Notes under the pieces: generated by a model
Seen by the model: the letters and a program-made list of their open reading frames with translations, nothing else
Told to the model about the DNA's origin: nothing
Databases searched by the model: none
Origin: a virus
IMG/VR virus record: IMGVR_UViG_3300008120_000012
Location: 1 to 64,000 of that record
Strand: one strand, 5' to 3'
Length of the DNA stretch: 64,000 bases
Program-made: the position numbers and the translations under genes
Shown: in pieces, positions 1-64,000 of the stretch
Numbering within the stretch: the first letter of the stretch is position 1
Layout of the letters: every line of letters starts with the position of its first letter

Positions 1-33
1 ATATAATATATTTCTTTTTCTTTATATATTTAA

Positions 34-62
34 ATTATACACATGGTTTTATAGTTTGTCAA
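34..62 (-). promoter_or_regulatory. sigma70/SigA-type promoter firing leftward out of the window
   Basis: Minus strand TTGACA (62-57), 17 bp spacer, TATAAT (39-34): a perfect consensus. Confidence 0.7.
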
Positions 63-120
63 GTTTTAGTGCTGTTGGTTAAATAACTTTTTAGTAACTT
101 TTGGAAATATATAATGTTAT

Positions 121-180
121 AATAAACTTGCTATTTCCCTGAGAAATACTACCCCTTGCTTCTTGGGGAAATAGTTTATT
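121..180 (+). other. long imperfect inverted repeat / hairpin
   Basis: ctatttccctgagaa pairs with ttcttggggaaatag (G-U allowed), flanked by aataaac/gtttatt. It lies just after TGTTATAAT (115-123). Confidence 0.55.
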
Positions 181-183
181 TTA

Positions 184-192
184 TGGTATAAT
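184..192 (+). promoter_or_regulatory. extended -10 promoter, leaderless-type
   Basis: TGGTATAAT 8 nt before the ATG at 201; no SD. Confidence 0.6.
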
Positions 193-200
193 CATTTATT

Positions 201-593
201 ATGTCTTGCTCTTCCTGCCAAACAATTGAAAAATATGGTGCCGATCCATTAAATATACAATGGTCTGTGGTAAGAGGAGACTATTCTAGTATCCGTGTTG
301 AATTTTTAGAAAATGATGAAGTAACATATTATAGTACCACTGGCTGGTCTTATATTGCTACCGCCTATAATCCAGTAAATGATATTTCTTATACCCTGAC
401 AACAACTCCTGGTACTGGATATGTTGATATTATTGCTCAATCTACTATGACAGATGACTGGGGTGTAGGTAGCGCTCCAATCGTTGCTGAACTGTCCTTT
501 GACCTGCAGGTAACAAAGGCAGATTTAACAACATGGACTCCAATAATTGGTACAATATGTGTATTGAGTGATATAACGGGAGGAAGTTTATAA
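201..593 (+). CDS. virion structural protein, BppU N-terminal-like beta domain
   Basis: VVRGD...FDLQVT...PIIGTI pattern resembles the protein at 778; first gene of a translationally coupled structural operon. Confidence 0.5.
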   Translation: MSCSSCQTIEKYGADPLNIQWSVVRGDYSSIRVEFLENDEVTYYSTTGWSYIATAYNPVNDISYTLTTTPGTGYVDIIAQSTMTDDWGVGSAPIVAELSFDLQVTKADLTTWTPIIGTICVLSDITGGSL

Positions 594-778
594 TGCCAAC
601 AGTAAAAGTTATTCCTATGCCAGGTCCTAACGGAACCTCTGTTATATCTTTTGTATCTGTTCCAGCAACTCCAACATCTACAGGATCGGTTGGACAAGTT
701 GCTAGAGATGCAACATACTTATATGTTTGTACAGCAACAAATACTTGGAAAAGAATTCCTTGGGGAGTGTGGTCATAA
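593..778 (+). CDS. small virion protein with a fibre-type motif
   Basis: PATPTSTGSVGQVARDATYLYVCTATNTWKR motif is common in phage fibre proteins; TAATG coupling on both sides. Confidence 0.55.
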   Translation: MPTVKVIPMPGPNGTSVISFVSVPATPTSTGSVGQVARDATYLYVCTATNTWKRIPWGVWS

Positions 779-1122
779 TGGCATTTCCAGGTACATATAA
801 TTTTAACTATTATCGTGGTGATACTTTACAATTTACAATAACACCTAAAGATACTAATGGTGGCGCATTTTCATTAACTGGATATACTGCAGCATTTACA
901 GTTGCTAATCAAAGAGGAACTGGAGCAACTCAATATACTGGCACTACATCTATTAACACAACAACTAATACTATAACATGTACGCTACCAGCAGGAACTG
1001 GAAGAAACTTAGTTGGTGGCTCAACATATGTTTATGACGTTCAAATAACAAACGGTACTCTTATTTACACATTGCTAACAGGAAATATTGCTTCTACTGA
1101 CGATGTGACTGGAGCGGTTTAA
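778..1122 (+). CDS. BppU N-terminal-like baseplate/adaptor protein
   Basis: YYRGDT...YVYDVQIT...LLTGNI pattern. Start reassigned to ATG 778, which overlaps the upstream TAA. Confidence 0.55.
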   Translation: MAFPGTYNFNYYRGDTLQFTITPKDTNGGAFSLTGYTAAFTVANQRGTGATQYTGTTSINTTTNTITCTLPAGTGRNLVGGSTYVYDVQITNGTLIYTLLTGNIASTDDVTGAV

Positions 1123-1679
1123 TGACAACGCTTATAAGTGACGTAGAGTTAACAGTTTTTGGAGGACCAGATGTTGTAGACCTTTCTCTTGATTTTGGAG
1201 AGCAAGGAAAGCGTGGAAGTAAAATTTGGTCTGGTAATGGAAGCCCAGAAACTCAACTAGTTGGTCAAGAATTAGAGTTAAATGATATTTATCTTAATAC
1301 AAATCCATCCGATACTTATTATGGTTGGACATACCAATATGTTTTAGACGGAGTTAATCCTGTTTGGCAAAGAATTCTAAATCCTATTAAGCCAGACTTT
1401 TCAACTATAGCAACAACAACATTTACTGCAGGATCAACAACTATAAATGTTCCTGTTAGCAGTTTGACTACAAACAGTTCTCCAAGCATTTCAAGGTTTA
1501 TTGTAAGATACAGCATAGTGAATTCTAATCCAGTAGCATCTGGATTTACGTATTCTTTAACTGGATCTTATCCTAATCAAAATATAGCAATAGTGATTAA
1601 TGCAGTTTCATATTCTGGAGGTACCTGGTCAAATTTGACTGGTAGCCAAAATGTGCATCTGTATGTCACTTATAAGTAA
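1122..1679 (+). CDS. putative virion structural protein
   Basis: GEQGKRGSKIWSGNGSP...DIYLN short collagen-like/fibre motif; TAATG coupling. Confidence 0.5.
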   Translation: MTTLISDVELTVFGGPDVVDLSLDFGEQGKRGSKIWSGNGSPETQLVGQELELNDIYLNTNPSDTYYGWTYQYVLDGVNPVWQRILNPIKPDFSTIATTTFTAGSTTINVPVSSLTTNSSPSISRFIVRYSIVNSNPVASGFTYSLTGSYPNQNIAIVINAVSYSGGTWSNLTGSQNVHLYVTYK

Positions 1680-1692
1680 GGGGGTGTAGGAT

Positions 1693-3087
1693 ATGCCACA
1701 AATTGGTAGTGCATTAACTGGGTTAACACAGTTCAATGTTAATACTCAGATGCCTGCACTAACAGACAATGCAAATATTCAAGAAGCATTGCGTTTATAT
1801 CACTATGGTGCACCTTCAGGTACTGGAGTAGGTCAATATGATCCTACAAATACTGATCCAGTAAACCTTGTTAATCCATCAATAGCACATAGCCTATATA
1901 ATTTACAAACTCAGATAAGCAGCATTTCTGGATCACTTGGTGTACAAGCAGCAACATGGACATCTAAGGGTGCTTTGGTTTCTGCTACTGCTGCTGGAGC
2001 AGTTTCTGCATTAGTCCTACCTTCTCAATCAACTGCTAATGATGGATTTGTTTTAACTATTAACTACTCTGGTTCATCAACTGGTTTGGCTTGGGCATCT
2101 CCTCCAGTTACTCTTACTAATACTGTTACACTTACAAACAAAACTTTAACTGCTCCTAGAATTACATCTGCATCTCATATTGCAGACTCTAATGGTAATG
2201 AATTAATTATTTTCCCAACTGCTGTTGCTTCTGCTGTAAATGAAATTACTATTGCAAATGCTATTGCTACTGGAAAGCCTACTATTTCTGCTACAGGTGG
2301 AGATACAAACATTACTTTAAACCTTGTTTCAAAAGGAACAGGCACAGTCCAGGCTAACGGTGTTGATATTGATACAATTTCTGGTACCGCAACTTTAACA
2401 AACAAAACATTAACGTCTCCTACTATCAATACTCCTACAATTTCATCTCCTACCGTAACTCAACTTTATTTGTCTGACTCAGTTGTTATTTTTGAAGGAT
2501 CTAGTGCTGATGCAAATGAAACAACTTTAGGAGTAGTAAATCCAACAGCAGATAGAACAATTAATTTACCAGATGTTGATGGAACAGTTATTACTACTGG
2601 AAACTTAACTTCTATAACTGCCGTCGGAACAGTAACATCTGGAACATTCCCTGCTGCTAACTTAAGCGGAACTACTCTACCAGCAACGGTAGTATCTTCT
2701 TCACTAACCAGCGTTGGCACCCTTTCTTCTCTTTCAGTTTCTGGTGATCTTACTGTAAGTGGTAGGATGCTTGAGCGAATTTCTATAAATGCACAAACTG
2801 GAACATCGTATACAGTTATTGCTTCTGACGATAGCAAAATGATTGAAATGAATAATGCTTCTGCTAACACAATAACAGTTCCAAATCTTAGCACTATCCC
2901 AACAGGTGCAAAAATAAATATTGTTCAAACAGGAACAGGACAAACTACAATTGCTGCAGGAGCAAACGTAACTATTAATGGAACTCCTGGACTTAAGTTA
3001 AGAGCACAATGGTCTGGAGCAACCTTAATTAAAAGAAGCACAGGGGCAACGGACGTTTGGGTATTGCTAGGAGACCTTGTAGCATGA
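1693..3087 (+). CDS. tail fibre-like protein
   Basis: Thr/Ser/Gly rich with repeated TLTNKTLT and SSSLTSVGTL motifs. The C-terminal ~100 aa domain ending GDLVA is shared with 23354..24658. Confidence 0.75.
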   Translation: MPQIGSALTGLTQFNVNTQMPALTDNANIQEALRLYHYGAPSGTGVGQYDPTNTDPVNLVNPSIAHSLYNLQTQISSISGSLGVQAATWTSKGALVSATAAGAVSALVLPSQSTANDGFVLTINYSGSSTGLAWASPPVTLTNTVTLTNKTLTAPRITSASHIADSNGNELIIFPTAVASAVNEITIANAIATGKPTISATGGDTNITLNLVSKGTGTVQANGVDIDTISGTATLTNKTLTSPTINTPTISSPTVTQLYLSDSVVIFEGSSADANETTLGVVNPTADRTINLPDVDGTVITTGNLTSITAVGTVTSGTFPAANLSGTTLPATVVSSSLTSVGTLSSLSVSGDLTVSGRMLERISINAQTGTSYTVIASDDSKMIEMNNASANTITVPNLSTIPTGAKINIVQTGTGQTTIAAGANVTINGTPGLKLRAQWSGATLIKRSTGATDVWVLLGDLVA

Positions 3088-3764
3088 GTCCAATTATTCC
3101 AGCAGTTCCAGCATCTGGTGGCCATCAGCCAGGTACACCAACTGTAGGAACAGCAAGTGCTGGCAATGCTTCTGCAACAGTTGCTTTTACAGCGCCAGCA
3201 TATTTGGGAAAACCAACTGGAACAACTTATAGAGCAATAACTCAGCCAGTAGTTGTTAGAAGTACAACTGGAACAGTTGCAAACAATGTTCAAATCGGAT
3301 CTATATGGAGAGCAGATATTACTGGTATGTCTGCAGTTACAAACCTTTTTATTAATCAAGTAATTTCGGCAACAAACGGAACTGGATCTTTGGGCGCTGG
3401 TGTTGTTACAATTAAGGCTATTCCATCGTCTACCTCTCTTATTGTTGAGTCAACAGCAACAATGACAAATGGAACTATTACTAATATTTTAGGTGGAATT
3501 GTAGGTACTGGCTCAACATCTCCAGTTACTGTTAGCGGATTAACAAACGGAACAGCATATACTTTTAGACTTAACTTAGATAATACAGTTGTTCAATCTT
3601 TGCCAACAGGAGCAAGTAACTCTGTTACTCCAATTGCACCACCATTCTTCCCGCCATTCTTCCCGCCATTCTTCCCACCGTTCTTCCCACCGTTCTTCCC
3701 ACCATTCTTCCCACCGTTCTTCCCACCACCATACTTCTCATTCATCTGGGGCGCATCTCCTTAA
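3084..3764 (+). CDS. FN3-like domain virion protein (probable fibre tip) with C-terminal (PPFF)x7-PPPYFSFIWG tail
   Basis: ATG 3084 overlaps the upstream TGA (ATGA). FN3 motifs PGTPTVGTASAGNASATVAFTAP and VTVSGLTNGTAYTF...SNSVTP, then a Pro/Phe repeat tail. Confidence 0.75.
   Translation: MSPIIPAVPASGGHQPGTPTVGTASAGNASATVAFTAPAYLGKPTGTTYRAITQPVVVRSTTGTVANNVQIGSIWRADITGMSAVTNLFINQVISATNGTGSLGAGVVTIKAIPSSTSLIVESTATMTNGTITNILGGIVGTGSTSPVTVSGLTNGTAYTFRLNLDNTVVQSLPTGASNSVTPIAPPFFPPFFPPFFPPFFPPFFPPFFPPFFPPPYFSFIWGASP
3639..3722 (+). repeat. 12-bp tandem repeat x7 (ccRccRttcttc) encoding PPFF
   Basis: Seven in-frame units differing only by cca/ccg synonymous changes. Confidence 0.95.
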
Positions 3765-3796
3765 AATATAAGTTGATGTATGCTAGAATTAAAATT

Positions 3797-4537
3797 ATGA
3801 ACAAATTATTTGATAGTTTTTATTTCCTGCATGTTCCAAAAACTGCTGGTAGATTTTTTACACATAATATTGTTGTTCCATTAGACAAAATACTTAAAGA
3901 GCACGGTATAGAAAATTTTTACGATAGAGAAACTTATGTTGCTCATAGGTTTTGGGCAGACTTTATAACAGATAAAACATATGTTACTAGTTTGTTCAGA
4001 GATCCGATCAAGCATGCAGTAAGTTTTTATTCTCATTATGCAATGTTAGATAGAGGTGCTCAAAGAACTATGCCAGTCGGAGCGATGCAATTTAATAAAA
4101 ACACCATGATGGATTGGTTTGAAAATAATAGTCATAGAATTGGGAATATGCAATCTAAAAACTTTTTGTTATCAGATTTAGGTGGTAAAGAATATGGATT
4201 TATGAATAGTGAAAAGGTAATTAATTGTGAAATATCAAAAGAAATAATGATTGAAAGATTACAAGATGTTTCGCTATTAATTAAATCTGAACAATTACAT
4301 CATCAAAATATACAAAATGTTTTTGATAAAATACTTCAAGATTTAAAAATACCACAGCATCAAATTAAACATAATATTCAGAAGGCATCAAATTATTGGA
4401 ACCCTGATTCAACAAGAATATACAAAAGTTTAGATAATACAGACAGGAATAGAATTTTAGAGTGGAATAATGTAGACGCAGAGGTTTACCATACAGAGTC
4501 TGTATTCTATAATATAAATACGAAAGTTAATCAATGA
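3797..4537 (+). CDS. PAPS-dependent sulfotransferase family protein
   Basis: FLHVPKTAG (5'-PSB loop) and FRDP..HAVS (3'-PB) motifs. Start likely ATG 3797, 7 nt after TGCTAGAAT. Confidence 0.75.
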   Translation: MNKLFDSFYFLHVPKTAGRFFTHNIVVPLDKILKEHGIENFYDRETYVAHRFWADFITDKTYVTSLFRDPIKHAVSFYSHYAMLDRGAQRTMPVGAMQFNKNTMMDWFENNSHRIGNMQSKNFLLSDLGGKEYGFMNSEKVINCEISKEIMIERLQDVSLLIKSEQLHHQNIQNVFDKILQDLKIPQHQIKHNIQKASNYWNPDSTRIYKSLDNTDRNRILEWNNVDAEVYHTESVFYNINTKVNQ

Positions 4538-5034
4538 TAAAAGATATACAGTCAATAATTAATAATAATAAGATTATTTGGGAACAAAAAGAAACAAAAG
4601 AAGACTTGTTTCAATATAACTACTACATGCATTTTTTTTATTTATTTGATATTGATGAAAAATTATTTAAAGAAGGTAACAACTTTAAACTTGAAAAAAA
4701 TAAAAATCATGAAATTTGGAATTTAACAAATGAACTAATAAAAGAAATAGAATCTAAATATAATATGATTTCAGGTTCTGCATATTTTGTTAAATTAAAT
4801 CCACAACAATATCCTTTGCGTCAATACTATGAGTTTGAAGAATATGCAAGCATTATAAACAAATGTTATATTCCAATAATAACAAATTCTAATGCTTCAC
4901 TATGTGTTGATGATGAAATATATAACAATATCCCTGGTACAGAAACAATAGCACATAAAGAGCAGTTATCCTCATTGTATAATTTTGGAGAAACAGATAT
5001 TGTGTATTTAATTATTGATTTGATTGATAGATAA
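4534..5034 (+). CDS. aspartyl/asparaginyl beta-hydroxylase-like protein lacking the metal-binding His residues
   Basis: FVKLNP...YIPIITN...LYNFGETDIVYLIID follows the AspH-family scaffold, but the expected HxD and distal His are absent. Confidence 0.55.
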   Translation: MIKDIQSIINNNKIIWEQKETKEDLFQYNYYMHFFYLFDIDEKLFKEGNNFKLEKNKNHEIWNLTNELIKEIESKYNMISGSAYFVKLNPQQYPLRQYYEFEEYASIINKCYIPIITNSNASLCVDDEIYNNIPGTETIAHKEQLSSLYNFGETDIVYLIIDLIDR

Positions 5035-5118
5035 AATAATTATAATACATAGGGTTAAAATTCAAGTTTACAGAACTGCTTAACTATGATATACTAAATA
5101 AAAAACAAAGGAAAATTT

Positions 5119-5913
5119 GTGATAAAAAAAATATCAGAAGCAGTTTCAAATTTAATTATTTTTAGATCCTTCCGTCCTTGGCTCAATAATGAGAGTAACT
5201 CTGTTCCCTTGCCAACTCATAAAACAATGCCAAAATGGTACAAAGATGCAGATAGATTTGCAATTCATCCAATCACAAAAGATTATTATAAGGCGACAAA
5301 AGAAGTGTGTCCATTTCCACGACAAGGCACAACGGATGACTATGGCAAAATACCAACTTGGAAAGCATGCCCAGCAATCATGGATGGTTTTATTACAGGG
5401 TATGTTCTAAGAACTCCATGTGATATTACATTTTTTAAAGACAAGTATGGGAAAATAGATGTTAGTGTTAGTGATGAGAAGCATAAAGATTTTTGTACAA
5501 GGAGACAGCCTATGCCACAGTTTGAGCATCCACAGGGCTACTATCAAGAACATTTTGCATGGATGCCAGACTGGGGTCTAGAAGTTCCAGAAGGATACAG
5601 TTGTTTATATATGACTCCAATGAATAGATTTGACTTACCATTTTTAAATACAACTGGTGTTGTAGATAATGATAGCGTTCATATATCTGGAAGTTTTCCA
5701 TTTTTTGTAATTAAAGATTGGGAGGGAACAATTCCAGCAGGGACTCCGTACATGCAAATACTTCCTTTTAAAAGAGAAGATTGGACACATGAGATAGAGA
5801 TCTTGCAGCAAAAAGAAATTTATGATAGAATGATGGACAACATAAAACTATATCGTCAGCCAGACGGTGGGGTTTATCAAAATGACATTTGGACAAGAAG
5901 AGAGTATAAATAA
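5119..5913 (+). CDS. DUF6065-like (dUTPase-like fold) protein
   Basis: KACP...GYVLRTPCD, GYS...PMN...GVVDND and IPAGTP.MQILP; distantly paralogous to 6571..7287. Confidence 0.5.
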   Translation: MIKKISEAVSNLIIFRSFRPWLNNESNSVPLPTHKTMPKWYKDADRFAIHPITKDYYKATKEVCPFPRQGTTDDYGKIPTWKACPAIMDGFITGYVLRTPCDITFFKDKYGKIDVSVSDEKHKDFCTRRQPMPQFEHPQGYYQEHFAWMPDWGLEVPEGYSCLYMTPMNRFDLPFLNTTGVVDNDSVHISGSFPFFVIKDWEGTIPAGTPYMQILPFKREDWTHEIEILQQKEIYDRMMDNIKLYRQPDGGVYQNDIWTRREYK

Positions 5914-5914
5914 A

Positions 5915-6571
5915 ATGCAAACATGGAGTGCTAAAGAAGATCTTGGCAATGGAATTTATTGCTATAGAGATGTAATTAAACCAGAATTTGATATTATTAA
6001 CATATTAGAAAAAAATCTTGGCGCTATTGATAGCGAAAATGTTTTTAAGTGGAGACCAGCATATGTTGGTTATCAACAATTAATTCCAAGTTATCGTGAT
6101 TGTGTTGATTTTAAGTTTAAAAAAGAAGATATTCAACATATAGATACAGAAGAGTCATTAATTTTTCAAGATATGTGGCAAAAGGTTTATGATGCACAGC
6201 GTGTCGCAGTTGATGATTATCGTAAAGATTTTAATATTATGGATTTAAAATATTGGGAAGCCTTTAATTTTATTAAATATGGCCCAGGACAACACTTCCA
6301 AGAACATCATGATCATGGCTATTCTTATAACTGTACAGTTTCATTGGTTGCCTATGTTAATGATGATTACGAAGGTGGAGAGTTGTATTTTAGATTACAA
6401 AAAATGAACATCAAGCCAAAGGCTGGAGATTTATATGTGTTCCCATCTAACTTTATGTATCCACATCGTGCAATGCCCGTTCATTCTGGAACAAAGTATT
6501 CAATTGTAACAATGTTAGACTATAATAAAAAGTTTCATACAAGAGAGATGTATGTAGAAGACACAGAATAA
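5915..6571 (+). CDS. 2OG-Fe(II) oxygenase, prolyl 4-hydroxylase-like (#1)
   Basis: HHD, YVNDDYEGGELYF, distal H (PHRAMPV) and K (GTKYS). Start ATG 5915. Confidence 0.9.
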   Translation: MQTWSAKEDLGNGIYCYRDVIKPEFDIINILEKNLGAIDSENVFKWRPAYVGYQQLIPSYRDCVDFKFKKEDIQHIDTEESLIFQDMWQKVYDAQRVAVDDYRKDFNIMDLKYWEAFNFIKYGPGQHFQEHHDHGYSYNCTVSLVAYVNDDYEGGELYFRLQKMNIKPKAGDLYVFPSNFMYPHRAMPVHSGTKYSIVTMLDYNKKFHTREMYVEDTE

Positions 6572-7287
6572 TGAAAGTATCTGTTTATAAAATACCAAAC
6601 CATCCAGTTAAAATAGAACAAACTCAAGTTCAGAGGAACTGGATGGATGATACTTATGACAGACACGCATATAAATGCTTTCCTGTATCTCTTGCTAACT
6701 CCATTGGCTGGTCTATATCTTTTTTAGAAGACATAGAGTTTGTTTGGGATGGTGTTGTAGATACAACTCAAGATCATGTTAAAATATTAAAATCACCACC
6801 GAATGTTTGTAACTTAGGTCGTGGAAATGCAACAATAAGTTTTAATAGTGGTTTATATTTTCGTACTGATGAAAATACATCTATTATTTCTATTGTCCCA
6901 CCAAATTATTTTATAGATGGCGCAACACCATTTACGTCAATAATGTCTACTTCATTTTATGATGAGGCTTTTCCAATTGCATGGAGAATAACTAGGTCAC
7001 ATCAAAATATTGTAATTCCTGCAGGCACTCCAGTTGCTACATTAATTCCAGTTTCACTTGAAAAACTTTCTTTGATTGAGTTAGAGGTATATGACAAAAC
7101 TTTTGATCCAGAGGCCCTGCAAGAAAAAAGGGAATACCTAGAAGAATGGAAAAAAATATCAGAGCAGGGCAAGTTTAGTAATTTTTATAGAGATGCTGTT
7201 GATCATAAAGGGCAAAGCATAGGCAGCCATGAAAAAAAGTCTTTACACTTAAAAATAACAGATTTAACTACAAAAAACGAGAGGTGA
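6571..7287 (+). CDS. DUF6065 family protein
   Basis: RNWMD...HAYKCFPVSLANSIGW, PPNYFIDG and IPAGTP motifs. Confidence 0.65.
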   Translation: MKVSVYKIPNHPVKIEQTQVQRNWMDDTYDRHAYKCFPVSLANSIGWSISFLEDIEFVWDGVVDTTQDHVKILKSPPNVCNLGRGNATISFNSGLYFRTDENTSIISIVPPNYFIDGATPFTSIMSTSFYDEAFPIAWRITRSHQNIVIPAGTPVATLIPVSLEKLSLIELEVYDKTFDPEALQEKREYLEEWKKISEQGKFSNFYRDAVDHKGQSIGSHEKKSLHLKITDLTTKNER

Positions 7288-7299
7288 TATAATAATAAT

Positions 7300-8022
7300 A
7301 TGGAAATCACAAACAAGAATCACTTAGATAGAGTCGCAAAGTCTATTACGCCTTCTGGATTTTATGGAACTGGCAAAGACATGATTGTTGAACTTGAAAA
7401 CTTTATGACACAGGAAGAGATTGATTTTCTAGAAAATGCTGCAAAGTCTATAACTATTTGGGATGTTACAGAAAGTCATCAAAATGACAACGGTACTGTT
7501 ATTTATGATGCTAACTATTGGAAAGATAGAGTGGCAACTAGGTCTAGTCTAGATAAAAATGATCCCAGAATTGGTCCAGTAATTGAAGGCCTATTTAAAA
7601 AACTACAACCAATTATTGAAGACTTTTTTAAAGTTAAAGTTCAACCAACTGGACAAACAATTGTAAGATGGCTTCCTGGACAATTTCAAAAACCACATGC
7701 AGACAAAGAACTTCATGAGGGTCCTGATGCTGGACTGGCTAATGATTTTCCATACTATGATCTTTCAAGTTTATTTTACTTAAATGATGACTACGAGGGT
7801 GGAGAGTTATATTTCCCGTTGCAAGATGTTAAGTTTAAACCAAAAAAAGGTGCAGCATATTTTTTCCCAGGAGACATGAACTTTATCCATGGAGTTACAG
7901 AAATTAGAAATGGTATTAGATACACCTGTCCATTCTTTTGGACCATTTTAGAACATACTGGAGAAGTAAAGCCAAATCAAAATGAAAAGTACCACAGGAC
8001 ATTGTTGGATGGTGATAAATAA
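7300..8022 (+). CDS. 2OG-Fe(II) oxygenase, prolyl hydroxylase-like (#2)
   Basis: HAD, YLNDDYEGGELYF, HGV, GIRY. Confidence 0.9.
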   Translation: MEITNKNHLDRVAKSITPSGFYGTGKDMIVELENFMTQEEIDFLENAAKSITIWDVTESHQNDNGTVIYDANYWKDRVATRSSLDKNDPRIGPVIEGLFKKLQPIIEDFFKVKVQPTGQTIVRWLPGQFQKPHADKELHEGPDAGLANDFPYYDLSSLFYLNDDYEGGELYFPLQDVKFKPKKGAAYFFPGDMNFIHGVTEIRNGIRYTCPFFWTILEHTGEVKPNQNEKYHRTLLDGDK

Positions 8023-8024
8023 AT

Positions 8025-8765
8025 ATGAAAGAGATTAGATATTCAGAGGATATTTTAGTATATGAAGATTTTCTTACACCTGAAGAATGTCAAAAAATTA
8101 TTGATGTTTTAAATTTGCAGGTAAAGAATGAAACAATGCAATGGACACCTATAACATTTTACGAATCATATTCATCTAATTTACCAAAAGATAATGATCC
8201 AGAAATTTTAGAATGTGGTTTGCCAGGAACCTTTTTTTCAGATATTGAACAAAAGATTATAGAGATAACTGCAAAGATTCATAATAAAGATCCAAAACAG
8301 ATGTCTAAAATTGGATATCACACACAAAAATGGGAAAAGGGAGCATATGCTACTGTACATGCTGATAACTCATATAATGATGGAACTCCAAGTCCATTTG
8401 AAAGAAGTAGATATGCAACGTTTGTATATTTAAATGAAGATTTTGAAGGTGGGATATTAAATTTCCCAGAACGACAAATACAGATAAAACCTAAAACTGG
8501 GCTACTTGCTGCTTTTGCTGGAGATTACACAAATTTGCATGAAGTTACAATGATTACAAAAGGCACTAGATATACCTTGGGATCTTTTTGGGATGATAGG
8601 GACGCTGAAGACTATCCAGAAGAAGTAAGAAATAGATGGGAAGAAGAAATGAAAAAAATTAGAGAGTCTCAAGAAGAAACAAAGGCTGAATGGAAAGAGT
8701 TGTTAGACGAAGGATACAAGATTGATCCTATCGGAAATAAATACAAAGTGGAGGAACAAGCATGA
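8025..8765 (+). CDS. 2OG-Fe(II) oxygenase, prolyl hydroxylase-like (#3)
   Basis: HAD, YLNEDFEGG, HEV, GTRY; charged helical C-terminal extension. Confidence 0.9.
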   Translation: MKEIRYSEDILVYEDFLTPEECQKIIDVLNLQVKNETMQWTPITFYESYSSNLPKDNDPEILECGLPGTFFSDIEQKIIEITAKIHNKDPKQMSKIGYHTQKWEKGAYATVHADNSYNDGTPSPFERSRYATFVYLNEDFEGGILNFPERQIQIKPKTGLLAAFAGDYTNLHEVTMITKGTRYTLGSFWDDRDAEDYPEEVRNRWEEEMKKIRESQEETKAEWKELLDEGYKIDPIGNKYKVEEQA

Positions 8766-9532
8766 AGTTAGAGAAAAGGTTACATGAAAACATCTATTAC
8801 TATACAGATGTTTTGCCAGATCATGAAAAATTTCTTAATTTAATTTTAGAGACAGATGGTAATCCAGACATACAGCCAGTAATTCCATCATGGCAAAAGT
8901 GGCTTTCTAACTCAAATGACGGCTACTCCTTTGGTGGTAAAAAAGATATGCAGCCAAACAATTTGCACCTACTTTCTGGTGAAACAAAAGAGAAGGCAGA
9001 GTACATTGTTGACTCAATATTAGGTTCAATAAAAAAGGTTGCAGAGGCTTTCATACAAGATAGAGGGCTAGACATACCAAATCCAAACCTTTCTCCTTTT
9101 GCTGGAATAATGAAATATATTCCAGGATTAGAAATGGGTGCACATTTTGATGCACAGGCTGGAGATGAAAGTCTTTGGTGGTCTATTATAGTTTATGTAA
9201 ATGATAACTATGAGGGCGGAGAACTTTCTTGGATTCTTCATGATAAAGATCTAAGAGATCCACAGTACAGCCATTTGAAGCCACACTCAGATATTAATGA
9301 CCCTAGAAATGAGGAACTTGTTGACTTTTGGATTAAGCCAGTTGCAGGATCTGCATTGATCTTTCCATCTACTTTCCCATATCGTCATCAAGTACATTTA
9401 ATGAAGTCTGGTGATAAGTATATGTTCCCTGGTTTTATTTTTAAAGATGGATATGATCCATCAGATCCAGAATCTATTGAAAAATTTAATGGTGGCTCAA
9501 AGGTGGTAAAAAAGAGTCCATATGAACAATAA
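8762..9532 (+). CDS. 2OG-Fe(II) oxygenase, prolyl hydroxylase-like (#4)
   Basis: HFD, YVNDNYEGGEL, HQV, GDKY. Confidence 0.9.
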   Translation: MKLEKRLHENIYYYTDVLPDHEKFLNLILETDGNPDIQPVIPSWQKWLSNSNDGYSFGGKKDMQPNNLHLLSGETKEKAEYIVDSILGSIKKVAEAFIQDRGLDIPNPNLSPFAGIMKYIPGLEMGAHFDAQAGDESLWWSIIVYVNDNYEGGELSWILHDKDLRDPQYSHLKPHSDINDPRNEELVDFWIKPVAGSALIFPSTFPYRHQVHLMKSGDKYMFPGFIFKDGYDPSDPESIEKFNGGSKVVKKSPYEQ

Positions 9533-10334
9533 TTTTGATTATAGTAATGATTCTTATGATATAGAATTTTTACATCCCAAGGTTTGGTTATTTAAAAATG
9601 CCTTCAAGCATAGTAAAGAAATTATTGATTACTTTGAAAAAAACCATGAATGGAGAAAATGGGAAATTTTTGGTACAGAGTCCAAAATATCAACACCAGA
9701 AAAAACATATTCTAACTTTCCGACCAAAGAAGAATGGAAAAATGATATAGTTGATCATGTTAATAATGAATATGTAACAGAATTTTTGTGGGTATTTTAT
9801 AATACAACAAAATTGTTTTGTGAAAAATTAGATATTAAAAAGGATAACTGGATTTTTACAACAACTGAAATATCAAAATATTATGAAAATATGGGTGTAT
9901 CTAATGATGGCGCTATGAACTTTCATACTGATCATGAACAAGAAAAAGAATCTGAAGAAGGAATTAAATTTGGAACTGCTTGTTTAGTTTATTTAAATGA
10001 TGACTATGAAGGCGGAGAGATTGTTTTTAGAATATCAGATGATAGTTTTAGTAAGGTAGTTGATGAATTTTCCTATAAGCCAAAAACTGGCGATGTGTTA
10101 GTTTTTCCATCAGAACATCCGTTTTATCACGCAGTAAATGCAATTAAAAATAAACAAAAATATTTAATAAGACATTGGTGGAGACATTGGTACCAAGGCA
10201 GTCAAGAATTTATAGATCTAAAGAATAAGTTTATGTTAGAAAATAATCCAGAAGACTGGGAAAAATATTTAATAGATTATCGTAGATCAAAAAGAATTAA
10301 CATAGATACTATTATAAACCAATTACAAAAATGA
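9522..10334 (+). CDS. 2OG-Fe(II) oxygenase, prolyl hydroxylase-like (#5)
   Basis: HTD, YLNDDYEGGE, HAV, QKY. Confidence 0.9.
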   Translation: MNNNFDYSNDSYDIEFLHPKVWLFKNAFKHSKEIIDYFEKNHEWRKWEIFGTESKISTPEKTYSNFPTKEEWKNDIVDHVNNEYVTEFLWVFYNTTKLFCEKLDIKKDNWIFTTTEISKYYENMGVSNDGAMNFHTDHEQEKESEEGIKFGTACLVYLNDDYEGGEIVFRISDDSFSKVVDEFSYKPKTGDVLVFPSEHPFYHAVNAIKNKQKYLIRHWWRHWYQGSQEFIDLKNKFMLENNPEDWEKYLIDYRRSKRINIDTIINQLQK

Positions 10335-11002
10335 TACTAAATAAAAAAGCCTTAGTTATTGGAGGAACCTCTAGCATATCCCATGAAATAATTGAAACAC
10401 TTAATAGCAACGGGTATTTTGTTGATTTAACTTATAATAATATAGAAAATTTTAAAAAAAGAAACATTTATTCTGATAAATATGTAAGTTGGCATTATTT
10501 AAACCTGCACGATCTTGATTGTATAAAAAATTTTATAAATACAAAAATAGAAAACTATTATTCTATTGTAGTTTTTATTTCAATGACGTCTCCTGGTAAT
10601 TTTATGGAAAATACTGAAGAAGAACTTGTTAATTTTTATGGCAAATATCTTGTTAATAATATGTTGATGTCAAAATATTTATTAAATAAAATTACTAATG
10701 ATGGTAAAATTATCTATATATCCTCTATTGCAGTTACTAAACCAGTTCCACAAATTAATTATGCAACTATAAAAGGTGCCCTACAGTCTTTTTACGTATC
10801 GCTATCAACCAATGTTAAACCAACACAGACTGTCATATCCATAATTCCAGGGCTAATATATGATACCCCCGCTTTTTATAGGTGTAGTTTGGACATGATA
10901 GACAATATAGATAACCTAGCAAAAAAACAAGAAATTGCTGATATAATAATTAACTGTAGTCCAAAAGATAATGGAACTCTCATTAGAGTAGGGAAAGACT
11001 AA
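10331..11002 (+). CDS. short-chain dehydrogenase/reductase (SDR), divergent
   Basis: ALVIGGTSSIS Rossmann start, IIYISS, YATIK (YxxxK), IIPG. Confidence 0.75.
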   Translation: MILNKKALVIGGTSSISHEIIETLNSNGYFVDLTYNNIENFKKRNIYSDKYVSWHYLNLHDLDCIKNFINTKIENYYSIVVFISMTSPGNFMENTEEELVNFYGKYLVNNMLMSKYLLNKITNDGKIIYISSIAVTKPVPQINYATIKGALQSFYVSLSTNVKPTQTVISIIPGLIYDTPAFYRCSLDMIDNIDNLAKKQEIADIIINCSPKDNGTLIRVGKD

Positions 11003-11003
11003 T

Positions 11004-11465
11004 ATGGAGCAATTAAAAGTAGAGCATAGCGACATGGTTGATGACTATATAAGTCAGGTTAAAGATAAAACTGCTAATTCTTATATGCTAACAATTGCTA
11101 GAGACGGAGAAGAGCCAGTTAGAACTATTATATTTTATGATAATGCTATAGATGCTGCATTTGCTTATAATAAATATACAGACTGGGGTTTTGCAAGAAA
11201 ATTTTTAACTGTTAAATTATATGAACCATCTGGAAAAATAAATGAAAAAGTTCTTGTTAGAGATCAGGCTGGAGAATGTACCTTTATAAGACAGGACTAT
11301 ATAGATTTTGAAAATTTATTGTTTATTTATAAAGATAAAATTGAAAAAGATGTTTATGACTCTTTAGTATTTGATGTTATGAAAATTTTTGCTAAGGATA
11401 ATTGGAGGTTTAATCCAGAAAGATTTTTATTAGCATTAGGTGTAAATAAAAGGTTAGAACTATGA
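11004..11465 (+). CDS. hypothetical protein
   Basis: 153-aa ORF tightly packed in the operon; no catalytic motif recognised. Confidence 0.6.
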   Translation: MEQLKVEHSDMVDDYISQVKDKTANSYMLTIARDGEEPVRTIIFYDNAIDAAFAYNKYTDWGFARKFLTVKLYEPSGKINEKVLVRDQAGECTFIRQDYIDFENLLFIYKDKIEKDVYDSLVFDVMKIFAKDNWRFNPERFLLALGVNKRLEL

Positions 11466-12082
11466 AATATGAGTTTTTAGAAAATAACATTGTTTACTTT
11501 GAATCTGTAATACAAAATGTTCAAGATATTATAGACACAATGGAAGGCTTATCAAATCCAGCAGTTACTGACTGGGAGGCATGGTATGCATATAATACAA
11601 CAACAAGATATGGCGATATAAAATACTTGTGCAAAAAAGAACTAATCGGTATTGAAGATAGAATTATTAAAGAAAAATCACAATTTGTTATTGAATCCTT
11701 AATTAATAATATGTGTGCTTGTATTGATAAATATGGAGAATTGTTTAATATTAATACAAATAAAATGATATTTGCTAAAGAAATTTTAAACAATGACTTC
11801 ACTAAGATTGGCATCTATAAATATTCTCAAAATGCAACCATGGGACCACATGTTGACTGGAATGATGACAATAATTATTTAGAATATACTATAGTTGTAT
11901 ATCTTAATGACGACTACGAAGGTGGAGAGTTGTACTTCAATGAATTTGATATTAAACTAAAGCCAAAGGCTGGTAGCATTGTTATGTATCCATCAGTTAA
12001 ACCATACACACACGAATCTTTAAAAGTGGTAAGTGGAAGAAAATGTTTGATTACTCATCATTGGAGAAATGATGAAATTTAA
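11462..12082 (+). CDS. 2OG-Fe(II) oxygenase, prolyl hydroxylase-like (#6)
   Basis: HVD, YLNDDYEGGELYF, HES, GRK. Confidence 0.9.
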   Translation: MKYEFLENNIVYFESVIQNVQDIIDTMEGLSNPAVTDWEAWYAYNTTTRYGDIKYLCKKELIGIEDRIIKEKSQFVIESLINNMCACIDKYGELFNINTNKMIFAKEILNNDFTKIGIYKYSQNATMGPHVDWNDDNNYLEYTIVVYLNDDYEGGELYFNEFDIKLKPKAGSIVMYPSVKPYTHESLKVVSGRKCLITHHWRNDEI

Positions 12083-12091
12083 GGAGCCACT

Positions 12092-12760
12092 ATGGAATTA
12101 AAACCAATACAATCAACAACGTTAATGGATTATGAAAGTGGTCAAAATGTTGAAGTAAAGCAGTTTCAAGTAGAAGACTTAATTTTAAATCATGAATTTG
12201 CCACACCCCACGCAGGCTTTGCCCTTAGATTCAATAACGATAAAAAAGACGGTACCTTTTTAGAAATTGGTGCATGTCATTGGAAGCAGGGTAATAATAC
12301 ATATCTTTTAGAAAAAGAATTTAATTGGAAAGGTGTTGCTATTGATATAGTGAAACATTTTGCTGACGACTATAATATAAATAGATCAAGTCACTGTATA
12401 CATGGAGATGCTTTTTCATATAATTGGGATCAGTATTTAAGTGAAAACAATTTTCCAAAAAGAATAGATTATTTGCAAATAGATGTTGATAAAACACCAG
12501 ATTGGGCAAATTTATTTGCTTTGCTTAATGTTCCATTATCTAGATACAGATTTAATACAATTACTTTGGAGCATTGTGCAAATATGGATCCAAGACTAAT
12601 GAAAATGAGAGATTTACAAAGAGAGATTTTATTTTCTTATGGATACAGAATTGTTGCTGCTGGGTATGATGAGGATTGGTGGATAGATTCGCAACTAGGA
12701 ATTAGTGAGTCAGAATTTAATTCAATTTCTTATCAAGCATGGGCTAAAAAGTTTATTTAA
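12092..12760 (+). CDS. FkbM-like SAM-dependent methyltransferase
   Basis: GTFLEIGA motif I, NNTYLLEKEFNWKGVAID, IDYLQIDVD, ITLEH. Confidence 0.75.
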   Translation: MELKPIQSTTLMDYESGQNVEVKQFQVEDLILNHEFATPHAGFALRFNNDKKDGTFLEIGACHWKQGNNTYLLEKEFNWKGVAIDIVKHFADDYNINRSSHCIHGDAFSYNWDQYLSENNFPKRIDYLQIDVDKTPDWANLFALLNVPLSRYRFNTITLEHCANMDPRLMKMRDLQREILFSYGYRIVAAGYDEDWWIDSQLGISESEFNSISYQAWAKKFI

Positions 12761-13296
12761 AAATTTTTAATAAAACTTGTGTTTTCATTACCTTTTATAA
12801 AAATAGTAAACATATATCTAGTGCCAGTTTCTACTGGAAGGACAGAATGCCAATAGTCCCATTTATGAACTATAACAGATTTTGCTTTAGGTTTTATTTT
12901 ATAATCTAATTCTGGGTAATATAGTTCCCCACCTGTAAAATTATCATTAACATAAAAAACTGCTCCAAATACAATATTTGTATTGGTGCCAGATGGATCA
13001 AAATCTTGATGCTCACTCATATACATTCCATCTTTTAGTCTTTGTAAATCAATTACTTCTAAATATGAAGTATAGTTTTTAAAATATTTCATTAGTTTTT
13101 CTTCTAAACTTCTAAAAGTTGGTATTATTTCTGTTTTAAAATTATTAATATTATAGTTTCTTCCACCAACATCTTGCCATTCATTTTCAGAAACGTGATC
13201 TATAGCATCATTTAGCAATGCAATTTCTTCATTTGTAATAAAGTTTTCCAGTTCCCAGATATAATCATGGTGTTGTATTATATTTATATTATACAT
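12757..13296 (-). CDS. 2OG-Fe(II) oxygenase, prolyl hydroxylase-like (#7)
   Basis: HQD, YVNDNFTGGELYY, HSV, GTRY; its stop overlaps the convergent gene at TTAA. Confidence 0.9.
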   Translation of the reverse strand: MYNINIIQHHDYIWELENFITNEEIALLNDAIDHVSENEWQDVGGRNYNINNFKTEIIPTFRSLEEKLMKYFKNYTSYLEVIDLQRLKDGMYMSEHQDFDPSGTNTNIVFGAVFYVNDNFTGGELYYPELDYKIKPKAKSVIVHKWDYWHSVLPVETGTRYMFTIFIKGNENTSFIKNF

Positions 13297-13321
13297 ATCT
13301 GGGAACTAGTATATCATTAGA

Positions 13322-13894
13322 TTACTTTGGAAATTTTTGCATCCATGTTTTTGTACGTGGCGTGATGCCTTTCCAGGCACTCCAATTTTTACCACCATTA
13401 CTCATGTGATACGCAATCTGAGCATTAACTACTGGATTCATTAACTCAGCAGTAAAATTTAAGCCATATTTTTCACGACGATCTGGACCAAGCATGCTTA
13501 TCATATTTATTTGGAATAGTCCAAAAGAACTGTCTCCAGTCTTAGCATTGCCATTAAAAGCCAATGGTCTGCCGTTGGACTCCTTTTTAGCAATAGCCCA
13601 AGCCTCAATAAGGTCCTTGCCCCTAAACCCAACTCCCTTTAGAAGTTCTTTAAGTTGCCTATCAGATAGATAGGTTGCATTTTGATATTTATGTAAAACG
13701 TTCATGTCCTTTTTTACCTTAAGTAATGATTTGGGCTTAGATACCAAAAAAACCGCCTTTGGGGCGGTAGATTCAGAAACAGCCTGTTTACTTAAGTTAT
13801 TTTCATCAGACAGAGCATTAGCCTTATTAGACACCAAAGTGAAAGTAAAGACAAATGCGAGTACCCCTATTAAAAATTTTTGATCATTCTTCAT
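13322..13894 (-). CDS. secreted lysozyme-like / lytic transglycosylase
   Basis: N-terminal signal peptide ending ANA; AIAKKES (catalytic Glu), GLFQIN, NPVVNAQIA, WSAW. Start ATG 13894 follows the SD aaggagg. Confidence 0.8.
   Translation of the reverse strand: MKNDQKFLIGVLAFVFTFTLVSNKANALSDENNLSKQAVSESTAPKAVFLVSKPKSLLKVKKDMNVLHKYQNATYLSDRQLKELLKGVGFRGKDLIEAWAIAKKESNGRPLAFNGNAKTGDSSFGLFQINMISMLGPDRREKYGLNFTAELMNPVVNAQIAYHMSNGGKNWSAWKGITPRTKTWMQKFPK
13746..13768 (-). terminator. intrinsic terminator-like hairpin inside the lysozyme-like CDS
   Basis: Minus strand accgcc-ccaaa-ggcggt followed by tttttt. Confidence 0.55.
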
Positions 13895-13941
13895 AGTTTC
13901 CTCCTTAGAAAACAATAACACCTTGTTAGGTGTCTATGAAT

Positions 13942-13970
13942 AGTATAACACCTAAAAATGTTATTGTCAA
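13942..13970 (-). promoter_or_regulatory. strong sigma70-type promoter for the lysozyme-like gene
   Basis: Minus strand TTGACA-17-TATACT with an extended TG. Confidence 0.75.
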
Positions 13971-14008
13971 ATGGGCTTTTTAATAAAAAACTAAAAAATC
14001 TTTTAGCA

Positions 14009-14017
14009 TGCTATAAT
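14009..14017 (+). promoter_or_regulatory. extended -10 promoter of the fibre operon
   Basis: TGCTATAAT 9 nt before ATG 14027. Confidence 0.6.
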
Positions 14018-14026
14018 AGAAACACT

Positions 14027-17000
14027 ATGGCATCAGGCTTAACTCCTATATATCTTATTCCATATCCACTCTCAAGTGATCCAGTTAACGTTCACGGAGA
14101 TGTTCAGTTATTGGCAGAACAATTAGAGGATGTATTATTTTTAAAGCCTGATAAAAATTTAAGCAATATATTTACACAATCAAATATTTTTAATGTTAAC
14201 TCTGCTACTGACGCAGTGCGAATAACTCAGTCTGGTGCTGGTAATGCCCTTGTTGTTGAGGATGCATCAAATCCAGATACCTCTGCATTTGTTATTGATA
14301 CAAATGGCAACGTAGCAATTGGAAAAACTACTGCCTCTGTAAAACTTGATGTGGTTGGTGCAGCAGCCATATCTGGAGCAGTAACGGGATTAACATTTAA
14401 TGGACTAACCCTAACTTCAGCAGCAACTGGGTTTACAATTGCTGGCGGTACTACAAGTAAAACACTTACTCTTAGTAATACTCTTACCTTAGCAGGTACA
14501 GATTCAACAACAATGACATTTCCATCTACAAGTCAAAACATTGTAGGTACTACAGCAACACAAACACTTACTAATAAATCTCTTTCTGATTCAACTACAT
14601 TTATTGTTGACGTTGCAGATGCTACAAAGAGATTACAGTTTGACATTGGTGGCACAACTAATATTACTGGTACCTTTGCAACAGCATTTACCACTGCAAA
14701 AACTGTAACATTCCAAGACGTTGCAGGTACTGTTTATGTATCAGGCGGAACAGATGTAACCTTAGCAGATGGTGGTACAAATGCATCTCTTACTGCTGTA
14801 AATGGTGGTGTAGTTTATTCAACTGCGTCTGCCCTTGCAATTTCTGCTGCTGGTAGTGCTGGTCAAATTTTAAGATCTGCAGGTGCTGCAGCCCCAACAT
14901 GGTCTACTGCAACTTATCCTGCTACAACTACTGCTAATCAAATTTTATATTCATCTGCAGCAAATACTATTGGTGAAATAACTACTGCAAATAACCAAGT
15001 TCTTGTTACAAATGGTTCTGGTGTTCCTGCATTTTCTGGTACCCTGCCTTCTGGTGTAACTGCTTCATCTCTTACTTCATTTGGCACATCTCCAACATTA
15101 ACAACACCTACAATTGATACGATAAACGTATCTGGTGCTTCAGTTGCTGCTGCTCTTTGGAATACAACTCTTACCACTGGCTCTATTTCAATGGGTGGAG
15201 CATTAACAACTGGTTCAGTAAACATTGCAAATGGCACTGCTCTTGCTGCTGGTTCAGTTAATATTGCTTCTGGTGCAGGTACTGGAAATAAGACTGTAAA
15301 TATTGGAACTTCTGCAACATCTGGAACTACTGCTATCACAATAGGATCAACCTCTGGAGCAACAAGCACCGTTGGAATTAATGGAGCAACAACAGTAACT
15401 GGAACACTTACCACAACAGGAAATGTTACAGTCGGAGGAGACTTAACTGTTAATGGAATTTTAACAAGTATTAATACTAACACTCTAACTGTTGATGATA
15501 AGAACTTAGAACTTGGTGGAGTTGTTGCTGAAGTAGTGTCCACAACTGGTACGGTTGGATCAATTACAGGAACTGGGCCTTGGACAGCAACTATAACTGG
15601 AATGACAGATACTGCTAATTTAGTAGTAGGATCTGCAATTACAGCAACAAATGGAGTGGGATCACTTGGAGCAGGCGGTACATACGTAGTTGCATCTATA
15701 GTTAGCCAAACATCAATTACTTATACCGCAACAGGAGGAACAACACCAGTTGCTGGTACTATTACAAATATTACAAGTGGTGGGCCAACTAATACAACAG
15801 CAGATGGTGGTGGTATAACATTAAAGGGAACAACAGATAAAACCATTACTTGGGATGCAGCAAATGGCAACTGGACATCAAATCAACCATGGAATATAAC
15901 TTCTGGCAATACATTTAAAATTAACAACGTATCAGTTCTTTCTAATACTTCAGTATTAGGTTTGACACCAACCATCAATGCAACAGGATATACACTTTCT
16001 GGCGGTACTACAGCAGTAGCAGTTACATTTGCTGGAGGTGCTGCTTATACTATTAGCGGTACAAATGGTCAGACTTACACATTGCCATCTTCTGGCGGTA
16101 CTGTTGCATTAAACCCAACTACAACTATTGGCGATATCATTTATGCATCAGCAACAGGAACACCTGGAACTTTAACACGTCTTGCAGGTAATACTGCTAC
16201 ACAGCCATCATTCCTAACATCAACTGGAAACGGTACTGCTAATACAACCACATCTTTTACATCCTCAACAGGTTCAGGAAACGTTGTATTGGCTACATCA
16301 CCAACTATTTCTGGTGGAAGCATTTCAGGTCTTACAACACTTGCTATTCGTGATACTTCAGCAGCATTTGACGTGACAATAGCAGCAACCTCTTCTCCAG
16401 CCTTGAGCGCAGGACGTGCTTTAACACTTAATATGCAAAATGCTGCAAGAACAATTTCTTTGGCTGGTAATATAACTGTTGGAGGTGCTTTAACTACAGC
16501 ATCGTCATTTACAACATCAGGTGCTTTTGCGTTAACACTTACTACTACAAATACAACAAATGCAACAATACCTGCAGGCACAGTAACACTTGTAGATCTT
16601 TCTACATCACAGGCTTTGACCAATAAAACAATTAGTGGTTTAACAGTTTCAACAACTACAGGAACATTAACAATACCTGCTGCTACTATCGCATTTTCTG
16701 GTGCTAATAATACAACTATTACTACAACTGGAGCAACTTCTGTTACATTGCCTACTTCAGGTACCTTGGCTGCAAACGTTACAACAACTATTGGTGATGT
16801 TATTTATGCATCTGCTACAGGTACACCAGGAACACTTGCAAGACTTGCAGGTAATACAGCAACTCAGCCAGCATTTTTAACATCAACTGGTAATGGAACT
16901 GCTAATACTACTACATCGTTTACTTCTTCAACAGGATCTGGAAATGTTGTTTTAGCAACTAGCCCAAGCATTGCTGGCGGTACTCATACAGGATTAACAT

Positions 17001-20000
17001 CACTTGGAATTAGAGATACATCTGCAGCCTTTGACGTAACTATTGCTGCTACATCATCAACAGCATTAACTGCAGGACGTACATTAACCATTGATATGGT
17101 AAACGCTGCTAGAACAATAAAATTAGCAGGAAACCTTGATATTGCAGGAACAGTAACTCATGCTGGAGCATTTACTCAAACATTTACAGCAACTGCAAAT
17201 ACAAGTTTAACACTGCCAACTAGCGGAACTTTAGCAATAAACCCAACTACTACAATTGGAGATATTATTTATGCGTCTGCTACAGGAACCCCAGGAACAC
17301 TTACACGTTTAGCAGGAAATATAACTGCTACAAAACAATTTTTGGTTCAAACTGGAAATGGCACAACATCTGCTGCGCCAGCATGGGGATCAATTGCAGA
17401 CGGGGATTTGCCATCAGCACTAACTGGAAAATCTTATAATGGTTTAACACTTACAAGCACAACTGGTACTTTTACTTTAACAAATGCTAAAACATTCTCA
17501 GTTCAAAATACTTTAACTTTGTCTGGTACTGATGGATCAACATTAAATATTGGAGCAGGAGGAACATTAGGTTCTGCAGCCTACACTGCTTCAACAGCAT
17601 ATATTTCTTCAACATTAATGACTGCTCTTGGAGATATGATTTATGGAGGAGCATCTGGAGCAGCAACAAGACTCGCAAATGCTGGAACAACCAACGGAAC
17701 TTATGTCTTACAGCAAACTGTTTCTGGTGGAGCAGCAGCAGCACCATCTTGGCTAGTAAGCACTGGCACTGGAAATAATGTTTTAGCAACTTCTCCAACA
17801 ATTACTACTCCAACTATTGATACAATCAACGTTTCAGGTGCAGCAATAGCAGCAGCACTTTGGAATACCACTTTAACAACTGGATCAATATCAATGGGTG
17901 GTGCGCTTACAACTGGCGGTATAAATATTGCTACTGGTACAGCATTTAATGGAACTGTTGCAATTGCTACAGGTGCTGGAACTGTAAATAAAACAATTAA
18001 TATTGGAACTTCTTCAACCTCTGGAACAACAGCAATTACCATAGGTTCTTCTTCTGGTGCTACAAGCACAATTGCTCTTAATGGTAATACAACAACAAGT
18101 GGTAATCTAACTGTTGGTGGAGACTTAACTGTAAACGGTACCTTAACAACTGTTAACTCAAATACAATTACTGTTGATGATAAAAATCTTGAACTTGGCT
18201 CAGTACCTTCTGCAACAGTTTCAACTACTGGCACAGTAGGTTCAATTACAGGCACAGGTCCTTGGACAGCCACAATTACTGGAATGTCATCTGTTGCTGG
18301 TCTAGTCGTTGGATCTGCTATATCCGCAACAAATGGAACTGGTTCTCTAGGCGCTGGAGGAACATATATAGTAGCGTCTATTGTAAGTAATACATCTATA
18401 ACCTATACAGCAACTGGTGGTACAACTCCAACTGCAGGAACAATAACAAATATAACTACAACTGGTGCAACAAATACAACTGCTAACGGTGGCGGTATAA
18501 CATTAAAGGGTGCTACTGATAAGAGCATAATTTGGGACAGTACAAATACAAACTGGACTTCTTCAGAGCATTGGAATCTTGCATCAAGCAAAGTTTTCAA
18601 AATTAATAACACCCAGGTTCTTTCTGCAACTGCAGTTCTTGGAATTACACCAAGCGCTCTAGCAACTGGTTTTTCAATTGCTGGAGGTACAACATCAAAG
18701 ACTTTAACTGTTTCAAATACTTTAACACTTTCTGGAACTGATGGAAGCACATTAAATATAGGTGCTGGAGGTACACTAGGATCAGCAGCATTTACTGCCT
18801 CTACAGCCTATGAGCCAGCAATTACTACTCTTGCTATATCAAAGGGTGGAACTGGAACTGGAACAGCCCCAACACAATGGGGAGTAATTTATGCAGCATC
18901 TACAACAGGATATGCTTCAACTGCTGCAGGTACTACAGGACAAGTTTTAACTGCTAATACTAGCGGTGCACCAACATGGTCAAATCAATCTTCATTGTCT
19001 GTAGGAACAGCAACTAATCTTTCTGGAACTACAGTTAACTCAATTCCTTATCAATCTGCATCTGGAACTACGTCATATATTTCTATAGGTTCAGCAAACC
19101 AGGTTCTAGCGGTTAATGGAACAGCAAATGGATATACATGGGTTTCACCATTTACTAATCCAATGACTACTCTTGGAGATATGGTTTATGGCGCTGCTTC
19201 TGGAACTTCTACAAGGCTTGCTAATGCTGGGACAACTAATGGAGTTTATATTTTACAAGAAACAGTTACTGGTGGTGCAGCAGGTGCACCTTCATGGTTA
19301 GCAACTACTGGTTCTGGCAACGTAGTACTTGCAACAAATCCATCACTTGCTGGTGCGACATTAACTGCACAACTTCAGTCTACACTTGCAAATAATACAG
19401 GAAATGGCGCAGGTCAAATTTATTTAAATGGTGCTACAGGCAATAGAATTGATTTTAATCAAAATGGTGTTGCTGGTCCATCATTTACAACCAGATCTGT
19501 TGGAACAAAAATTAATTTGTGGCCAAACGTAGGTGCGTCTACAGTTGATTTTGCAATAGGTATTGAAGCAAGCAATATGTGGTTTAGCGTTGATGGCGCT
19601 TCATCAGGATATAAGTGGTATGCAGGACAAACATTAATATCATCTCTTTCTGGTGCAGGTGCATTAACTGCAAACTCATTTGTTAAATCTGGTGGTACTT
19701 CAGCACAATACTTGATGGCAGATGGATCTGTTACAACTTCTGTAATTGCAGCAGCAGGAACTTTGACTGGAACTACTCTTGCATCAAATGTTGTATTTTC
19801 AAGCCTAACATCTTTGGGTACATTAACTTCTCTGTCAGTATCTGGATTGTCTACATTAAATTCAATTTCGGTTTCTGGAACTGCAACATTTTCTGCCTCT
19901 CCTACAGTGCCTTCCCCTACAAATAATACAGATGCAGTCAATAAGGCATATGTAGATTCAGTACTTGCAGGTGGTGTCCCTGCAATTATCCCACTTGATG

Positions 20001-20317
20001 ATATTAGTGTATATTTTGATGACACAGAAAATAGATTTTTACCAACACATCAGGGAGTGACTCAAAGTATTACAAATCCTTTGCGTCTACTTCTTACAAT
20101 TAATGGTATAATTCAATATGTGGACTTTCCAGAATATGTCTGGCAAAGCCCACTACCAAGAGAAGGATTTATGGTTGACAGCGAAGGATATCTGGCTTTC
20201 TCTGAGGCGGTACCAGCAGGATCTAGATTTGATGCTAGAATAATGCCAGGGCCAGCAACACAAACTGAAGGAAGGTCATATTCATTCAAAGCAGTGGATA
20301 TATTACTAGGAGGATAA
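14027..20317 (+). CDS. giant repetitive tail fibre protein (~2100 aa)
   Basis: T/G/S/A-rich with GDIIYAS, TGSGNVVLATSP, VDDKNLELG and DAVNKAYVD fibre motifs. Start reassigned to ATG 14027. Confidence 0.8.
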   Translation: MASGLTPIYLIPYPLSSDPVNVHGDVQLLAEQLEDVLFLKPDKNLSNIFTQSNIFNVNSATDAVRITQSGAGNALVVEDASNPDTSAFVIDTNGNVAIGKTTASVKLDVVGAAAISGAVTGLTFNGLTLTSAATGFTIAGGTTSKTLTLSNTLTLAGTDSTTMTFPSTSQNIVGTTATQTLTNKSLSDSTTFIVDVADATKRLQFDIGGTTNITGTFATAFTTAKTVTFQDVAGTVYVSGGTDVTLADGGTNASLTAVNGGVVYSTASALAISAAGSAGQILRSAGAAAPTWSTATYPATTTANQILYSSAANTIGEITTANNQVLVTNGSGVPAFSGTLPSGVTASSLTSFGTSPTLTTPTIDTINVSGASVAAALWNTTLTTGSISMGGALTTGSVNIANGTALAAGSVNIASGAGTGNKTVNIGTSATSGTTAITIGSTSGATSTVGINGATTVTGTLTTTGNVTVGGDLTVNGILTSINTNTLTVDDKNLELGGVVAEVVSTTGTVGSITGTGPWTATITGMTDTANLVVGSAITATNGVGSLGAGGTYVVASIVSQTSITYTATGGTTPVAGTITNITSGGPTNTTADGGGITLKGTTDKTITWDAANGNWTSNQPWNITSGNTFKINNVSVLSNTSVLGLTPTINATGYTLSGGTTAVAVTFAGGAAYTISGTNGQTYTLPSSGGTVALNPTTTIGDIIYASATGTPGTLTRLAGNTATQPSFLTSTGNGTANTTTSFTSSTGSGNVVLATSPTISGGSISGLTTLAIRDTSAAFDVTIAATSSPALSAGRALTLNMQNAARTISLAGNITVGGALTTASSFTTSGAFALTLTTTNTTNATIPAGTVTLVDLSTSQALTNKTISGLTVSTTTGTLTIPAATIAFSGANNTTITTTGATSVTLPTSGTLAANVTTTIGDVIYASATGTPGTLARLAGNTATQPAFLTSTGNGTANTTTSFTSSTGSGNVVLATSPSIAGGTHTGLTSLGIRDTSAAFDVTIAATSSTALTAGRTLTIDMVNAARTIKLAGNLDIAGTVTHAGAFTQTFTATANTSLTLPTSGTLAINPTTTIGDIIYASATGTPGTLTRLAGNITATKQFLVQTGNGTTSAAPAWGSIADGDLPSALTGKSYNGLTLTSTTGTFTLTNAKTFSVQNTLTLSGTDGSTLNIGAGGTLGSAAYTASTAYISSTLMTALGDMIYGGASGAATRLANAGTTNGTYVLQQTVSGGAAAAPSWLVSTGTGNNVLATSPTITTPTIDTINVSGAAIAAALWNTTLTTGSISMGGALTTGGINIATGTAFNGTVAIATGAGTVNKTINIGTSSTSGTTAITIGSSSGATSTIALNGNTTTSGNLTVGGDLTVNGTLTTVNSNTITVDDKNLELGSVPSATVSTTGTVGSITGTGPWTATITGMSSVAGLVVGSAISATNGTGSLGAGGTYIVASIVSNTSITYTATGGTTPTAGTITNITTTGATNTTANGGGITLKGATDKSIIWDSTNTNWTSSEHWNLASSKVFKINNTQVLSATAVLGITPSALATGFSIAGGTTSKTLTVSNTLTLSGTDGSTLNIGAGGTLGSAAFTASTAYEPAITTLAISKGGTGTGTAPTQWGVIYAASTTGYASTAAGTTGQVLTANTSGAPTWSNQSSLSVGTATNLSGTTVNSIPYQSASGTTSYISIGSANQVLAVNGTANGYTWVSPFTNPMTTLGDMVYGAASGTSTRLANAGTTNGVYILQETVTGGAAGAPSWLATTGSGNVVLATNPSLAGATLTAQLQSTLANNTGNGAGQIYLNGATGNRIDFNQNGVAGPSFTTRSVGTKINLWPNVGASTVDFAIGIEASNMWFSVDGASSGYKWYAGQTLISSLSGAGALTANSFVKSGGTSAQYLMADGSVTTSVIAAAGTLTGTTLASNVVFSSLTSLGTLTSLSVSGLSTLNSISVSGTATFSASPTVPSPTNNTDAVNKAYVDSVLAGGVPAIIPLDDISVYFDDTENRFLPTHQGVTQSITNPLRLLLTINGIIQYVDFPEYVWQSPLPREGFMVDSEGYLAFSEAVPAGSRFDARIMPGPATQTEGRSYSFKAVDILLGG
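15085..18650 (+). repeat. nested internal duplications in the fibre gene
   Basis: ~290-aa block at ~15085-15960 recurs at ~17785-18650. ~120-aa block at ~16110-16480 recurs at ~16775-17140 and partially at ~17240. Boundaries are approximate. Confidence 0.85.
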
Positions 20318-20318
20318 A

Positions 20319-23300
20319 ATGGCAAGAAAAGTATTAACAGAAGGCGGATATACATTTACCGCTTCAACAAAAACGGTGGTAGTTAATAAATATATACCAC
20401 AAGAAAGTTTAATTTTAATTACCAACGTAACGAGAGGTCAGGTTATATTTAATTTTTCTGATCCGTCATTAAAAGCAACTTCCTATACAACCTCCTCTAC
20501 TGGTGCTAACGCTACAACTACCATTGTCCTCAACTATAACACTGCTGCAATGTCTAATACAGACAAATTATCTATCGTAATTGATGAGTATGTTGAGCAG
20601 ATGATTCCTGCTGAAACAATTCTTGATCCAGTAAATAAGATGCGTGTTTCTCAACCACAATCACTTATTGATACTGACTTTGAATATGGTCCACAGACTA
20701 CTAAATGGGAAAATATTTCTCTTGTAAACAATAGACCATTTGCTTATGATAACCAAGTGCCATTAACAAACGTAACAGCAATTACAATGTCTGCTGGTGC
20801 ACGTATTGTTACAGTTGCAACAACAACACCTCCAGCAGTTGGAACACCAATTATTGTTCGTGATACAAATCTACCTTTTGCTAACGGTAATTTTATTGTT
20901 GAAACAGTTTCTGCTGGTGTAAACTTTACCTATACAGCACGTTCTGTTAACTACACATCAATTACAGCATTATTTGATGCATCTAAAACAGTTGTATCTG
21001 CTGGAACACTTTATACTGGCGCAAGAATTGGTGGCAACGCAACACTTTCTGTAACTGGTACAGATTTAAGAGTTGGTGTTACAACGACTGTTCCTCATGG
21101 ACTAATGCCAGGAAATGAAATTGCAGTTCGTGGTATTACTGGAACTAATCCACCAAATGGTAATTTCTATGTAGCGCAGGTAACATCACCAACAGTATTT
21201 GCCTATTATGCAAACCCTGCAGTTGGTAATCCAGCATCTTTGACAGGTGCTGCTGAAATTTATGTAAGACCACAATCACAGGTTGTTCATAGACCATTTG
21301 ATGGTGGTGTTTTGTTTGGTACATATAGTTCTTCAAATAACGTATCTCAATCACGTCAAACACGACGTTATTTCCGTTACCAGTCTGGTAAAGGTTTACA
21401 AATGTCTTCAGGAACAATTCTAAGACCATATGCAACTGTAGATCAAATTACTTCATCTGGTACAACGGTAACAGTAACAACTCGTGAAGCACATGGCATG
21501 CAGCCAGGAGTTTCTATTACTGTTGCAGGTGCAACTGAAACAGCATACAATGGAACATTTACAGTTGTATCATGTCCAAGATTTAATACATTTACATATA
21601 CGGCACTATCTACTCCATCTGCATCACCTGCATCTGGAGATCCAGTAGTTTCTGTCAATTCATGGTTTGGTGCTAAAAATCGTTTAGGTGTTTTTGATCA
21701 GCAAAATGGTCTTTTCTGGGAATATGATGGACAAACTCTTTATGCAGTTCGTCGCTCTTCGGTATTTCAACTAGGTGGACGTATTTCTGTAAATGCTGGA
21801 TCAAATACGGTTACTCAAACAGATGCTACATTCCCAACAGGATTTGCAAAACAGTTGGTCGTAGGAGACTGGGTAGTAATTAGAGGGCAAGCATACAGAG
21901 TTATAGATATTGCATCTGATACATCTATGACAATTAGCCCATCATATCGTGGTGCATCTAACGTAACCTACGGAACTATGACAAAAATGGTTGAAACTCG
22001 TATTGCACAATCAGCATTTAATCTTGATAAATTAGATGGAACTGGTCCTTCTGGATATAATATTAATCTTTCTAGAATGCAAATGTTTTACATTGATTAC
22101 TCTTGGTATGGTGCAGGATTTATTCGTTGGGGAGTAAGAGGTCCTGAAGGTGACGTTATCTACTGTCACAAACTACCAAATAACAATGTTAACTCAGAAG
22201 CATATATGCGTTCAGGAAACCTTCCTGCTCGTTATGAAACAGTTAATGAATCGCCATATACTCAAACAACTGCAACAGTTGCATCTGGTGATACTACCAT
22301 TAACGTAAGAGATACATCGCTATTCCCATCAAGTGGTGTTCTTATCATTCGTAATGGCTCTACATATGAAGGTGTAAGTTATTCTGGTAAAACTGCAACA
22401 TCGTTTACTGGAGTAACTCGTACTGCTGCAGGATCAGCAGTAGGTGGAACTGCAACAACTTGGTCTTCTGGGTCTGTATCAGGAACAGTCACAACAGCAA
22501 CTGGTATTCAGGTTGGACAAAGAGTACATTCTTCAACTAACCCAAATCCAGTTCCAGAAGGAACTTTTGTTACAGCAGTTGCTGGATCTACAATTACATT
22601 AAATGAAGCGGTAACTATTGCTAACCCACAACTTATATTCTCATCAATTGGAGCAACAACAGCGCAGACATTTACATTCTCTGCAACTGCTCCAACTGTA
22701 GTAGAATTAGCATATCCAACATTTGCTCCAAGTATTTCTCACTGGGGTACTGCAGCAATTATGGATGGACGATTTGATGATGATAAGTCACTTGTCTTTA
22801 CATTTGGTACTACTACCGTGACAACAATTCCAGCAGGACAGTCATATGCACTTATGTCAATTCGTGTAGCACCTTCTGCTGATAACGGACAAATTGGTGC
22901 TTTTGGTGCTCGTGAAGTAGTAAACCGTATGCAGTTAAAACTAAACTCATTTGGTCTAACATTTACTGGAACAGCACAACCACTTCTAGTTACAGCAGTT
23001 CTTAATGGTACCCCTTCAACAGCAACGTCATGGACAAATGCTGTTGCTGGAGCAGCAATACAGAATTCATCTCTAGCACAGATTGCATCATATGCTGGTG
23101 GAACTACTACAGTATCTGGTGGTGAGGTTGCTGGAGGTTTCTTCGTACAGGGTACAGACCGTCTTGATCTAACTACCGTTCGTGATTTGGGTAACTCAAT
23201 TTTGGGTGGCGGTGGAACAGCAGCAAACTCTCAGATCTACCCTGATGGTCCAGACACAATGACAATTGTTGTACGTAATCTAGGTGCATCAAATGCAACA

Positions 23301-23339
23301 GTATTCGGACGACTAGGTTGGACTGAAGCACAGGCATAA
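20319..23339 (+). CDS. large virion structural protein with repeated beta modules
   Basis: Repeated TVTT..HG..PG..I.V.G......NG.F.V......FTY modules; SD ggagga; fibre operon context. Confidence 0.65.
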   Translation: MARKVLTEGGYTFTASTKTVVVNKYIPQESLILITNVTRGQVIFNFSDPSLKATSYTTSSTGANATTTIVLNYNTAAMSNTDKLSIVIDEYVEQMIPAETILDPVNKMRVSQPQSLIDTDFEYGPQTTKWENISLVNNRPFAYDNQVPLTNVTAITMSAGARIVTVATTTPPAVGTPIIVRDTNLPFANGNFIVETVSAGVNFTYTARSVNYTSITALFDASKTVVSAGTLYTGARIGGNATLSVTGTDLRVGVTTTVPHGLMPGNEIAVRGITGTNPPNGNFYVAQVTSPTVFAYYANPAVGNPASLTGAAEIYVRPQSQVVHRPFDGGVLFGTYSSSNNVSQSRQTRRYFRYQSGKGLQMSSGTILRPYATVDQITSSGTTVTVTTREAHGMQPGVSITVAGATETAYNGTFTVVSCPRFNTFTYTALSTPSASPASGDPVVSVNSWFGAKNRLGVFDQQNGLFWEYDGQTLYAVRRSSVFQLGGRISVNAGSNTVTQTDATFPTGFAKQLVVGDWVVIRGQAYRVIDIASDTSMTISPSYRGASNVTYGTMTKMVETRIAQSAFNLDKLDGTGPSGYNINLSRMQMFYIDYSWYGAGFIRWGVRGPEGDVIYCHKLPNNNVNSEAYMRSGNLPARYETVNESPYTQTTATVASGDTTINVRDTSLFPSSGVLIIRNGSTYEGVSYSGKTATSFTGVTRTAAGSAVGGTATTWSSGSVSGTVTTATGIQVGQRVHSSTNPNPVPEGTFVTAVAGSTITLNEAVTIANPQLIFSSIGATTAQTFTFSATAPTVVELAYPTFAPSISHWGTAAIMDGRFDDDKSLVFTFGTTTVTTIPAGQSYALMSIRVAPSADNGQIGAFGAREVVNRMQLKLNSFGLTFTGTAQPLLVTAVLNGTPSTATSWTNAVAGAAIQNSSLAQIASYAGGTTTVSGGEVAGGFFVQGTDRLDLTTVRDLGNSILGGGGTAANSQIYPDGPDTMTIVVRNLGASNATVFGRLGWTEAQA

Positions 23340-23353
23340 TGAAGGAGGAATAA

Positions 23354-24658
23354 ATGCCTCTTACTAAAGAGCAAACAAGGTATACGTCTACTAACGATAC
23401 TGTATTTCTTCCTACAGTAGCAGTTGATAACGATTTTGGTGTTCGTGGAAATGCTGTTTTTAGTGGCTCTGCCACTTTTACAAATGGTTTAACTTCAACT
23501 AGTGTATTCACCATTGACAGAGTTGGTGGCTCTAATCCAAACTTTATAATGCAGGGTGCAGGTGAGCAAACATTTAGATTTTATAATACTGCTACTTCTG
23601 GATCAACTCGTGTATCATGGAAAATGGCTAATCGCAACAATCCAGATTGGACTTGGATTTGGTATACAGATTCTTTAGATAATGGAACAAACGATATAAC
23701 ATTACAAAATCGTACAAGTGTAGCATTAAGAGTTGATACAAACGCCAATATTGGTATTGGAATAACTAATCCAAAAGTAAGACTACAAACATCATCTGCT
23801 ACTACATCACCTTCTCCAACACTTGGAACTGCTTCTGGAGCATTATATATAAGTAATAATGATACAGCCTACGGTTTATTATCTGGAGTTGCTGCTACTG
23901 GAGATGCTTGGCTACAAGTTCAAAGAACAGATGGCACTGCAACTGCTTATAATTTACTTTTACAGCCTTCAGGAGGCAGTGTTGGCATTTCAATGACTCC
24001 AACATTTAGACTTGATGTAACTGGAGCAGCATTAGGGGCAACATCAGGAAATCAATCACAAATATTCAGATTAACATCAACTTCTGCAAACGTTGATAAT
24101 TTAGAATTTACAAATACAAGAACAGCAAATGGTTCTGATTGGACAACTGCTGGTTATAGATTACAACAAAAAGTTGATGCTACATGGATGGCATATATTC
24201 AATTCAATGGAAGTGCTGGATCAAACCAGGGTGGTTTATCGTTTGGTACTGGAACTACAACAACTTCTGCAATAAGCGTTTTAGAACGTTTAAGAATAGC
24301 AACTGATGGGCGTATTACTGGATTAAACTCAGCCATTCTAGATATTCCATATGTAACTAATGCACAAACAGCAGCCTCTTATTCTGTACAGGCATCAGAT
24401 TCTGGAAAAATCATAGAAATGAACAACGCTGGAGCAAATACTGTAACTGTTCCAAATCTCAGCACAGTTGCTACTGGTGCTCAAATTACTATTATTCAAA
24501 CTGGTGCGGGGCAAACAACGGTAGCAGCAGGAGCCAGCGTTACTATAAATGGTACCCCAGGATTAAAATTACGTACTCAATGGTCTACAGCAACATTAAT
24601 TAAAAGAACTACTGGCGCTACAGATGTTTGGATTTTGACTGGCGATTTGGTAGCATAA
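23354..24658 (+). CDS. tail fibre-like protein
   Basis: NIGIGITNP, GSVGI and ERLRI..DG fibre motifs; C-terminal domain near-identical to that of 1693..3087. Confidence 0.75.
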   Translation: MPLTKEQTRYTSTNDTVFLPTVAVDNDFGVRGNAVFSGSATFTNGLTSTSVFTIDRVGGSNPNFIMQGAGEQTFRFYNTATSGSTRVSWKMANRNNPDWTWIWYTDSLDNGTNDITLQNRTSVALRVDTNANIGIGITNPKVRLQTSSATTSPSPTLGTASGALYISNNDTAYGLLSGVAATGDAWLQVQRTDGTATAYNLLLQPSGGSVGISMTPTFRLDVTGAALGATSGNQSQIFRLTSTSANVDNLEFTNTRTANGSDWTTAGYRLQQKVDATWMAYIQFNGSAGSNQGGLSFGTGTTTTSAISVLERLRIATDGRITGLNSAILDIPYVTNAQTAASYSVQASDSGKIIEMNNAGANTVTVPNLSTVATGAQITIIQTGAGQTTVAAGASVTINGTPGLKLRTQWSTATLIKRTTGATDVWILTGDLVA

Positions 24659-24706
24659 GACTTTTATGCTATACTATAAATAGAGTAACTAACAAAAGGA
24701 GAAAAA

Positions 24707-24937
24707 ATGTCAATTGACTTTGATTCAGTACTCACAAATGAACAAAAGGCTGAGATTTTGCAGCAGAGAATTACTCAGTTTGCTGCAGAGGCATATCAGC
24801 ATTCGCTTAATCTAAAAACAGCAGAGACTCTTGATCAAGGAGATCAGGTAGAGCAAATCAAGAAGAATCTAGAAATTCTTGAGGCTGCTATTAAAGTTCA
24901 TAAGGATGAATTGAGTGCTTTGCCTAAAGCAGAGTAA
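24707..24937 (+). CDS. small helical/coiled-coil hypothetical protein
   Basis: SD aaggag; own extended -10 TGCTATACT at 24667-24675. Confidence 0.65.
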   Translation: MSIDFDSVLTNEQKAEILQQRITQFAAEAYQHSLNLKTAETLDQGDQVEQIKKNLEILEAAIKVHKDELSALPKAE

Positions 24938-24977
24938 TCATATATTCTAAAATACAGAACTTATAAAAACTTAAAGT

Positions 24978-25010
24978 CCTACACCTACACTAAAGGTGTA
25001 GGCTTTTTGT
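24978..25010 (+). terminator. intrinsic terminator
   Basis: cctacacct-acactaa-aggtgtagg then ctttttgt. Confidence 0.75.
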
Positions 25011-25016
25011 TTGAAC

Positions 25017-25045
25017 TTGAAATTGATAAAATTTAGTGATATACT
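25017..25045 (+). promoter_or_regulatory. promoter of nrdJ
   Basis: TTGAAA-17-TATACT with an extended TG. Confidence 0.6.
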
Positions 25046-25114
25046 TAGACAGTACTTTGAAAAAGTTAAAGTACTCTATTATAAAATTCAACTTTGAAAG
25101 GCAGTGCTTTAAAT

Positions 25115-27145
25115 ATGTCAGATTTCTTTTCTTTTCGTCTATTAGACGATTTTGTTTCTAAATACGAGGATGTTCAGGCTCCATTTGGTTTTATGGATGC
25201 TGGAGGTAACTCTTTAGGAGAGATTACATTTATTAGAACATACTCTCGCATGAAGGAGGATGGAACAAAAGAAAAATGGCATGAAGTTTGTCGTCGTGTA
25301 ATTGAAGGTATGTATTCGGTTCAAAAGAACCATGCTAAAGAAAATCGTTTGCCTTGGAATGATAATAAGGCTCAGAAGTCTGCACAAGAGGCTTTTGATC
25401 GTATGTTTAATTTGAAGTGGACACCACCAGGACGTGGCCTATGGGCTTTCGGTACCCCCATGACTATGGAGAAGCGTAACTCAGCATCTCTTCAAAACTG
25501 TGCAATGGTATCCACAAAAGACTTAGATAAAAATGATCCAGGTGCATTATTTGCATGGGTAATGGATGCATTAATGTTGGGTATTGGAGTAGGATTTGAT
25601 ACTGTTGGACAAGATAAAAAGTTTTTAATTTATGCCCCAACTGAACCAGAAATAACATATGATATTCCAGATACTCGTGAAGGCTGGGTAGAGTCTGTAA
25701 GGATGCTTTTAAATTCATACCTTCGTCCTAATCAAAATATTCAGTTGTTCAACTATGACCTTATCCGCCCTCTAGGAGCACCCATAAAAGGCTTTGGAGG
25801 CGTTGCAAGCGGTCCACAGCCACTTATTGATCTCCATACACGGATTCGTAAAGTTATTGGCTCTAGGGCTGGAGAAACGCTTGATTCTCGTGCAATTGTA
25901 GACATCATTAATCTAATTGGAACATGCGTTGTTTCTGGAAATGTTCGTCGTTCTGCAACACTTGCTCTAGGTGGAGCAGAAGATAAAGATTTTATGAATC
26001 TTAAAAATGCAGAGGTATTCCCAGATCGCAACTCATATGATCCAGAAAATCCAGGATGGGCTTGGATGTCTAATAACTCTATTGCTGCTGAAGTAGGAAC
26101 AAGATATGAAGACTATGTTGATCTTATTGCTGACAATGGAGAGCCAGGATTTATTTGGCTTGATGTTGCTCGTAACTATGGTCGTCTTGCAGATCCAGCA
26201 GATGGAAAAGATTATCGTGTTATGGGATTCAACCCTTGTGCGGAGCAGCCATTGGAGTCATACGAATTATGTACACTTGTAGAAGTACATTTAAATCGTC
26301 ATGAATCCAAGGAGGACTTCCTCAAGACGTTGAAGTTTGCATATCTTTATGGAAAGACTGTAACTTTGATGCCAACACACTGGCAGCAAACAAACGGAAT
26401 TATGCAACGTAATCGCCGTATTGGAACATCTCTAACTGGCATTGCATCGTTTGCTGATCAAAAGGGGTTGCCTACAGTTCGTGAATGGATGGATGAAGGT
26501 TACAAAACAATTCGTAAATACGATCACTCATATTCTGAGTGGCTATGTGTTCGTGAATCAATTCGTGTAACAACTGTTAAGCCATCAGGTTCTGTGTCTA
26601 TTCTTTCTGGCGCCACCCCTGGAGTTCACTGGGCACCAGGAGGAGATTACTTCCTTCGTGCTATTCGCTTTGGCGAAACAGATCCAATGCTTCATTTATT
26701 TAAAGCAGCAGGGTATAAGATTGAAAAAGATCTAGTATCTGCAAATACACAGGTCGTATACTTTCCAGTACACTCTGGACATCCAAGATCTGAAAAAGAT
26801 GTAACATTATTTGAAAAGATTGGCCTTGCTGCTACAGCACAGAAGTATTGGTCTGACAATGGTGTTTCTGTAACATTATCTTTTGATAAAGAAACTGAAA
26901 CAAAAAATATTGCTCCAGCACTACATATGTATGAAGGACAGTTAAAGGCAGTTTCATTCTTGCCTATGGGAAATCATACTTATCCGCAGCAGCCTTATAC
27001 TCAAATTACAAAAGAAGAGTACGAGTCCTACATTGGTCAAATATCAAAGATTAACTTTGATGCTATTTACAACGGTGTAGAAAATCTAGAGGCTCAGGGA
27101 GAAATGTATTGCACAACAGATGCCTGTGAGATTAAAATAAAATAA
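25115..27145 (+). CDS. nrdJ: class II adenosylcobalamin-dependent ribonucleotide reductase (monomeric RTPR type)
   Basis: RTYSR, PPGRGLW, LQNC, GNVRRSA, FNPCAEQ, LCTL, TVKPSG and C-terminal CTTDAC. Start ATG 25115. Confidence 0.92.
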   Translation: MSDFFSFRLLDDFVSKYEDVQAPFGFMDAGGNSLGEITFIRTYSRMKEDGTKEKWHEVCRRVIEGMYSVQKNHAKENRLPWNDNKAQKSAQEAFDRMFNLKWTPPGRGLWAFGTPMTMEKRNSASLQNCAMVSTKDLDKNDPGALFAWVMDALMLGIGVGFDTVGQDKKFLIYAPTEPEITYDIPDTREGWVESVRMLLNSYLRPNQNIQLFNYDLIRPLGAPIKGFGGVASGPQPLIDLHTRIRKVIGSRAGETLDSRAIVDIINLIGTCVVSGNVRRSATLALGGAEDKDFMNLKNAEVFPDRNSYDPENPGWAWMSNNSIAAEVGTRYEDYVDLIADNGEPGFIWLDVARNYGRLADPADGKDYRVMGFNPCAEQPLESYELCTLVEVHLNRHESKEDFLKTLKFAYLYGKTVTLMPTHWQQTNGIMQRNRRIGTSLTGIASFADQKGLPTVREWMDEGYKTIRKYDHSYSEWLCVRESIRVTTVKPSGSVSILSGATPGVHWAPGGDYFLRAIRFGETDPMLHLFKAAGYKIEKDLVSANTQVVYFPVHSGHPRSEKDVTLFEKIGLAATAQKYWSDNGVSVTLSFDKETETKNIAPALHMYEGQLKAVSFLPMGNHTYPQQPYTQITKEEYESYIGQISKINFDAIYNGVENLEAQGEMYCTTDACEIKIK

Positions 27146-27177
27146 AACGGCTATGGTAAAATAGTGTAGGAGATACT

Positions 27178-30100
27178 ATGACTGTTTTATCAAATCTATA
27201 CGTAGAAAAAGTAATTGCAGAACATCCAATTGCCGTATGGATGCTCAATGAGCAGGTAGACTATATCTCTTTAATTACTGATTCAAATAGGCAAATATAT
27301 ACTGGTGGGCAATGGACAGTTACAGGTGCAACCGCCACATTGGAAAGTAGTCCACCAGCAGAAGTTCCTTTTTCTAATTCAGTAACTACAAAAATATCTG
27401 GAGCAGTTAACGTAACTGCAACTATAACAAATGCTGTCGGAGATGGAACTCAAATAACATATACTGCAGCAAATACTTTTTCTGCTGGCCAACTAGTTGA
27501 TATTACTGGGCTAACTATTACTAGTGGTGCAAGTTTAAATTTATCAAATGCAATAATTGCTACAGCATCATCAACTCAGTTTACTGTTCTTAGTCAAACA
27601 ATAGGAACTGCGACATTACAAAACGGTTTGGCAAAAAGACGCATAGTTGGTAAAAGCGTATTTGCATTGCCAACGGCATCTATGGATTCATCTCTATCCA
27701 ACTTTTGTATTTCTGGTTATTTGTATGTTGATGGTGGATTCGTAGATTCATTTGCTTTTGGATATCAGTACGATGACTCAGTTAGTGGTTTAACCTATTA
27801 TGTTGAAGAAATAATTGATATAAATGCTTTTAATGTTGATCAATGGATACATTTTGCAAAAACTTTTGAGCAACCACCTGTAGGATCAACAAATGTTAAA
27901 ATGATGTTTAGAACCATAAATAGCAATGCAGGATCTGCTGGAGATTATGATTTTTATATAAATGGCTTAAGTTTAGGACAATGGTCTGAAGATTTTACAC
28001 ACATATCTTTGGGCACAACTGGTTCAACAATTTCATCATCAATTGATTTACCAAGCACATTAAAAGTTATTGATGCCCCAGCATATGGTTCAAGTTCAAA
28101 GACGGGATATTATGTTGTAGGAGATGCAAAACCATTTGCAAAAAACTTTGGAGTCCCGTTAGTTTATGGTTCTTCTAATGTAACAAAGATATATCCAAAT
28201 GTAGTTGGGGGAACCACTTACCCATCTTTAATTTTTCCAGGATATGGGTTTTTAAATCAATCTGGAAAATATAATGAATATACTGCTGAGATGTGGATAT
28301 CTGTTAACTCAGATGCATCAACTCCACGAAGAATTTTTGGTCCAATTTCTGGAACAGATGGTCTTTATATAGAAGGTGGATTTTTAACTTTTGTTATAGG
28401 TAAAAAATTTGCATCATACTTTGTTGGCGAGTGGTATCGTCCAATGCTTATTCATGTTAGACTAATTCGTGATAATGTTACTGTACTTGTAAATGGAGAA
28501 GAAGTTATTAATATTCCTTTTATAGATTCAGACGTATCATATCCAAGTGAATTTAATGGCGTTAAAAATAGAAACTGGTTAGGCTTTTATGCCTATGCAG
28601 ATACTCAACCATTTAGCGTAGATTCTTTTGCTCTTTATTCATACCCAGTCCCAAATGAAGTTGCAAAGAGAAGGTTTGTTTGGGGCCAAGGCGTAACCCC
28701 ACCAGAACTACAAAATTCATTTTTAAATTCTACAACAGCATACGCAGATTATAGTTTTTCTGATTATGCAGTAAATTATAACTATCCAAATTTTGCAAAT
28801 TTTAGACAGGGATATTACAGCAATGTATTGGCAAATACTACATCTCTTGAGTTGCCAGAATATAGTTTGCCAACATTTTATTTAGGATCTAAAAATCAAC
28901 AGACTTGGTATGACAATATGCAAACTGCAGAGTCTGCTTTTACAGATAAAGCATTTTGGTTCAGGCCAGACGTTTCTTGGAACTCTGAAACATGTTATAT
29001 ATATTTTGACAAACTTGCTACATTAAATGATAACGTAGAATCATTTTATGGATTATTTGAATTAACCAATACTGCAATAAACAATCAAGTATTAATTAAA
29101 GCAATTAATAATATTACTAATGACTATTTACTTGTTAAGGTTGATGGAGCAACATTAAAATATATTGTAAATATTTCTGGAGTAGAAACAATACTAAAAA
29201 CAGATACATTAACAATAAACACTAAGTTTGTTGCAGGTATAAACCTAACAAATTTTGCAAAGCAAAACGTACTTGGAATAAATAAATTGTTGTCTGATCA
29301 GTTTAATGTTTCTGTTTATTTAGGGGGAGACACAACTAATACCTTTACTGGATACATTTACAAATTCGGATTTGATGCCTTATACAATAATAATAAAGTT
29401 AAAGCACTTTATAATGATAATGGCATTTTCTTATACTCTAATTCTTCTAATATTTTATCTCACACATCAAACTATACTTTAGTACCTATTCAAAAATATG
29501 GAACATTTTTTGCTGATATAGCAATAGCGGGGTATTGGGAAGACTACGTTCCATTGTCATATTTTGCTAAATATGTAAGAGACTATGAAGAAGAGCAGCA
29601 TTACGATTTAGATCAAATACAGTTCAATGTTGACTATCCAGAACCAATAGAAACTAGCGCAATAGAGTCAGTATCCTCTTGGTCGTATCAGGATTTATTA
29701 AATGAATTTAGTAACCCAGATATATTGACATATGAAGACTTGGCAAACTCATATTATACAACTTGGGATGATTATGAAGATATGTCTCAAAACTCTATTA
29801 AGTATTATTACTACGATACGTCTACTGCTAGTGTAAGAACATTTGTATCTTTTCAAAAAATTATTAATGGGGCTAATGAAAATTTAGTTAATTTTACAAA
29901 CTTTGACGTTCCAAGAGTAAGCGGAGTCTTAGATACTGATGCAGTTACCACGCCTTGGGAAGATACTGCTTTTGAGGTAGTAGATGGAACTATTATTTAT
30001 CCACCTAAAAAATATAATGATTTAACTGATGTAGACTTTAATGATCTAGCATTGGTATCACATATAGAATTTAAGATTGATGGAATAATCCACAATCCAA

Positions 30101-31005
30101 TAAGGCTTAGAGACTTAGAGTTGGCGTCTCAAGTATATGAAAGAACCAGTCTTACAGAGATTGGTACAAAATATGGTGTACCAATTTTCCCATATCACAA
30201 AACTGGTTTGTTTTATGACTATAAGGGAGAAAACCCAATTGAAGTCTATAAAGACTCAACCCCACATCTATTCTTAACACGACATAGTGGATGGAGAATG
30301 AAGGGAGAATTTTCTCCTAACCTTGACCGTGGTATTTTGATACCAGTAAACAAAGAAAAAGAATTAAACTTTAATATCAGTTCTTTACAACTATGGGTTA
30401 AATTTGCAGGTTTAGAATTCCCTAATGTTGAAATGAGAGTCTTTAGTATTTCACATAAAAACGGAGATTTTGATTTTTATTTAGTTGGTGATAGTAGTAC
30501 CCAACGAGGATATATTTATGCAAAAAATAGAGAAACGGATGCCATAGAAACATCATTCCAGTATCATATAAATGGTCAACTTGTGGATAGTCCATATCTA
30601 ATAAATGAAGAGTGGTACTGTCTTGGTATAGCATTTACTGAACTTGTTGACTTTTCTGAGTACTCTGGATTTATTTCTTTGAATGGCCCAATGACATATA
30701 ATAACGTATCCTTCTCTGTTGCAACAAACCTAGAGTTGGAGCAAAGAGTTACAAACAATTCATGGTCTGCTGTTAGTGCATCTGGAACATGGGATTATTG
30801 GGAAAATTCATTTATTTGGGATAACGTATTTATTTTAGATGTGTCAAATGTTTACGATATTGACCCATCGGATATCTATGCTAGATATGTTGGAACAAAT
30901 AAGATTATTTTTGATGACTCTACAGAAGGTATTTTGGTAGATCCAGAGAAGTTTAAGATATTTGGCGACGTAGGTTGGTCAACTGCTGTCAAAACTCCAG
31001 TATAA
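27178..31005 (+). CDS. large virion-associated protein with concanavalin A/LamG-like regions
   Basis: EHPIAVWML start, YTAEMWI...VLVNGEEV...DSFALY pattern, Trp-rich C-terminus; lies upstream of the head genes. Confidence 0.55.
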   Translation: MTVLSNLYVEKVIAEHPIAVWMLNEQVDYISLITDSNRQIYTGGQWTVTGATATLESSPPAEVPFSNSVTTKISGAVNVTATITNAVGDGTQITYTAANTFSAGQLVDITGLTITSGASLNLSNAIIATASSTQFTVLSQTIGTATLQNGLAKRRIVGKSVFALPTASMDSSLSNFCISGYLYVDGGFVDSFAFGYQYDDSVSGLTYYVEEIIDINAFNVDQWIHFAKTFEQPPVGSTNVKMMFRTINSNAGSAGDYDFYINGLSLGQWSEDFTHISLGTTGSTISSSIDLPSTLKVIDAPAYGSSSKTGYYVVGDAKPFAKNFGVPLVYGSSNVTKIYPNVVGGTTYPSLIFPGYGFLNQSGKYNEYTAEMWISVNSDASTPRRIFGPISGTDGLYIEGGFLTFVIGKKFASYFVGEWYRPMLIHVRLIRDNVTVLVNGEEVINIPFIDSDVSYPSEFNGVKNRNWLGFYAYADTQPFSVDSFALYSYPVPNEVAKRRFVWGQGVTPPELQNSFLNSTTAYADYSFSDYAVNYNYPNFANFRQGYYSNVLANTTSLELPEYSLPTFYLGSKNQQTWYDNMQTAESAFTDKAFWFRPDVSWNSETCYIYFDKLATLNDNVESFYGLFELTNTAINNQVLIKAINNITNDYLLVKVDGATLKYIVNISGVETILKTDTLTINTKFVAGINLTNFAKQNVLGINKLLSDQFNVSVYLGGDTTNTFTGYIYKFGFDALYNNNKVKALYNDNGIFLYSNSSNILSHTSNYTLVPIQKYGTFFADIAIAGYWEDYVPLSYFAKYVRDYEEEQHYDLDQIQFNVDYPEPIETSAIESVSSWSYQDLLNEFSNPDILTYEDLANSYYTTWDDYEDMSQNSIKYYYYDTSTASVRTFVSFQKIINGANENLVNFTNFDVPRVSGVLDTDAVTTPWEDTAFEVVDGTIIYPPKKYNDLTDVDFNDLALVSHIEFKIDGIIHNPIRLRDLELASQVYERTSLTEIGTKYGVPIFPYHKTGLFYDYKGENPIEVYKDSTPHLFLTRHSGWRMKGEFSPNLDRGILIPVNKEKELNFNISSLQLWVKFAGLEFPNVEMRVFSISHKNGDFDFYLVGDSSTQRGYIYAKNRETDAIETSFQYHINGQLVDSPYLINEEWYCLGIAFTELVDFSEYSGFISLNGPMTYNNVSFSVATNLELEQRVTNNSWSAVSASGTWDYWENSFIWDNVFILDVSNVYDIDPSDIYARYVGTNKIIFDDSTEGILVDPEKFKIFGDVGWSTAVKTPV

Positions 31006-31023
31006 TCTGATATACTTATGGTT

Positions 31024-31431
31024 ATGGATATGGACAAAAACCCTTTAATCAACCCCAAAACTGGTAAGCCTATTGTAGGAAATGTTCGTCGTCAGGTCAT
31101 TGATAAGCATTATGACTGGGGTCTTTATGTATACAAAAAGGCTGATGGTAGATGGTTTACTGATGGAAATGGTTCTGTTTTGAATATTCCTTCTAATAAA
31201 GGTGATGTTAATCAAATTAATAAATTAAAAGAAGCAGCCATGTATTATGGTGATCCTGGTGATGGTAAGGCTGTTTTTGTTCCTGGACTAAACAGGGTAT
31301 CAGAAGAAGAGTATTCTGAGCAGGTAGAAAGATTGAGATCTGGTTTAATTCCATCAATGAACGACCTGGGAGCATGGAAAGCAGCACAAGATACAGTAGA
31401 CAAATATGGAAAAGGTGTTTTAGATGAGTGA
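31024..31431 (+). CDS. hypothetical protein upstream of the portal
   Basis: Overlaps the portal start. TGATATACT at 31008-31016 suggests ATG 31024 (or 31030). Confidence 0.6.
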   Translation: MDMDKNPLINPKTGKPIVGNVRRQVIDKHYDWGLYVYKKADGRWFTDGNGSVLNIPSNKGDVNQINKLKEAAMYYGDPGDGKAVFVPGLNRVSEEEYSEQVERLRSGLIPSMNDLGAWKAAQDTVDKYGKGVLDE

Positions 31432-33064
31432 AGATTTTGAATATGAGTATGTTAGTGCATCACTAAACACTCAATCGGAAAAAGAAAATATTTTTAAAAA
31501 GAGTGACCCATTTAATCAAGATTGGGAAAGTTTAAAAAATCTTTTAAACATAGAACAAAATTTTAAAAGACGAACTGCTAGAAATGTAAGCAAGGCAGTT
31601 GAAACTTATAGTTCTGCAATTGTTACACAATCTCCAGCACCTACAGAATCTTATTTAGCATCTGCTAGAGCATCTCAAGTAGGAGATGGTGCTGGCTCAA
31701 AAACCATTAATCCAGGAACTGTTTATAGAAACGGTTATGGAATTTTTGATGTAATTACGCCTCCATATAATTTATATGAACTTGCTAACTTTTATGATAC
31801 TTCTTTTGCTAACCATGCTGCTATTGATGCTAAGGTAGAAAATGTTGTAGGTCTTGGATATCGTTTTGAAATGAATTCAAAAACCATGATGAAGTTATCA
31901 TCAGCAACTGATGAGGCTGCTGTAGAAAGAGCAAGAAAAAGAATTGAAAGACTTAAAATTGAAACAAAAGACTGGCTAGAAAGTTTAAACTCTGATGAGA
32001 GTTTTACTGACATTATGGAAAAGATATATACAGATGTTCAGGCAACTGGAAATGGCTACATGGAAATTGGACGTAAAGTTAATGGAGAAATTGGTTACAT
32101 AGGACATATACCATCAACAACTGTTCGTGTGCGTCGTCTTCGTGATGGATTTGTTCAGATCATAGGACCAAGTTTGGTTTACTTCCGTAACTTTGGTGCA
32201 AAGAATAAGAATCCATTGACAGCAGATCCTAGACCAAACGAAATTATACATTTCAAGGAATACTCACCACTAAACACTTATTATGGTGTACCAGATATTA
32301 TTGCTGCTCTGCCTTCATTAATTGGAGATCAATTGGCTTCTCAATATAACATTGATTATTTTGAAAACAAAGCAGTTCCAAGATATATAATTACTCTAAA
32401 AGGTGCAAAACTTTCTCCTGATGCAGAAGATAAGATGTTTAGATTTTTACAGACTGGACTTAAATCTCAGTCACACAGAACTCTTTATATTCCACTGCCT
32501 GGAGACACAGAGTCATCTAAAGTAGAATTTAATATGGAGCCAATTGAAAACGGTATTCAAGAAGGCTCTTTCAAAGAATATCGTAAGCAAAACCGTGATG
32601 ATATTTTGGTAGCACACCAAGTTCCAATATCTAAACTAGGTGGTCAGGATTCTGGAATTGCTTCAGCGCTTGCACAGGATAGAACTTTTAAAGAGCAAGT
32701 TGCAAGGCCAGAGCAACATAAAATAGAAAAAATGTTAGCAAAGGTAATTCAAGAATATACAGACATTATTGAGTTAAAGTTTAATGAACTCACTTTGACT
32801 GATGAAATAGCACAATCACAAATTCTTGAAAGATATGTCAAAAATCAAATTATGCTTCCAAATGAGGCTCGTGAGATTTTAGATCTGCCACAAGTGCCTC
32901 ATGGAGATGAACCACTAGAATTAACTGCTAGAGCATCAGCAGACTCTAATGCCAATAATGCAAAAAATAGAGCAAGGGATGCAGAAAGAGTTAATAACTC
33001 TTCCGATTCACCAGCAACACTATCTGGTAGAAATCCAAAGGGAGAGGGAAGATCTTCTCAATAG
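31424..33064 (+). CDS. portal protein
   Basis: ATGNGYMEI, NEIIHFK..SP...YYGVP, YFENKAVP, ILVAHQVP, NEARE.LDLP. Confidence 0.92.
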   Translation: MSEDFEYEYVSASLNTQSEKENIFKKSDPFNQDWESLKNLLNIEQNFKRRTARNVSKAVETYSSAIVTQSPAPTESYLASARASQVGDGAGSKTINPGTVYRNGYGIFDVITPPYNLYELANFYDTSFANHAAIDAKVENVVGLGYRFEMNSKTMMKLSSATDEAAVERARKRIERLKIETKDWLESLNSDESFTDIMEKIYTDVQATGNGYMEIGRKVNGEIGYIGHIPSTTVRVRRLRDGFVQIIGPSLVYFRNFGAKNKNPLTADPRPNEIIHFKEYSPLNTYYGVPDIIAALPSLIGDQLASQYNIDYFENKAVPRYIITLKGAKLSPDAEDKMFRFLQTGLKSQSHRTLYIPLPGDTESSKVEFNMEPIENGIQEGSFKEYRKQNRDDILVAHQVPISKLGGQDSGIASALAQDRTFKEQVARPEQHKIEKMLAKVIQEYTDIIELKFNELTLTDEIAQSQILERYVKNQIMLPNEAREILDLPQVPHGDEPLELTARASADSNANNAKNRARDAERVNNSSDSPATLSGRNPKGEGRSSQ

Positions 33065-33104
33065 TTGAGATGTTCAATAAAATGTTTGATATAATAGGAT
33101 TGCT

Positions 33105-34427
33105 ATGAATATACAAAAAGCACACTGGACGACCTCACAGGAAAACGTACGTATATCAATGCCTTTTAGCAAGGTTGATACTGAGCGTCGCATAGTCTCT
33201 GGTTTTGCAACATTAGATAATGTTGATAAACAAAACGACATTGTTACTACAGAAGCAAGCGTTGCTGCATTTAAAAACTTTAGAGGTAATATTCGTGAAA
33301 TGCATCAGCCAACTGCAGTAGGAAAGATGGTATCTTTTAAAGAAGACCGTTACTTTGATCCTAGCAGCAAAAAGTTTTATTCTGGAGTTTTTGTTTCAGC
33401 ATATATTTCAAAGGGTGCACAAGATGCATGGGAAAAAGTCCTTGATGGAACATATACTGGTTTTTCAATTGGTGGTAACATCAAGTCTTGGGACGATGCG
33501 TTTAATGAAGAGTTAAACAAGAGCATAAGAATTATTAAAGATTATGATTTATTTGAGTTGTCTTTAGTAGACAGCCCAGCAAATCAATTTGCAAGTATTG
33601 TTTCAATTGAAAAAGCCGATGGCCAAACTGTATTAAAAGGTTCTGCTACAGAAGTAGAATTAGAAAACGTTTTTTGGGATTCAGAATCTGGAATTGTTGT
33701 AGTTTCTGAACAAGAGTCAGCAGTAAGTCCAGCAACAGGAAAAGAAATGAAGAATATCGGCTTCGTTGAAAAAAGCGATAAAGAAAATACCGATATGTTA
33801 AAGTTCTTAGTTGATAGTGCTAAAGGCATTAAGACAATTAAGATGACAAAGGAGGTAATTCCAATGACAGAAGATACTAACGTAGAGGCAGTAGTAGAAG
33901 ATACTCCTGTAGTTACTGAAGAATCAAACGTTGAGATTGCTCCAGAGGCTCCAGCAGATGCTCCAGCAGATGCTTCTGCAGAAGAAGCGGTTGTTGAAGA
34001 GTCTGAATCATCTGCAGAGGTTGTAGAAACAACTGAAGCAGAAAAGAGCATTGATACTGTAAATCCAGAAGAGGCTATCGTCAAAGCCGTTGCAGATATC
34101 AAAGACTCTCTTAATAATGCCTTTGGCGATCTAACAGCAACAATCAAATCAATTAATGATCAAGTTGCTGAACTAACAAAATCAATAGCAGGTGTAACTC
34201 AAGATGTAACATCTGTTAATTCAAAAGTTGTTTCTGTTGCAGATGAGGTTGCAACAATTAAGAATGACTTTAATGAGTTTGGAAAGCGAGTAGATAAGGT
34301 AGAATCCGATACTGCTTTCCGCAAGTCTGGCGATCTTGGCGAGATCGTGCAGGAATTGGCAGAACAGCCAGTTCAAAAATCCCTATGGGGCGGTCGTTTC
34401 CTCAAATCAACCGACCTATTTAATTAA
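33105..34427 (+). CDS. prohead protease with fused acidic/coiled-coil scaffold region
   Basis: RIVSGFA...DKQNDIV, IREMH, YTGFSIGG, ELSLVDSPAN, then a Glu/Ala/Pro-rich linker and heptad repeats. Confidence 0.88.
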   Translation: MNIQKAHWTTSQENVRISMPFSKVDTERRIVSGFATLDNVDKQNDIVTTEASVAAFKNFRGNIREMHQPTAVGKMVSFKEDRYFDPSSKKFYSGVFVSAYISKGAQDAWEKVLDGTYTGFSIGGNIKSWDDAFNEELNKSIRIIKDYDLFELSLVDSPANQFASIVSIEKADGQTVLKGSATEVELENVFWDSESGIVVVSEQESAVSPATGKEMKNIGFVEKSDKENTDMLKFLVDSAKGIKTIKMTKEVIPMTEDTNVEAVVEDTPVVTEESNVEIAPEAPADAPADASAEEAVVEESESSAEVVETTEAEKSIDTVNPEEAIVKAVADIKDSLNNAFGDLTATIKSINDQVAELTKSIAGVTQDVTSVNSKVVSVADEVATIKNDFNEFGKRVDKVESDTAFRKSGDLGEIVQELAEQPVQKSLWGGRFLKSTDLFN

Positions 34428-34452
34428 TAAAATCACTTAGGAGGTGAAATAT

Positions 34453-35580
34453 ATGTCGGAACAGAACAACACAGAGATTGTAAAGAACTATCCAGGTTCA
34501 ACTTCACCAGCAGGTCAATTGAACTCTGAAGGATCATTCGCTTCAGGCGGAATCGGTTCAGTTACAACTCCAGCAGGCGGTATCCTTGGAAACACACCAA
34601 CAGCAAACATGGGTGTTACCACAGGACCAAACGCAGTAAACCCAACTGGTACACTAGGAGGTATCCTATTGCCAGAGCAGGCTCGTCGTTTCATTGACTA
34701 CGTGTGGGATGCAACAGTTCTCGCCCAGGATGGTCGTAAGGTTACTATGAGAGCCAATACGATTGAACTTGAGAAGGTCAACGTTGGTGAGCGTGTTATT
34801 CGTGCAGCAGCGCAAGGTTCAAATAACTACACAAACGCTGGTGCTACATTCACTAAGGTAGAACTAACAACCAAGAAGATTCGTCTTGATTGGGAAGTAT
34901 CTACTGAAGCACTTGAAGACAATATTGAAGGAGGTGCTCTAGAAGATCACATCGTACGCTTGATGACCAATGCATTTGCTAATGACATTGAAGATCTAGC
35001 GATTAACGGTGATGGTACAACTGGAGATTTCCTTTCAATTATGAATGGTTTCGTAAACCGTGTAAAGACTGCTGGTTCAGGAGCACACGAGTCAATCGTG
35101 ACTGTTACAAGCAACCAGTGGACAACTGATGTAATGCAGAACATTATCTTGGCAATGCCACGTAAGTATCGTGCACTTAAGAGCAATCTTAAGTTCTATG
35201 CAGGTACTGACGCATTCCAGGGAATTATCAAGCATAACGGTACACTTGCTGATGCAGTAGCAGAAGCATTTGCTTATCGTCCATCAGGCACACCAGCAAA
35301 CCGTCAAGCATATCTTGATGGTTCAGGACAAACTTTCGGTGGAGCACGTACAACACGTGTTCTCGGAATTGATGTTCAGGAAGTTCCTTACTATCCTGCA
35401 GGCTATGTAGATCTTACATTCCCTCAGAACCGTGTATGGGGTTTCCAGCGTGACATCACTGTAAACCGTGAGTACAAGCCAAAGAAGGACACAATTGAAT
35501 ACACAGTATTCGTCCGATTCGGCGTACAATGGGAAGAACTTGATGCAGTTGCTTACGCAGATGCAGCAGCAGAATCCTAA
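34453..35580 (+). CDS. major capsid protein (HK97 fold)
   Basis: GGILLPEQARRFID, EALEDNIEG, EDLAINGD; position after the protease; SD ggaggtg; highly biased codons. Confidence 0.92.
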   Translation: MSEQNNTEIVKNYPGSTSPAGQLNSEGSFASGGIGSVTTPAGGILGNTPTANMGVTTGPNAVNPTGTLGGILLPEQARRFIDYVWDATVLAQDGRKVTMRANTIELEKVNVGERVIRAAAQGSNNYTNAGATFTKVELTTKKIRLDWEVSTEALEDNIEGGALEDHIVRLMTNAFANDIEDLAINGDGTTGDFLSIMNGFVNRVKTAGSGAHESIVTVTSNQWTTDVMQNIILAMPRKYRALKSNLKFYAGTDAFQGIIKHNGTLADAVAEAFAYRPSGTPANRQAYLDGSGQTFGGARTTRVLGIDVQEVPYYPAGYVDLTFPQNRVWGFQRDITVNREYKPKKDTIEYTVFVRFGVQWEELDAVAYADAAAES

Positions 35581-35604
35581 AAAATAGTTCTTAAATGAAC
35601 CCTT

Positions 35605-35640
35605 GAGGGGGAGGTAGTGTAACAACTGCCTCCCCTTTCA
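35605..35640 (+). terminator. GC-rich hairpin, probable terminator after the MCP
   Basis: ggggaggtagt-gtaaca-actgcctcccc then ttt. Confidence 0.65.
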
Positions 35641-35658
35641 ACTTTATAAGGAGAATAA

Positions 35659-35904
35659 ATGTCATATTCAGATACAAACCCAAATGAAACACTAAATGCA
35701 CAAGGCGCAGTAGCAATAAATAGTGTTGGCGGTGTAATTATTATGGGACCAAGCGGATTGATCACTCAGCATAATGCGTTGGGTAATATTAATGGAGATG
35801 TAATATTTGGAGATACAACAGGTCCTAACGCTGTAAATCCATCTGGTACTCCATCTGGTGGAAAAAATCCACAACAAAATAATTTTATAAGTTATATAAG
35901 ATAA
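35659..35904 (+). CDS. 81-aa protein homologous to the MCP N-terminal arm
   Basis: LGN...GDTTGPNAVNPSGT vs MCP LGN...GVTTGPNAVNPTGT; SD aaggag. Confidence 0.7.
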   Translation: MSYSDTNPNETLNAQGAVAINSVGGVIIMGPSGLITQHNALGNINGDVIFGDTTGPNAVNPSGTPSGGKNPQQNNFISYIR

Positions 35905-35938
35905 GCATTCTGGTATAATAAACGCAGGAGGATTTTTA

Positions 35939-36157
35939 ATGTCAAAGTCAAAAGTAGAAAAAACAACTAATAGCCCAGCAGCAGATGACAAGGTAGCACT
36001 TTATTCTCAAAAGAATTTATTTTGGAATGAAGTAGGAACTCTTAAAATTGGCTACAATATTGTCAATTCAGAAAATGCTGAAAAGTGGTTAAGGCATAAG
36101 GCTGTTAGAATTGCAACTCCAGACGAGGTGGCGAAGGCGTATAGCCAAAACAAATGA
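35939..36157 (+). CDS. small head-associated hypothetical protein
   Basis: SD aggagg; TGGTATAAT at 35911; VRIATPDEV motif. Confidence 0.6.
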   Translation: MSKSKVEKTTNSPAADDKVALYSQKNLFWNEVGTLKIGYNIVNSENAEKWLRHKAVRIATPDEVAKAYSQNK

Positions 36158-37113
36158 TAGTTAGAAGAGTGCCCCCATACCCAATTGATATTACCTATAC
36201 GGTCCCTGAGCCAAATACTGAATATTATTTTACAATTGAAAACTCTCCAAAAACCATTGAGGCAAATGAAACATTAACATCAGATGCCAACTCTAAAATA
36301 ACATATACATTAACTGGAGACTTTGTTAAGTATGATCAAGACTATGCAGTTTTAGTTTATGATAGCCCAGAGGACGATACTGGAGATGTCGTAGTACAGG
36401 ATATATTAAATGTAATTAGACCGTATGTTGATGTTAGAGATCTTGTCTCTACCGCTTCAGAAATTGCAGAGTATGAGGAGTATGAACTTCTTGCTAGAAC
36501 ATTAATTAATAGCATTGTCGGACCAAAAGGATTTTTATTTGAAAAGAGTATATTAGAGGTTACTGGACAAGGAACTGACTATTTACCACTATGGGATCTA
36601 GCCTATAAGATTTTACAAGTATATGAAAACTCAGAATTAGTATATGATTCAACTCAAGACCCACCATACCTTGGTGAGTATACATATGGAATAACACAGG
36701 ATAGAACTGCAATATATAAAGATGCTGGTGGAATATATGATCGTTCAGAAAAAAAGCCATTAAGGTTTAGACCAAGTGCTTCAGATTCTTTTAATGCCTA
36801 TACATCTTTAGATACACCAGAGTTTAGTGCACCAAATAATACAGTTATGTTTCCAGAAGGATGGGACTATGTAATTATTTATGAAACAGGTCATCGTGTT
36901 ATACCAAATGACATTCGTGACGCTACTATCAGATTAATGGATGACATTCGTTGTGGGAAATTAGAATATTTTAAGAGATCCATTGATTCATATCAAACAG
37001 ATCAATTTAATATAAAGTGGGATCCAAGACATCTTGATGGAACTGGAAACCTTTTTGTTGACAAGGCATTAGAAAAATATACAACAACATTACCTAAGCC
37101 ATGGGTGATTTAA
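36154..37113 (+). CDS. head-tail adaptor protein
   Basis: Position after the MCP; IPNDIRDAT and TGNLFVDKAL.KY motifs. Confidence 0.65.
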   Translation: MIVRRVPPYPIDITYTVPEPNTEYYFTIENSPKTIEANETLTSDANSKITYTLTGDFVKYDQDYAVLVYDSPEDDTGDVVVQDILNVIRPYVDVRDLVSTASEIAEYEEYELLARTLINSIVGPKGFLFEKSILEVTGQGTDYLPLWDLAYKILQVYENSELVYDSTQDPPYLGEYTYGITQDRTAIYKDAGGIYDRSEKKPLRFRPSASDSFNAYTSLDTPEFSAPNNTVMFPEGWDYVIIYETGHRVIPNDIRDATIRLMDDIRCGKLEYFKRSIDSYQTDQFNIKWDPRHLDGTGNLFVDKALEKYTTTLPKPWVI

Positions 37114-37578
37114 ATGAGCGCATACCTATCATCTGGTAACTGCAATGAAACTGATCTATATTTTCCAATGACAGCAGATTTATATTATCCAATAATTTCT
37201 CAAGGTTCTTATGGTGAAGTAAAAAAAGACTGGGTTTTTGATAGAAAGATTGCTCTTAATGCTATGCCTTTTTCAAGAAAAGGTACTGGAGAAATAGCCC
37301 CCGCAGTATTTTTACAATATAAAGATATGTTAGTTGGCAGAACAAAAGGTGACATAAGAGTAACATCAAACAACAACACAGAGGCATTGACAAATATTTT
37401 AATTACAAATATTTCAAGTGCTTCTGGTGAATTAATATATAAAGAAAGTGCTGGCCCTAGATCTGGTCGTGGAACTATATATGAAATTGCATCTTATGAT
37501 CCTCATTTTGCTCCTTATGGCGATATAGACTATTATTCTTTTACTATACGTAGATCTGAGAACCAGGCGGCTCAATAA
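37114..37578 (+). CDS. head-closure/stopper protein
   Basis: Synteny; YGEVKKDW motif; size. Confidence 0.55.
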   Translation: MSAYLSSGNCNETDLYFPMTADLYYPIISQGSYGEVKKDWVFDRKIALNAMPFSRKGTGEIAPAVFLQYKDMLVGRTKGDIRVTSNNNTEALTNILITNISSASGELIYKESAGPRSGRGTIYEIASYDPHFAPYGDIDYYSFTIRRSENQAAQ

Positions 37579-38255
37579 TGAGAGTAACGCTTGACTATAA
37601 TAAGTTTAATGCTATGATGAATAATGTTATAGGATACTCTACTGGATTTTTAGATGGTATTAATCAAGGCAAGACAATTTTTTTAAAAAACTTAGCAGAT
37701 GGAACAATAGAGACATTACGAAGATATATTGATGCTAACGCTAGAATGAATCCAGATGCCTTGCATCACGTATATGAATGGTATCGTGTAGGAAATGCAG
37801 ATGCAAGACTTTTTAATATTAACTCTGTAGTACGTGGAACTGGCATATCTATTAATTCAACATTTAGGCAGTCTTCATCAATTTCTAGAGATTCAAAAGA
37901 ACCTTTTTATAACAAGGCAAGAATTATGGAGAAAGGTATTCCAATTACTATTAAGCCAAAAGAAAGTAGCGTTTTGGTTTTTGAAGAAAGTGGAGAAACA
38001 GTATTTACTAAAAATGAAATTGTAATTAATAATCCTGGAGGAAATAAAGTTAGAGGATCCTTTGAAAAAGTTATTGATCAATTTTTTACAATTTATTTTT
38101 CACAAGCATTTTTAAAGTCTTGCGGTATTATGGACTATTTAGAAAACCCTAGGGCATATAAAGATAACTTCGCAGTTGGAGCAAAGACTGGAAGCAGTGC
38201 TGGCAAATCAACTGGGTATAAATGGATTATTAATGCAAAAGTTGAGGTAGAATAA
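37578..38255 (+). CDS. neck / tail completion protein
   Basis: Synteny between stopper and terminator; ARIMEKG motif. Confidence 0.5.
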   Translation: MRVTLDYNKFNAMMNNVIGYSTGFLDGINQGKTIFLKNLADGTIETLRRYIDANARMNPDALHHVYEWYRVGNADARLFNINSVVRGTGISINSTFRQSSSISRDSKEPFYNKARIMEKGIPITIKPKESSVLVFEESGETVFTKNEIVINNPGGNKVRGSFEKVIDQFFTIYFSQAFLKSCGIMDYLENPRAYKDNFAVGAKTGSSAGKSTGYKWIINAKVEVE

Positions 38256-38259
38256 GAAC

Positions 38260-38799
38260 ATGGCTACAGTAACAGATCTTCCATATCCACCAAAGTGGGT
38301 GAATAAGTTTATTTTTCAAGAGTTAGCAAAATATGATGATATTGGAGTTAGTGCTATATCTCAACTAGTTCCTATATTTGCAACTAGCCCAATTAATACA
38401 GAAGAAATATATAAAAATGTTATACAGGCAACTAATATCTCTGAGCCATTAGTAATCATATATGACAGACTTATCACATTTAGACCCAGTGTATTTTATC
38501 CCCATAAACGAGAGCAATTAATATATTATTTATATAGTACTAGTTTGGCCAACGTCAATAATGCTAATATTGTTATTTCTCAATTATTAGACAGAGAAGA
38601 TGCATCTGCTCAGGACATGAATACTTGGTGCACCCTTAATAAAGGCTCTGAAAATTATAATGTATATTTTCATAATACTAAAGTTTATCAGGCTCAAGAG
38701 GCAAGGGATGTCCTTGACCTTGCTTCTGCTAGAACCATATTCGTAAATAAACTCATAATAGAGTACGACTACCACACAAATTCCACCTCATATTTGTAA
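38260..38799 (+). CDS. tail terminator-like protein
   Basis: Immediately upstream of the major tail gene; size. Confidence 0.5.
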   Translation: MATVTDLPYPPKWVNKFIFQELAKYDDIGVSAISQLVPIFATSPINTEEIYKNVIQATNISEPLVIIYDRLITFRPSVFYPHKREQLIYYLYSTSLANVNNANIVISQLLDREDASAQDMNTWCTLNKGSENYNVYFHNTKVYQAQEARDVLDLASARTIFVNKLIIEYDYHTNSTSYL

Positions 38800-38879
38800 T
38801 AAAAAGGCTGTTATAATTGTCTTGAGGAAACACAAACGCCGTACAACTTAATAAAAAACTAAAAAGAAGAGGTGATATT

Positions 38880-39527
38880 ATGCCATATACTCGTGGTAAT
38901 AATCAAAATATTATCGTCGGTGCAGCAGCGTTCTTTATTGCTGACACAACACTGACTCCAGGCACACTTCCATCGTTGTCAGCAGGTTCTGCAGCAACAC
39001 AGTCTTTCCGTGAGACTTTGACAGCAAATGCATCGTATGACAACGTAGGTTACACAATGAATGGTCTTGAGTTACAGTTCCAACCAAATTTTGGTGAGGT
39101 TCAGGTAGATCAGGTTCTTGACGTTGCTAAACTTTACAAGCAAGGTATGACAGTTAGCCTAAGAACTGCTTTTGCAGAGGCTACTCTAGAAAATCTTTTG
39201 ATTGCTTTGGCTTATGGAAGTTCTAAACTAACAGGTACCAAGAACAGCGCAGCAGGTCAAGCACTTGATCTTTCTGCAGGAGATCTTGGAGAATGTCCAG
39301 TTGAGCGTGGAATCATTGCAGTAGGTCCAGGAACTGGAGATTGCGATGACTCAAATCGTATTGAGCGTGTTTACGCTGCATACCGTGCACTTTCAATTGA
39401 AAATGTAACTGTATCAGCAAAACGTGATGCCCCATCTATGTTTGAGGTATCATTCCGCTTGCTACCTGAAGATACTTCAGGTTCATATGGAAAGATAATT
39501 GACCGTACTTGGACAATTACTTCCTGA
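38880..39527 (+). CDS. major tail tube protein
   Basis: NIIVGAA, VGYTMNGLELQFQP...VQVDQ, EATLENL, FEVSFRLLP. Confidence 0.85.
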   Translation: MPYTRGNNQNIIVGAAAFFIADTTLTPGTLPSLSAGSAATQSFRETLTANASYDNVGYTMNGLELQFQPNFGEVQVDQVLDVAKLYKQGMTVSLRTAFAEATLENLLIALAYGSSKLTGTKNSAAGQALDLSAGDLGECPVERGIIAVGPGTGDCDDSNRIERVYAAYRALSIENVTVSAKRDAPSMFEVSFRLLPEDTSGSYGKIIDRTWTITS

Positions 39528-39547
39528 TAATTTAATACAATAAGAAA

Positions 39548-39584
39548 CAACAGGCCCGTCTTTTTAGACGGGTCTTGTTGCTTT
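39548..39584 (+). terminator. intrinsic terminator after the major tail gene
   Basis: caggcccgtc-ttttta-gacgggtcttg then ttgcttt. Confidence 0.7.
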
Positions 39585-39601
39585 ATGATAGAATATAAAA
39601 T

Positions 39602-40306
39602 ATGGCAACTGAAATTTATAAAATAGAAAATGTACAAACTATTGATGGTTTGAATATTGAAATACATCCATTAAAAATAAAATATATGAGACAGTTTATG
39701 GATCGTTTTTATGACATAGGAGACAACATGTCAGAAGAACAAATGATAGATATTTTATGTGACTGTGTAAGAATTTCAATGAAACAGTATGCTCCTCAAT
39801 TTTCTAAAAGCATAGAAGATGTTCAAGATAATTTTGATATAAAAACTGTATATGATATTTTAGATTTTGCTGCAGGTATAAAAATAAATAGAGAAAAGAA
39901 AAAAGAAGAGGTTCAAAGTAACTCTAACTCAGAGAGTTTGTCATGGAAAGATCTTGATTTGGTTAAATTAGAAACAGAAATTTTTCTATTAGGTATATGG
40001 AAAAGTTACGATGAACTAGAAACATCTATTTCAATACAAGAACTATTTGCCACAATCTCCTCCAGCAGAGAATTAGACTATGAAGAAAAAAGATTTTTGG
40101 CTGCAATTCAAGGAGTTAAATTAGACGGGGACCCACAGGATGAAGGCAGAAAGAAGTGGGAAGACATGAAGGCAAGAGTCTTTAGTGGTGGCGCAACAAA
40201 TGACAGCAAAGATATTTTGGCTTTACAAGGATACAATGCTCAAAAACTAGGTTTTGGTATTGGGATGGGCATAGATTACGAAGACCTAAGAACTCCTTCT
40301 AGTTAA
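39602..40306 (+). CDS. tail assembly chaperone, long (GT-like) form
   Basis: N-terminal ~95 aa is paralogous to 40358..40672. The C-terminal domain LGIWKSYDELE.SIS..EL resembles T-type chaperones. Confidence 0.7.
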   Translation: MATEIYKIENVQTIDGLNIEIHPLKIKYMRQFMDRFYDIGDNMSEEQMIDILCDCVRISMKQYAPQFSKSIEDVQDNFDIKTVYDILDFAAGIKINREKKKEEVQSNSNSESLSWKDLDLVKLETEIFLLGIWKSYDELETSISIQELFATISSSRELDYEEKRFLAAIQGVKLDGDPQDEGRKKWEDMKARVFSGGATNDSKDILALQGYNAQKLGFGIGMGIDYEDLRTPSS

Positions 40307-40357
40307 TAAAAATATCTTATTATGCTATAATTGACTTAACCTAATTAGGAGGAAATA

Positions 40358-40672
40358 ATGTCAACAACCACATACGAAGCACAAACGCTTACGCTTATGG
40401 ACGGTACAGAGGTTACTGTAAGACCTCTAAAGATATCACTACTTCGCCAATTTACCAAAAAGTTTGAGGGTATTGGTGATGTTCAAGAAGATAATGATAA
40501 GTCTATGGATCTTCTTCTTGAGTGTGTAGCAATCGCTATGCAACAATACAAGCCAGAATTGGCAGATGTAAAGAAACTGGAAGAGATTATAGATCTTCCA
40601 ACGGTCTATAAAGTAATTGAGGCTGCCTCTGGTGTTCCAATTACTGACTTGGGCCAACCAAAAATTGCATAA
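40358..40672 (+). CDS. tail assembly chaperone, short (G-like) form
   Basis: Directly upstream of the tape measure; strong SD aggagga; own TGCTATAAT at 40323. Confidence 0.7.
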   Translation: MSTTTYEAQTLTLMDGTEVTVRPLKISLLRQFTKKFEGIGDVQEDNDKSMDLLLECVAIAMQQYKPELADVKKLEEIIDLPTVYKVIEAASGVPITDLGQPKIA

Positions 40673-40688
40673 GTAAAGAGGTGAATAG

Positions 40689-43600
40689 ATGGCTGACGTA
40701 AATGCTAATATTGGCGTAAATATAGATACGTCCAATGCGTTGGCTCAGATTAAAAATCTTCAGAGACAGTTATCTGAATTCTATACCTCAATATCAAGAT
40801 CAAGCGCAACTGCTGCATTAGCACAGCGTGATCTGCAGAGAAATCTTGTCAATAGTATAAACTCTCTTGGCGGTTTCTCTGCAGAGTTGCGTACGATTAA
40901 AACTACAGCAGAATCTTTTACTAACTCATTAGAAAAAAATAAGTTCTCAATGCGGGAATATTTCCGCTATGCAGCAGCATCTACAAAAACATTCAGCAGA
41001 GTTTTTTCTTCAGAATTTGACACAATAAATAAAGTTGCAGAAGATAATGTAAAGAGACTACAGACACAATATATTAAACTTGGTCGTGATGCCAATGGAG
41101 CAATGAAGGCAATTGCTGTTATCCCTACCGAACTTAATATGAAGGACTTTTCTGTACAGACTCAAATGGCATCACAAAGACAGGCTATATTTAATCAATT
41201 AATTAAACAAGGCTCTACAAACCTTCTAAACTTTGGTAAGAATACTCAGTGGGCTGGTCGTCAGTTGATGGTTGGTTTTACTATCCCATTAACATTATTG
41301 GGTAATGTTGCAGCAAAAACATTTATGGAAATGGAAACTGCTGCTATTAAATTTAAAAAAGTGTATGGAGATATGTTTACTCCAGCAGCAGAAACACAAG
41401 CAGCATTAGATAATGTAAAGGAACTAGGTGTTGCATTTACAAGATATGGAATTGCTGTTAAGGATACTGTTTCTCTTGCTGCAGATGCAGCAGCAGCAGG
41501 TTTCCAAGGCTTAGATCTACAGAGACAGGTTACAGAAGCAACAAGGCTACAGGTACTTGGTCAGATTGATCAACAGAAGGCTCTTGAAACTACAATATCA
41601 TTACAAAATGCTTTCCAGATGTCTTCAGAAGACTTGTCTGATTCTATTAACTTTTTAAACGCAGTTGAAAACCAGACAGTCGTTTCTCTTGACGATATTA
41701 CAACCGCTATTCCAAAGGCAGCGCCAGTTGTTAAGCAATTAGGTGGTAGCGTTAAAGACTTAGCATTCTTTATGGCTGCTATGAAAGAAGGCGGTATTAA
41801 TGCATCAGAGGGTGCTAACGCATTAAAGTCTGGTCTTGCATCTCTTATTAATCCAACAGATAAAGCAAGAGAGATGATGGCAGGATTTGGCATTGATATT
41901 GATGCGATAGTAAATAAAAATGCTGGCAATGTAAAACAAACAGTTATAGAGTTTGCTATGGCATTAGATAATCTTTCTGATCTAAATCGTCAAAGAGCAA
42001 TTGAACAACTATTTGGTAAGTTCCAGTTAGCACGTCTATCTACATTATTTGAAAACGTTACAAGGTCTGGAAATCAAGCATCACGTGTTCTTGATTTAGC
42101 AACAGCGTCTACTGGTGATCTTGCAGCAATGGCTGATAAAGAATTAGGAATGACAGCCGAATCGGCAATGAATAAATTCCGTGCATCTGTTGAGCAACTA
42201 AAACTAGCACTTGTTCCAGTAGGAGAAGTATTTTTACAAACAGTTACACCAATTGTTGATGTTGTTTCTAATGTTTTAGATGCTTTTAATGATTTGTCTC
42301 CAGGAGTTAAAAAAGCAATAACTGTAATGACAGTAGCAATTGGTGGTATTGGACCAGTTGCACTTATGACATTTGGTTTGCTAAATAACGGCATTGCCAA
42401 TGCTATTAAATTATTTACAACTCTTCGTAATGGATACTTAAGACTTACAGGCCAATCTCAAATTTTAGGTGAACAGACTCAACTATTAACAACAGAGCAA
42501 CAGAATGCTGCAGCAGTAGCACACTCTTTAGATCAATCTCATGCTAGATTAACGCAAACATTTAATGTTGAAAAAGCAGCGCTTGATGGATTAGTAGGTG
42601 CTTATGCTAGAGCAACTACTGCTGCTCAAAATTTCATAATTCAAAATCCAGGCATGATGCTTCCTGGAAGAATGCCTAAGAGATATGCAAAGGGTGTTTC
42701 ATTAGTTCCAGGATCAGGTAGTGGCGATACAGTACCAGCAATGCTTGAACCAGGCGAGGCAGTCATTCCAAAGGCAATGGCAAAGAAATATGCACCACTA
42801 ATTAATGCAATGGTTGCTGGAAACATTCCAGGATATAGAAAAGGACTGGGTACTGGAACCGCAGTTGATATTCCAGGAGGATATGCAGCAGCACACTTTG
42901 GTGGAAGTTCATACAGAAGTGGTTCTGAACTTTTACAGATGGTGGAAGGACTTGATACGGCTTTTGCAAGACAAATTCGTACAATGGTTGCAGAAGTAGA
43001 AAATGGATTAGACAGAGTATTTACTGTATTTAGTAATGAAGTTGTCTCTATGTCTACAGAATTAAACAGAGCAGTTGGAAAAACGGGAAGTGGAAAGAGG
43101 GCTTCTGTAGACTTAGCAAGAACAGAATTAACAACTGGGGCATATGCACAAACTAGAGATATTGAACTACAAAGACAGTTAGAAGCAGCAGGAGTTTCTA
43201 TTGAAGATATTAGACAAATTAATAAAAAAATCACTGAAGAAATAACAACTGGATTTGGTAGATTAGGAGATATTACAGAAGTAACAGCAGAAGACCTTGA
43301 TAAGTTGATCGGTGATGCATATAAGGCAGTAGCAAAAACAGATGCAAGAGTTGATCAAGCATATAAGAATATGCAAAATATTACTACAGTAACCAATCCG
43401 CTAAATGATTCTAGAATTGCCGTTACAAATGATCCATATACCAAGGCAAGAAAATCAGGAAAATATTATGGCGGAATGACTAGAATGGTCGGAGAAGGTA
43501 ATGTTCCATATCAAGCAAATGCTAGATTTAAAATCAGTAATGCAATGGCGGGTTCTTTGGGGCTTTCATCACAAGATGCTGCTGCTATTTATAATAAATT

Positions 43601-46600
43601 CTCTAATGAAGTTAAAGTTAGATTAGCATCACTAAGAAAAGATATAACTGCATTTACTGTAGAATTTGAAAAGCAAGCAGAACTAGCAGGAATAAAAACT
43701 GGAAATGCTTACAAGGTTGGATTAGATAAAAACTTAAGAGATGTCTATGTAGAGTCTCGTCAACGTCAAAGTCCACACCCAATGGCATCAAAAGATGGAA
43801 CTGATGATGGTAATGCATACGAAACAGCAAGACAAAACGCTATCAAACAAAGACGAGTAGCAACATCACCTGGAGGAACAGTTGGTCCAGGGGGAGTTAT
43901 TATTCCACCAATGCCACCAGTAATTCCTGGCGGAGCAGAAGGCCCTATGTATGGACCAAGAAAGCCAACTTTTGTAGATAAAACTTTTGGTAGATTTAGA
44001 GGAAGATTTGGCGGAATGGCCTCTAATCCAGCAGTAGGAATGGCTGCGTCTACTGCATTCTTCGCAGCATCAATGATGCCAGGTAAGGTTGGAGAAGTTG
44101 CACAGAAGGCAATGCCAGCAGTATTTGGACTACAAGCATTGCAGATGGCGCTAAAACTTCCAATTCCGCATATCAAGGCATTTGCTGCAGTAGCACTTGC
44201 TGGTGTGGGTATATTTAAGTTAGTAAATTCTCAACTAGAAAAAAGTAGGTTGGCAATTGAAGGCTTAGGTGATGCTGCTACATTAACATCAGATAAAGCA
44301 AAAACACTTGGTAATTTCTTTGGAGTAGCACCACAAAGCACAAGACTAGAGCGTAGTGCGCTAGGTTCTGGCAGATCTGTAATGGTAGACTCACAAACAA
44401 GAACACAACTTGATGCATTACGTGCAGACGAAGGGTTTAAAAAAGATTTTGCAAAAGACATTCAATCGTTAAAAAATGCAAGTTCAAAGCAAGCAGAATT
44501 AGTTTTAAATAGTTTAGCAATACAACTAAAAGGAAAAGGTTTTGCTAAAGAGCAAATAGATTTAATTATTAAAGCATTACAAGAAGAATCTGGTAAGACA
44601 AATCTAAAAATATCTTTTGCTGATATAGATTTATCAACAGCAGAAGGTCAGGCAAAACTAAAGCAAAGCGTAACTGCTCTAACGAGGAGTTTTGGTAAAG
44701 AGTTCAAAAAAGGTTATGAATCAGAAACAAAAACAGCAGTTAGTGGTGCTACTGGAGAGATAGTAACTTGGACTGAAGAGAAACTATCAAAGGGTTTAAA
44801 GAAGAGTGTTTCAACTGCCTCTAAGGCTATTGCTGGTATGTTTAATGGATTGTCTGGACAATTGGAAAATGGATCTATTAGTTTAGATCAATTTAATCAA
44901 GGTTTTGACTCTATTATTCAGTCAATCCAAAGCATGCCACAACCTCAAAGTGCATTATTAATGCAAAACATATTTAAAAATATGCCTGGAGATATTGCTA
45001 AGGCTGCAGGAGAAATAAAGAATTTTTCAACTCAAGCATTACTTGCCAAAGCAGCATTACTTGGTGTTGAAACTATTACAAAAACAATGATAAATGCATT
45101 AAAAACTGCAGAAACAAGTTCTGATGGAGGAGCGCAAAGAGCAGCAACTCGTGTTAAAGCAAAGATCAAAAAAGACACTGATGCTGTTGCAGCAGGCATG
45201 AAAGCAATGGCTGAAGCAGCAAAGAAGGCTTTTGGAGATCTTGGTGGCGCAGGTACTGGAGAAGATAGTCCATTTGTAAAACTAAAGAAACAATTACAAG
45301 AAGCAATAACCAATGCTCAAAATTCTTCTAGAGCATTTAATCTAATGCGTCAAAATGGTGTGGGCATTGCAGAAGCACTTGAACTATCTAAAGATCCATT
45401 ATTAGCAATGGTATTAGCAACTACTAAATCTAAAAAAGAATTTAATACAATATTAAAACTAATTAGAGAAATGAACAAGGAGACAGAAAAGGGTGCATTG
45501 AAGAATTTCTTGCAAGGTCTAAAAGCAAAAAATAATTTAACAGAAGAATTTACAAAGGTTATGCCATTGCTACAAAAAATGGGATTAAAGTCTGAAGAGA
45601 TAATGGATATTCTTAATAATGCTGATGTAGCAAGAGGACTTATAAATGGTCTTAACCAAGCAAAAGATAAGGCAGCATTCTTAAAAAATTATATTGATGA
45701 AATTGTTAGGGAAAGAACTTTAAGAATCAATATAGAAATGAATACTGTTGAAGGTAAGGTCAATAAAGTAACTTCAATTGCTGGTGCTCAAATTAGATCT
45801 CTTGATGCTAGAGCAGCAGTAATACGCCGTGCAGCGCAAACTGGAAGTTATGGTGGAGATTTTTCTAAATTAAGTGGACTAAATGCAGAACAGATGGCAA
45901 AACTAAGCAAGATTAATCTTGGAGCATCTCAGGCAGCAGTAACTGCTGCTAGAAATCAAGTTACACAACAACAGAGTATTATTGCTGGCATACAAAGTCA
46001 AATAAATGCAAAACAACATCTTATTTCTTTAAATAATGCCTTGATAGACAAGCAACAGCAAGAGATTGATAAGATTGATAAGTTAATAGATAAAGAACAA
46101 GAAAGATTAAAGGCAGCAGAAGAATATGTTAAGTTAAACTTTGATGAACCATTGCAAAAACTAAATGATGAATCAAATGTTCTATCAAATAGGCTTTCTC
46201 AGATTGAGCGTCAAGAAAAAGCAATTAATGAACAGTATGATAAACAGCAAAAAGCAATGGAGGAAATGAATAAACTCAATGAAGAGGCTATTCAACAAGG
46301 TAAAACAAGAATTAGTATTGCTGATGCTTTAAGTCAGGGAGATATTTCTGCAGCAGCACAGGGTGTTCAAGATTTAAGATCTCAGCAAGCAGAGTCTCAG
46401 TCTGGTGCTATGCAGGCTGCCATGGATGCTGCTCGTCAGCAGGCACTTGGATCAATTGCTGTTGACGGAATGACAAGGGCACAGATTGAAGAAAGACAAT
46501 ATCAGATACAGCAAGAGTCATTTAAACTTGAGCAGGCTAAGGCAGAATATATTCGTAACACAGTTCTTCCAATTCAAAAAGAAATTGAAAGATTGGAAGC

Positions 46601-47657
46601 ATCTAAGATTCCATTCCAAAATGAAATTAATAGATTAACTGAGGCTAATGCTGCAATTCAAAGAGAGATAGAAGATATACAAAATAATCAACTATATGCT
46701 GCAGAACAAACACTTGATAAGTTAGAAGGTCAATTAGATGCAGCAGAAGACAAACTTGCAGCAGATGAAGCAATTGTTGAAGAGATTATTAAGCAACTAG
46801 AAGAGTCTGGCAAAACAAAAGAAGAATGGGAAAAGATTGTTGAAGAAGCAGAGGCAGCATTGGCTAAGTTTAATGCAATCCAGGCATCACTAGAAGCAGG
46901 AGAGAATGCTGCAGCAGGAATAAAGGCTATCTTAGACTCTATTAATGGAATGGTTTATACAGTAACCATTGTACAAAATGTAGTTACAGTAGGCGGAACT
47001 GTGGGCTCAACTGGTTCAAGTGGTTCAACTAGTTCAAGTGGTTCAACTGTTACAGGAACAACAACTGTTGATGGAAGAACTGTTGTAACTGGTACAAGCA
47101 CTACAGAAGATGCTCACCTATCGGCACTTGCTGGAGCATCAACAGTTAATGGAACAAAGGTAGTTGATGGTCGTACAGTAATTACTGGTACAAGTTCTAG
47201 TGGTTCAGACATATATCCAAGTTATAGTGTATATGGTGCATTTAGCGCTAAAAAATACGGTGGAAAAATTTTAAAGAGAGCAATTGGCGGTATTGTTCCA
47301 GGTATTGGATTATCTGACAAAGTTCCAACATTATTAACTCCAGGAGAATTTGTAATAAATAAAGCATCTGCTCAGGCCTTTGGCCCAATGCTTGAATCTA
47401 TTAATCAAATGCAATATCCACAAATGGCTACTAATAGAGGTTTAAGAACTGCAACACAAAAGGCTGCAGACATTGCTTTACAGAATTCAGTTGCATTATC
47501 TAAGGGAGGATACAGCGACAATAGTTCTGAGGTGTATAATTATAAGGTAGATGTTAATGTTATGGGTTCTAGCAGTAATCCAGATGAAATAGCAAATGCT
47601 GTTATGAACAAAATTAGGCAGTTAGAATCTACAACATTAAGAGGTAGGAGAGTATAA
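40689..47657 (+). CDS. tape measure protein (TP901-like core)
   Basis: 2322 aa, Ala/Lys/Glu-rich and helical; G..ASEGANALKSGL core, hydrophobic segments, two D.VP..L.PGE.VI motifs. Confidence 0.93.
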   Translation: MADVNANIGVNIDTSNALAQIKNLQRQLSEFYTSISRSSATAALAQRDLQRNLVNSINSLGGFSAELRTIKTTAESFTNSLEKNKFSMREYFRYAAASTKTFSRVFSSEFDTINKVAEDNVKRLQTQYIKLGRDANGAMKAIAVIPTELNMKDFSVQTQMASQRQAIFNQLIKQGSTNLLNFGKNTQWAGRQLMVGFTIPLTLLGNVAAKTFMEMETAAIKFKKVYGDMFTPAAETQAALDNVKELGVAFTRYGIAVKDTVSLAADAAAAGFQGLDLQRQVTEATRLQVLGQIDQQKALETTISLQNAFQMSSEDLSDSINFLNAVENQTVVSLDDITTAIPKAAPVVKQLGGSVKDLAFFMAAMKEGGINASEGANALKSGLASLINPTDKAREMMAGFGIDIDAIVNKNAGNVKQTVIEFAMALDNLSDLNRQRAIEQLFGKFQLARLSTLFENVTRSGNQASRVLDLATASTGDLAAMADKELGMTAESAMNKFRASVEQLKLALVPVGEVFLQTVTPIVDVVSNVLDAFNDLSPGVKKAITVMTVAIGGIGPVALMTFGLLNNGIANAIKLFTTLRNGYLRLTGQSQILGEQTQLLTTEQQNAAAVAHSLDQSHARLTQTFNVEKAALDGLVGAYARATTAAQNFIIQNPGMMLPGRMPKRYAKGVSLVPGSGSGDTVPAMLEPGEAVIPKAMAKKYAPLINAMVAGNIPGYRKGLGTGTAVDIPGGYAAAHFGGSSYRSGSELLQMVEGLDTAFARQIRTMVAEVENGLDRVFTVFSNEVVSMSTELNRAVGKTGSGKRASVDLARTELTTGAYAQTRDIELQRQLEAAGVSIEDIRQINKKITEEITTGFGRLGDITEVTAEDLDKLIGDAYKAVAKTDARVDQAYKNMQNITTVTNPLNDSRIAVTNDPYTKARKSGKYYGGMTRMVGEGNVPYQANARFKISNAMAGSLGLSSQDAAAIYNKFSNEVKVRLASLRKDITAFTVEFEKQAELAGIKTGNAYKVGLDKNLRDVYVESRQRQSPHPMASKDGTDDGNAYETARQNAIKQRRVATSPGGTVGPGGVIIPPMPPVIPGGAEGPMYGPRKPTFVDKTFGRFRGRFGGMASNPAVGMAASTAFFAASMMPGKVGEVAQKAMPAVFGLQALQMALKLPIPHIKAFAAVALAGVGIFKLVNSQLEKSRLAIEGLGDAATLTSDKAKTLGNFFGVAPQSTRLERSALGSGRSVMVDSQTRTQLDALRADEGFKKDFAKDIQSLKNASSKQAELVLNSLAIQLKGKGFAKEQIDLIIKALQEESGKTNLKISFADIDLSTAEGQAKLKQSVTALTRSFGKEFKKGYESETKTAVSGATGEIVTWTEEKLSKGLKKSVSTASKAIAGMFNGLSGQLENGSISLDQFNQGFDSIIQSIQSMPQPQSALLMQNIFKNMPGDIAKAAGEIKNFSTQALLAKAALLGVETITKTMINALKTAETSSDGGAQRAATRVKAKIKKDTDAVAAGMKAMAEAAKKAFGDLGGAGTGEDSPFVKLKKQLQEAITNAQNSSRAFNLMRQNGVGIAEALELSKDPLLAMVLATTKSKKEFNTILKLIREMNKETEKGALKNFLQGLKAKNNLTEEFTKVMPLLQKMGLKSEEIMDILNNADVARGLINGLNQAKDKAAFLKNYIDEIVRERTLRINIEMNTVEGKVNKVTSIAGAQIRSLDARAAVIRRAAQTGSYGGDFSKLSGLNAEQMAKLSKINLGASQAAVTAARNQVTQQQSIIAGIQSQINAKQHLISLNNALIDKQQQEIDKIDKLIDKEQERLKAAEEYVKLNFDEPLQKLNDESNVLSNRLSQIERQEKAINEQYDKQQKAMEEMNKLNEEAIQQGKTRISIADALSQGDISAAAQGVQDLRSQQAESQSGAMQAAMDAARQQALGSIAVDGMTRAQIEERQYQIQQESFKLEQAKAEYIRNTVLPIQKEIERLEASKIPFQNEINRLTEANAAIQREIEDIQNNQLYAAEQTLDKLEGQLDAAEDKLAADEAIVEEIIKQLEESGKTKEEWEKIVEEAEAALAKFNAIQASLEAGENAAAGIKAILDSINGMVYTVTIVQNVVTVGGTVGSTGSSGSTSSSGSTVTGTTTVDGRTVVTGTSTTEDAHLSALAGASTVNGTKVVDGRTVITGTSSSGSDIYPSYSVYGAFSAKKYGGKILKRAIGGIVPGIGLSDKVPTLLTPGEFVINKASAQAFGPMLESINQMQYPQMATNRGLRTATQKAADIALQNSVALSKGGYSDNSSEVYNYKVDVNVMGSSSNPDEIANAVMNKIRQLESTTLRGRRV

Positions 47658-48307
47658 TGGCTTCATCGGCATATATGACTGGCAGAAAAAGGTATGCTAG
47701 ACCACAAGCAATGCTTTGGTCTGATACGCCTGGAACTATATCAAATGGCATATATGTTCCATCAGGATATGAAAAAGGTTCTGATTTAACTAGCATTACC
47801 ACAGAAGATTATTTTATAGTGTTGTCTGATCACAACCGTTCTCCTATTAATATATCAACACAAAGATTAGAACAAAGACGAAGAATGATCAATGGAACAA
47901 TGCGTTCTTATCATATAGCAGATAAAATAGCAATATCAACTGACTGGAATAATTTACCATCAAGATCGTACAAACTAAATCCATCTTTTAATCAAATTAC
48001 TGGAAAGTCTGCATATGACCATGGCTATGGTTCTTTTACTGGATCAGAATCAGAATATACTGCTGATGGAGGTGCAGGCGGAGTAGAACTACTTGATTGG
48101 TATGAAAATCATAAAGATCCGTTCTGGGTATTTTTATCATATGATAAATATAATAATTTTGGAGATGACAATCCCGCTAGATTACATTTAGCAGAATACA
48201 GCCAGGTAGTACAAATGTACATTGCTGGATTTAACTATAGCGTTGTAAAGCGTGGCGGGAATAATATGGATTTGTGGAACATAAGTGTTTCACTAGAAGA
48301 GGTTTAA
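47657..48307 (+). CDS. distal tail (Dit-like) protein
   Basis: Directly after the TMP; RRMINGTMRSY and terminal SLEEV motifs. Confidence 0.6.
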   Translation: MASSAYMTGRKRYARPQAMLWSDTPGTISNGIYVPSGYEKGSDLTSITTEDYFIVLSDHNRSPINISTQRLEQRRRMINGTMRSYHIADKIAISTDWNNLPSRSYKLNPSFNQITGKSAYDHGYGSFTGSESEYTADGGAGGVELLDWYENHKDPFWVFLSYDKYNNFGDDNPARLHLAEYSQVVQMYIAGFNYSVVKRGGNNMDLWNISVSLEEV

Positions 48308-48308
48308 T

Positions 48309-51300
48309 GTGTGGCAAAATGATGAATTAAAAAATCATTTAGAAACATCTTTTACTGTTCAGTCTCAAACTGCAGTAGTTGCTGAATGGAATATGAACGT
48401 TCCTGGTAATATTTTTAAAATGGGTAATTATAGATATCGTAAAAATGATTCTACTTCTGATTATTTTAAAATTCCAAACTTTTTTGATCCACTTGATGAA
48501 AGTAATCATTATACCAATGCAACTGATTCAGATGTTGTTATAGAAAGTGGATTAGAAACAGATACAGTAACTCCATTATTGTTTACGTATACTAAAGAGT
48601 TAGAAAAATTATACTATTCCCTAGAAGATTGTTTTAAACCATACAGGCCAAGATCAGGAATTAACAAGGCATCATTTTTTAATAATAAATATTTTTCTCA
48701 TCCAAATCAAGATATGTATTTAAGACCAAGATATTATATGCCACACCGAGATGACCAATTTAAGTATTGGAGATCTTACAGAACCGAAAGTTTAGCATTA
48801 GAAGATGGATACGTAACTATACAAAGTAATAGTATCCCAATCCCATTGACTAGCGATAATAGCAACAAAGAGTACGGTATATCAAAATATGATAACGCTA
48901 ATGGTATATATTCAATTGACGATGCTTGTCCTTTCGTTGTTTATAAAGAGTCAGTTCCAGCAAATAGAATTATATGCAAAGTACAAACTAACATTGGAGA
49001 TATAAATCTTGGACCGTTTAAAAAAGATGGAGAAATTTTAAATGATCCATTTTATGGTCAAGAAAATGCAACAACTCCTGTAAGATTTACTATTCAATAT
49101 TTAAGTGAATATAATGAGTGGATAGATGCCTATTCATTTAATGAAGATTCGCTAAGGGATGATAATACTGATATTTTTAATAGTGACGGGTATCTAAGTT
49201 TACAGTATGGGCTAGAAGTTCCAGATGCTTTTAAAGATAACTTTATTCTTGTAGGAACATCTACATCTGCTTCATCACTACCAACAAACAATGTAAAGGG
49301 ATATGCCTATTTAGTTAAAAGTACATCTTCTAGTCTTGGTATTTTGTATATTTGGAATGGCTCTGGATATTCTCAATTTACTCCAAAGTACAGTTGGAAA
49401 ATTGGAACTGACGGTGTATATGAAAATACACAATTTGTTACTGATTTTACAAATCCAGATTATTTTATAGATAGCAATGTTTTTGGTAAAATATTTAGAG
49501 AGTTTGTTTTTATTAAAGGTCTTAGAGTTGTTGTAGAAACAATGAATGTTCCAAATGTACCATTTGAATTAATTGAACTATCTCCTAGACTAGTAGCAGA
49601 TATGACTAATAAAACTATTAGTTTTTCAACTAGTAAAGTTTTATCTGATTTGGGAAATTCGTCTATACCCGTAGGAAATTTGCTGGCATCTACTGGGTCC
49701 ATATCTATTTTTGACAATGATAGTTCTTTCAATGAAAATAATATTTGGGATGGAAATGAAGGAAGTATAATAGCAAAATATTTTGATAAAACAATTAAGT
49801 TCAATATATACGAGGTTATCAGAGAAGTAAATGATGTTAACTATTACATTCCAATAAAAACTTTGTACACTGAGGGAATGCCACAAACAAACGCTATAGA
49901 TGGCAACATAAGTTTTGCATTACGAGATTTTTATTTTTATTTTGAATCAGTTAAGGCTCCAGAAATATTAATAACAGAAGCATCTTTAAGTCAGGCAGTG
50001 GCTATTCTTTTAGACCATATTGGTTTTTCTAATTACATTTTTAAAAGACTTTCTAATGAAAAAGATCCTATAATTCCATACTTTTTTGTTGCTCCAGAAC
50101 AAAACGTTGCAGAAGTTTTAAGACAACTTGCAATATCTACACAATCAGCAATGTATTTTGATGAATACAATAATTTTGTAGTTGTTAGTAAAAATTATTT
50201 ATTAGATGAAACTGACGAAAGGCCAGTAGACATTGTGTTATATGGATCTAATAATTCATCAGAAGTTGGTATAAACAAAAACGTATACCCAAACAAACTT
50301 TCTAATATTATAGGAATATCTTCTCAAAACAAAAAAATATATAATGATGGTAATATTACATATACTGAAAGATATATTCAAAGATCTTATGGAAGTATTA
50401 AACAATCTCAAATGGTTGACCAAGATAAAACTTTTATATATAAACCAGTTTTGTTATGGGAAGTTTCTGGATCTGCTAAAACAAAAACGGCAAATAATGA
50501 AATGCAGTCAACATATGTATTGAGCGCATTACCATTAAACTCTGATCTTGATAATAATCCACCAAGTGTAGTTAATAATATTTTGATTAATAATACTATT
50601 GATTTTGGAGAAAATGTATATTGGCTTGGAAGATATCAAGGATACTTCTATGCTGCTGGAGAAATAATTAGATTTGATGCAGTTCAATATAATATACCAG
50701 GGGTGGGCAATGAATGGATAACCAGTGGTTTAGAGTATCAAAAATATTTTTCACAACTGCCATTTAATGGAAAGATGTATCCTACTGGATTAGTAAGAAT
50801 ATACGCAGAGCCATATTATGAAACAATTAATGGCAATACTGTGTTAAAAAACGGCGAGGTAGCACAACACGGCAGAGAACAATTTGGAACTACTATACAA
50901 TATCATAATGCTGGATTAGATAGTTATTGGTCAAGCAATGATTATGTTCAGGGTTGCGATATGCAATCAGAGTTACTGTATACAACAAAAATTGACCCTA
51001 CACTTCCTGCAGTTACCAATGGTGTTGCTGGTCTAAATAAAAGTAAAGCAGAAAAATCAAAAAGAAATGGTATTATTAAAAACTTATTTGCAACTTCATA
51101 TGCAACTGAAACAGATGTACCATTATTAAAAACTACTCAAACTGGAACAATACAATCTTCCGCTCTTGTTTTTAATGGACCTATATTTGAAGCCACAGAA
51201 AAATCAAGGGACTTTGTTTCATATGTTTGGAAAGAGTTAGACAGGCCTTTTAAATGTTTTGGAACAAGAATGAGAATTATTGGAAGAATTGAATCTAACG

Positions 51301-52712
51301 GAGAATCAAATCAAACACCAGTAGGATCAACTACATATTTTAATATAACTGGCATAGATCCAACAAAAACAGTTACGCTGGGTGGAGGCTCTGGAGGTAT
51401 TTGTCTTGTTAATCCAACAACAAATCAGGGTTATTACTTTGAAATTGCAGCCCTGACATCTTCTAATTTAAATAAATATTTAAATACAAACTCAAGTGGT
51501 GAGGCAACTAACAATCTAGACAACATTTTATTTTATAAGGTGCAAAGAAATTCTAGCACTGGAAGGGCAGTACCAGTAAAACTATGGGGCGGTATAGGAA
51601 ATATACTAGTTGACAGTGGTGAGTTTACTGGACAGTATAGAGTAGTTAATGAAAAAAATCCTACAGTATATGATTTAACAATAGAGTATATGGATATAAA
51701 TTCTAACAGAAGAGTGTTTTATTTATATATTAATAATAAATTAGTTCAAGTTGTTACTGACACATCTCCTATACCAATTACTGGAAATCAGGTTGGACTC
51801 TTTGTGCGTGGCTCAACAAAAATTATGTTTGAAAATATTTATGCACTTGGACAAAATTACTCTCAAAATTCTTCATTCCCAACTGGAATTCCAATCTCTA
51901 AAGTTTTTGGTGATGATGATGGAGAGATTAATGCAAATGAGTCTTTGAGTAAATATGCTATGAGTGGTATTATACAAAAAACATACATGAAAGGCATTAT
52001 GCCGATGTGTATGCCAGTATATGATATTTTTTATGATGAATTTGGTACTATTATGAGAGAGGCATCTTATTTTAAAGTTAAATATGATAAAGCATATCCA
52101 GCATTATATGCAAAAATAGCAGCAACTTTTAATAGGTTAAAGGGCTATGTTATCTCTGGTTTTATGGCAGAATCATACGGTGCAGAATTTTTAGTATTTA
52201 ACGCTACAGATACTACAATTAGTTTAGATGAAACAAGTGGCAACTATTTAAGAATTCAAGGCATAACATTTACGCAAGATACCACTCATACTTTAACAGT
52301 AGATGAGTATTATAAAAAACGAGGTAACTTGTCTGACCCTGAATTAAAGGGAAATGTATTGGTAACATCACCACAAAGATTTATTGATGAATATGATTCT
52401 ATTCGTGTTAGCAGAATACAATATGGAAGAAATGAATTTACATTACAAGGTGTATATATTCAAGATCAAGACACGGCAGAGGATATACTAGGTTGGGTTA
52501 TTGGCAAAACATCTAAGCCTAAAAAAACTATCGGTATGGAAATATTCTCTATACCAACGCTTCAATTAGGAGATATAATTAATATTGATTATAAGACAGC
52601 AGATGGTGTTGATGTTATTTCTGACTCCAGCACAAGGTATGTTGTATATCAAATTGATTATGGTAAAAGTGTTGATGGCCCAATAATGTCTTTATATGCG
52701 GTGGAGGTGTAA
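48309..52712 (+). CDS. large tail tip / baseplate hub protein
   Basis: 1467 aa after Dit; VLRQLAISTQSAMYFDEYN and PTLQLGDII hub motifs; GTG start. Confidence 0.7.
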   Translation: MWQNDELKNHLETSFTVQSQTAVVAEWNMNVPGNIFKMGNYRYRKNDSTSDYFKIPNFFDPLDESNHYTNATDSDVVIESGLETDTVTPLLFTYTKELEKLYYSLEDCFKPYRPRSGINKASFFNNKYFSHPNQDMYLRPRYYMPHRDDQFKYWRSYRTESLALEDGYVTIQSNSIPIPLTSDNSNKEYGISKYDNANGIYSIDDACPFVVYKESVPANRIICKVQTNIGDINLGPFKKDGEILNDPFYGQENATTPVRFTIQYLSEYNEWIDAYSFNEDSLRDDNTDIFNSDGYLSLQYGLEVPDAFKDNFILVGTSTSASSLPTNNVKGYAYLVKSTSSSLGILYIWNGSGYSQFTPKYSWKIGTDGVYENTQFVTDFTNPDYFIDSNVFGKIFREFVFIKGLRVVVETMNVPNVPFELIELSPRLVADMTNKTISFSTSKVLSDLGNSSIPVGNLLASTGSISIFDNDSSFNENNIWDGNEGSIIAKYFDKTIKFNIYEVIREVNDVNYYIPIKTLYTEGMPQTNAIDGNISFALRDFYFYFESVKAPEILITEASLSQAVAILLDHIGFSNYIFKRLSNEKDPIIPYFFVAPEQNVAEVLRQLAISTQSAMYFDEYNNFVVVSKNYLLDETDERPVDIVLYGSNNSSEVGINKNVYPNKLSNIIGISSQNKKIYNDGNITYTERYIQRSYGSIKQSQMVDQDKTFIYKPVLLWEVSGSAKTKTANNEMQSTYVLSALPLNSDLDNNPPSVVNNILINNTIDFGENVYWLGRYQGYFYAAGEIIRFDAVQYNIPGVGNEWITSGLEYQKYFSQLPFNGKMYPTGLVRIYAEPYYETINGNTVLKNGEVAQHGREQFGTTIQYHNAGLDSYWSSNDYVQGCDMQSELLYTTKIDPTLPAVTNGVAGLNKSKAEKSKRNGIIKNLFATSYATETDVPLLKTTQTGTIQSSALVFNGPIFEATEKSRDFVSYVWKELDRPFKCFGTRMRIIGRIESNGESNQTPVGSTTYFNITGIDPTKTVTLGGGSGGICLVNPTTNQGYYFEIAALTSSNLNKYLNTNSSGEATNNLDNILFYKVQRNSSTGRAVPVKLWGGIGNILVDSGEFTGQYRVVNEKNPTVYDLTIEYMDINSNRRVFYLYINNKLVQVVTDTSPIPITGNQVGLFVRGSTKIMFENIYALGQNYSQNSSFPTGIPISKVFGDDDGEINANESLSKYAMSGIIQKTYMKGIMPMCMPVYDIFYDEFGTIMREASYFKVKYDKAYPALYAKIAATFNRLKGYVISGFMAESYGAEFLVFNATDTTISLDETSGNYLRIQGITFTQDTTHTLTVDEYYKKRGNLSDPELKGNVLVTSPQRFIDEYDSIRVSRIQYGRNEFTLQGVYIQDQDTAEDILGWVIGKTSKPKKTIGMEIFSIPTLQLGDIINIDYKTADGVDVISDSSTRYVVYQIDYGKSVDGPIMSLYAVEV

Positions 52713-52716
52713 AACT

Positions 52717-53532
52717 ATGGCAATGAGTGCATCAGAATGGGATGACTTAAATAGTATGCTCCCTGCAGAAGACCAAATGTCTTATCAAGATTATTTGGCT
52801 TCAGTTACTCCAGCATCAGATCCAAACGCAGATACTTTTAGTCCATCATTCACTGACTACTGGTCTAATTCTGGAGACTATTGGATGGCCATGGGTGATA
52901 AATATGCTGCAGAGGCTGCTGCTGCTACGCCATACATTGCACCGCCATACTTTTCATTTATTTGGGGTGGCGCTCCAAGAGAAACGCCTCCTGCTGAGCC
53001 GTACGTTCCTCCATACGTTCCGCCATACGTTGCTCCATATGTCCCTCCATATGTTCCTCCATATTTCCCCTCAACTCCTCCACCCCCTCCACCCCCTCCA
53101 CCGCCTCCACCACCTGTAAAAACGGCTACTCCTCAATATGTACTATTTGATGATGACGAAGTTCCTATTGATGCTATAGTAGATCTTTTATTTGAAGATA
53201 TTGGTGGACAAGAATTATTGTTAACAGGTAGATTTGATACTATTAATGGAATAGATGTTGCATATCAGCCAATCGCTAATCTTGGTATTATTAATGAAGA
53301 ATACAACCCAAACAATATTATTAGGTTACAAAATACATCTGATAAATTCTTTGCAAACTATACAATTAAATTATCAGAAAGAATACCAGTGGTAGGCAAT
53401 GGTCCAAATGGCGATAATGTTTACTTAGATTCTAGTGGTAATCTTGTAATTGAATTTGTTAATCTTCAAAATGATGAGCAGGTTGAGGTTCAGGTTACAT
53501 TAAATGGTACAATATATGAGATAGGAATATAA
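52717..53532 (+). CDS. tail-tip-associated protein with Pro/Tyr-rich N-terminal extension
   Basis: ATG 52717 after the SD ggaggt. Contains PPYFSFIWG, (xPYV)x5 and a 13-Pro run before a globular acidic C-terminal domain. Confidence 0.7.
   Translation: MAMSASEWDDLNSMLPAEDQMSYQDYLASVTPASDPNADTFSPSFTDYWSNSGDYWMAMGDKYAAEAAAATPYIAPPYFSFIWGGAPRETPPAEPYVPPYVPPYVAPYVPPYVPPYFPSTPPPPPPPPPPPPPVKTATPQYVLFDDDEVPIDAIVDLLFEDIGGQELLLTGRFDTINGIDVAYQPIANLGIINEEYNPNNIIRLQNTSDKFFANYTIKLSERIPVVGNGPNGDNVYLDSSGNLVIEFVNLQNDEQVEVQVTLNGTIYEIGI
52999..53115 (+). repeat. PYVP tandem repeats and polyproline-13 tract
   Basis: PYVPPYVPPYVAPYVPPYVPPYFPST then 13 Pro codons (53077-53115) using mixed synonymous codons. Confidence 0.9.
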
Positions 53533-55052
53533 TGATAACAGAAACTGGCAAAGAGATTATTGCAAAGTATTTGATGGGTTTAACCCCAGCATATGCTTCG
53601 TATATTGCTATAGGCTGTGGGGCTAAACCAAGACCAAATGTAACTCAAATAACAGGAGTTTCTTCTTCTGGTACCACCATCACCTGTGCATCTACAAGCG
53701 GCCTTTGGGTGGGTGCAATTTTGTCACAAGTTACTGTTGGGACTGGAGTTTTAGCAACCAATACTGCGGTAGTAACAATAATCAGTGGAACACAGTTTAC
53801 AGTAGATCAAGCACCAACAACTCCACTATCTTCAGCAACAGTTTCAATAAAAACTGATAATAGAAAAACTGTTTTAGATTTTGAAACACTTCGTATTCCT
53901 ATTTCATCAAGAGGGTATATCAATGATAATGGTATAAATAAAATTGTATTTACTGGCGAATTGCCAACAGAAGAAAGGTATGAGATTTCAGAAATAGCAA
54001 TTTATTCAGCAGGGTCTAATCCTTCTGCAGCATCCTTTGATAGCAGAGCGTTATTTACATTCACTGACGCTGAAAACTGGCAATACAATGATGGAACAAC
54101 TCTTTCTGCTCCTACATCCATACTTAGTTCATTAACAGATGGATCAAACAATATAACATCAGTAGCAAATGCAATTCAGACTACAGCAAATAACACAGCA
54201 TTTTTAAATGCAACAAGAGCGGGAAGATATGAAAGATGTAGATATTTTAATAATGTTATTATGTTGCGTGGAAATACTTCACATCTAAGTTCAAACACTG
54301 GTGTATTTACTGTAGGATCTAATCCAAAACTGTTGCAACTAACTGGACAAACATTTAATTTTAGTCAAAACTCTCCATCAGATTTAATTAAGATTGCATT
54401 TTCTATTGTAAATGTTACTGGAGGATCTGGTTTAAGCCCAGACAAGGCAAGAGTGCTTATTGAATTTAGTAACACAGATGGAACTCAGTATGCTCGTTTT
54501 AACGGAGAAGCACTAAATTCAACTTTTAATTTTAATACTAATAGATATATGGTTGTTAAAAAAAGATTAGATGAATTAACATACTCTGCAACGTTTTCAT
54601 GGCAGGCAATGTCAATAGTTAAAATTTATGTTAGTGCTTTATATAATTTAACAATTACAAACAAGGCTGCCGATACAACATATGTTACATTAACCACATC
54701 CTCAGCACATAACCTGAGTGCAGGAGATAATGTCCTTGTTGCTGGAATTGACTCAAGATGTAATGGCCAATTTGTAGTTTTTGATACACCAACACCAACT
54801 ACTTTTAGATATGCTAATGCTGGAACTACTCTTTCTTCAACTGCTGTTTCTCCCAACGTTGTAATTGAAGCATCTTTATCATCATATTTTATTGCCTTAG
54901 ATGCAATAAGATTTGATAATGTTGGAACCATTAATCCATTATATGGAATGACTGGTTATAGTATTGTACAAAATTCTGATGCAGCAACAGTTGTTAAATC
55001 TTCTAACTCAAACAACTATGTAGAGTTTAGAGTTGTAGTGGATGTGACCTGA
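53532..55052 (+). CDS. baseplate/tail structural protein
   Basis: MITETGKEIIAKYL...YIAIGCG and YEISEIAIYS are typical baseplate N-terminal motifs; two inserted beta modules. Confidence 0.65.
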   Translation: MITETGKEIIAKYLMGLTPAYASYIAIGCGAKPRPNVTQITGVSSSGTTITCASTSGLWVGAILSQVTVGTGVLATNTAVVTIISGTQFTVDQAPTTPLSSATVSIKTDNRKTVLDFETLRIPISSRGYINDNGINKIVFTGELPTEERYEISEIAIYSAGSNPSAASFDSRALFTFTDAENWQYNDGTTLSAPTSILSSLTDGSNNITSVANAIQTTANNTAFLNATRAGRYERCRYFNNVIMLRGNTSHLSSNTGVFTVGSNPKLLQLTGQTFNFSQNSPSDLIKIAFSIVNVTGGSGLSPDKARVLIEFSNTDGTQYARFNGEALNSTFNFNTNRYMVVKKRLDELTYSATFSWQAMSIVKIYVSALYNLTITNKAADTTYVTLTTSSAHNLSAGDNVLVAGIDSRCNGQFVVFDTPTPTTFRYANAGTTLSSTAVSPNVVIEASLSSYFIALDAIRFDNVGTINPLYGMTGYSIVQNSDAATVVKSSNSNNYVEFRVVVDVT

Positions 55053-55519
55053 TGGCTGATTCTAATATTAAAAAAGTTGTAATAAACAAAATAGATTTAC
55101 CACCTATTGATGCAAATAACTTTTCTTATAATATACGATATCGTTTAATATCAGAAGATAAAAACAGAACTTCTCATTGGTCTAGAATACATAATATTGA
55201 TGCTACAGATCAGGCACCAGGAACATTTTTTGATTATTCTTATTTTAAAGAAGTAGTGAGTACTGGAACAGGCACCACCACGGCAATAAGATTAAACTGG
55301 ATAGTTCCAACAACTTATGCTGGAAGTACATTTGATATTTTTGTTAAAAGAAATGCTGGGGCATACTCTTATTATGCAACATCATTTACAAATAATTATG
55401 TTATTTTAAGAGAGTCCACAGAGACAAGTATTACTATTTTAGTTCAAATGCCCACATATCCCAAGGTACAGACAGCATCTGCTAAACTATTTGAAACAGT
55501 TGCAATAACTGTACCTTAA
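55052..55519 (+). CDS. putative tail protein (beta-rich)
   Basis: TGATG coupling; YNIRYRLIS...SHWS motif. Confidence 0.5.
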   Translation: MADSNIKKVVINKIDLPPIDANNFSYNIRYRLISEDKNRTSHWSRIHNIDATDQAPGTFFDYSYFKEVVSTGTGTTTAIRLNWIVPTTYAGSTFDIFVKRNAGAYSYYATSFTNNYVILRESTETSITILVQMPTYPKVQTASAKLFETVAITVP

Positions 55520-55543
55520 TGATATAATATAATAGGAGGAATA

Positions 55544-55987
55544 ATGGCAAAAGTACCGCTACCAGAAAGAGGGCAACCGCTAGATGTTGCATATCTATAT
55601 AAAATTACTAGTGCGATAAATCAATTATCAGACTCAGTTTCCTCTGCTACTTATAACTATACTACTATTGATACAGTATCATCAGGAAAACAAAATATTA
55701 AAACATCAGAAGCCAGAGTAATTGGTGGCTTTATTACAGTTTCTATTGATAGTACCGTTACTGCATCTCAAACAAAATCTTTTACATATACATTTCCAAG
55801 TGATTTTAAGTATACCCCAATAGTTACTGCATCGCCAGTTAACAGTGGAAAGACCACAGCAGGAGAAAATGTTACAGTAGTTCTTACAGACATTACAAGG
55901 TCAAGTGTAACTGGTTTCGTTAGATATAACGCAAACGGTCAGGTATCAACTATTGTTAATTTAATTATCATTGGAATACCTAATTAA
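55544..55987 (+). CDS. putative minor tail protein with a fibre-tip-like C-terminal domain
   Basis: TFPSDFKYTPIVTAS...NLIIIG pattern. Confidence 0.5.
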   Translation: MAKVPLPERGQPLDVAYLYKITSAINQLSDSVSSATYNYTTIDTVSSGKQNIKTSEARVIGGFITVSIDSTVTASQTKSFTYTFPSDFKYTPIVTASPVNSGKTTAGENVTVVLTDITRSSVTGFVRYNANGQVSTIVNLIIIGIPN

Positions 55988-56178
55988 TGTTAAAGTGCAA
56001 TAGATGCAATGGGAGGATGTTTGTTGACAGACAATATACAACAGTAGATCACGTTGAGATTTATTGTATTATATGTGGATCAAGAACTTTTTTTCATCCA
56101 CCGTCTGAATCTCCAAAAGGATTATGGATACTGCAAAAGGAAAAATTCAGAGCCAAGCATATAATAATGCCCCTGTAG
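55987..56178 (+). CDS. small zinc-ribbon protein
   Basis: CNRC...CIIC; TAATG coupling. Confidence 0.65.
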   Translation: MLKCNRCNGRMFVDRQYTTVDHVEIYCIICGSRTFFHPPSESPKGLWILQKEKFRAKHIIMPL

Positions 56179-56666
56179 TTAAAGGAAATAAAAAAGTTTG
56201 GTTTCTTAATAATGATTTAGTTAGACCTCATCATTATAATCGGGCAAATGGTATAGTAACAGTTTATAATATAAATAAAGATAGATTAGAAACTTGTTTG
56301 CTTTCTGATTTTAAAAAAAATAGAGAGAAGGCTTACACTGTTGGAGAAACTGCAGAACTAATTAATCGTCATAAAAAATATATACCAGATTTAATAAAGC
56401 GTGGTGTTATTCCCCCACCAGTAGGATCTTCAAAAGATGGCAAGCGGGGATTTCAAATAAGATGTTATTATTCAGAGTCGCAAGTTAAGCAGATTCGTGA
56501 TATACTGGCAAGTATCCATATTGGACAGCCAAGAAAAGATGGGTTGGTAACAAATAATATGACACCAAGTCCACAAGAGTTGACAAGAAGAATGGGTCAG
56601 GGTATACTTACATATACAAAAACTGAAGATGGTAGATTTATTCCAGTCTGGAATGAATCAATATAA
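56124..56666 (+). CDS. MerR/Xis-like HTH DNA-binding protein
   Basis: AYTVGETAELINRH...IKRGVIP...RCYYSESQV. Confidence 0.65.
   Translation: MDTAKGKIQSQAYNNAPVVKGNKKVWFLNNDLVRPHHYNRANGIVTVYNINKDRLETCLLSDFKKNREKAYTVGETAELINRHKKYIPDLIKRGVIPPPVGSSKDGKRGFQIRCYYSESQVKQIRDILASIHIGQPRKDGLVTNNMTPSPQELTRRMGQGILTYTKTEDGRFIPVWNESI
56580..56608 (+). promoter_or_regulatory. intragenic sigma70 promoter for the replication operon
   Basis: TTGACA-17-TATACT within the 3' end of the HTH gene. Confidence 0.7.
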
Positions 56667-56683
56667 TATAATTTGGAGGGGTA

Positions 56684-56893
56684 ATGGAATCAAACGATAC
56701 AACAAAAGTATCTGTTACATTGGGATATACGCTTAATCTTGGAAACTTTCAGTCACTAAGATTAGATTTAGGCGTTGTAGATTCAAAGCGTGATGGAGAA
56801 AATACAGATCAGGCTTTTGAGCGTGTTTATAAATTTGTTGAAGACAAATTGTCATCAAAGATATCAGAAGCAAAAACTGAACTAGAAGAATAA
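56684..56893 (+). CDS. hypothetical phage protein
   Basis: SD ggagg; YTLNLGNFQSLRLD motif. Confidence 0.65.
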   Translation: MESNDTTKVSVTLGYTLNLGNFQSLRLDLGVVDSKRDGENTDQAFERVYKFVEDKLSSKISEAKTELEE

Positions 56894-57201
56894 TGGCTGA
56901 TCGTAAGGACCGCATGGCACTTCTTAGCCGATATAATAAATATCATTTGCAACGATATGAAAAAAAGGCTAATTTAAATCTTAATGTAGAGCAGTGGGCT
57001 GCTGATGCACTGGTTGAGTCATATGGCTTGCCTATTTGTTATGATATTTTAGAATACTACTTTAAGGTAAGTCAGACACCATCGTGGAACTTTTTTGCTT
57101 ACAATGCAGAAAAAATATTACAGGCTAAAGAAGACAGAGAGCAAGACAATAAAGAGAGGGCAGAAAGAAGAGAGATGGCTAGGAAGTGGTTAAGTGAATA
57201 A
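56893..57201 (+). CDS. hypothetical protein upstream of the helicase
   Basis: Coupled to neighbours on both sides. Confidence 0.6.
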   Translation: MADRKDRMALLSRYNKYHLQRYEKKANLNLNVEQWAADALVESYGLPICYDILEYYFKVSQTPSWNFFAYNAEKILQAKEDREQDNKERAERREMARKWLSE

Positions 57202-58420
57202 TGTAGAGTCAAAGGTTATTTCAGCCCTATTAAAAGATAAGCAGATTCATGTTTTGCTACAAGCCAACATAGATGGTATCTTACGAACACACAGTGATAT
57301 CTGGAATTTTATAAAAAGATATTTTGAAACTAATAGTACCGTTCCTCCAGTATCTTTGGTAATAGAAAAATTCAGAGACTTTCAACCAGCAGAAGAGGTT
57401 GGCTCAACCAAACACCATTTAGAAGAGTTGCAAGCAGAATACCTAAATGATAGTTTGAAAGATATATTAAGAAGTGCTGCAACAGAAATTCAAAGTGGTC
57501 AAAGTGTTGTTGCATTAGATCAACTAATTACAAAGACATCCGAATTAAAGAAAAATACATCTGTAATTCGTGATATTGATGTAACAGATCTTGAATCTGC
57601 TGTTGCGTATTTTGAGCAAGTTAAAAAACAACAAGAGGCTGGTATTGTTGGAATCAAGACTGGTCTACCAGGATTTGATAACTATCTTCCTGCAGGGATT
57701 ATGCCAGGTCAACTTGGAGTGTTTCTAGCATATCCAGGTATTGGTAAATCATGGTTAGCACTTTACTTTGCTGTTCAAGCATGGAAGCAGGGCAAGAGTC
57801 CTATGGTTATTTCACTTGAAATGTCAGAGACAGAAGTGCGTAATCGTGTTTATACAATCATGGGGGAAGGCTTATGGTCACATCGTAAAATATCAAATGG
57901 TGATATTGAAATTGATATGCTTAAGAAGTGGCACAAAGATAGACTAGAGGGCAAGCCAGAATTTCATATTATTTCAAATGATAGCGGTGGAGAAATTAAT
58001 CCATCAGTATTACGTGGAAAGATAGATCAATACAAGCCAGACTTTGTAATCGTTGACTACCTTCAGTTAATGGCTCCTAATCAGAAGTCAGATAATGAAA
58101 CGGTACGAATGAAGAACCTTTCACGAGAACTTAAACTTATGGCTATTGGTGAAGAAGTTCCTATTATTGCTATTTCATCTGCTACTCCAGATGATGTTAA
58201 TGATCTTAGTACAGTGCCAACTTTAGGACAAACTGCTTGGTCAAGACAGATTGCTTATGATGCTGACTGGGTAATGGCTTTGGGTCGTGCTACAAATAGT
58301 GATATTATAGAATGTGCTTTTCGTAAAAACCGTAATGGTTTTATGGGAGAATTCTTGGTTCAAGTAGATTTTGATAGAGGCTACTATAAATATAAGGATT
58401 ACGAAGATAAGCAGTTATAA
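57194..58420 (+). CDS. dnaB: replicative DnaB-like helicase
   Basis: AYPGIGKS Walker A, ISLEMS, VIVDYLQLM, IAYDADWV, KNRNG. Confidence 0.92.
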   Translation: MNNVESKVISALLKDKQIHVLLQANIDGILRTHSDIWNFIKRYFETNSTVPPVSLVIEKFRDFQPAEEVGSTKHHLEELQAEYLNDSLKDILRSAATEIQSGQSVVALDQLITKTSELKKNTSVIRDIDVTDLESAVAYFEQVKKQQEAGIVGIKTGLPGFDNYLPAGIMPGQLGVFLAYPGIGKSWLALYFAVQAWKQGKSPMVISLEMSETEVRNRVYTIMGEGLWSHRKISNGDIEIDMLKKWHKDRLEGKPEFHIISNDSGGEINPSVLRGKIDQYKPDFVIVDYLQLMAPNQKSDNETVRMKNLSRELKLMAIGEEVPIIAISSATPDDVNDLSTVPTLGQTAWSRQIAYDADWVMALGRATNSDIIECAFRKNRNGFMGEFLVQVDFDRGYYKYKDYEDKQL

Positions 58421-58426
58421 TATGGT

Positions 58427-58753
58427 GTGGAAAAAATACATCATAGAGCCATAAAAAAATTTAATATAGATGGAATCATCCATGATGATAAATTGTTGGT
58501 AAGACTAAAAAATGAATATGTAAGATTATTAACAACACAAATGAAACTTAAAGGATATGTGCCAAGGTATGACATTGACATGGATTTCACATTAGACTAT
58601 AATGAGAATAAGCAATATTTTGAATTTGAATTAACATTATATGGAGTATATGTAGGAAAGCGAAAGGCAGAATGGATACAAGGAATAGATGGTCAAAAGG
58701 TGATTTATACACCGACCAACAAGTTAAACGAGTCATCAACGGTTCAGGCGTAG
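58427..58753 (+). CDS. hypothetical protein
   Basis: 108-aa ORF between helicase and primase. Confidence 0.55.
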   Translation: MEKIHHRAIKKFNIDGIIHDDKLLVRLKNEYVRLLTTQMKLKGYVPRYDIDMDFTLDYNENKQYFEFELTLYGVYVGKRKAEWIQGIDGQKVIYTPTNKLNESSTVQA

Positions 58754-59616
58754 ATATAGAAAAAGAGGTTGACTCTGACTATATTATTTTTTGTCCATAT
58801 CATAATAATCATCGCACCCCTGCTGGAGAAATATCAAAGACTTCTGGAATGTTCTTTTGTTTTTCCTGTCAAATATCAAAAACATTAGTAGAGTTTGTTA
58901 TGGATGTTTCTAAAAGAACTTATTTTGAAGCAACAAGATTTATTAAAAGTAAAGAGCAGCAACAAAATATTGAAACTATAATTAATAAAGAATTGCATGT
59001 GTTGCCAACCTATGTTGAATATGATGTAGAATTAATTAGTCGTTTAAATCAACAAGCCATTAATTCAGAAGTTGCTATTGAATATTTAAAGTCAAGGAAA
59101 ATTAATAAAGAGTCTATTTCAGTATTTGCATTGGGCTATTCTGAAAAACAAAATATGATTACAATTCCTGTTCACAGTCCAGACGGAATATGTGTAGGCT
59201 TTGTTGGTAGATCTATTGCTGGTAAAGATTTTAAGAATAGTGTTGGTTTACCAAAATCTAAAGTTTTATTTAATTTACATAGAGTTAAAAATTCTAGTAC
59301 AGTTTATGTGGTAGAGTCATCATTTGATGCAATAAGACTAACTCAGGCTGGACTTCCTTCAGTTGCAACCTTGGGTGCCAATGTATCAAAAACACAAACA
59401 GATTTGCTTCAAAAATACTTTAACAGTATTGTTGTTATTCCAGATAACGATGAAGCAGGAATCAACATGAGAGAAAAAATAACTGATCGTCTAGGCTCAC
59501 ATGTTGATGTAATTAAACTAGATGATAAATATAAAGACGTAGGAGACATGAGTGATGATGAAATCAAAAATCTGGAATTTAGATTTGACAAGTCAATCAT
59601 GTCTATGCTAAACTAA
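58672..59616 (+). CDS. dnaG: DNA primase (CHC2 zinc finger + TOPRIM)
   Basis: CPYH...CFSC, VVESSFDAI, PDNDEAG, KDVGD. Confidence 0.9.
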   Translation: MDTRNRWSKGDLYTDQQVKRVINGSGVDIEKEVDSDYIIFCPYHNNHRTPAGEISKTSGMFFCFSCQISKTLVEFVMDVSKRTYFEATRFIKSKEQQQNIETIINKELHVLPTYVEYDVELISRLNQQAINSEVAIEYLKSRKINKESISVFALGYSEKQNMITIPVHSPDGICVGFVGRSIAGKDFKNSVGLPKSKVLFNLHRVKNSSTVYVVESSFDAIRLTQAGLPSVATLGANVSKTQTDLLQKYFNSIVVIPDNDEAGINMREKITDRLGSHVDVIKLDDKYKDVGDMSDDEIKNLEFRFDKSIMSMLN

Positions 59617-59636
59617 AGAAAACAAGGAGAAAAACA

Positions 59637-60290
59637 ATGAGCGTAGTAAAGGGATTAAAAAATATCAACGCCCTGCTTGATAAGCCAAAATCAGAATCAT
59701 CAGGCATCAAGGTCCGTTGGGTAAAACTAGCGGATGGTCAATCTGCAAAAATTCGTTTTATTGAAGAGTTAGATGTTGACTCTGCAAATTATAATGAAGG
59801 TCGTGGATTGGCTGTAGTAATTTCTGAACATACAAATCCAAAAGACTATAAGCGTAAGGCTGCATGCACTATGGAGTCAATGGGAAGATGCTTTGGCTGC
59901 GAAATGGCTCGTAAGGAGCCTAAGAGTGGCTGGAGAGCACGTCTTCGTTTTTATTGCAATGTGCTAGTTGATGATGGACTTGAGTCTCCATATGTTGCAG
60001 TGTGGTCACAAGGTATTAGCAAGCAGTCTGCTTTTAATACTATTCGTGAATATGCACTTGAAACAGGAAGCATCTCAAATCTTGTTTGGAAACTAAAGCG
60101 TAATGGACAAGGAACAGAGACAAACTATACTCTTATTCCAAGTGCACCAGATTCAGAACCATTTAAATGGGAAAATGTTGAATCATTCAACCTAGAAAAG
60201 GTTGTTCGTGAAATACCATATCCAGAGCAAGAAGCATTCTACTTTGGATTTGATACACCTTCTGTTACATCAACGAATGTTGAATGGTAA
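59637..60290 (+). CDS. single-stranded DNA-binding protein (gp32-like)
   Basis: L.DGQSAKIRF, H...C...CFGC zinc site, KRNGQGTETNY, acidic/aromatic tail; TTGACA at 59585 upstream. Confidence 0.75.
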   Translation: MSVVKGLKNINALLDKPKSESSGIKVRWVKLADGQSAKIRFIEELDVDSANYNEGRGLAVVISEHTNPKDYKRKAACTMESMGRCFGCEMARKEPKSGWRARLRFYCNVLVDDGLESPYVAVWSQGISKQSAFNTIREYALETGSISNLVWKLKRNGQGTETNYTLIPSAPDSEPFKWENVESFNLEKVVREIPYPEQEAFYFGFDTPSVTSTNVEW

Positions 60291-60293
60291 TAG

Positions 60294-63200
60294 ATGAATT
60301 ACGTTGGCTTACATGTCCATACACACTATTCATTAATGGATGGTGTTGCTACTCCAGAAGAATACGTGAACCGTGCAGTTGATCTTGGTATGCAAGCAAT
60401 TGCTATCACAGATCATGGTACTTTATCTGGGCATAGGGAACTGCATCGTATTGCAAAAGCAAAGGGCATTAAGCCAATTCTTGGCGTAGAAGGCTATATG
60501 ACAAGCAATCGCTTTGACAACAGGGCGAAGGCAGATAGAACAGATCCATTAGATCAAAACTATCATCATATAGTTCTTCTCGCTAAAAACAAAATAGGAC
60601 TAGAAAATCTCAATAAGATTAATGAGATTGCTTGGACTGAAGGATTTTTTAGTAAGCCAAGGTTTGACTTTGAAACACTTGCTAAATACAAAGATGGCAT
60701 TATCGTAACATCTGCATGTCTTAGTGGCTGGATTGCAAAGGCTGTAGAGTTAGATGAGTTAGCAACAGCAAAAAAGCATGTTTCATGGTTTAAAGAACAA
60801 TTTGGTGACGATTATTATATTGAAGTGATGCCACACAATCCACCAGAAGTTAACAAGGGATTAATAGAACTTGCTAAAGCAATGGGTGTAAAAGTTGTTG
60901 TAACACCAGACTGCCATCATCTTGATGAATCACAAAAAGAAATACAAGAATTAATGTTAATTCTTAATACCCATGCTAAGTTACAAAAAGATGTTAATTA
61001 TGATAAGTCTTTAAAGCATAAAAATATGATGGATAGATTAGACTACCTTTATGGTGCAGATAGACAAATGTCTTTCCGTTCTTTTGATATTCACCTTCTT
61101 TCATATGAAGAAATGAAAGAGGCTATGGCAAAGCAGGGTATTGATAATGAAGAAATGTTTAATAGTACTAATGAGATTGCCAGTAAGGTAGAAGACTATG
61201 ATGTTAAAGATGGTCTAAACCTTTTGCCTGTTCAGTATAAAGATCCAGACAAGCAGTTATACGAATTGGCCTATGAAGGACTAAAAACAAAAGGATTAGA
61301 CACGAATCCAATTTATGTAGACAGACTTGAAGAAGAAATGCAAATTATTAGTGCTAAAAAGTTTAGCCCATACTTTCTTGTTGTTCGTAACATGATTAAC
61401 TGGGCAAAGAAGGAAGGAATTATGGTTGGTCCAGGCCGTGGATCTTCTGCTGGTTCTTTGCTTTGCTACTCACTTGGAATTACTGATATTGATCCAATTG
61501 AACATAATCTTCTATTCTTCCGATTTATTAATCCAGAGCGTAATGACTTTCCAGATATTGATACAGATATTCAGGACTCTCGTCGTGATGAGGTAAAGGA
61601 TTATCTAGTTAGACAATATCGCCATGTTGCTTCTATTGCTACGTTTTTAGAGTTTAAAGACAAAGGTGTAGTAAGAGATGTTGCTCGTGCACTAAACATC
61701 CCATTAATGGATGTAAATAAGGTATTAAAACTAGTAGATACTTGGGATGAATTCTGTACATCAAAAACTACAGAATGGTTTAGAGATAAGTATCCAGAAT
61801 TAGTTAGATATGGAGAACAATTACGTGGTCGCATTAGAGGTACTGGTATACACGCTGCTGGCGTTGTCACTAGTAAAGATCCTATTTTTAGGTACGCACC
61901 GATGGAAACACGCTCTGCTCCAGGTAGCGATGATCGTATTCCTGTTGTGGCAGTTGACATGGAAGAGGCTGAAAAGATTGGTCTCATTAAGATAGATGCT
62001 CTTGGATTAAAGACTTTAAGTGTTATCAAAGATACGCTTGATATTATTAAAGAACGATATGACAAAAATATAAATCTATTAGAAATAGACATGGAAGACA
62101 AAAATGTATATCAAATGTTATCTGAGGGATATACAAAGGGTGTGTTCCAATGTGAAGCAACTCCATATACAAACCTACTGGTTAAAATGGGAGTAAAAAA
62201 TTTAGACGAGTTGGCTGCATCAAATGCACTAGTTCGTCCAGGTGCCATGAATACTATTGGAAAAGATTATATTGCTCGTAAGCATGGTAAAGAAAATGTT
62301 AATTATTTGCATCAAATCATGAAACCAATAACACAAGATACATATGGGTGTATCCTATACCAAGAGCAGGTTATGCAGGCTTGCGTACAACTCGGCGGTA
62401 TGACAATGGCAGAGGCTGATAAGGTGCGTAAAATTATTGGTAAGAAGAAGGATGCAAAAGAGTTTAATGCGTTTCAAGATCAGTTTGTCAAGGGTGCTTC
62501 TGTATACATTAGTCCTAATGCTGCGCTTGATTTATGGCATGACTTTGAAGCGCATGCGGGTTATTCGTTTAACAAGTCGCATGCCGTTGCTTACAGTACT
62601 CTCTCGTATTGGACGGCGTGGCTAAAATATCATTACCCACTAGAGTTTATGTACTCACTATTGAAAAATGAAAAGGATAAAGATGCACGAACTGAATATC
62701 TTATTGAAGCGAAAAGAATGGGGATTAGCATTAAACTACCTCACATTAACGATTCGGATATTGATTTTAAAATTGAGGGTAAGGGTATTCGGTTCGGACT
62801 CTCCGCAATCAAATTTATCTCTGATAAGATTGCAGAACGATATATATCGGCACGACCTTTTAACTCTTATGCAGAAGTTGAAGAGTTCACATTCACTAAA
62901 GGAAATGGTGTAAATAGTCGTGCACTGCAATCAATGAATGCGGTTGGCGCACTAGTGTTTCACGATAACCCAAGGAACGATGAAAAGATTCGTGAAAATT
63001 TGTATGAATATTTAAATCTTCCAGAGTTTAATTTAACAGTTCCTTCTCATTATCATGCATTTATTACAGATACCTGTGACTTTGAAGAAAAGGGTTCTTA
63101 CATTTTGATGGGAATGGCTAAATCAATTAAAAGATCCAAGGGTTGGTCAAGAGTAGAGATACTTGATAAGACAGGTAGTGTTGGTATCTTTGATGAAGAG

Positions 63201-63566
63201 CAAACTACTATTGAAACAGGTACAACATATATTATTTTAGCAAATGATAACAGGATAGTTTCTGCAGTACCACTTGATCAAATTAATAATTCAGGTAATG
63301 CACTTATTAAATTTTTAAACTATCGTATGCTACCATATACAGAAGATGAAATGTTTGTTGTATCATTTAAGCCAAGAATTACTAAGGCTGGTAAAAAGAT
63401 GGCATCGCTTACACTAGCAGATACATCAAGAGAGTTACATTCTATTACAGTATTTCCAACTCAGTTTGCAAAGGCTTATATGAAAATAGAAGAGGGTAGC
63501 GCATATAAATTTAGTTTTGGAAAAACCAAAGATGGAACAGTTATATTGGAGGATATACATGTTTGA
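60294..63566 (+). CDS. dnaE: DNA polymerase III alpha subunit (family C)
   Basis: LHVHTHYSLMDG PHP domain, GPGRGSSAGS, FPDIDTD, HAAG, KIDALGL, YSFNKSH; no intein. Confidence 0.95.
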   Translation: MNYVGLHVHTHYSLMDGVATPEEYVNRAVDLGMQAIAITDHGTLSGHRELHRIAKAKGIKPILGVEGYMTSNRFDNRAKADRTDPLDQNYHHIVLLAKNKIGLENLNKINEIAWTEGFFSKPRFDFETLAKYKDGIIVTSACLSGWIAKAVELDELATAKKHVSWFKEQFGDDYYIEVMPHNPPEVNKGLIELAKAMGVKVVVTPDCHHLDESQKEIQELMLILNTHAKLQKDVNYDKSLKHKNMMDRLDYLYGADRQMSFRSFDIHLLSYEEMKEAMAKQGIDNEEMFNSTNEIASKVEDYDVKDGLNLLPVQYKDPDKQLYELAYEGLKTKGLDTNPIYVDRLEEEMQIISAKKFSPYFLVVRNMINWAKKEGIMVGPGRGSSAGSLLCYSLGITDIDPIEHNLLFFRFINPERNDFPDIDTDIQDSRRDEVKDYLVRQYRHVASIATFLEFKDKGVVRDVARALNIPLMDVNKVLKLVDTWDEFCTSKTTEWFRDKYPELVRYGEQLRGRIRGTGIHAAGVVTSKDPIFRYAPMETRSAPGSDDRIPVVAVDMEEAEKIGLIKIDALGLKTLSVIKDTLDIIKERYDKNINLLEIDMEDKNVYQMLSEGYTKGVFQCEATPYTNLLVKMGVKNLDELAASNALVRPGAMNTIGKDYIARKHGKENVNYLHQIMKPITQDTYGCILYQEQVMQACVQLGGMTMAEADKVRKIIGKKKDAKEFNAFQDQFVKGASVYISPNAALDLWHDFEAHAGYSFNKSHAVAYSTLSYWTAWLKYHYPLEFMYSLLKNEKDKDARTEYLIEAKRMGISIKLPHINDSDIDFKIEGKGIRFGLSAIKFISDKIAERYISARPFNSYAEVEEFTFTKGNGVNSRALQSMNAVGALVFHDNPRNDEKIRENLYEYLNLPEFNLTVPSHYHAFITDTCDFEEKGSYILMGMAKSIKRSKGWSRVEILDKTGSVGIFDEEQTTIETGTTYIILANDNRIVSAVPLDQINNSGNALIKFLNYRMLPYTEDEMFVVSFKPRITKAGKKMASLTLADTSRELHSITVFPTQFAKAYMKIEEGSAYKFSFGKTKDGTVILEDIHV

Positions 63567-63876
63567 TGATTTAGCAGAACAAATACACAAGAATGCAGTT
63601 GATAAAGGATTTTGGGATAGAACCGTAGACCCAATTTTTGTTGCAAAGCAAATGATGATGATTGTTTCTGAAGTTGTGGAGGCGATGGAGTCTCTTCGTA
63701 AAGAAATGGATCCAGATCAAATGTCAGATGAATTTGCAGATATTATTATTCGCACTCTTGATCTTTATGCAGGGATGGTTGAGGCAGGGTATATGACAAA
63801 ATCTCTTGACTATGCTATTAAAGAAAAGATGGAGCGTAATACACACAGACCAAAGAAGCATGGGGTAAGATTCTAA
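63559..63876 (+). CDS. MazG-like NTP pyrophosphohydrolase
   Basis: SEVVEAME...DEFADIIIR..D and KMERN..RP.KHG; start ATG 63559. Confidence 0.8.
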   Translation: MFDDLAEQIHKNAVDKGFWDRTVDPIFVAKQMMMIVSEVVEAMESLRKEMDPDQMSDEFADIIIRTLDLYAGMVEAGYMTKSLDYAIKEKMERNTHRPKKHGVRF

Positions 63877-64000
63877 TGACAGTAACAATAGAAGATGTAT
63901 TAGCACAGTTAAATCCTAAACTAAGAAAAAGTATTTTAGTTGGAGACGAGGTGCCAAAGACTGAGTATGCAAAAACTCCTAGTCATGGCCTTAATCGTGC
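63876..64000 (+). CDS. RecA-like recombinase, 5' end (truncated by the window)
   Basis: MTVTIEDVLAQLNPKLRK...TPSHGLNR matches the RecA-like N-terminal T.S..L..AL region; TAATG coupling. Only ~41 codons are visible. Confidence 0.55.
   Translation, partial: MTVTIEDVLAQLNPKLRKSILVGDEVPKTEYAKTPSHGLNR

What the first reader, a model, noticed from the sequence alone, without database searches (positions are those of the whole stretch)
3084..13296. Candidate phage-encoded post-translational modification system: Pro-repeat virion substrate plus a cassette of 7 prolyl-hydroxylase-like enzymes, sulfotransferase, methyltransferase and SDR
Seen: an FN3-like protein ends in (PPFF)x7-PPPYFSFIWGASP. It is immediately followed by 13 genes: seven intact HxD...H 2OG-Fe(II) oxygenases, a sulfotransferase, an AspH-like protein, two DUF6065-like proteins, an SDR, an FkbM-like methyltransferase and one hypothetical. 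The cassette is embedded between fibre genes. Known: P4H-type 2OG oxygenases bind polyproline-II peptides, and the AspH family hydroxylates protein side chains. Inference: these are not generic auxiliary metabolic genes but a substrate-plus-tailoring-enzyme cluster, organised like a RiPP locus. It would chemically mature a virion-displayed peptide (hydroxylation of Pro/Phe/Tyr/Trp, sulfation, methylation), building a modified adhesin or receptor-binding tip.
Basis: partly seen in the sequence, partly recalled or inferred. Interest (0 to 1): 0.92.

Follow-up and report, generated by a model that had tools for sequence, protein, structure and literature searches.

The report
Phage Pro-Phe tail protein with hydroxylases
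An uncultured long-tailed phage encodes, among its tail-fibre genes, a small protein that ends in seven Pro-Pro-Phe-Phe units and is followed by seven collagen-type proline-hydroxylase-like enzymes. This makes the tract a testable candidate substrate for phage oxygenases whose role has long been unknown, but no chemistry has been shown.

Summary
ORF 3084-3764 ends in (PPFF)x7-PPPYFSFIWGASP. It is followed by 14 tightly packed genes, not 13. Seven are intact P4H-type 2OG-Fe(II) oxygenases and two are DUF6065 proteins, which model as a dUTPase-like fold. The rest are an SDR, a sulfotransferase-like gene, an AspH-like gene, a weak FkbM-like gene and a conserved unknown.

The tail protein belongs to a large family of uncultured-phage proteins. 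Among 63 dereplicated Pro/aromatic-tract proteins with enough flank, 50 have such an oxygenase within 3 kb downstream, against 1 of 46 upstream. The pairing also occurs in two phages with unrelated capsids. One relative places a GT60 polypeptide GlcNAc-transferase-family gene between the tail gene and the oxygenases. The closest solved relatives of the oxygenases are all protein Pro/Lys hydroxylases.

There are limits. Most cases share one synteny frame. Some relatives have the tract but no adjacent cassette. Syn9 has a similar array without such a tract. Oxygenase number did not track tract length in my sample. The published reading of such arrays is secondary metabolism or host metabolism. 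No modification has been measured.

This scan has noted the same kind of locus before on other DNA (79 notes, at least 68 genomes).

The parts
1122..1679 (+). Conserved upstream gene of the synteny frame (185 aa, no family).
   Evidence: Homologs sit two genes upstream of the tail gene in many related loci.
1693..3087 (+). Tail-fibre / virion structural protein (464 aa). Its stop overlaps the start of the tail-protein gene.
   Evidence: phrog_18179 E 2e-21 and phrog_38058 tail fibre. It is conserved just upstream of the tail gene in relatives.
3084..3764 (+). Candidate substrate. It has a conserved N-terminus, an FN3 domain split by a fibre-type insert, then (PPFF)x7 and PPPYFSFIWGASP.
3639..3728 (+). 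12-nt tandem repeat that encodes (PPFF)n.
   Evidence: Tandem Repeats Finder: period 12, 7.5 copies, score 145.
3726..3752 (+). Nonapeptide PPYFSFIWG, first copy.
   Evidence: The pattern matches twice in the window, with 0 expected from 100 shuffles.
3773..4537 (+). Sulfotransferase-like protein (254 aa) that starts 8 nt after the tail gene.
   Evidence: It carries the HVPKTAGRF motif. The Atlas gives 0.96 and TM 0.6-0.72 to Sulfotransfer_2 / Gal-3-O-sulfotransferase clusters. There is no Pfam, NCBIfam or PDB sequence hit. Homologs sit next to tail genes in L041/L043 and L055.
4534..5034 (+). AspH-like (Asp/Asn beta-hydroxylase family) small protein. Its start overlaps the stop of the sulfotransferase-like gene.
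   Evidence: PF05118 E 0.034, below cut-off. The Atlas gives 0.96 and TM 0.77. Bacterial kin are fused to sulfotransferase domains. Metal ligands were not verified.
5119..5913 (+). DUF6065-like paralog b.
   Evidence: phrog_7084 E 1.6e-32. It aligns with DUF6065 proteins (A3). Orthologs reach E 1e-130 to 1e-150 in related cassettes.
5867..6571 (+). P4H-type 2OG-Fe(II) oxygenase 1. The start is uncertain because the GTG overlaps the previous gene.
   Evidence: PF13640 58.8 bits. HxD...H...K are present.
6571..7287 (+). DUF6065 protein with a dUTPase-like fold and an invariant Cys.
   Evidence: PF19541 E 8e-34. The model has pLDDT 81. VIA-align gives Z 8-10 to 14 dUTPases.
7300..8022 (+). P4H-type oxygenase 2.
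   Evidence: PF13640 37.4 bits; triad present.
8025..8765 (+). P4H-type oxygenase 3.
   Evidence: PF13640 36.5 bits; triad present.
8762..9532 (+). P4H-type oxygenase 4.
   Evidence: PF13640 33.6 bits; triad present.
9522..10334 (+). P4H-type oxygenase 5.
   Evidence: PF13640 41.7 bits; triad present.
10331..11002 (+). Short-chain dehydrogenase/reductase.
   Evidence: PF00106 43.6 bits. The best NCBIfam hit is far below its cut-off.
11004..11465 (+). Conserved cassette protein of unknown fold (153 aa).
   Evidence: Orthologs at E 1e-46 sit inside the cassettes of L006-L014. The model has pLDDT 74 and no clear fold match.
11462..12082 (+). P4H-type oxygenase 6.
   Evidence: PF13640 46.7 bits; triad present.
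12092..12760 (+). Possible FkbM-type methyltransferase (weak call).
   Evidence: PF05050 E 0.079, below cut-off. Only motif-level likeness to the genome's clear FkbM gene.
12757..13296 (-). P4H-type oxygenase 7, on the opposite strand.
   Evidence: PF13640 38.7 bits; triad present.
13322..13921 (-). SLT-type lysozyme, the right border of the variable slot.
   Evidence: PF18896 E 1.7e-16. It is conserved at the right edge of the slot in relatives.
13958..20317 (+). 2119-aa fibre that shares the inserted domain of the tail protein.
   Evidence: phrog_6002. BLASTP E 3e-10 and 1e-9 to residues 55-138 of the tail protein.
52696..53532 (+). Second candidate substrate, a tail-tip-module protein. Its N-terminal extension carries PPYFSFIWGGAP, (PYVP)x5 and a run of 13 Pro.
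   Evidence: It lies between a minor tail protein and a tail protein, after the tape measure. Relatives P0123 and P0127 keep the motif and the repeats.

Best explanation
The region is the fibre module of an uncultured siphovirus-like phage.

**The tail protein.** The small protein at 3084-3764 is a fibre-associated virion protein. It has a conserved N-terminus and an FN3 domain with a fibre-type insert, and its C-terminus is a free Pro/Phe tract.

**The cassette.** The 14 genes behind it are a Syn9-type tandem dioxygenase array with extras:
- P4H-type oxygenases and dUTPase-fold DUF6065 proteins form the core.
- A sulfotransferase-like/AspH-like pair, an SDR and perhaps a methyltransferase extend it.

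**Proposed mechanism.**
- The array is made together with the late fibre genes.
- It hydroxylates peptidyl proline in the Pro-rich tracts of the phage's own virion proteins. The candidates are this tail and the N-terminal extension of the tail-tip protein at 52696-53532. Hydroxylation of other side chains is possible.
- Some hydroxyls are then decorated further. Decoration could be sulfate from phage-made PAPS, or sugars started by the phage GT60 and extended and tailored by its GT-B, FkbM and carbamoyl enzymes.
- The result would be an extensin-like, chemically hardened or sticky stalk.

**Shown:** gene content, family membership, catalytic residues, gene order, and the comparative association.

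**Inferred:** presence on the virion, substrate identity, every chemical step, and the role of DUF6065.
For: **Enzyme type**
- All seven oxygenases pass PF13640 and keep HxD...H...K/R.
- A profile of the seven hits only protein hydroxylases among solved structures:
  - P3H1, E 4e-12
  - PBCV-1 P4H 5c5t, E 5e-11
  - B. anthracis P4H
  - PHD2
  - LH3
  - Chlamydomonas P4H

**Operon-like packing**
- The cassette starts 8 nt after the tail gene.
- Most junctions overlap or are at most 12 nt apart.
- No terminator-like site lies between the genes.

**Family and synteny**
- The tail protein has 535 relatives in the protein search and at least 459 loci in IMG/VR.
- The recurrent frame is p1122 - fibre - tail gene - [0-8 oxygenases + DUF6065] - SLT.

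**Association**
- 50 of 63 dereplicated Pro/aromatic-tract ORFs have an oxygenase within 3 kb downstream.
- Only 1 of 46 has one upstream.
- Other ORFs of the same loci score 34%.

**Independence**
- Small proteins with a different, PASTA-like N-terminus and a C-terminal tract are also followed by oxygenases.
- Records G011 (94% complete) and G012 (91%) show the pairing but have no homolog of this phage's capsid protein.

**Genome level**
- Of 10 records where the tract gene has no adjacent oxygenase, 6 carry 1-9 oxygenases elsewhere. The 4 without are fragments only 5-39% complete.
- Five complete genomes with tail-less FN3 fibres have none.

**Downstream chemistry**
- GT60 (PF11397): E 4e-52 at genome positions 84179-85090.
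- APS kinase, GT-B and FkbM genes also lie there.
- A carbamoyltransferase lies at genome positions 76700-78127.
- In L087 the order is tail gene, GT60, four oxygenases, DUF6065, GT-B.
- Bacterial kin of the AspH-like protein are fused to sulfotransferases. That matches the adjacent gene pair here.
- It also matches the published prediction of hydroxylation followed by sulfation of co-encoded structural proteins (PMC2938197).

**Scale**
- The same phage has at least 10 such oxygenases.
Against: - No measurement of any modification exists. Even for PBCV-1 P4H, no hydroxyproline was found in virions (PMC7019647).
- 48 of the 63 tract proteins are one homologous family, mostly in one synteny frame. 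Adjacency is therefore largely inherited, and the slot could simply be a recombination hot spot.
- Tract genes are followed directly by SLT, with no cassette, in L024/L032, L033, L039, L042/L057, L081/L082, L090 and L092.
- Large fibres with internal PPFF linkers have no oxygenase nearby.
- Syn9 has a ten-dioxygenase array after its fibre genes but no Pro/Phe tract there.
- P4H-type oxygenases are common in cyanophages and pelagiphages that lack this protein family.
- Oxygenase number did not follow tract length or Pro count (rho 0.22 and 0.18, not significant, n = 33).
- (PPFF)n is not a known P4H substrate sequence.
- DUF6065 has a nucleotide-enzyme fold. A halovirus homolog sits beside thymidylate synthase.
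Confidence: 0.45

Rival explanations
1. The cassette is an auxiliary or secondary-metabolism island. The tandem dioxygenases, with the SDR, methyltransferase and sulfotransferase, make or alter a small molecule, or they consume 2OG to steer host nitrogen and carbon metabolism. On this reading the island sits in a hypervariable slot of the fibre module by accident of recombination.
For: - This is the published reading. Syn9-type arrays were assigned to halogenated or peptide secondary metabolites (PMC2938197).
- Cyanophage 2OG oxygenases were assigned to 2OG/NtcA control or DNA repair (PMC3037559).
- They have also been treated as seasonal auxiliary metabolic genes (PMC11561400).
- The slot is variable, holding 0 to 8 oxygenases between the same flanking genes.
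- The cassette has 28-33% G+C against 38-40% in the flanking fibre genes.
- Oxygenases of this type occur in many phages without the tail family.
Against: - The nearest solved relatives are protein hydroxylases, not small-molecule enzymes.
- The array has no peptide synthetase, halogenase or transporter.
- The strong directional bias, 50 of 63 downstream against 1 of 46 upstream, is not expected of a random island.
- The pairing recurs in phages with other capsids.
- Both known GT60 activities act on polypeptides (CAZy, from memory).
Confidence: 0.25
2. The oxygenases do modify proteins, but not the Pro/Phe tail. Their targets could be other phage structural proteins, such as long fibres or Gly-rich fibre accessory proteins, or host proteins such as translation factors. 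The (PPFF)n tract would then be an unmodified rigid linker or docking element.
For: - (PPFF)n occurs as an internal linker in large fibres with no oxygenase nearby.
- In relatives it is followed by Hint or S74 self-cleaving domains, which are typical of fibre assembly.
- Syn9's array follows Gly-rich fibre-region proteins.
- Tract length does not predict enzyme number.
- Known bacterial members of this enzyme family act on EF-Tu or ribosomal proteins (from memory).
Against: - Free C-terminal tracts go with many oxygenases, and tracts buried before another domain go with few (rho -0.38, p 0.03).
- Complete genomes with tail-less FN3 fibres have no oxygenase.
- In L087, GT60 sits directly next to the tail gene.
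Confidence: 0.15
3. The toolkit acts on nucleotides, nucleotide sugars or host surface glycans. Possible roles are DNA or precursor modification, or remodelling of the cell envelope to block superinfection.
For: - DUF6065 has a dUTPase / dCTP-deaminase-like fold.
- Its halovirus homolog lies beside thymidylate synthase and DNA polymerase.
- The sulfotransferase resembles carbohydrate sulfotransferases.
- FkbM, carbamoyltransferase and GT-B enzymes usually tailor sugars.
Against: - The oxygenases are P4H-type, not TET/JBP or AlkB. The only Tet_JBP hit has E 0.016, and the solved relatives are all protein hydroxylases.
- A recent paper on hydroxylated cytosine in viral DNA does not mention dioxygenases or 2-oxoglutarate.
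- DUF6065's conserved residues (W24, C36, G46, P154) are not the classical dUTPase motifs (my reading).
Confidence: 0.1

Closest known systems
Chlorovirus PBCV-1 prolyl 4-hydroxylase (PDB 5c5t) and that virus's Pro-rich repeat peptides
   Same: It is a virus-encoded small P4H-type 2OG oxygenase. It is the second-best solved match to the profile of the seven paralogs (E 5e-11). In vitro it hydroxylates Pro-rich repeat peptides encoded by its own genome (Eriksson et al. 1999, cited in PMC9301287 and PMC7019647).
   Different: - PBCV-1 has one enzyme in a eukaryotic virus, and it is not next to a substrate gene.
- Its substrates are PAPK-type repeats, not PPFF.
- Its role in vivo is unknown, and no hydroxyproline was found in virions (PMC7019647).
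- Here there are 7 to 10 paralogs with DUF6065 partners directly behind the candidate substrate.
Tandem dioxygenase array of Synechococcus phage Syn9 (gp41-gp54; Iyer, Abhiman, de Souza and Aravind 2010, PMC2938197)
   Same: Both have many classical 2OG-Fe(II) dioxygenases in tandem with a Cys-bearing dUTPase-fold protein. Both arrays lie directly downstream of the tail-fibre genes on the same strand.
   Different: - Syn9 adds two tryptophan halogenases and a JmjC (MINA-type) enzyme inside the array.
- Syn9 has no Pro/Phe-tract protein nearby.
- The authors proposed secondary-metabolite synthesis.
- Here the array has a sulfotransferase-like/AspH-like pair, an SDR and a candidate protein substrate.
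Predicted bacterial operons of beta-hydroxylase, sulfotransferase and PAPS synthetase with collagen-like or tail-collar proteins (PMC2938197)
   Same: An AspH-family hydroxylase is coupled to a sulfotransferase, with PAPS supplied by an APS kinase in this genome. A co-encoded low-complexity structural protein is proposed as the substrate. Bacterial AspH-sulfotransferase fusions are the structural neighbours of ORF 4534-5034.
   Different: Those systems are bacterial, have Gly-rich collagen-like substrates, and remain a prediction. Here the system is in a phage fibre module and has a Pro/Phe tract.
Skp1 hydroxyproline glycosylation (PhyA prolyl hydroxylase plus the GT60 enzyme Gnt1) and plant or algal hydroxyproline-rich glycoproteins
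   Same: P4H-type enzymes occur with a GT60-family (PF11397) transferase in one genome (E 4e-52). In relative L087 they are adjacent. Pro-rich tracts are the presumed acceptor.
   Different: - Skp1 is modified at one Pro of a globular protein.
- Extensins use Ser-Pro(n) motifs in the secretory pathway.
- No hydroxyproline or glycan has been shown here.
- In this phage, GT60 is about 80 kb away on the contig map.
Mycobacteriophage virion glycosylation of C-terminal extensions of capsid and tail-tube proteins
   Same: Phage-encoded enzymes decorate low-complexity C-terminal extensions of the phage's own virion proteins.
   Different: That system is direct O-glycosylation of Ser/Thr-rich tails by glycosyltransferases, with no oxygenases. 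It has experimental proof, which this locus lacks.

Membership tests
P4H-type 2OG-Fe(II) oxygenase (Pfam PF13640, 2OG-FeII_Oxy_3) | Score above the Pfam gathering cut-off (27 bits). | tested here: met
   All seven ORFs score 33.6-58.8 bits. Six are also found by the genome search.
P4H-type 2OG-Fe(II) oxygenase (Pfam PF13640, 2OG-FeII_Oxy_3) | The HxD...H iron triad and a basic residue for the 2OG C5 carboxylate. | tested here: met
   The alignment of the seven paralogs shows these motifs:
- HxD: HHD, HAD, HAD, HFD, HTD, HVD, HQD
- Distal His: present in all seven
- K or R in the G-x-[KR]-[YC] motif: present in all seven
P4H-type 2OG-Fe(II) oxygenase (Pfam PF13640, 2OG-FeII_Oxy_3) | Hydroxylation of peptidyl proline. 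| not testable with these tools
   The only evidence is similarity to P3H1, PBCV-1 P4H, B. anthracis P4H and PHD2.
Syn9-type tandem dioxygenase array (PMC2938197) | Several distinct classical 2OG dioxygenases in tandem, plus a dUTPase-fold protein with a conserved Cys. | tested here: met
   There are seven paralogs at 22-30% identity to the first. DUF6065 models as a dUTPase-like fold (Z 8-10). C36 is invariant in 25 sequences.
Syn9-type tandem dioxygenase array (PMC2938197) | Tryptophan halogenases and a JmjC (MINA-type) member inside the array. | tested here: not met
   Pfam scans of all cassette ORFs show neither. A JmjC/cupin gene exists elsewhere in the genome, at L002:9554-10084.
DUF6065 (Pfam PF19541) | Score above the gathering cut-off (26.6 bits). 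| tested here: met
   ORF 6571-7287 scores 117.6 bits. ORF 5119-5913 has no Pfam hit but matches phrog_7084 at E 1.6e-32, as does 6571-7287.
Sulfotransferase (Pfam PF03567, Sulfotransfer_2) | A profile match and a PAPS-binding 5'-PSB loop. | tested here: inconclusive
   There is no Pfam, NCBIfam or PDB sequence hit. A PKTAG loop is visible in the sequence. The Atlas gives 0.96 by features and TM 0.60-0.72 to clusters in which 21-81% of members carry PF03567.
Asp/Asn beta-hydroxylase (Pfam PF05118) | A profile match above cut-off and metal-binding His residues. | tested here: inconclusive
   - Pfam gives 14.4 bits against a cut-off of 22.6.
- hhalign finds no relation to the P4H paralogs.
- The Atlas gives 0.96 with 209 shared features and TM 0.77 to PF05118 clusters.
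- The first metal ligand could not be located by eye.
FkbM methyltransferase (Pfam PF05050) | A profile match above cut-off. | tested here: not met
   E 0.079, 13.5 bits against 22.7. There are only short motif matches to the genome's clear FkbM protein.
Fibronectin type III domain (Pfam PF00041) | A profile match above cut-off. | tested here: inconclusive
   The window protein scores 14.3 bits against 25 because the domain is split by an insert. Relatives without the insert pass (L019, 25.5 bits). Many hits carry PF00041.
RiPP biosynthetic locus | A short precursor with leader and core, a recognition element or leader-binding enzyme, and a protease or exporter. | tested here: not met
   The candidate substrate is a 226-aa multi-domain protein translationally coupled to a fibre gene. 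No protease, transporter or recognition-element family was found among the 14 genes.
Hydroxyproline O-glycosylation pathway (P4H plus GT60) | A P4H-type enzyme and a GT60-family transferase in one system. | tested here: met
   PF11397 E 4e-52 at L002:4179-5090 in this genome. In L087 the GT60 gene (E 9.5e-18) lies between the tail gene and four oxygenases. Only 1 of 5 other related records has one.
Hydroxyproline O-glycosylation pathway (P4H plus GT60) | Hydroxyproline-linked sugar on the protein. | not testable with these tools
   There are no proteomic or chemical data.

The most novel reading that the evidence does not exclude
The nonapeptide PPYFSFIWG, shared by the fibre-module tail protein and the tail-tip protein, is a recognition tag. 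It would recruit a battery of at least ten hydroxylases, with DUF6065 as the tract-binding partner, to two virion proteins. The hydroxyls would then be sulfated, glycosylated and methylated. On this reading the phage builds an extensin-like, chemically matured stalk or adhesin, and the abundant marine and freshwater phage '2OG-Fe(II) oxygenase / ferrochelatase' auxiliary metabolic genes are in fact virion-maturation enzymes.
Probability: 0.15. Interest if true: 0.85.

Novelty: new variant of a known kind. Interest (0 to 1): 0.62.

Why it matters
P4H-type 2OG-Fe(II) oxygenases, often mis-named ferrochelatase in RefSeq, are among the most common 'auxiliary metabolic genes' of aquatic phages. Their role has been open since at least 2007-2010:
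- One proposal is control of 2OG and nitrogen stress, or DNA repair (PMC3037559).
- Another is secondary metabolism (PMC2938197).
- A 2022 survey calls their use 'cryptic' (PMC9301287).

A co-encoded, repeatedly associated Pro/aromatic tract gives a concrete peptide substrate to test with ordinary biochemistry. If it holds, a large class of presumed metabolic genes would become virion-maturation enzymes. Hydroxyproline-rich, possibly sulfated and glycosylated, proteins would be added to phage particle chemistry. That would bear on host recognition, particle stability and how viral metagenomes are annotated.

Tried and rejected
The contigs of the closest protein relatives (P0003-P0006) could not be read.
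- **Metagenome scan.** It returned only the same phage in another assembly (L095) and more distant loci.
- **Cultured phages.** Nucleotide and protein searches found no relative of the tail protein.
- **The nonapeptide in IMG/VR.** The pattern gave one chance match, antisense to a real gene.
- **Complex prediction.** Oxygenase 1 with the last 52 residues of the tail protein returned 'no answer'. This is no evidence either way.
- **Fold of the conserved 153-aa cassette protein.** There were only generic helical matches, Z at most 6.2.
- **Dose relation.** Oxygenase number did not track tract length or Pro count in 33 dereplicated loci.
- **AspH-like protein as a divergent P4H paralog.** Rejected by hhalign (probability 0.14).
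- **Terminal Trp cap as a general feature.** Only 10 of 57 terminal tracts have W near the end.
- **Promoter and terminator scans.** Counts were no higher than in shuffled sequence.
- **DNA hydroxylation link.** The 2026 paper on hydroxycytosine in viral DNA does not mention dioxygenases.
- **Host and habitat.** Neither was established here.

Full report
**What the window is**

The window is the first 64 kb of a 94.6-kb linear IMG/VR virus record, estimated 88% complete. Its content is as follows:
- A class II-type ribonucleotide reductase, portal, head protease and major capsid protein.
- The capsid protein is about 44% identical to those of Streptomyces BE-cluster siphophages.
- A 2322-aa tape measure is followed by a tail-tip module.
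- One fibre is 45% identical to a cyanomyovirus virion protein.
- No cultured phage matches the region at the DNA level.

**The observation**

ORF 3084-3764 starts with an ATG that overlaps the stop of the fibre gene 1693-3087. It ends in (PPFF)x7-PPPYFSFIWGASP. The repeat is a 12-nt tandem array with synonymous variation.

Fourteen genes follow with almost no spacing.
- Seven are PF13640 oxygenases above the gathering score. All have HxD, the distal His and the 2OG-binding Lys/Arg.
- Two are DUF6065-type proteins.
- One is an SDR.
- The sulfotransferase call has no profile support. It is backed by a PKTAG loop and by ESM Atlas similarity to Sulfotransfer_2 and Gal-3-O-sulfotransferase clusters.
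- The AspH-like call is below the Pfam cut-off but well supported by the Atlas. The Atlas also shows bacterial relatives fused to sulfotransferase domains, which matches the adjacent gene pair here.
- The FkbM call is weak.

The FN3 domain is split by an ~85-aa insert that occurs twice in the neighbouring 2119-aa fibre. This ties the protein to the fibre apparatus.

**More of the same in this genome**

- A second assembly of the same phage (L095, 99.97% identical over 3.7 kb) extends 6.9 kb to the left of the window. It carries two more PF13640 genes.
- The other contig end has a partial oxygenase-like C-terminal ORF, identified by reading the sequence only.
- The far end of the record also encodes several further enzymes:
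  - an APS-kinase fusion
  - a GT60-family transferase (PF11397, E 4e-52)
  - two GT-B enzymes
  - a clear FkbM methyltransferase
  - a JmjC/cupin protein
  - a carbamoyltransferase
- A tail-tip-module protein (52696-53532) has an N-terminal extension with PPYFSFIWGGAP, five PYVP units and thirteen prolines. The nonapeptide occurs twice in the window, with none expected by chance.
- Relatives of that protein keep a conserved 140-aa C-terminal domain but have very variable extensions. Two of them (P0123 and P0127) retain PPYF[ST]x[LI]WG and PYVP-type repeats.

**The tail-protein family**

- The tail protein has 535 relatives in the protein database and at least 459 loci in IMG/VR.
- They share the N-terminus and FN3 domain, followed by Pro/aromatic repeats (PPFF, PFFPPYF, PFSFT, PPYFV) or Pro-rich plus Cys-rich tails.
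- In many relatives the repeat is followed by a Hint/intein-like domain or a Peptidase_S74 chaperone. Both self-cleave and are typical of fibre assembly.
- The same (PPFF)n unit also occurs in unrelated small proteins with a PASTA-like N-terminus. It also occurs as an internal linker in 900-aa fibres.

**The association test**

- *Synteny frame.* In related loci the gene order is p1122, fibre, tail gene, a variable slot with 0 to 8 oxygenases and DUF6065 proteins, then SLT and large fibres. Orthologs of individual paralogs (E 1e-110 to 1e-150) keep their order, so the array is a conserved unit.
- *Direction.* After dereplication at 90% identity, 50 of 63 Pro/aromatic-tract ORFs with at least 3 kb of downstream flank have an oxygenase within 3 kb downstream. 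Only 1 of 46 has one upstream. Other ORFs of the same loci score 34%.
- *Non-independence.* 48 of the 63 belong to one homologous family.
- *Independent support.* Small proteins with another N-terminus are also followed by oxygenases. Two nearly complete records show the pairing but have no homolog of this capsid protein.
- *Exceptions.*
  - Several relatives have the tail gene directly followed by SLT.
  - Fibres with internal tracts have no oxygenase nearby.
  - Of ten such records, six have oxygenases elsewhere, and the other four are small fragments.
- *Negative control.* Five complete genomes with tail-less FN3 fibres have none.
- *Dose.* Oxygenase number did not follow tract length or Pro count. 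It fell when the tract is followed by another domain.

**What the enzymes resemble**

- A profile of the seven paralogs finds only protein Pro/Lys hydroxylases among solved structures. Prolyl 3-hydroxylase 1 and the PBCV-1 viral P4H are at the top.
- DUF6065 models with pLDDT 81 as a dUTPase-like barrel (Z 8-10) and has an invariant Cys.
- A paralog has homologs in haloarchaeal viruses, next to thymidylate synthase. A nucleotide-related role is therefore not excluded.
- In L087 a GT60 gene lies between the tail gene and four oxygenases, with a GT-B gene beyond.

**Literature**

- Cyanophage 2OG oxygenases have been linked to 2OG/NtcA control or DNA repair (PMC3037559).
- They have also been treated as seasonal auxiliary genes (PMC11561400).
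- Viral use of P4H was called cryptic in 2022 (PMC9301287).
- Iyer et al. proposed secondary metabolism for the Syn9 array. For bacteria they proposed hydroxylation followed by sulfation of co-encoded collagen-like or tail-collar proteins.
- Syn9's array lies right after its fibre genes, but the neighbouring proteins are Gly-rich, not Pro/Phe-rich.
- No hydroxyproline was found in PBCV-1 virions (PMC7019647).
- I found no paper that links Pro/Phe tracts to phage oxygenases.
- This scan has noted the same kind of locus on other DNA.

**Verdict**

The most likely reading (about 0.45) is that the array matures the phage's own Pro-rich virion proteins. It would do so by prolyl hydroxylation, possibly followed by sulfation and glycosylation.

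The main rival (about 0.25) is an auxiliary or secondary-metabolism island in a variable slot. Smaller weight goes to other protein targets and to nucleotide or glycan targets.

The locus is a new variant of known kinds: viral P4H with Pro-rich repeats, and the Syn9-type array. The RiPP analogy is not apt. The substrate link can be tested directly with co-expression and mass spectrometry.

Noticed in passing
window 3726-3752 and 52942-52968: The identical nonapeptide PPYFSFIWG occurs in two otherwise unrelated virion-module proteins, with synonymous DNA differences. Relatives of the second protein (P0123 and P0127) keep PPYF[ST]x[LI]WG, in one case twice.
   Followed up: partly
relatives P0007, P0024, P0043, P0046, L019:2058-2957, L015:2331-3266; P0005, L147:1082-1762: In many relatives the Pro/aromatic tract is followed by a Hint/intein-like domain (it starts with Cys; PF14890 E 1e-6) or by a Peptidase_S74 intramolecular chaperone. 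The window protein has neither.
   Followed up: partly
window 6571-7287 and 5119-5913; L230:5848-6717 (HSTV-2 gene 40): DUF6065 has a dUTPase-like fold with an invariant Cys. Homologs of the b paralog occur in 49 haloarchaeal virus records. In HSTV-2 the homolog lies beside thymidylate synthase and DNA polymerase.
   Followed up: partly
L002:2880-10084 and L001:12700-14127 (genome 76.7-90.1 kb): A second enzyme set lies on the same genome. It has an APS-kinase fusion, GT60 (PF11397, E 4e-52), an IMPDH/GMP-reductase-like protein, two GT-B enzymes, FkbM, JmjC/cupin and a carbamoyltransferase.
   Followed up: partly
L095:1-6917: Another assembly of the same phage extends 6.9 kb beyond the window's left end. 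It carries two more PF13640 oxygenases on the minus strand (3903-4562 and 4559-5521). That assembly breaks inside the PPFF repeat.
   Followed up: yes
related loci, e.g. L031, L038, L107, L109, L139, L164, L191: Many terminal tracts end in the same cap, FPP[ARSG]FK or PGFGPGFK, with a C-terminal Lys.
   Followed up: no
window 3773-5034: The adjacent sulfotransferase-like and AspH-like genes overlap at stop and start. They mirror large bacterial families in which AspH and sulfotransferase domains are fused in one protein.
   Followed up: partly
window 4000-12000: The cassette has 28-33% G+C, against 38-40% in the flanking fibre genes.
   Followed up: no
L055:11147-12487, L034:11195-12637, L047, L068: Relatives whose tail protein ends in a Cys-rich domain have a single long (~450-aa) oxygenase with an extra N-terminal domain in place of a multi-gene array. 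In L055 it is followed by a sulfotransferase-like gene.
   Followed up: no
window 40689-47657: The tape measure protein has 2322 residues, which implies a very long tail.
   Followed up: no

Follow-up and report, generated by a model that had tools for sequence, protein, structure and literature searches.

A 16-residue proline- and aromatic-rich tag shared by unrelated tail-region proteins of uncultured water phages

The DNA analysed here (the window) comprises the first 64 kb of an IMG/VR virus record 94.6 kb long (G000; estimated 88% complete, GC content ~35%) from an uncultured water phage. It contains two tail-region genes whose products share, in frame, the nonapeptide PPYFSFIWG (Table 1). 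The first encodes an FN3-like fibre-region protein (P0001), and its start was taken as the ATG that overlaps the upstream stop codon (ATGA); a (PPFF)7 tract is followed by PPYFSFIWGASP and then by the stop codon. The second encodes a baseplate-region protein (P0002) and is flanked on one side by a minor-tail-like gene of 1467 aa and on the other by a 506-aa tail-protein gene. Its start was placed by homology, since relatives begin M-V/A-M-S, and its interior reads PPYFSFIWGGAP, then PYVP repeats, then 13 prolines. Pfam and PHROGs returned nothing for either tag-bearing protein.

Table 1. Features of the window at and around the two copies of the shared peptide
Feature	Positions	Strand	Description
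FN3-like fibre-region protein gene (P0001)	3084..3764	+	N-terminal FN3-type domain with insertion, (PPFF)7 tract, tag at extreme C-terminus
Aromatic-proline tract	3630..3713	+	PIAPP then FFPP units, upstream of tag; Phe codons nearly all TTC
Tag copy 1	3714..3761	+	16-residue module PFFPPPYFSFIWGASP, then stop codon; nonapeptide 3726-3752
Enzyme cassette by copy 1	3773..13296	.	
Sulfotransferase-like gene	3773-4537		Directly after copy 1; nothing in Pfam; likeness from language-model features and Atlas predicted structure (TM 0.6-0.7)
Weak AspH-like gene	4534-5034		
Six PF13640 prolyl-hydroxylase-like oxygenase genes	5867-12082		Above Pfam gathering score
DUF6065 gene; SDR gene	within 3773..13296		
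One further oxygenase-like gene	12757-13296	-	
Baseplate-region protein gene (P0002)	52717..53532	+	Variable N-extension and conserved C-terminal domain of ~140 aa
Tag copy 2	52930..52977	+	16-residue module PYIAPPYFSFIWGGAP, protein-internal; nonapeptide 52942-52968
Linker, (PYVP)n repeats and 13-proline run	52996..53121	+	Joins tag region to conserved domain
Conserved C-terminal domain	53122..53529	+	Only part common to all homologs; many homologs consist of this domain alone (~160 aa)

The initial annotation had described the nonapeptide as identical in two otherwise unrelated genes and as differing only synonymously, and both statements hold. Five of the nine codons differ between the copies, all five synonymously and with no replacement. 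Independent codon draws from G000 codon usage gave a mean of 3.66 differences, with a probability of 0.26 for five or more; because the five observed are no fewer than independent choice would yield, the DNA bears no trace of common descent beyond the peptide. BLASTP of the two proteins found a single significant local match, the 16-residue module (PFFPPPYFSFIWGASP against PYIAPPYFSFIWGGAP, 11/16 identities, E 7e-6). The resemblance said to extend into the flanks was borne out in part: both copies match the full module, their own first halves being degenerate, while the TPIAPP stretch upstream of copy 1 lies outside it, being the conserved FN3-to-repeat junction of the whole family, 28 residues upstream. 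No further copy of the nonapeptide exists in the full 94.6-kb record, and the remaining 9-mers common to more than one gene of G000 are all in clear paralogs. Shuffling whole proteins never produced a common word longer than seven residues, and shuffling only the two Pro/aromatic-rich tails produced a common 9-mer in one of 5000 trials. Chance is excluded as the source of the shared nonapeptide. Two LWGG stretches considered as third and fourth copies, KSLWGGRF in the tail of a protease/scaffold protein (34383-34427, ending ..KSLWGGRFLKSTDLFN) and KLWGGIG in the 1467-aa tail protein (51582), were set aside; they are too short, match only the W-G-G part without PYF-PPP-YF-S, and are probably chance.

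Twenty-seven instances of the module were collected from the window, close homologs of P0002, IMG/VR contigs (four of these records being read whole in all frames), one metagenome contig (L185) and two profile-search fragments. Their consensus is P-Y-F-P-P-P-Y-F-S-x-x-W-G-G-(G/A)-P, of which the nonapeptide forms the core. Invariant residues are the Pro at position 1, the Trp, the second Tyr with the Phe that follows it, and the Pro-Pro directly preceding that Tyr; after the Tyr-Phe pair, every instance has Ser or Thr. A one-off duplication matched in no relative, the outcome that would have counted against a tag, was thus not what we found; the peptide recurs in related records and in further proteins. 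A back-translated YFPPPYF[ST]xxW pattern had matches in five IMG/VR contigs and none in 185,579 prokaryote genomes, and a tag profile gave three matches, all phage-like fragments, among 1.84 billion representative proteins and none in the PDB at E 10. There was no match to cultured phages by megablast of both regions or tblastn of P0002. The tag was absent, in any frame, from 160 loci of the two host families, and a region-restricted homolog search with the tag region returned 77 candidates with one weak match. On these searches, only a narrow group of related uncultured phages carries the module. In two other searches, the exact back-translated nonapeptide matched once in IMG/VR, in the wrong frame and strand and hence spuriously, and a loose motif pattern run against metagenome contigs gave, among the matches listed, nearly all chance hits or unrelated bacterial proteins, only L185 being real.

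A WhiB gene is present in three of the five tag-bearing records (G000, G001 and G002; in G000 it lies beyond the window at 82609-82782 and scores 44 bits), which suggests that these are probably phages of aquatic actinobacteria. The G000 portal is ~45% identical to portals of large Streptomyces siphophages, and the host of G000 itself is probably an actinobacterium.

The tag is hosted by six unrelated architectures. It forms the C-terminus of FN3-(PPFF)n proteins in G000, G001, G005 and probably G004. Tail-fibre-like proteins carry three internal copies on PVAP linkers and one terminal copy (G001, G002, G006, L007) or, as a variant, two internal copies and one terminal copy on PFFPPTFTA-type spacers (L185). 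A G004 fibre of 694 aa, which has Listeria-Bacteroides repeats, is the third architecture; in the baseplate-region family the tag lies in the N-extension, and in a CHAP lysin of G002 it lies in the C-terminal tail. The last is P0243, an 85-aa metagenomic mini-protein that is strongly basic, stands alone and is made up of two tags with a PVAP linker between them. Tags in fibres lie in the C-terminal half, copies inside a single fibre differ among themselves, and Lys-rich tails adjoin the tags of the lysin tail and P0243. AF2 modelling of the two-tag mini-protein gave no secondary structure (pTM 0.14), which would fit a short linear motif, as weak evidence. The tag does not look like a C-terminal sorting signal of the LPXTG, PEP-CTERM or GlyGly-CTERM kind, for no hydrophobic helix follows it and many copies are internal.

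The FN3-like protein belongs to a large family from uncultured phage (IMG/VR) contigs, with a common plan of N-terminal FN3-type domain, aromatic-proline tract and variable C-terminal end. The window protein has no Pfam match at E 0.01; PF00041 (fn3) is precomputed in many of its homologs, at E 7.5e-9 in the G001 counterpart, and the N-domain, interrupted by an insertion, is conserved in the family alignment. The C-terminal end may be empty, or it may hold a Hint-like domain, Cys-rich modules, extra FN3 domains or a Peptidase_S74-like chaperone. The closest homolog (P0123, 73% identical) has a different end and no tag.

Several side observations concern this family and its neighbours. FN3-like relatives (L095:2501-4700 and others among L091-L170) have alternative self-processing ends, either Hint-like with Cys/Ser at +1 or Peptidase_S74-like, so that the mature protein would end in the Pro-Phe tract; two genes with Hint-like or S74-like ends sometimes lie side by side. 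Thirteen residues, ISATNGTGSLGAG, are common to the FN3-like protein and a 2119-aa virion protein (13958-20317), which suggests that the insertion in the FN3 domain is a module also present in the larger protein. The virion structural genes at 1693-3087 and 23354-24658 are paralogous over their C-terminal ~100 residues, with common runs up to VTINGTPGLKLR, and fall in the same PHROG families. In the aromatic-proline tracts and tags (window 3630-3761 and the G001-G005 copies), Phe and Tyr codons mostly end in C: TTC stands at each Phe position in 11 of 14 copies and makes up 19% of Phe codons genome-wide in this AT-rich phage; copy 2 of the window has TTT instead.

The baseplate-region family is larger still. 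LysM (PF01476) occurs in eight of 120 listed homologs of P0002 and, in the one read (P0029), is located in the N-extension; P0002 itself matches no Pfam family at E 0.01, so that its N-extension has no LysM match. In three close homologs the N-extension holds PYFPPPYF-[ST]-x-L-W-[GS]-G once or twice (P0003, for example, reads PPYFSFLWGGAP), and other close homologs (P0004/5) have PYV repeats and no tag. AF2 modelling of P0002 with 28 homologs gave a mean pLDDT of 60, with values below 50 for both the conserved domain and the tag region. The first ~40 residues of P0002 (52717-52840; SEWD.LN..LP.EDQMSY) are common to P0003, P0017, P0019 and P0077; being modelled as helical at pLDDT 96, this stretch may form a small interaction motif of its own.

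That selection acts on the peptide, and that the peptide is portable, had both been proposed at the outset, and the wider sample argues for both. Besides the synonymous saturation seen in the window, pairwise comparison of 14 DNA copies at conserved module positions gave 371 synonymous and 52 replacement codon differences, and the differences among the copies of G001, G002 and the window are mostly synonymous. In the G002 CHAP lysin the tag is an 18-aa insert; the G001 ortholog, 95% identical over 188 residues, lacks it, as does the G000 lysin ortholog. Likewise, the closest orthologs of the window proteins occur tagged (P0003) and tagless (P0123, P0004/5). Two tagged genes of G004 share a 79-nt identical block that codes for 26 residues and has sharp borders and unrelated flanks on both sides; this looks like a recent short-patch copy, with the proviso that one copy lies near a contig end, which leaves a small chance of an assembly join. 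The question had also been raised of whether a genome carries matching tags in two of its proteins. Three lineages do have the same variant in two different proteins: S-F-I-W-G-(G)-A..P in the window, S-x-N-W-G-(G)-R-V-N-P in the G001 group, and S-P-Y-W-S-D-Y-R-L-K... in G004. These variant matches, together with the 79-nt block, the synonymous divergence and the tagless 95%-identical lysin ortholog, support a portable module under selection, which the tag very probably is.

As to function, we favour binding to the host envelope as the main role, with a probability of about 0.4. The tag would be an exposed, unfolded linear peptide, probably hydroxylated, that binds one common target, most plausibly a component of the host cell envelope, and would serve as a miniature wall-binding or adhesion unit. 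The module is copied between genes by short DNA patches, after which purifying selection keeps the peptide. It lies in variable regions of its host proteins (fibre C-termini, the baseplate-region N-extension, the CHAP lysin tail), where it can be added singly or in arrays of two to four on flexible Pro-rich linkers, and the phage's own prolyl-hydroxylase-like oxygenases would probably hydroxylate its Pro-Pro-Pro core. Envelope binding is favoured because the tag stands where baseplate-region homologs carry LysM, which is an argument from position only, and because in the lysin it follows the CHAP domain, the usual site of lysin wall-binding domains. Also in favour are the tags in the C-terminal half of fibres, as arrays on flexible linkers, and the Lys-rich tails beside some tags. 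The closest functional parallels would be LysM, choline-binding repeats and SH3b. The tag shares with these units its locations (a lysin C-terminus, the distal part of fibres and, in a baseplate-region protein, the end that varies), its use alone or in tandem on flexible linkers, and its exchange between proteins. Unlike them, it has only 16 residues (Pro, Tyr, Phe, Trp), no predicted fold and no sequence relation to them, and its binding is putative; indeed, sixteen residues without a predicted fold would seem small for a specific wall-binding unit.

The main rival is that the tag serves in assembly or docking, and we regard this as possible, though on the unlikely side. Tags would bind each other, as an aromatic-proline zipper, or a common virion receptor, so that the FN3 fibre, other fibres, the lysin and the two-tag linker protein would be wired onto the baseplate-region protein. 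The matching of variants within records, seen in three lineages, fits this role equally well. P0243, with two tags and basic ends, resembles a cross-linker, and relatives of the FN3-(PPFF)n proteins end in trimerisation or self-cleaving modules (Peptidase_S74-like, Hint-like). Relatedly, behind the terminal tags of G004 (20860-20938 and 56925-57003; L306, L307) and L185 (547-620), an S74-type start (SDYRLKENV.. or SDYRLKNDIE) runs for only its first 10-22 residues before a stop codon. However, fibres usually attach to the virion by the N-terminus and bear their tags in the C-terminal half; the copies of a single fibre are not identical to each other; and no partner gene was identified. The tagged lysin, moreover, resembles on inspection a lysis-cassette endolysin, and its G000 ortholog is preceded by a small protein that, again by inspection only, looks holin-like, with hydrophobic segments. 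When the tag region of P0002 and the P0001 tail were modelled as a complex, without controls, the score was 0.00, which speaks neither for nor against binding. The nearest parallels for docking are the T4 capsid-targeting sequence and the anchor modules of receptor-binding proteins, where likewise one short peptide is found on unrelated proteins of one phage in lineage-specific variants; the tag differs from them in composition and position, may occur in several copies per protein, and has no known reader protein.

It is unlikely that the tag is only a structural end-cap, that is, the last turn of a PPYF/PPFF stalk, a relic of where an S74 chaperone, since lost, was joined, spread by recombination with repeat DNA and having no ligand of its own. 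Peptidase_S74 (PF13884) is a C-terminal domain of ~100-150 aa that starts at a conserved Ser (S-D-x-R-x-K-x-N-I), and the terminal tags of G004 and L185 look as if the chaperone domain had been cut away just past the cleavage serine. Those truncated starts would fit such a relic, as would the PYFPPP or PFFPPP units that always precede the tag and the similar end of the tract in S74-bearing relatives (..PPNFY then SDERDK..). Nevertheless, no aromatic-proline tract accompanies the tag in P0243, in the CHAP lysin or in the Flg_new fibre, where PTPPVG linkers precede it; internal copies of the tag sit on PVAP linkers, and W, S and G-G are under strong purifying selection. Nor is the tag itself a Peptidase_S74 domain, since the window copies have no S74-type start and full S74-like ends were seen only in tagless relatives. 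In its position at the C-terminal end of fibres, where relatives have S74- or Hint-like ends, it recalls both Peptidase_S74 and the T4 fibritin foldon, but it is too short for either and is also found internally, in an N-extension and in a lysin.

The cassette downstream of copy 1 is orthologous to the cassettes next to tagged FN3-type proteins in G001, G004 and G005. Six window genes and neighbours of tagged genes in G002 and G004, among them the genes that immediately follow the fibre of G004 and the lysin of G002, belong to PF13640, of the collagen-type prolyl 4-hydroxylase superfamily; the nearest solved relative, matched weakly (E 0.001), is the P4H of Bacillus anthracis (3itq/5hv0). All five tag-bearing records with enough sequence have 5-13 PF13640-type genes each. 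Water-phage genomes hold many collagen-type 2OG oxygenases, the substrates of which, to our knowledge, have never been shown.

The proposal that the tag is a recognition sequence for this cassette was weakened by the wider comparison. In its full form, a leader-like sequence would recruit the oxygenase, sulfotransferase or glycosyltransferase cassette to the adjoining Pro-rich tract and would have no later role; we consider this quite unlikely. A 2OG-oxygenase-like gene does lie within four genes downstream of eight of the nine tagged genes, immediately downstream in four. This proximity is modest by permutation (p 0.11 for three genes or fewer, 0.03 for mean distance), and these statistics are confounded by shared ancestry. 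The invariance of the Ser/Thr and Trp residues and the sulfotransferase-like gene after copy 1 would also suit recruitment, as would the genes after the G001 and G002 fibres, where a weak O-FucT-like gene and then a sugar dehydratase/epimerase gene come after a distant 2OG-like lead. Yet P0002 has no enzyme neighbour, and of 80 loci of the FN3/Pro-repeat family, 37 show an oxygenase within the 2.5-kb flank and all 80 lack the tag. The tagless G001 lysin ortholog has the same oxygenase neighbour as the tagged one, so that this adjacency predates the tag, and different oxygenase paralogs adjoin different tagged genes, no single tag-specific paralog being found when one was looked for.

What the oxygenases follow appears to be something broader. 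In deduplicated loci, an aromatic-proline tract and an oxygenase were associated (19/7/10/24; odds ratio 6.5, Fisher p 0.0015), and nine of the ten oxygenase loci without an aromatic tract have other Pro-rich tandem repeats, the exception (L091) having a Hint-like end. This association and the repeats in the nine exceptions indicate that oxygenases track Pro-rich repeats in general, not the tag; the repeat types accompanying them are PPFF, PPVT, PT and PPPIIAT. No oxygenase was found at the 80 loci of the baseplate-region family, for which the flanks were shorter (1.5 kb). The tag is therefore not a required handle of the oxygenases, and its Pro-Pro-Pro core is plausible as a substrate. We would put hydroxylation of that core by phage oxygenases at slightly below an even chance.

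Two further observations concern sugar-related enzymes. The block after the multi-tag fibre is conserved between G001 (100790-104018; L304) and G002 (47905-51822; L310), in the order 2OG-like, weak O-FucT-like, GDP-sugar dehydratase/epimerase and transglycosylase-like; in L185, the fibre and the transglycosylase are present and the three intervening enzymes are absent. Beyond the window, G000 encodes a GT60-type GlcNAc transferase (84182-84979; PF11397, E 3.7e-44), and no such enzyme was found in the four other tag-bearing records.

A reading that gives the enzymes a larger part is an extensin-like surface chemistry, in which oxygenases and, depending on lineage, sulfo- or glycosyl-transferases would decorate the Pro-Pro-Pro/Tyr/Ser core, and the modified tags would act as a wet adhesive among virion parts and the host wall. 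Tags on fibres, the baseplate-region protein, the lysin and the free two-tag mini-protein would then stick to one another or to the wall. We think this rather improbable. The prolyl 4-hydroxylase of chlorovirus PBCV-1 reportedly acts on the virus's own Pro-rich repeats, and the likeness to these and to plant extensin and PRP repeats lies in peptides rich in Pro-Pro-Pro and Tyr being encoded beside collagen-type prolyl-hydroxylase-like genes (PF13640). In contrast to extensins and PRPs, however, the tag has no PPVYK units and no Ser-Pro4 block in any of the 27 instances (extensins being recognized by Ser-Pro3-5 blocks), has an invariant Trp-Gly-Gly, and is a single module rather than a long repeat; its hydroxylation is putative. 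A second parallel is the mussel foot protein decapeptide AKPSYPPTYK, in which Hyp, DOPA and Lys provide wet adhesion. The tag is likewise a Pro/Tyr peptide, sometimes with Lys-rich flanks, in an aquatic setting with hydroxylases at hand, but this is analogy and not homology, and no ring-hydroxylation enzyme was identified.

That the match is a one-off decaying duplication, or a coincidence in low-complexity sequence, is extremely improbable: both proteins are rich in Pro and aromatic residues, which makes short matches easier, but the shuffle tests, the 27 instances in other contigs and proteins, and synonymous saturation with zero replacement all argue against it.

The tag provides a defined, strongly selected short peptide with which the oxygenases of water phages can be tested, and it is available both as the free 85-aa P0243, a handy natural test substrate, and as the 18-aa insert of a lysin that is otherwise nearly unchanged, so that hydroxylation and binding lend themselves to direct tests. 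Should it prove to be a wall-binding or docking unit, it would rank among the smallest portable targeting modules that phage particles are known to carry, and would explain how fibres, baseplate and lysin can be re-equipped with the same specificity via short-patch recombination.

Follow-up and report, generated by a model that had tools for sequence, protein, structure and literature searches.

Eriksson and colleagues reportedly described, in 1999, a prolyl 4-hydroxylase (P4H) of the chlorovirus PBCV-1 together with Pro-rich repeat peptides of that virus. In plants, extensins and proline-rich wall proteins carry short periodic repeats of Pro, Tyr and Val that are hydroxylated by P4H. Collagen-like fibres are the canonical substrates of these enzymes, and the prolyl 4-hydroxylase of Bacillus anthracis uses collagen-like Gly-Pro-Pro peptides as substrates. 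Receptor-binding and tail-tip proteins of phages combine a conserved virion-attachment part with a linker and a fast-changing exposed module. For bacteria, Iyer, Abhiman, de Souza and Aravind (2010; PMC2938197) describe operons in which dioxygenases and sulfotransferases occur with tail-collar or collagen-like proteins, and for the dioxygenases that cyanophages encode in tandem arrays they propose secondary-metabolite synthesis. Among the genes of aquatic phages that still lack an explanation, 2OG-Fe(II) oxygenase arrays rank with the commonest, and the use of viral prolyl 4-hydroxylase "remains cryptic" in the words of PMC9301287. A search of an open-access literature collection turned up no paper dealing with Pro-aromatic repeats in tail proteins of phages, nor any dealing with DUF6065.

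We analyzed a window of 64,000 nucleotides (positions 1 to 64,000 of IMG/VR record IMGVR_UViG_3300008120_000012) in which a tail-module gene encodes a 271-aa protein made of a Pro-aromatic N-terminal arm and a conserved C-terminal domain (Table 1). On balance, we lean towards reading the product as a small accessory protein at the tail tip of an uncultured, long-tailed phage from freshwater, with the C-terminal domain as its putative anchor and the arm as an exposed, exchangeable module that may serve in adhesion or as a spacer.

The locus resembles PBCV-1 in that a virus carries P4H-type 2OG oxygenases along with short Pro-rich repeat proteins as possible substrates. However, PBCV-1 infects a eukaryotic alga and has one enzyme with PAPK-type repeats, whereas here we have a bacteriophage with seven paralogues and with Pro-aromatic repeats (PYVP, PPFF) plus a run of 13 prolines (Pro13). 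The likeness of the arm to extensins lies in its periodic Pro/Tyr/Val repeats and the expected polyproline-II rod, and is one of composition, not homology. The first-pass annotation had called the arm extensin-like; the repeat composition bears this out, but the Ser-Pro(3-5) units of extensins are absent from the arm (Pro13 is preceded by S-T and the repeats read PY[V/F]P), as are their Tyr-X-Tyr or VYK cross-link units, and the arm sits on a phage tail protein without a signal peptide context. With modular tail-tip proteins the gene product shares a conserved part, a linker and a variable module, including swaps of the LysM type between relatives. It differs from them in that its conserved domain has no Pfam, PHROG or solved-structure match, and in its polarity: receptor-binding proteins of phages usually have a conserved N-terminus and a variable C-terminus, whereas in this protein conservation lies at the C-terminus and variation at the N-terminus, a reversal that speaks against an anchor-and-arm layout. 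Arrays of several 2OG dioxygenases are common to the phage and to the cases in PMC2938197, where bacterial tail-collar or collagen-like Gly-X-Y proteins are proposed as the substrates, whereas here the candidate substrates have Pro-aromatic repeats and a shared peptide tag, and the second of them is distant.

Table 1. Positions in the window of the tail-module gene, its parts and the other loci discussed
Feature	Coordinates	Residues	Strand	Basis or remark
Sulfotransferase-like protein ("3797 enzyme"), a lead only	3797..4537		+	Atlas feature and weak PDB profile matches
Other tag bearer: fn3-like protein ending (PPFF)7-PPPYFSFIWGASP, directly before the enzyme cassette	3084..3764		+	Tag at 3726-3752
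Oxygenase cassette: seven ORFs with PF13640 (2OG-FeII_Oxy_3), one DUF6065, one short-chain dehydrogenase	5867..13296		.	Pfam
Upstream neighbour, 1467-aa minor tail protein	48309..52712		+	phrog_10359 at 2.2e-55
Shine-Dalgarno-like GGAGGTG, 8-14 nt 5' of the ATG at 52717	52703..52709		+	Sequence reading
Tail-module protein gene, 271 aa (arm and conserved C-terminal domain)	52717..53532, stop included		+	ORF translation
N-terminal arm, 133 aa	52717-53115	1-133	+	ORF translation
N-terminal cap motif, MAMSASEWDDLNSMLPAEDQMSYQDYLASV, two short helices, contains Asp-Tyr site 1 (QDYL)	52717..52806	1-30	+	
Asp-Tyr sites QDYL, TDYW, GDYW	52786-52884	24-27, 46-49, 53-56	+	
Predicted aromatic, Ala-rich helix with Asp-Tyr sites 2 and 3 (TDYW, GDYW)	52849..52926	45-70	+	
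Shared tag PPYFSFIWG	52942..52968	76-84	+	Second copy at 3726-3752
Six PY[V/F] units, period 4, PYVPPYVPPYVAPYVPPYVPPYFP	52999..53070	95-118	+	12-nt tandem repeat x5.2
Pro13 linker	53077..53115	121-133	+	9-nt tandem repeat CCTCCACCC x4.3
Conserved C-terminal domain, 138 aa, presumed virion anchor	53116..53529	134-271	+	Homologue alignment
Downstream neighbour, 506-aa tail protein	53532..55052		+	phrog_9983 at 1.5e-9; order conserved

The start at 52717 is supported by the GGAGGTG site and by an N-terminal motif, M.MS.SEW..LN..LP.ED, common to 6 of 113 distinct homologue arms. These place the true start upstream of the arm, not downstream of it, and the earlier estimate of an arm of about 130 aa was right. 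Searches of Pfam, PHROG and NCBIfam gave no family match for the 271-aa protein, and neither tblastn of the protein nor megablast of 48309-55052 found a match in 50,697 records of isolated phages. Near-identical DNA is present in lake and freshwater metagenomes from at least two independent studies; no RNA dataset was among the listed carriers.

The gene order runs from the tape measure through a 216-aa protein and the 1467-aa minor tail protein to the gene under study and the next tail protein. The upstream neighbour and the Streptomyces phage minor tail protein are 25% identical, and the order of minor tail protein, target gene and tail protein was kept in all eight compared records that hold the target. 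Together with the PHROG matches of both neighbours, this confirms the assignment of the gene to the tail module; we infer the tail-tip placement from gene position alone. The C-terminal domain would hold the protein in the tail, because it is kept in every relative and always between the same two tail genes.

We detected at least 413 metagenomic homologues (E≤1e-3), which align over about half of the query, namely its C-terminal half. The alignment of 122 sequences has 17 invariant columns, all within residues 156-254. By contrast, the homologue arms range from 22 to 199 aa and have no common sequence: they consist of LysM, Cys repeats, coiled coil or Ser/Thr-rich sequence, or are almost missing, as in the 171-aa form of a complete 118.8-kb relative. 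Pfam domains on the 122 members were LysM (7), cEGF (5), Antistasin (3) and FIVAR (3). The alignment proposed in the first-pass annotation thus returned a hypervariable, modular arm on a conserved C-terminal domain. A search for longer forms yielded a single protein, the 836-aa relative P0124; we rejected its interpretation as a fusion with the downstream gene. P0124 carries 490 aa beyond the C-terminal domain, a point against the anchor-and-arm layout.

Structure prediction was of low confidence over the conserved part. The AF2 model of the whole protein had a mean pLDDT of 66.8 and a pTM of 0.25, with the C-terminal domain mostly at 50-60. Modelled alone, the domain reached a pLDDT of 51.3, a poor model, as would be expected if it takes up its fold only inside an assembly. 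A complex prediction with three copies of residues 128-271 scored 0.00, from which we draw nothing. Searching PDB with a profile of the domain alignment gave no match at E≤10, and the ESM Atlas gave no usable feature match, all structure rows having TM < 0.5. Against the anchor reading, the domain could itself be the sugar binder, because 14 of the 122 members have sub-threshold matches to CBM9_2 (best E = 0.0057).

From its N-terminus, the 133-aa arm, the part predicted to be exposed and exchangeable, comprises a short helical cap and an aromatic helix, both as predicted, one PPYFSFIWG, six PY[V/F] units and a Pro13 rod. The cap motif is common to six homologues (P0001, P0015, P0017, P0024, P0036 and P0038), and AF2 modelled residues 1-30 with a pLDDT of 90-95. 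Values were 68-77 over the aromatic helix, which is conserved in P0001 and has its Asp replaced in P0015, and 70-82 over the Pro tract. The Pro tracts may form a stiff polyproline-II stalk that would hold the aromatic unit and the cap off the tail tip for contact with the host envelope. Proline hydroxylation would not be required for such an adhesion or spacer arm. We dropped PPPY as a WW-domain ligand by reasoning alone, the host being a bacterium.

Apart from Pro13, no stretch of at least six prolines is encoded in any of the six frames of the 94.6-kb genome. Pro13 had been described as 13 prolines with mixed codons; the 13 prolines stand, but the apparent codon mixing reflects repetition of a 9-nt unit. 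Judged from the DNA, the PYVP tract and Pro13 look like tandem expansions rather than codon mixing under selection. Both appear recent and could be nearly neutral, which counts against a functional stalk. The repeat part of the arm might therefore be low-complexity DNA expanded by slippage and tolerated because a linker needs only length. Besides the two tandem repeats, this explanation would account for the free variation of linker length and composition among homologues, and the contigs of four runs break within the repeat tract (53017-53114). Against it, the protein sequences of the tag and of the N-terminal cap are conserved, at least five prolines in a run precede the C-terminal domain in 68 of 113 distinct homologue arms, and PY-type repeats recur in the six closest arm types. 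We consider near-neutrality of the repeats quite improbable.

The tag ties the arm to a second protein of the genome. The string YFSFIWG is encoded at exactly two places, each within a Pro-aromatic tract: in the arm and at the C-terminal end of ORF 3057-3764. The two PPYFSFIWG copies are identical as protein and differ in DNA at five synonymous positions, and the tag was unchanged in the one variant contig that covers 52942-52968. Related units occur in the homologue arms P0001, P0004 and P0014, and fibre-like proteins carry PYFPPPYFS.LWGG units in their C-terminal tails (four copies in L084 and L085, three in L223). In its make-up the arm draws on the Pro-aromatic elements that this phage group also places at the distal ends of its fibre proteins. 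Genuine tag loci were rare: in the metagenome collection one of the 35 matches to the pattern, and in IMG/VR three loci. The other 34 metagenome matches were discarded as chance, being short ORFs that are not Pro-rich.

The same observations could mean that the tag serves as a signal for assembly or docking, in which PPYFSFIWG binds one common partner that recruits both bearers and the repeats are mere spacers. A peptide that is identical in two otherwise unrelated proteins and changes only synonymously, moves as a module between target arms and fibre tails, and is restricted to this phage group would fit such a signal. A virion site, a chaperone or a cassette protein are candidate partners. 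Up to four copies per fibre tail, however, suit multivalent surface binding better than one-to-one docking, and the PFF proteins of one cassette-bearing record (G007) lack the tag. We regard a docking function as unlikely.

The first-pass annotation had inferred that the arm is modified in trans by distant oxygenases, and the prolines of the PY[V/F]P units or of Pro13 would then become hydroxyproline. All seven PF13640 ORFs of the cassette scored above the cut-off. For ORF 5867-6568, the best solved relative by sequence is the B. anthracis prolyl 4-hydroxylase (PDB 3itq, 5hv0; E = 1e-3), a weak similarity over about 70 residues. The identical tag and the Pro-aromatic repeats are common to the arm and to the (PPFF)7 protein encoded directly before the cassette; the arm would be a second substrate beside that protein, and the new hydroxyl would perhaps be modified further. 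In four records (G000, G007, G021 and G022) a cassette is accompanied by (PPFF)n proteins, and both are absent from the same syntenic place in four others (G008, G009, G012 and G015).

A comparable pattern was found for PPY[V/T] repeats in IMG/VR. All 9 of the 9 records that encode long, non-acidic PPY[V/T] repeats contained PF13640, as did none of 53 others (0/7 of the acidic-repeat class, 0/46 of the remaining pattern records), although these classes were set after seeing the data and the nine records are not independent because they represent only three gene contexts. In G024, G026, G027, G031 and G054 the first PF13640 ORF lies 0-1.2 kb downstream of the repeat ORF. It lies about 2.5 kb away in G032, beyond adjacent HxD..H ORFs, and in G033 it is adjacent by coordinates only. 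The cassettes linked to PPY[V/T] repeats share DUF6065 and Oxy_3 with the present one.

Several observations weaken the case. The arm is 40 kb from the cassette. In G007, with nine oxygenases, the arm has neither PY repeats nor tag, and in G021, with ten, the target homologue has no arm. Collagen-like fibres with X-Pro-Gly, the textbook type of substrate, adjoin the cassette in G024 and G026 and are also encoded by the fibre modules of G007, G021 and G022. PYVP repeats also occur without PF13640 in all seven acidic-class records, which are mostly fragments (the most complete, 83%). Taken together, the sequence evidence that the arm is modified by the distant oxygenases is circumstantial, though better than chance. 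It is plausible that the proline-hydroxylase-like enzymes of the phage would target the arm; that it actually serves as their in-trans substrate we hold to be possible but distinctly short of probable.

The arm had further been suggested to be sulfated on tyrosine at its Asp-Tyr sites by the 3797 protein. The three sites are real, against 0.87 expected in 20,000 shuffles of the arm, a marginal excess (P = 0.043). They do not lie in a conserved, acidic and unstructured context: sites 2 and 3 fall within the predicted helix, and Asp is not conserved in homologues, which have QY and NY in P0015 and AEY, DSY and ETY in the N-terminal motif. Nor does the enzyme belong recognizably to the tyrosylprotein sulfotransferase (TPST) family. 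It has 38 homologues besides its own copy, all unnamed, and the motifs PKTAGR and RDP...S, which look like the two PAPS-binding motifs of sulfotransferases, are invariant in 23 homologues. Its Atlas feature matches point to Sulfotransfer_2, to viral clusters in which 22% of members carry PF03567. Of the compared records only G021 has a homologue (53% identity), and this one, too, adjoins a tag-bearing fn3-PFF protein. However, the protein had no match in Pfam, NCBIfam or PDB sequences (phmmer for PDB). A profile of the 23 sequences matched only two cytosolic sulfotransferases in PDB, at E 0.24-0.28, and neither protein nor profile matched any solved TPST; no match to a solved sulfotransferase of any kind was significant. 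For operons that pair a hydroxylase with a sulfotransferase, PMC2938197 predicts O-sulfation of the new hydroxyl, not of Tyr. We therefore consider Tyr sulfation of the arm very improbable.

A broader possibility is an extensin-like system proper to aquatic phages, in which Pro-aromatic modules would be the real substrates of multi-gene 2OG oxygenase cassettes. The modules would be PPFF, PPY[V/T] and PPYFS.LWGG at fibre tips along with the present tail-tip arm; sulfation or another step would follow, and the modified rods would set the contact between tail and host. We offer this as tentative and rather doubtful. If it is true, the oxygenase arrays of aquatic phages would gain a structural role, with one substrate, the arm, encoded 40 kb from the enzymes. 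The arm, the tag that it has in common with a cassette-side protein and the adjacency of PPY repeats to cassettes elsewhere make a concrete test with peptide and enzyme feasible. The protein itself defines a previously unannotated family of several hundred freshwater phage proteins, in which the C-terminal domain is fixed and the N-terminal module is exchanged freely. This combination makes the family a candidate marker for changes of host range among uncultured phages of lakes.

The window covers the first 64 kb of an IMG/VR virus record (G000) that is 94.6 kb long and has an estimated completeness of 88%. The target, ORF 52717-53532, encodes a 271-aa protein comprising an N-terminal arm (residues 1-133) and a C-domain (residues 134-271). 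The first-pass annotation had called it a tail-tip protein. It lies inside a tail module, and the arm features described in that annotation, namely Asp-Tyr (DY) sites, a PPYFSFIWG tag, PY[V/F] units and 13 consecutive prolines (Pro13), were all recovered (see the table). The codons of Pro13 had been called mixed; the tract in fact consists of 4.3 tandem copies of a 9-nt unit, and the PYVP tract of 5.2 copies of a 12-nt unit. Pro13 is the only run of at least six prolines in the six frames of the whole genome, and the excess of DY sites is marginal (three seen vs 0.87 expected in shuffles, P = 0.043). A GGAGGTG site lies 8-14 nt upstream of the start at 52717, and the motif M.MS.SEW..LN..LP.EDQMSY, within the first 20-30 residues, is common to six homologues with otherwise different arms. 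The start is therefore placed before the arm and not downstream of it. In the AlphaFold2 (AF2) whole-protein model, residues 1-30 form two short helices (pLDDT 90-95), a further helix spans residues 45-70, and the proline tract has a pLDDT of 70-82.

Features with coordinates, in window numbering unless a locus is named
Feature	Position	Strand	Residues or size	Match or remark
(PPFF)7-tag protein	3057-3764			ATG at 3084 likely true start
Sulfotransferase-like (3797) protein	3797-4537	+		
PF13640 (Oxy_3) cassette	5867-13296			seven PF13640 ORFs
Ribonucleotide reductase	25094-27145			class II (B12-dependent)
Tape measure protein	40689-47657			PF10145; first in tail-module order
216-aa protein			216 aa	after tape measure, before minor tail protein
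Minor tail protein			1467 aa	phrog_10359, 2.2e-55; directly before target
Target	52717-53532	+	271 aa	
QDYL, TDYW, GDYW (DY sites)			24-27, 46-49, 53-56	
PPYFSFIWG (tag)	52942-52968		76-84	
Six PY[V/F] units	52999-53070			
Pro13	53077-53115			
Piece encoding DLLFEDIGGQELL	53164-53217			
Tail protein			506 aa	phrog_9983; directly after target
Fibre-like tag-unit protein, L084	1029-2606	-		
Fibre-like tag-unit protein, L085	463-2154	+		
Fibre-like tag-unit protein, L223	544-1833	-		
Region with fn3-like/PPY/Hint-like protein, L211	G024 38000-47000		336-365 aa	also L212, L214, L215, L217 and L213 (G027)

The target matched no Pfam, PHROG or NCBIfam family and no isolated phage among 50,697 phage records. 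A search of 5.8 billion proteins returned 413 relatives at E ≤ 1e-3, and in almost all of them the alignment spans about half of the query. In alignments of 29 and 122 sequences, the invariant columns fall within residues 156-254, except M1, P121, K135 and F144, and there is no common sequence before residue 120. The homologue alignment proposed in the first-pass annotation bears out a conserved C-domain and a hypervariable, modular arm. We compared 113 distinct arms from the 120 best protein hits and 58 from 79 IMG/VR loci. A run of at least five prolines precedes the domain in 68 and 11 of these, respectively; 12 and 1 arms are shorter than 40 aa, and 7 and 5 carry a LysM-like motif. Cys repeats (C.xGYxxDxxGNC), an N-terminal cap motif and at least three PY[VIFT] units occur in six arms each and the tag in three, all from the protein hits (0/58 in IMG/VR). 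Pfam matches on 122 family members (LysM 7, cEGF 5, Antistasin 3) agree with these counts.

Nine related records were compared; in all eight that cover the region, the target stands between the minor tail gene and the next tail protein gene. In one relative, G021 (complete, 118.8 kb), the target is 171 aa long and almost armless. One homologue, P0124 (836 aa), has an arm, poly-Pro and the C-domain and then continues for another 490 aa, so the C-domain can bear extensions on either side. The fold of the C-domain could not be assigned: AF2 confidence was low for the whole protein and for the domain alone, and a PDB profile search, the Atlas and a three-copy complex prediction gave nothing usable. 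CBM9_2 matches on the C-domain of 14/122 members, all sub-threshold, may serve as a lead only. Lake and freshwater runs from two or more independent studies contain near-identical DNA. Summed contig depth over 53164-53217 peaks 4- to 40-fold in four such runs; this piece is common to many related phages, and its flanks differ. The ribonucleotide reductase has 86-88% protein identity across seven related records and is far more conserved than the surrounding structural genes (35-80%).

YFSFIWG has exactly two copies in the genome, the second ending the protein of ORF 3057-3764, ...(PPFF)7-PPPYFSFIWGASP and stop. The codings of the nine shared tag residues have five synonymous differences, so the tag is a conserved peptide rather than the product of recent DNA copying. 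When IMG/VR was searched with a degenerate DNA pattern for the tag, three loci matched: two fibre-like proteins (525 and 563 aa), whose C-terminal tails have four PYFPPPYFS[SA][LN]WGGGP units with (PVA)n spacers between, plus PFFPP repeats, and a fragment of the same kind. Among 35 matches in the metagenome collection, one was genuine: this fibre-like protein of 429 aa has three tag units as well as PFFPPTF repeats. The remaining 34 fell within short ORFs without proline enrichment. The long fibre tails (L084, L085, L223) have 3-4 PYFPPPYFS.LWGG units, with (PVA)n or PFFPPTF as spacers. At L084-L086, the genes after the fibre gene encode an HxD-type protein (195-204 aa) and a protein that begins MKKIFFQLYNPCGLFNQ and matched no family. 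The unit is double in the target arms of P0004 and P0014 and single in that of P0001. Its presence in fibre tails and target arms makes it a mobile module within one freshwater phage group. That the arm's tag acts purely as a docking signal we consider doubtful, and that the arm is a neutral linker, improbable.

The first-pass annotation proposed that distant oxygenases modify the arm. Besides its PF13640 ORFs, the cassette encodes a short-chain dehydrogenase and a DUF6065 protein; for one oxygenase, the best match among solved structures is Bacillus anthracis prolyl 4-hydroxylase (P4H; E = 1e-3). Of ten compared records, four have 5-10 oxygenases (G000, G007, G021 and G022), and precisely these four have (PPFF)n proteins. 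Four others (G008, G009, G012, G015) cover the syntenic place, from the fibre genes to the ribonucleotide reductase, and have neither. The (PPFF)n gene adjoins the cassette, so this is one island coming and going rather than two independent associations.

Similar neighbourhoods occur in other lineages. The pattern PYVPPYV matched 85 IMG/VR stretches, of which 80 loci were read in frame; the PF13640 search, which left out 15 loci of a 64-85-aa chance class, was positive in 8/14 records of one search and 1/48 of another. PF13640 accompanies all six fn3-like/Hint-like proteins (336-365 aa; labels below Pfam cut-offs), both PYVDPYV/Hint-like proteins and the single 1083-aa protein, vs 0/7 records with PPYVPPYVPPYVPP then acidic repeats and 0/46 remaining records. 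The acidic class comprises small phage proteins in which DDDVIDDD... follows (L131, L145, L148, L166, L167, L175, L181). The cassette starts directly after the repeat gene in six of the neighbourhoods inspected among the nine positive records. The first PF13640 ORF is 0-1.2 kb away in G024, G026, G027, G031 and G054 and ~2.5 kb away in G032, behind adjacent HxD..H ORFs; it adjoins by coordinates only in G033, and the nearest oxygenase is 4.6 kb away in G025, whose sister record is G029. In G024, a collagen-repeat fibre comes first, then the repeat protein, JmjC_2, Oxy_3, 194-aa ORF, Oxy_3, 248-aa ORF, Oxy_3 and two DUF6065 ORFs; Oxy_3 and DUF6065 are common to these cassettes and that of the window. 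The 336-365-aa proteins, encoded between the collagen-repeat fibre and the JmjC_2/Oxy_3/DUF6065 cassette, start with MSPII/MPI... and combine long PPY[V/T]PP repeats with an fn3-like domain and a C-terminus that is Hint-like (CF..G.P.LMADG; Pfam below cut-off). The Hint domain directly follows the repeats, which suggests self-cleavage that would free the repeat-bearing half. The (PPFF)7-tag protein (MSPIIPAV...) shares the MSPII start with those of G024 and G026, which suggests N-terminal homology between the two kinds of repeat protein encoded beside cassettes.

Hydroxylation of the arm is a fair possibility that we hold tentatively: the tag is common to the arm and the cassette-adjacent (PPFF)7 protein, and both (PPFF)n and PPY-repeat proteins co-occur with oxygenases. 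However, the repeat classes were defined after the sequences were seen, and the nine positive records share three gene contexts, so we count about three independent events in addition to this phage group. Collagen-like X-Pro-Gly, the canonical P4H substrate, offers a competing target, as such fibres adjoin the G024 and G026 cassettes and are also encoded within the G007, G021 and G022 fibre modules; none was seen in G000, whose contig is cut at that end. Moreover, the target arm has neither PY repeats nor tag in G007 (nine oxygenases), the target is armless in G021 (ten), and the enzymes are 40 kb away from the arm.

Tyrosine sulfation of the arm by the 3797 protein, also proposed, is very unlikely. 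Sequence searches of Pfam, NCBIfam and the PDB gave no match for this protein, and its 38 homologues are all unnamed. PKTAGR and RDP...S, invariant or nearly so in 23 homologues, resemble the two PAPS-binding motifs of sulfotransferases. Its profile matched only two cytosolic sulfotransferases (E 0.24-0.28), aligned on the second motif, and its Atlas feature matches were viral clusters in which 22% of members carry PF03567. On these grounds it is a sulfotransferase-like lead, not demonstrably a tyrosylprotein sulfotransferase. A homologue (53% identity) was found in one of nine compared records, at ~93 kb of G021, where the gene before it encodes an fn3-PFF protein with the tag; in G007 the PFF proteins lack the tag, and no 3797-type gene is present. 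The putative link between tag and 3797 enzyme comes from two genomes only. Against sulfation of the arm, homologues do not keep the Asp of the DY sites, and two sites are within a predicted helix. Iyer et al. (PMC2938197) predict that hydroxylase and sulfotransferase operons O-sulfate the new hydroxyl group, which fits the gene order here better than tyrosine sulfation.

Virus-encoded P4H with Pro-rich repeats is already in print, as are hydroxylase-sulfotransferase operons with fibre substrates (PMC2938197). Full-text searches of an open-access library yielded no Pro-aromatic repeats, mobile PPYFS.LWGG unit, unannotated C-domain family with swapped arms or recurrent adjacency of PPY-repeat proteins and oxygenase cassettes. 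We lean towards reading the target as a conserved tail-tip anchor that bears an exposed and exchangeable arm. The PY[V/F]P units and Pro13 would form a polyproline-II stalk carrying an aromatic unit borrowed from fibre tips and a small helical cap, and this unit and cap would contact the host envelope.
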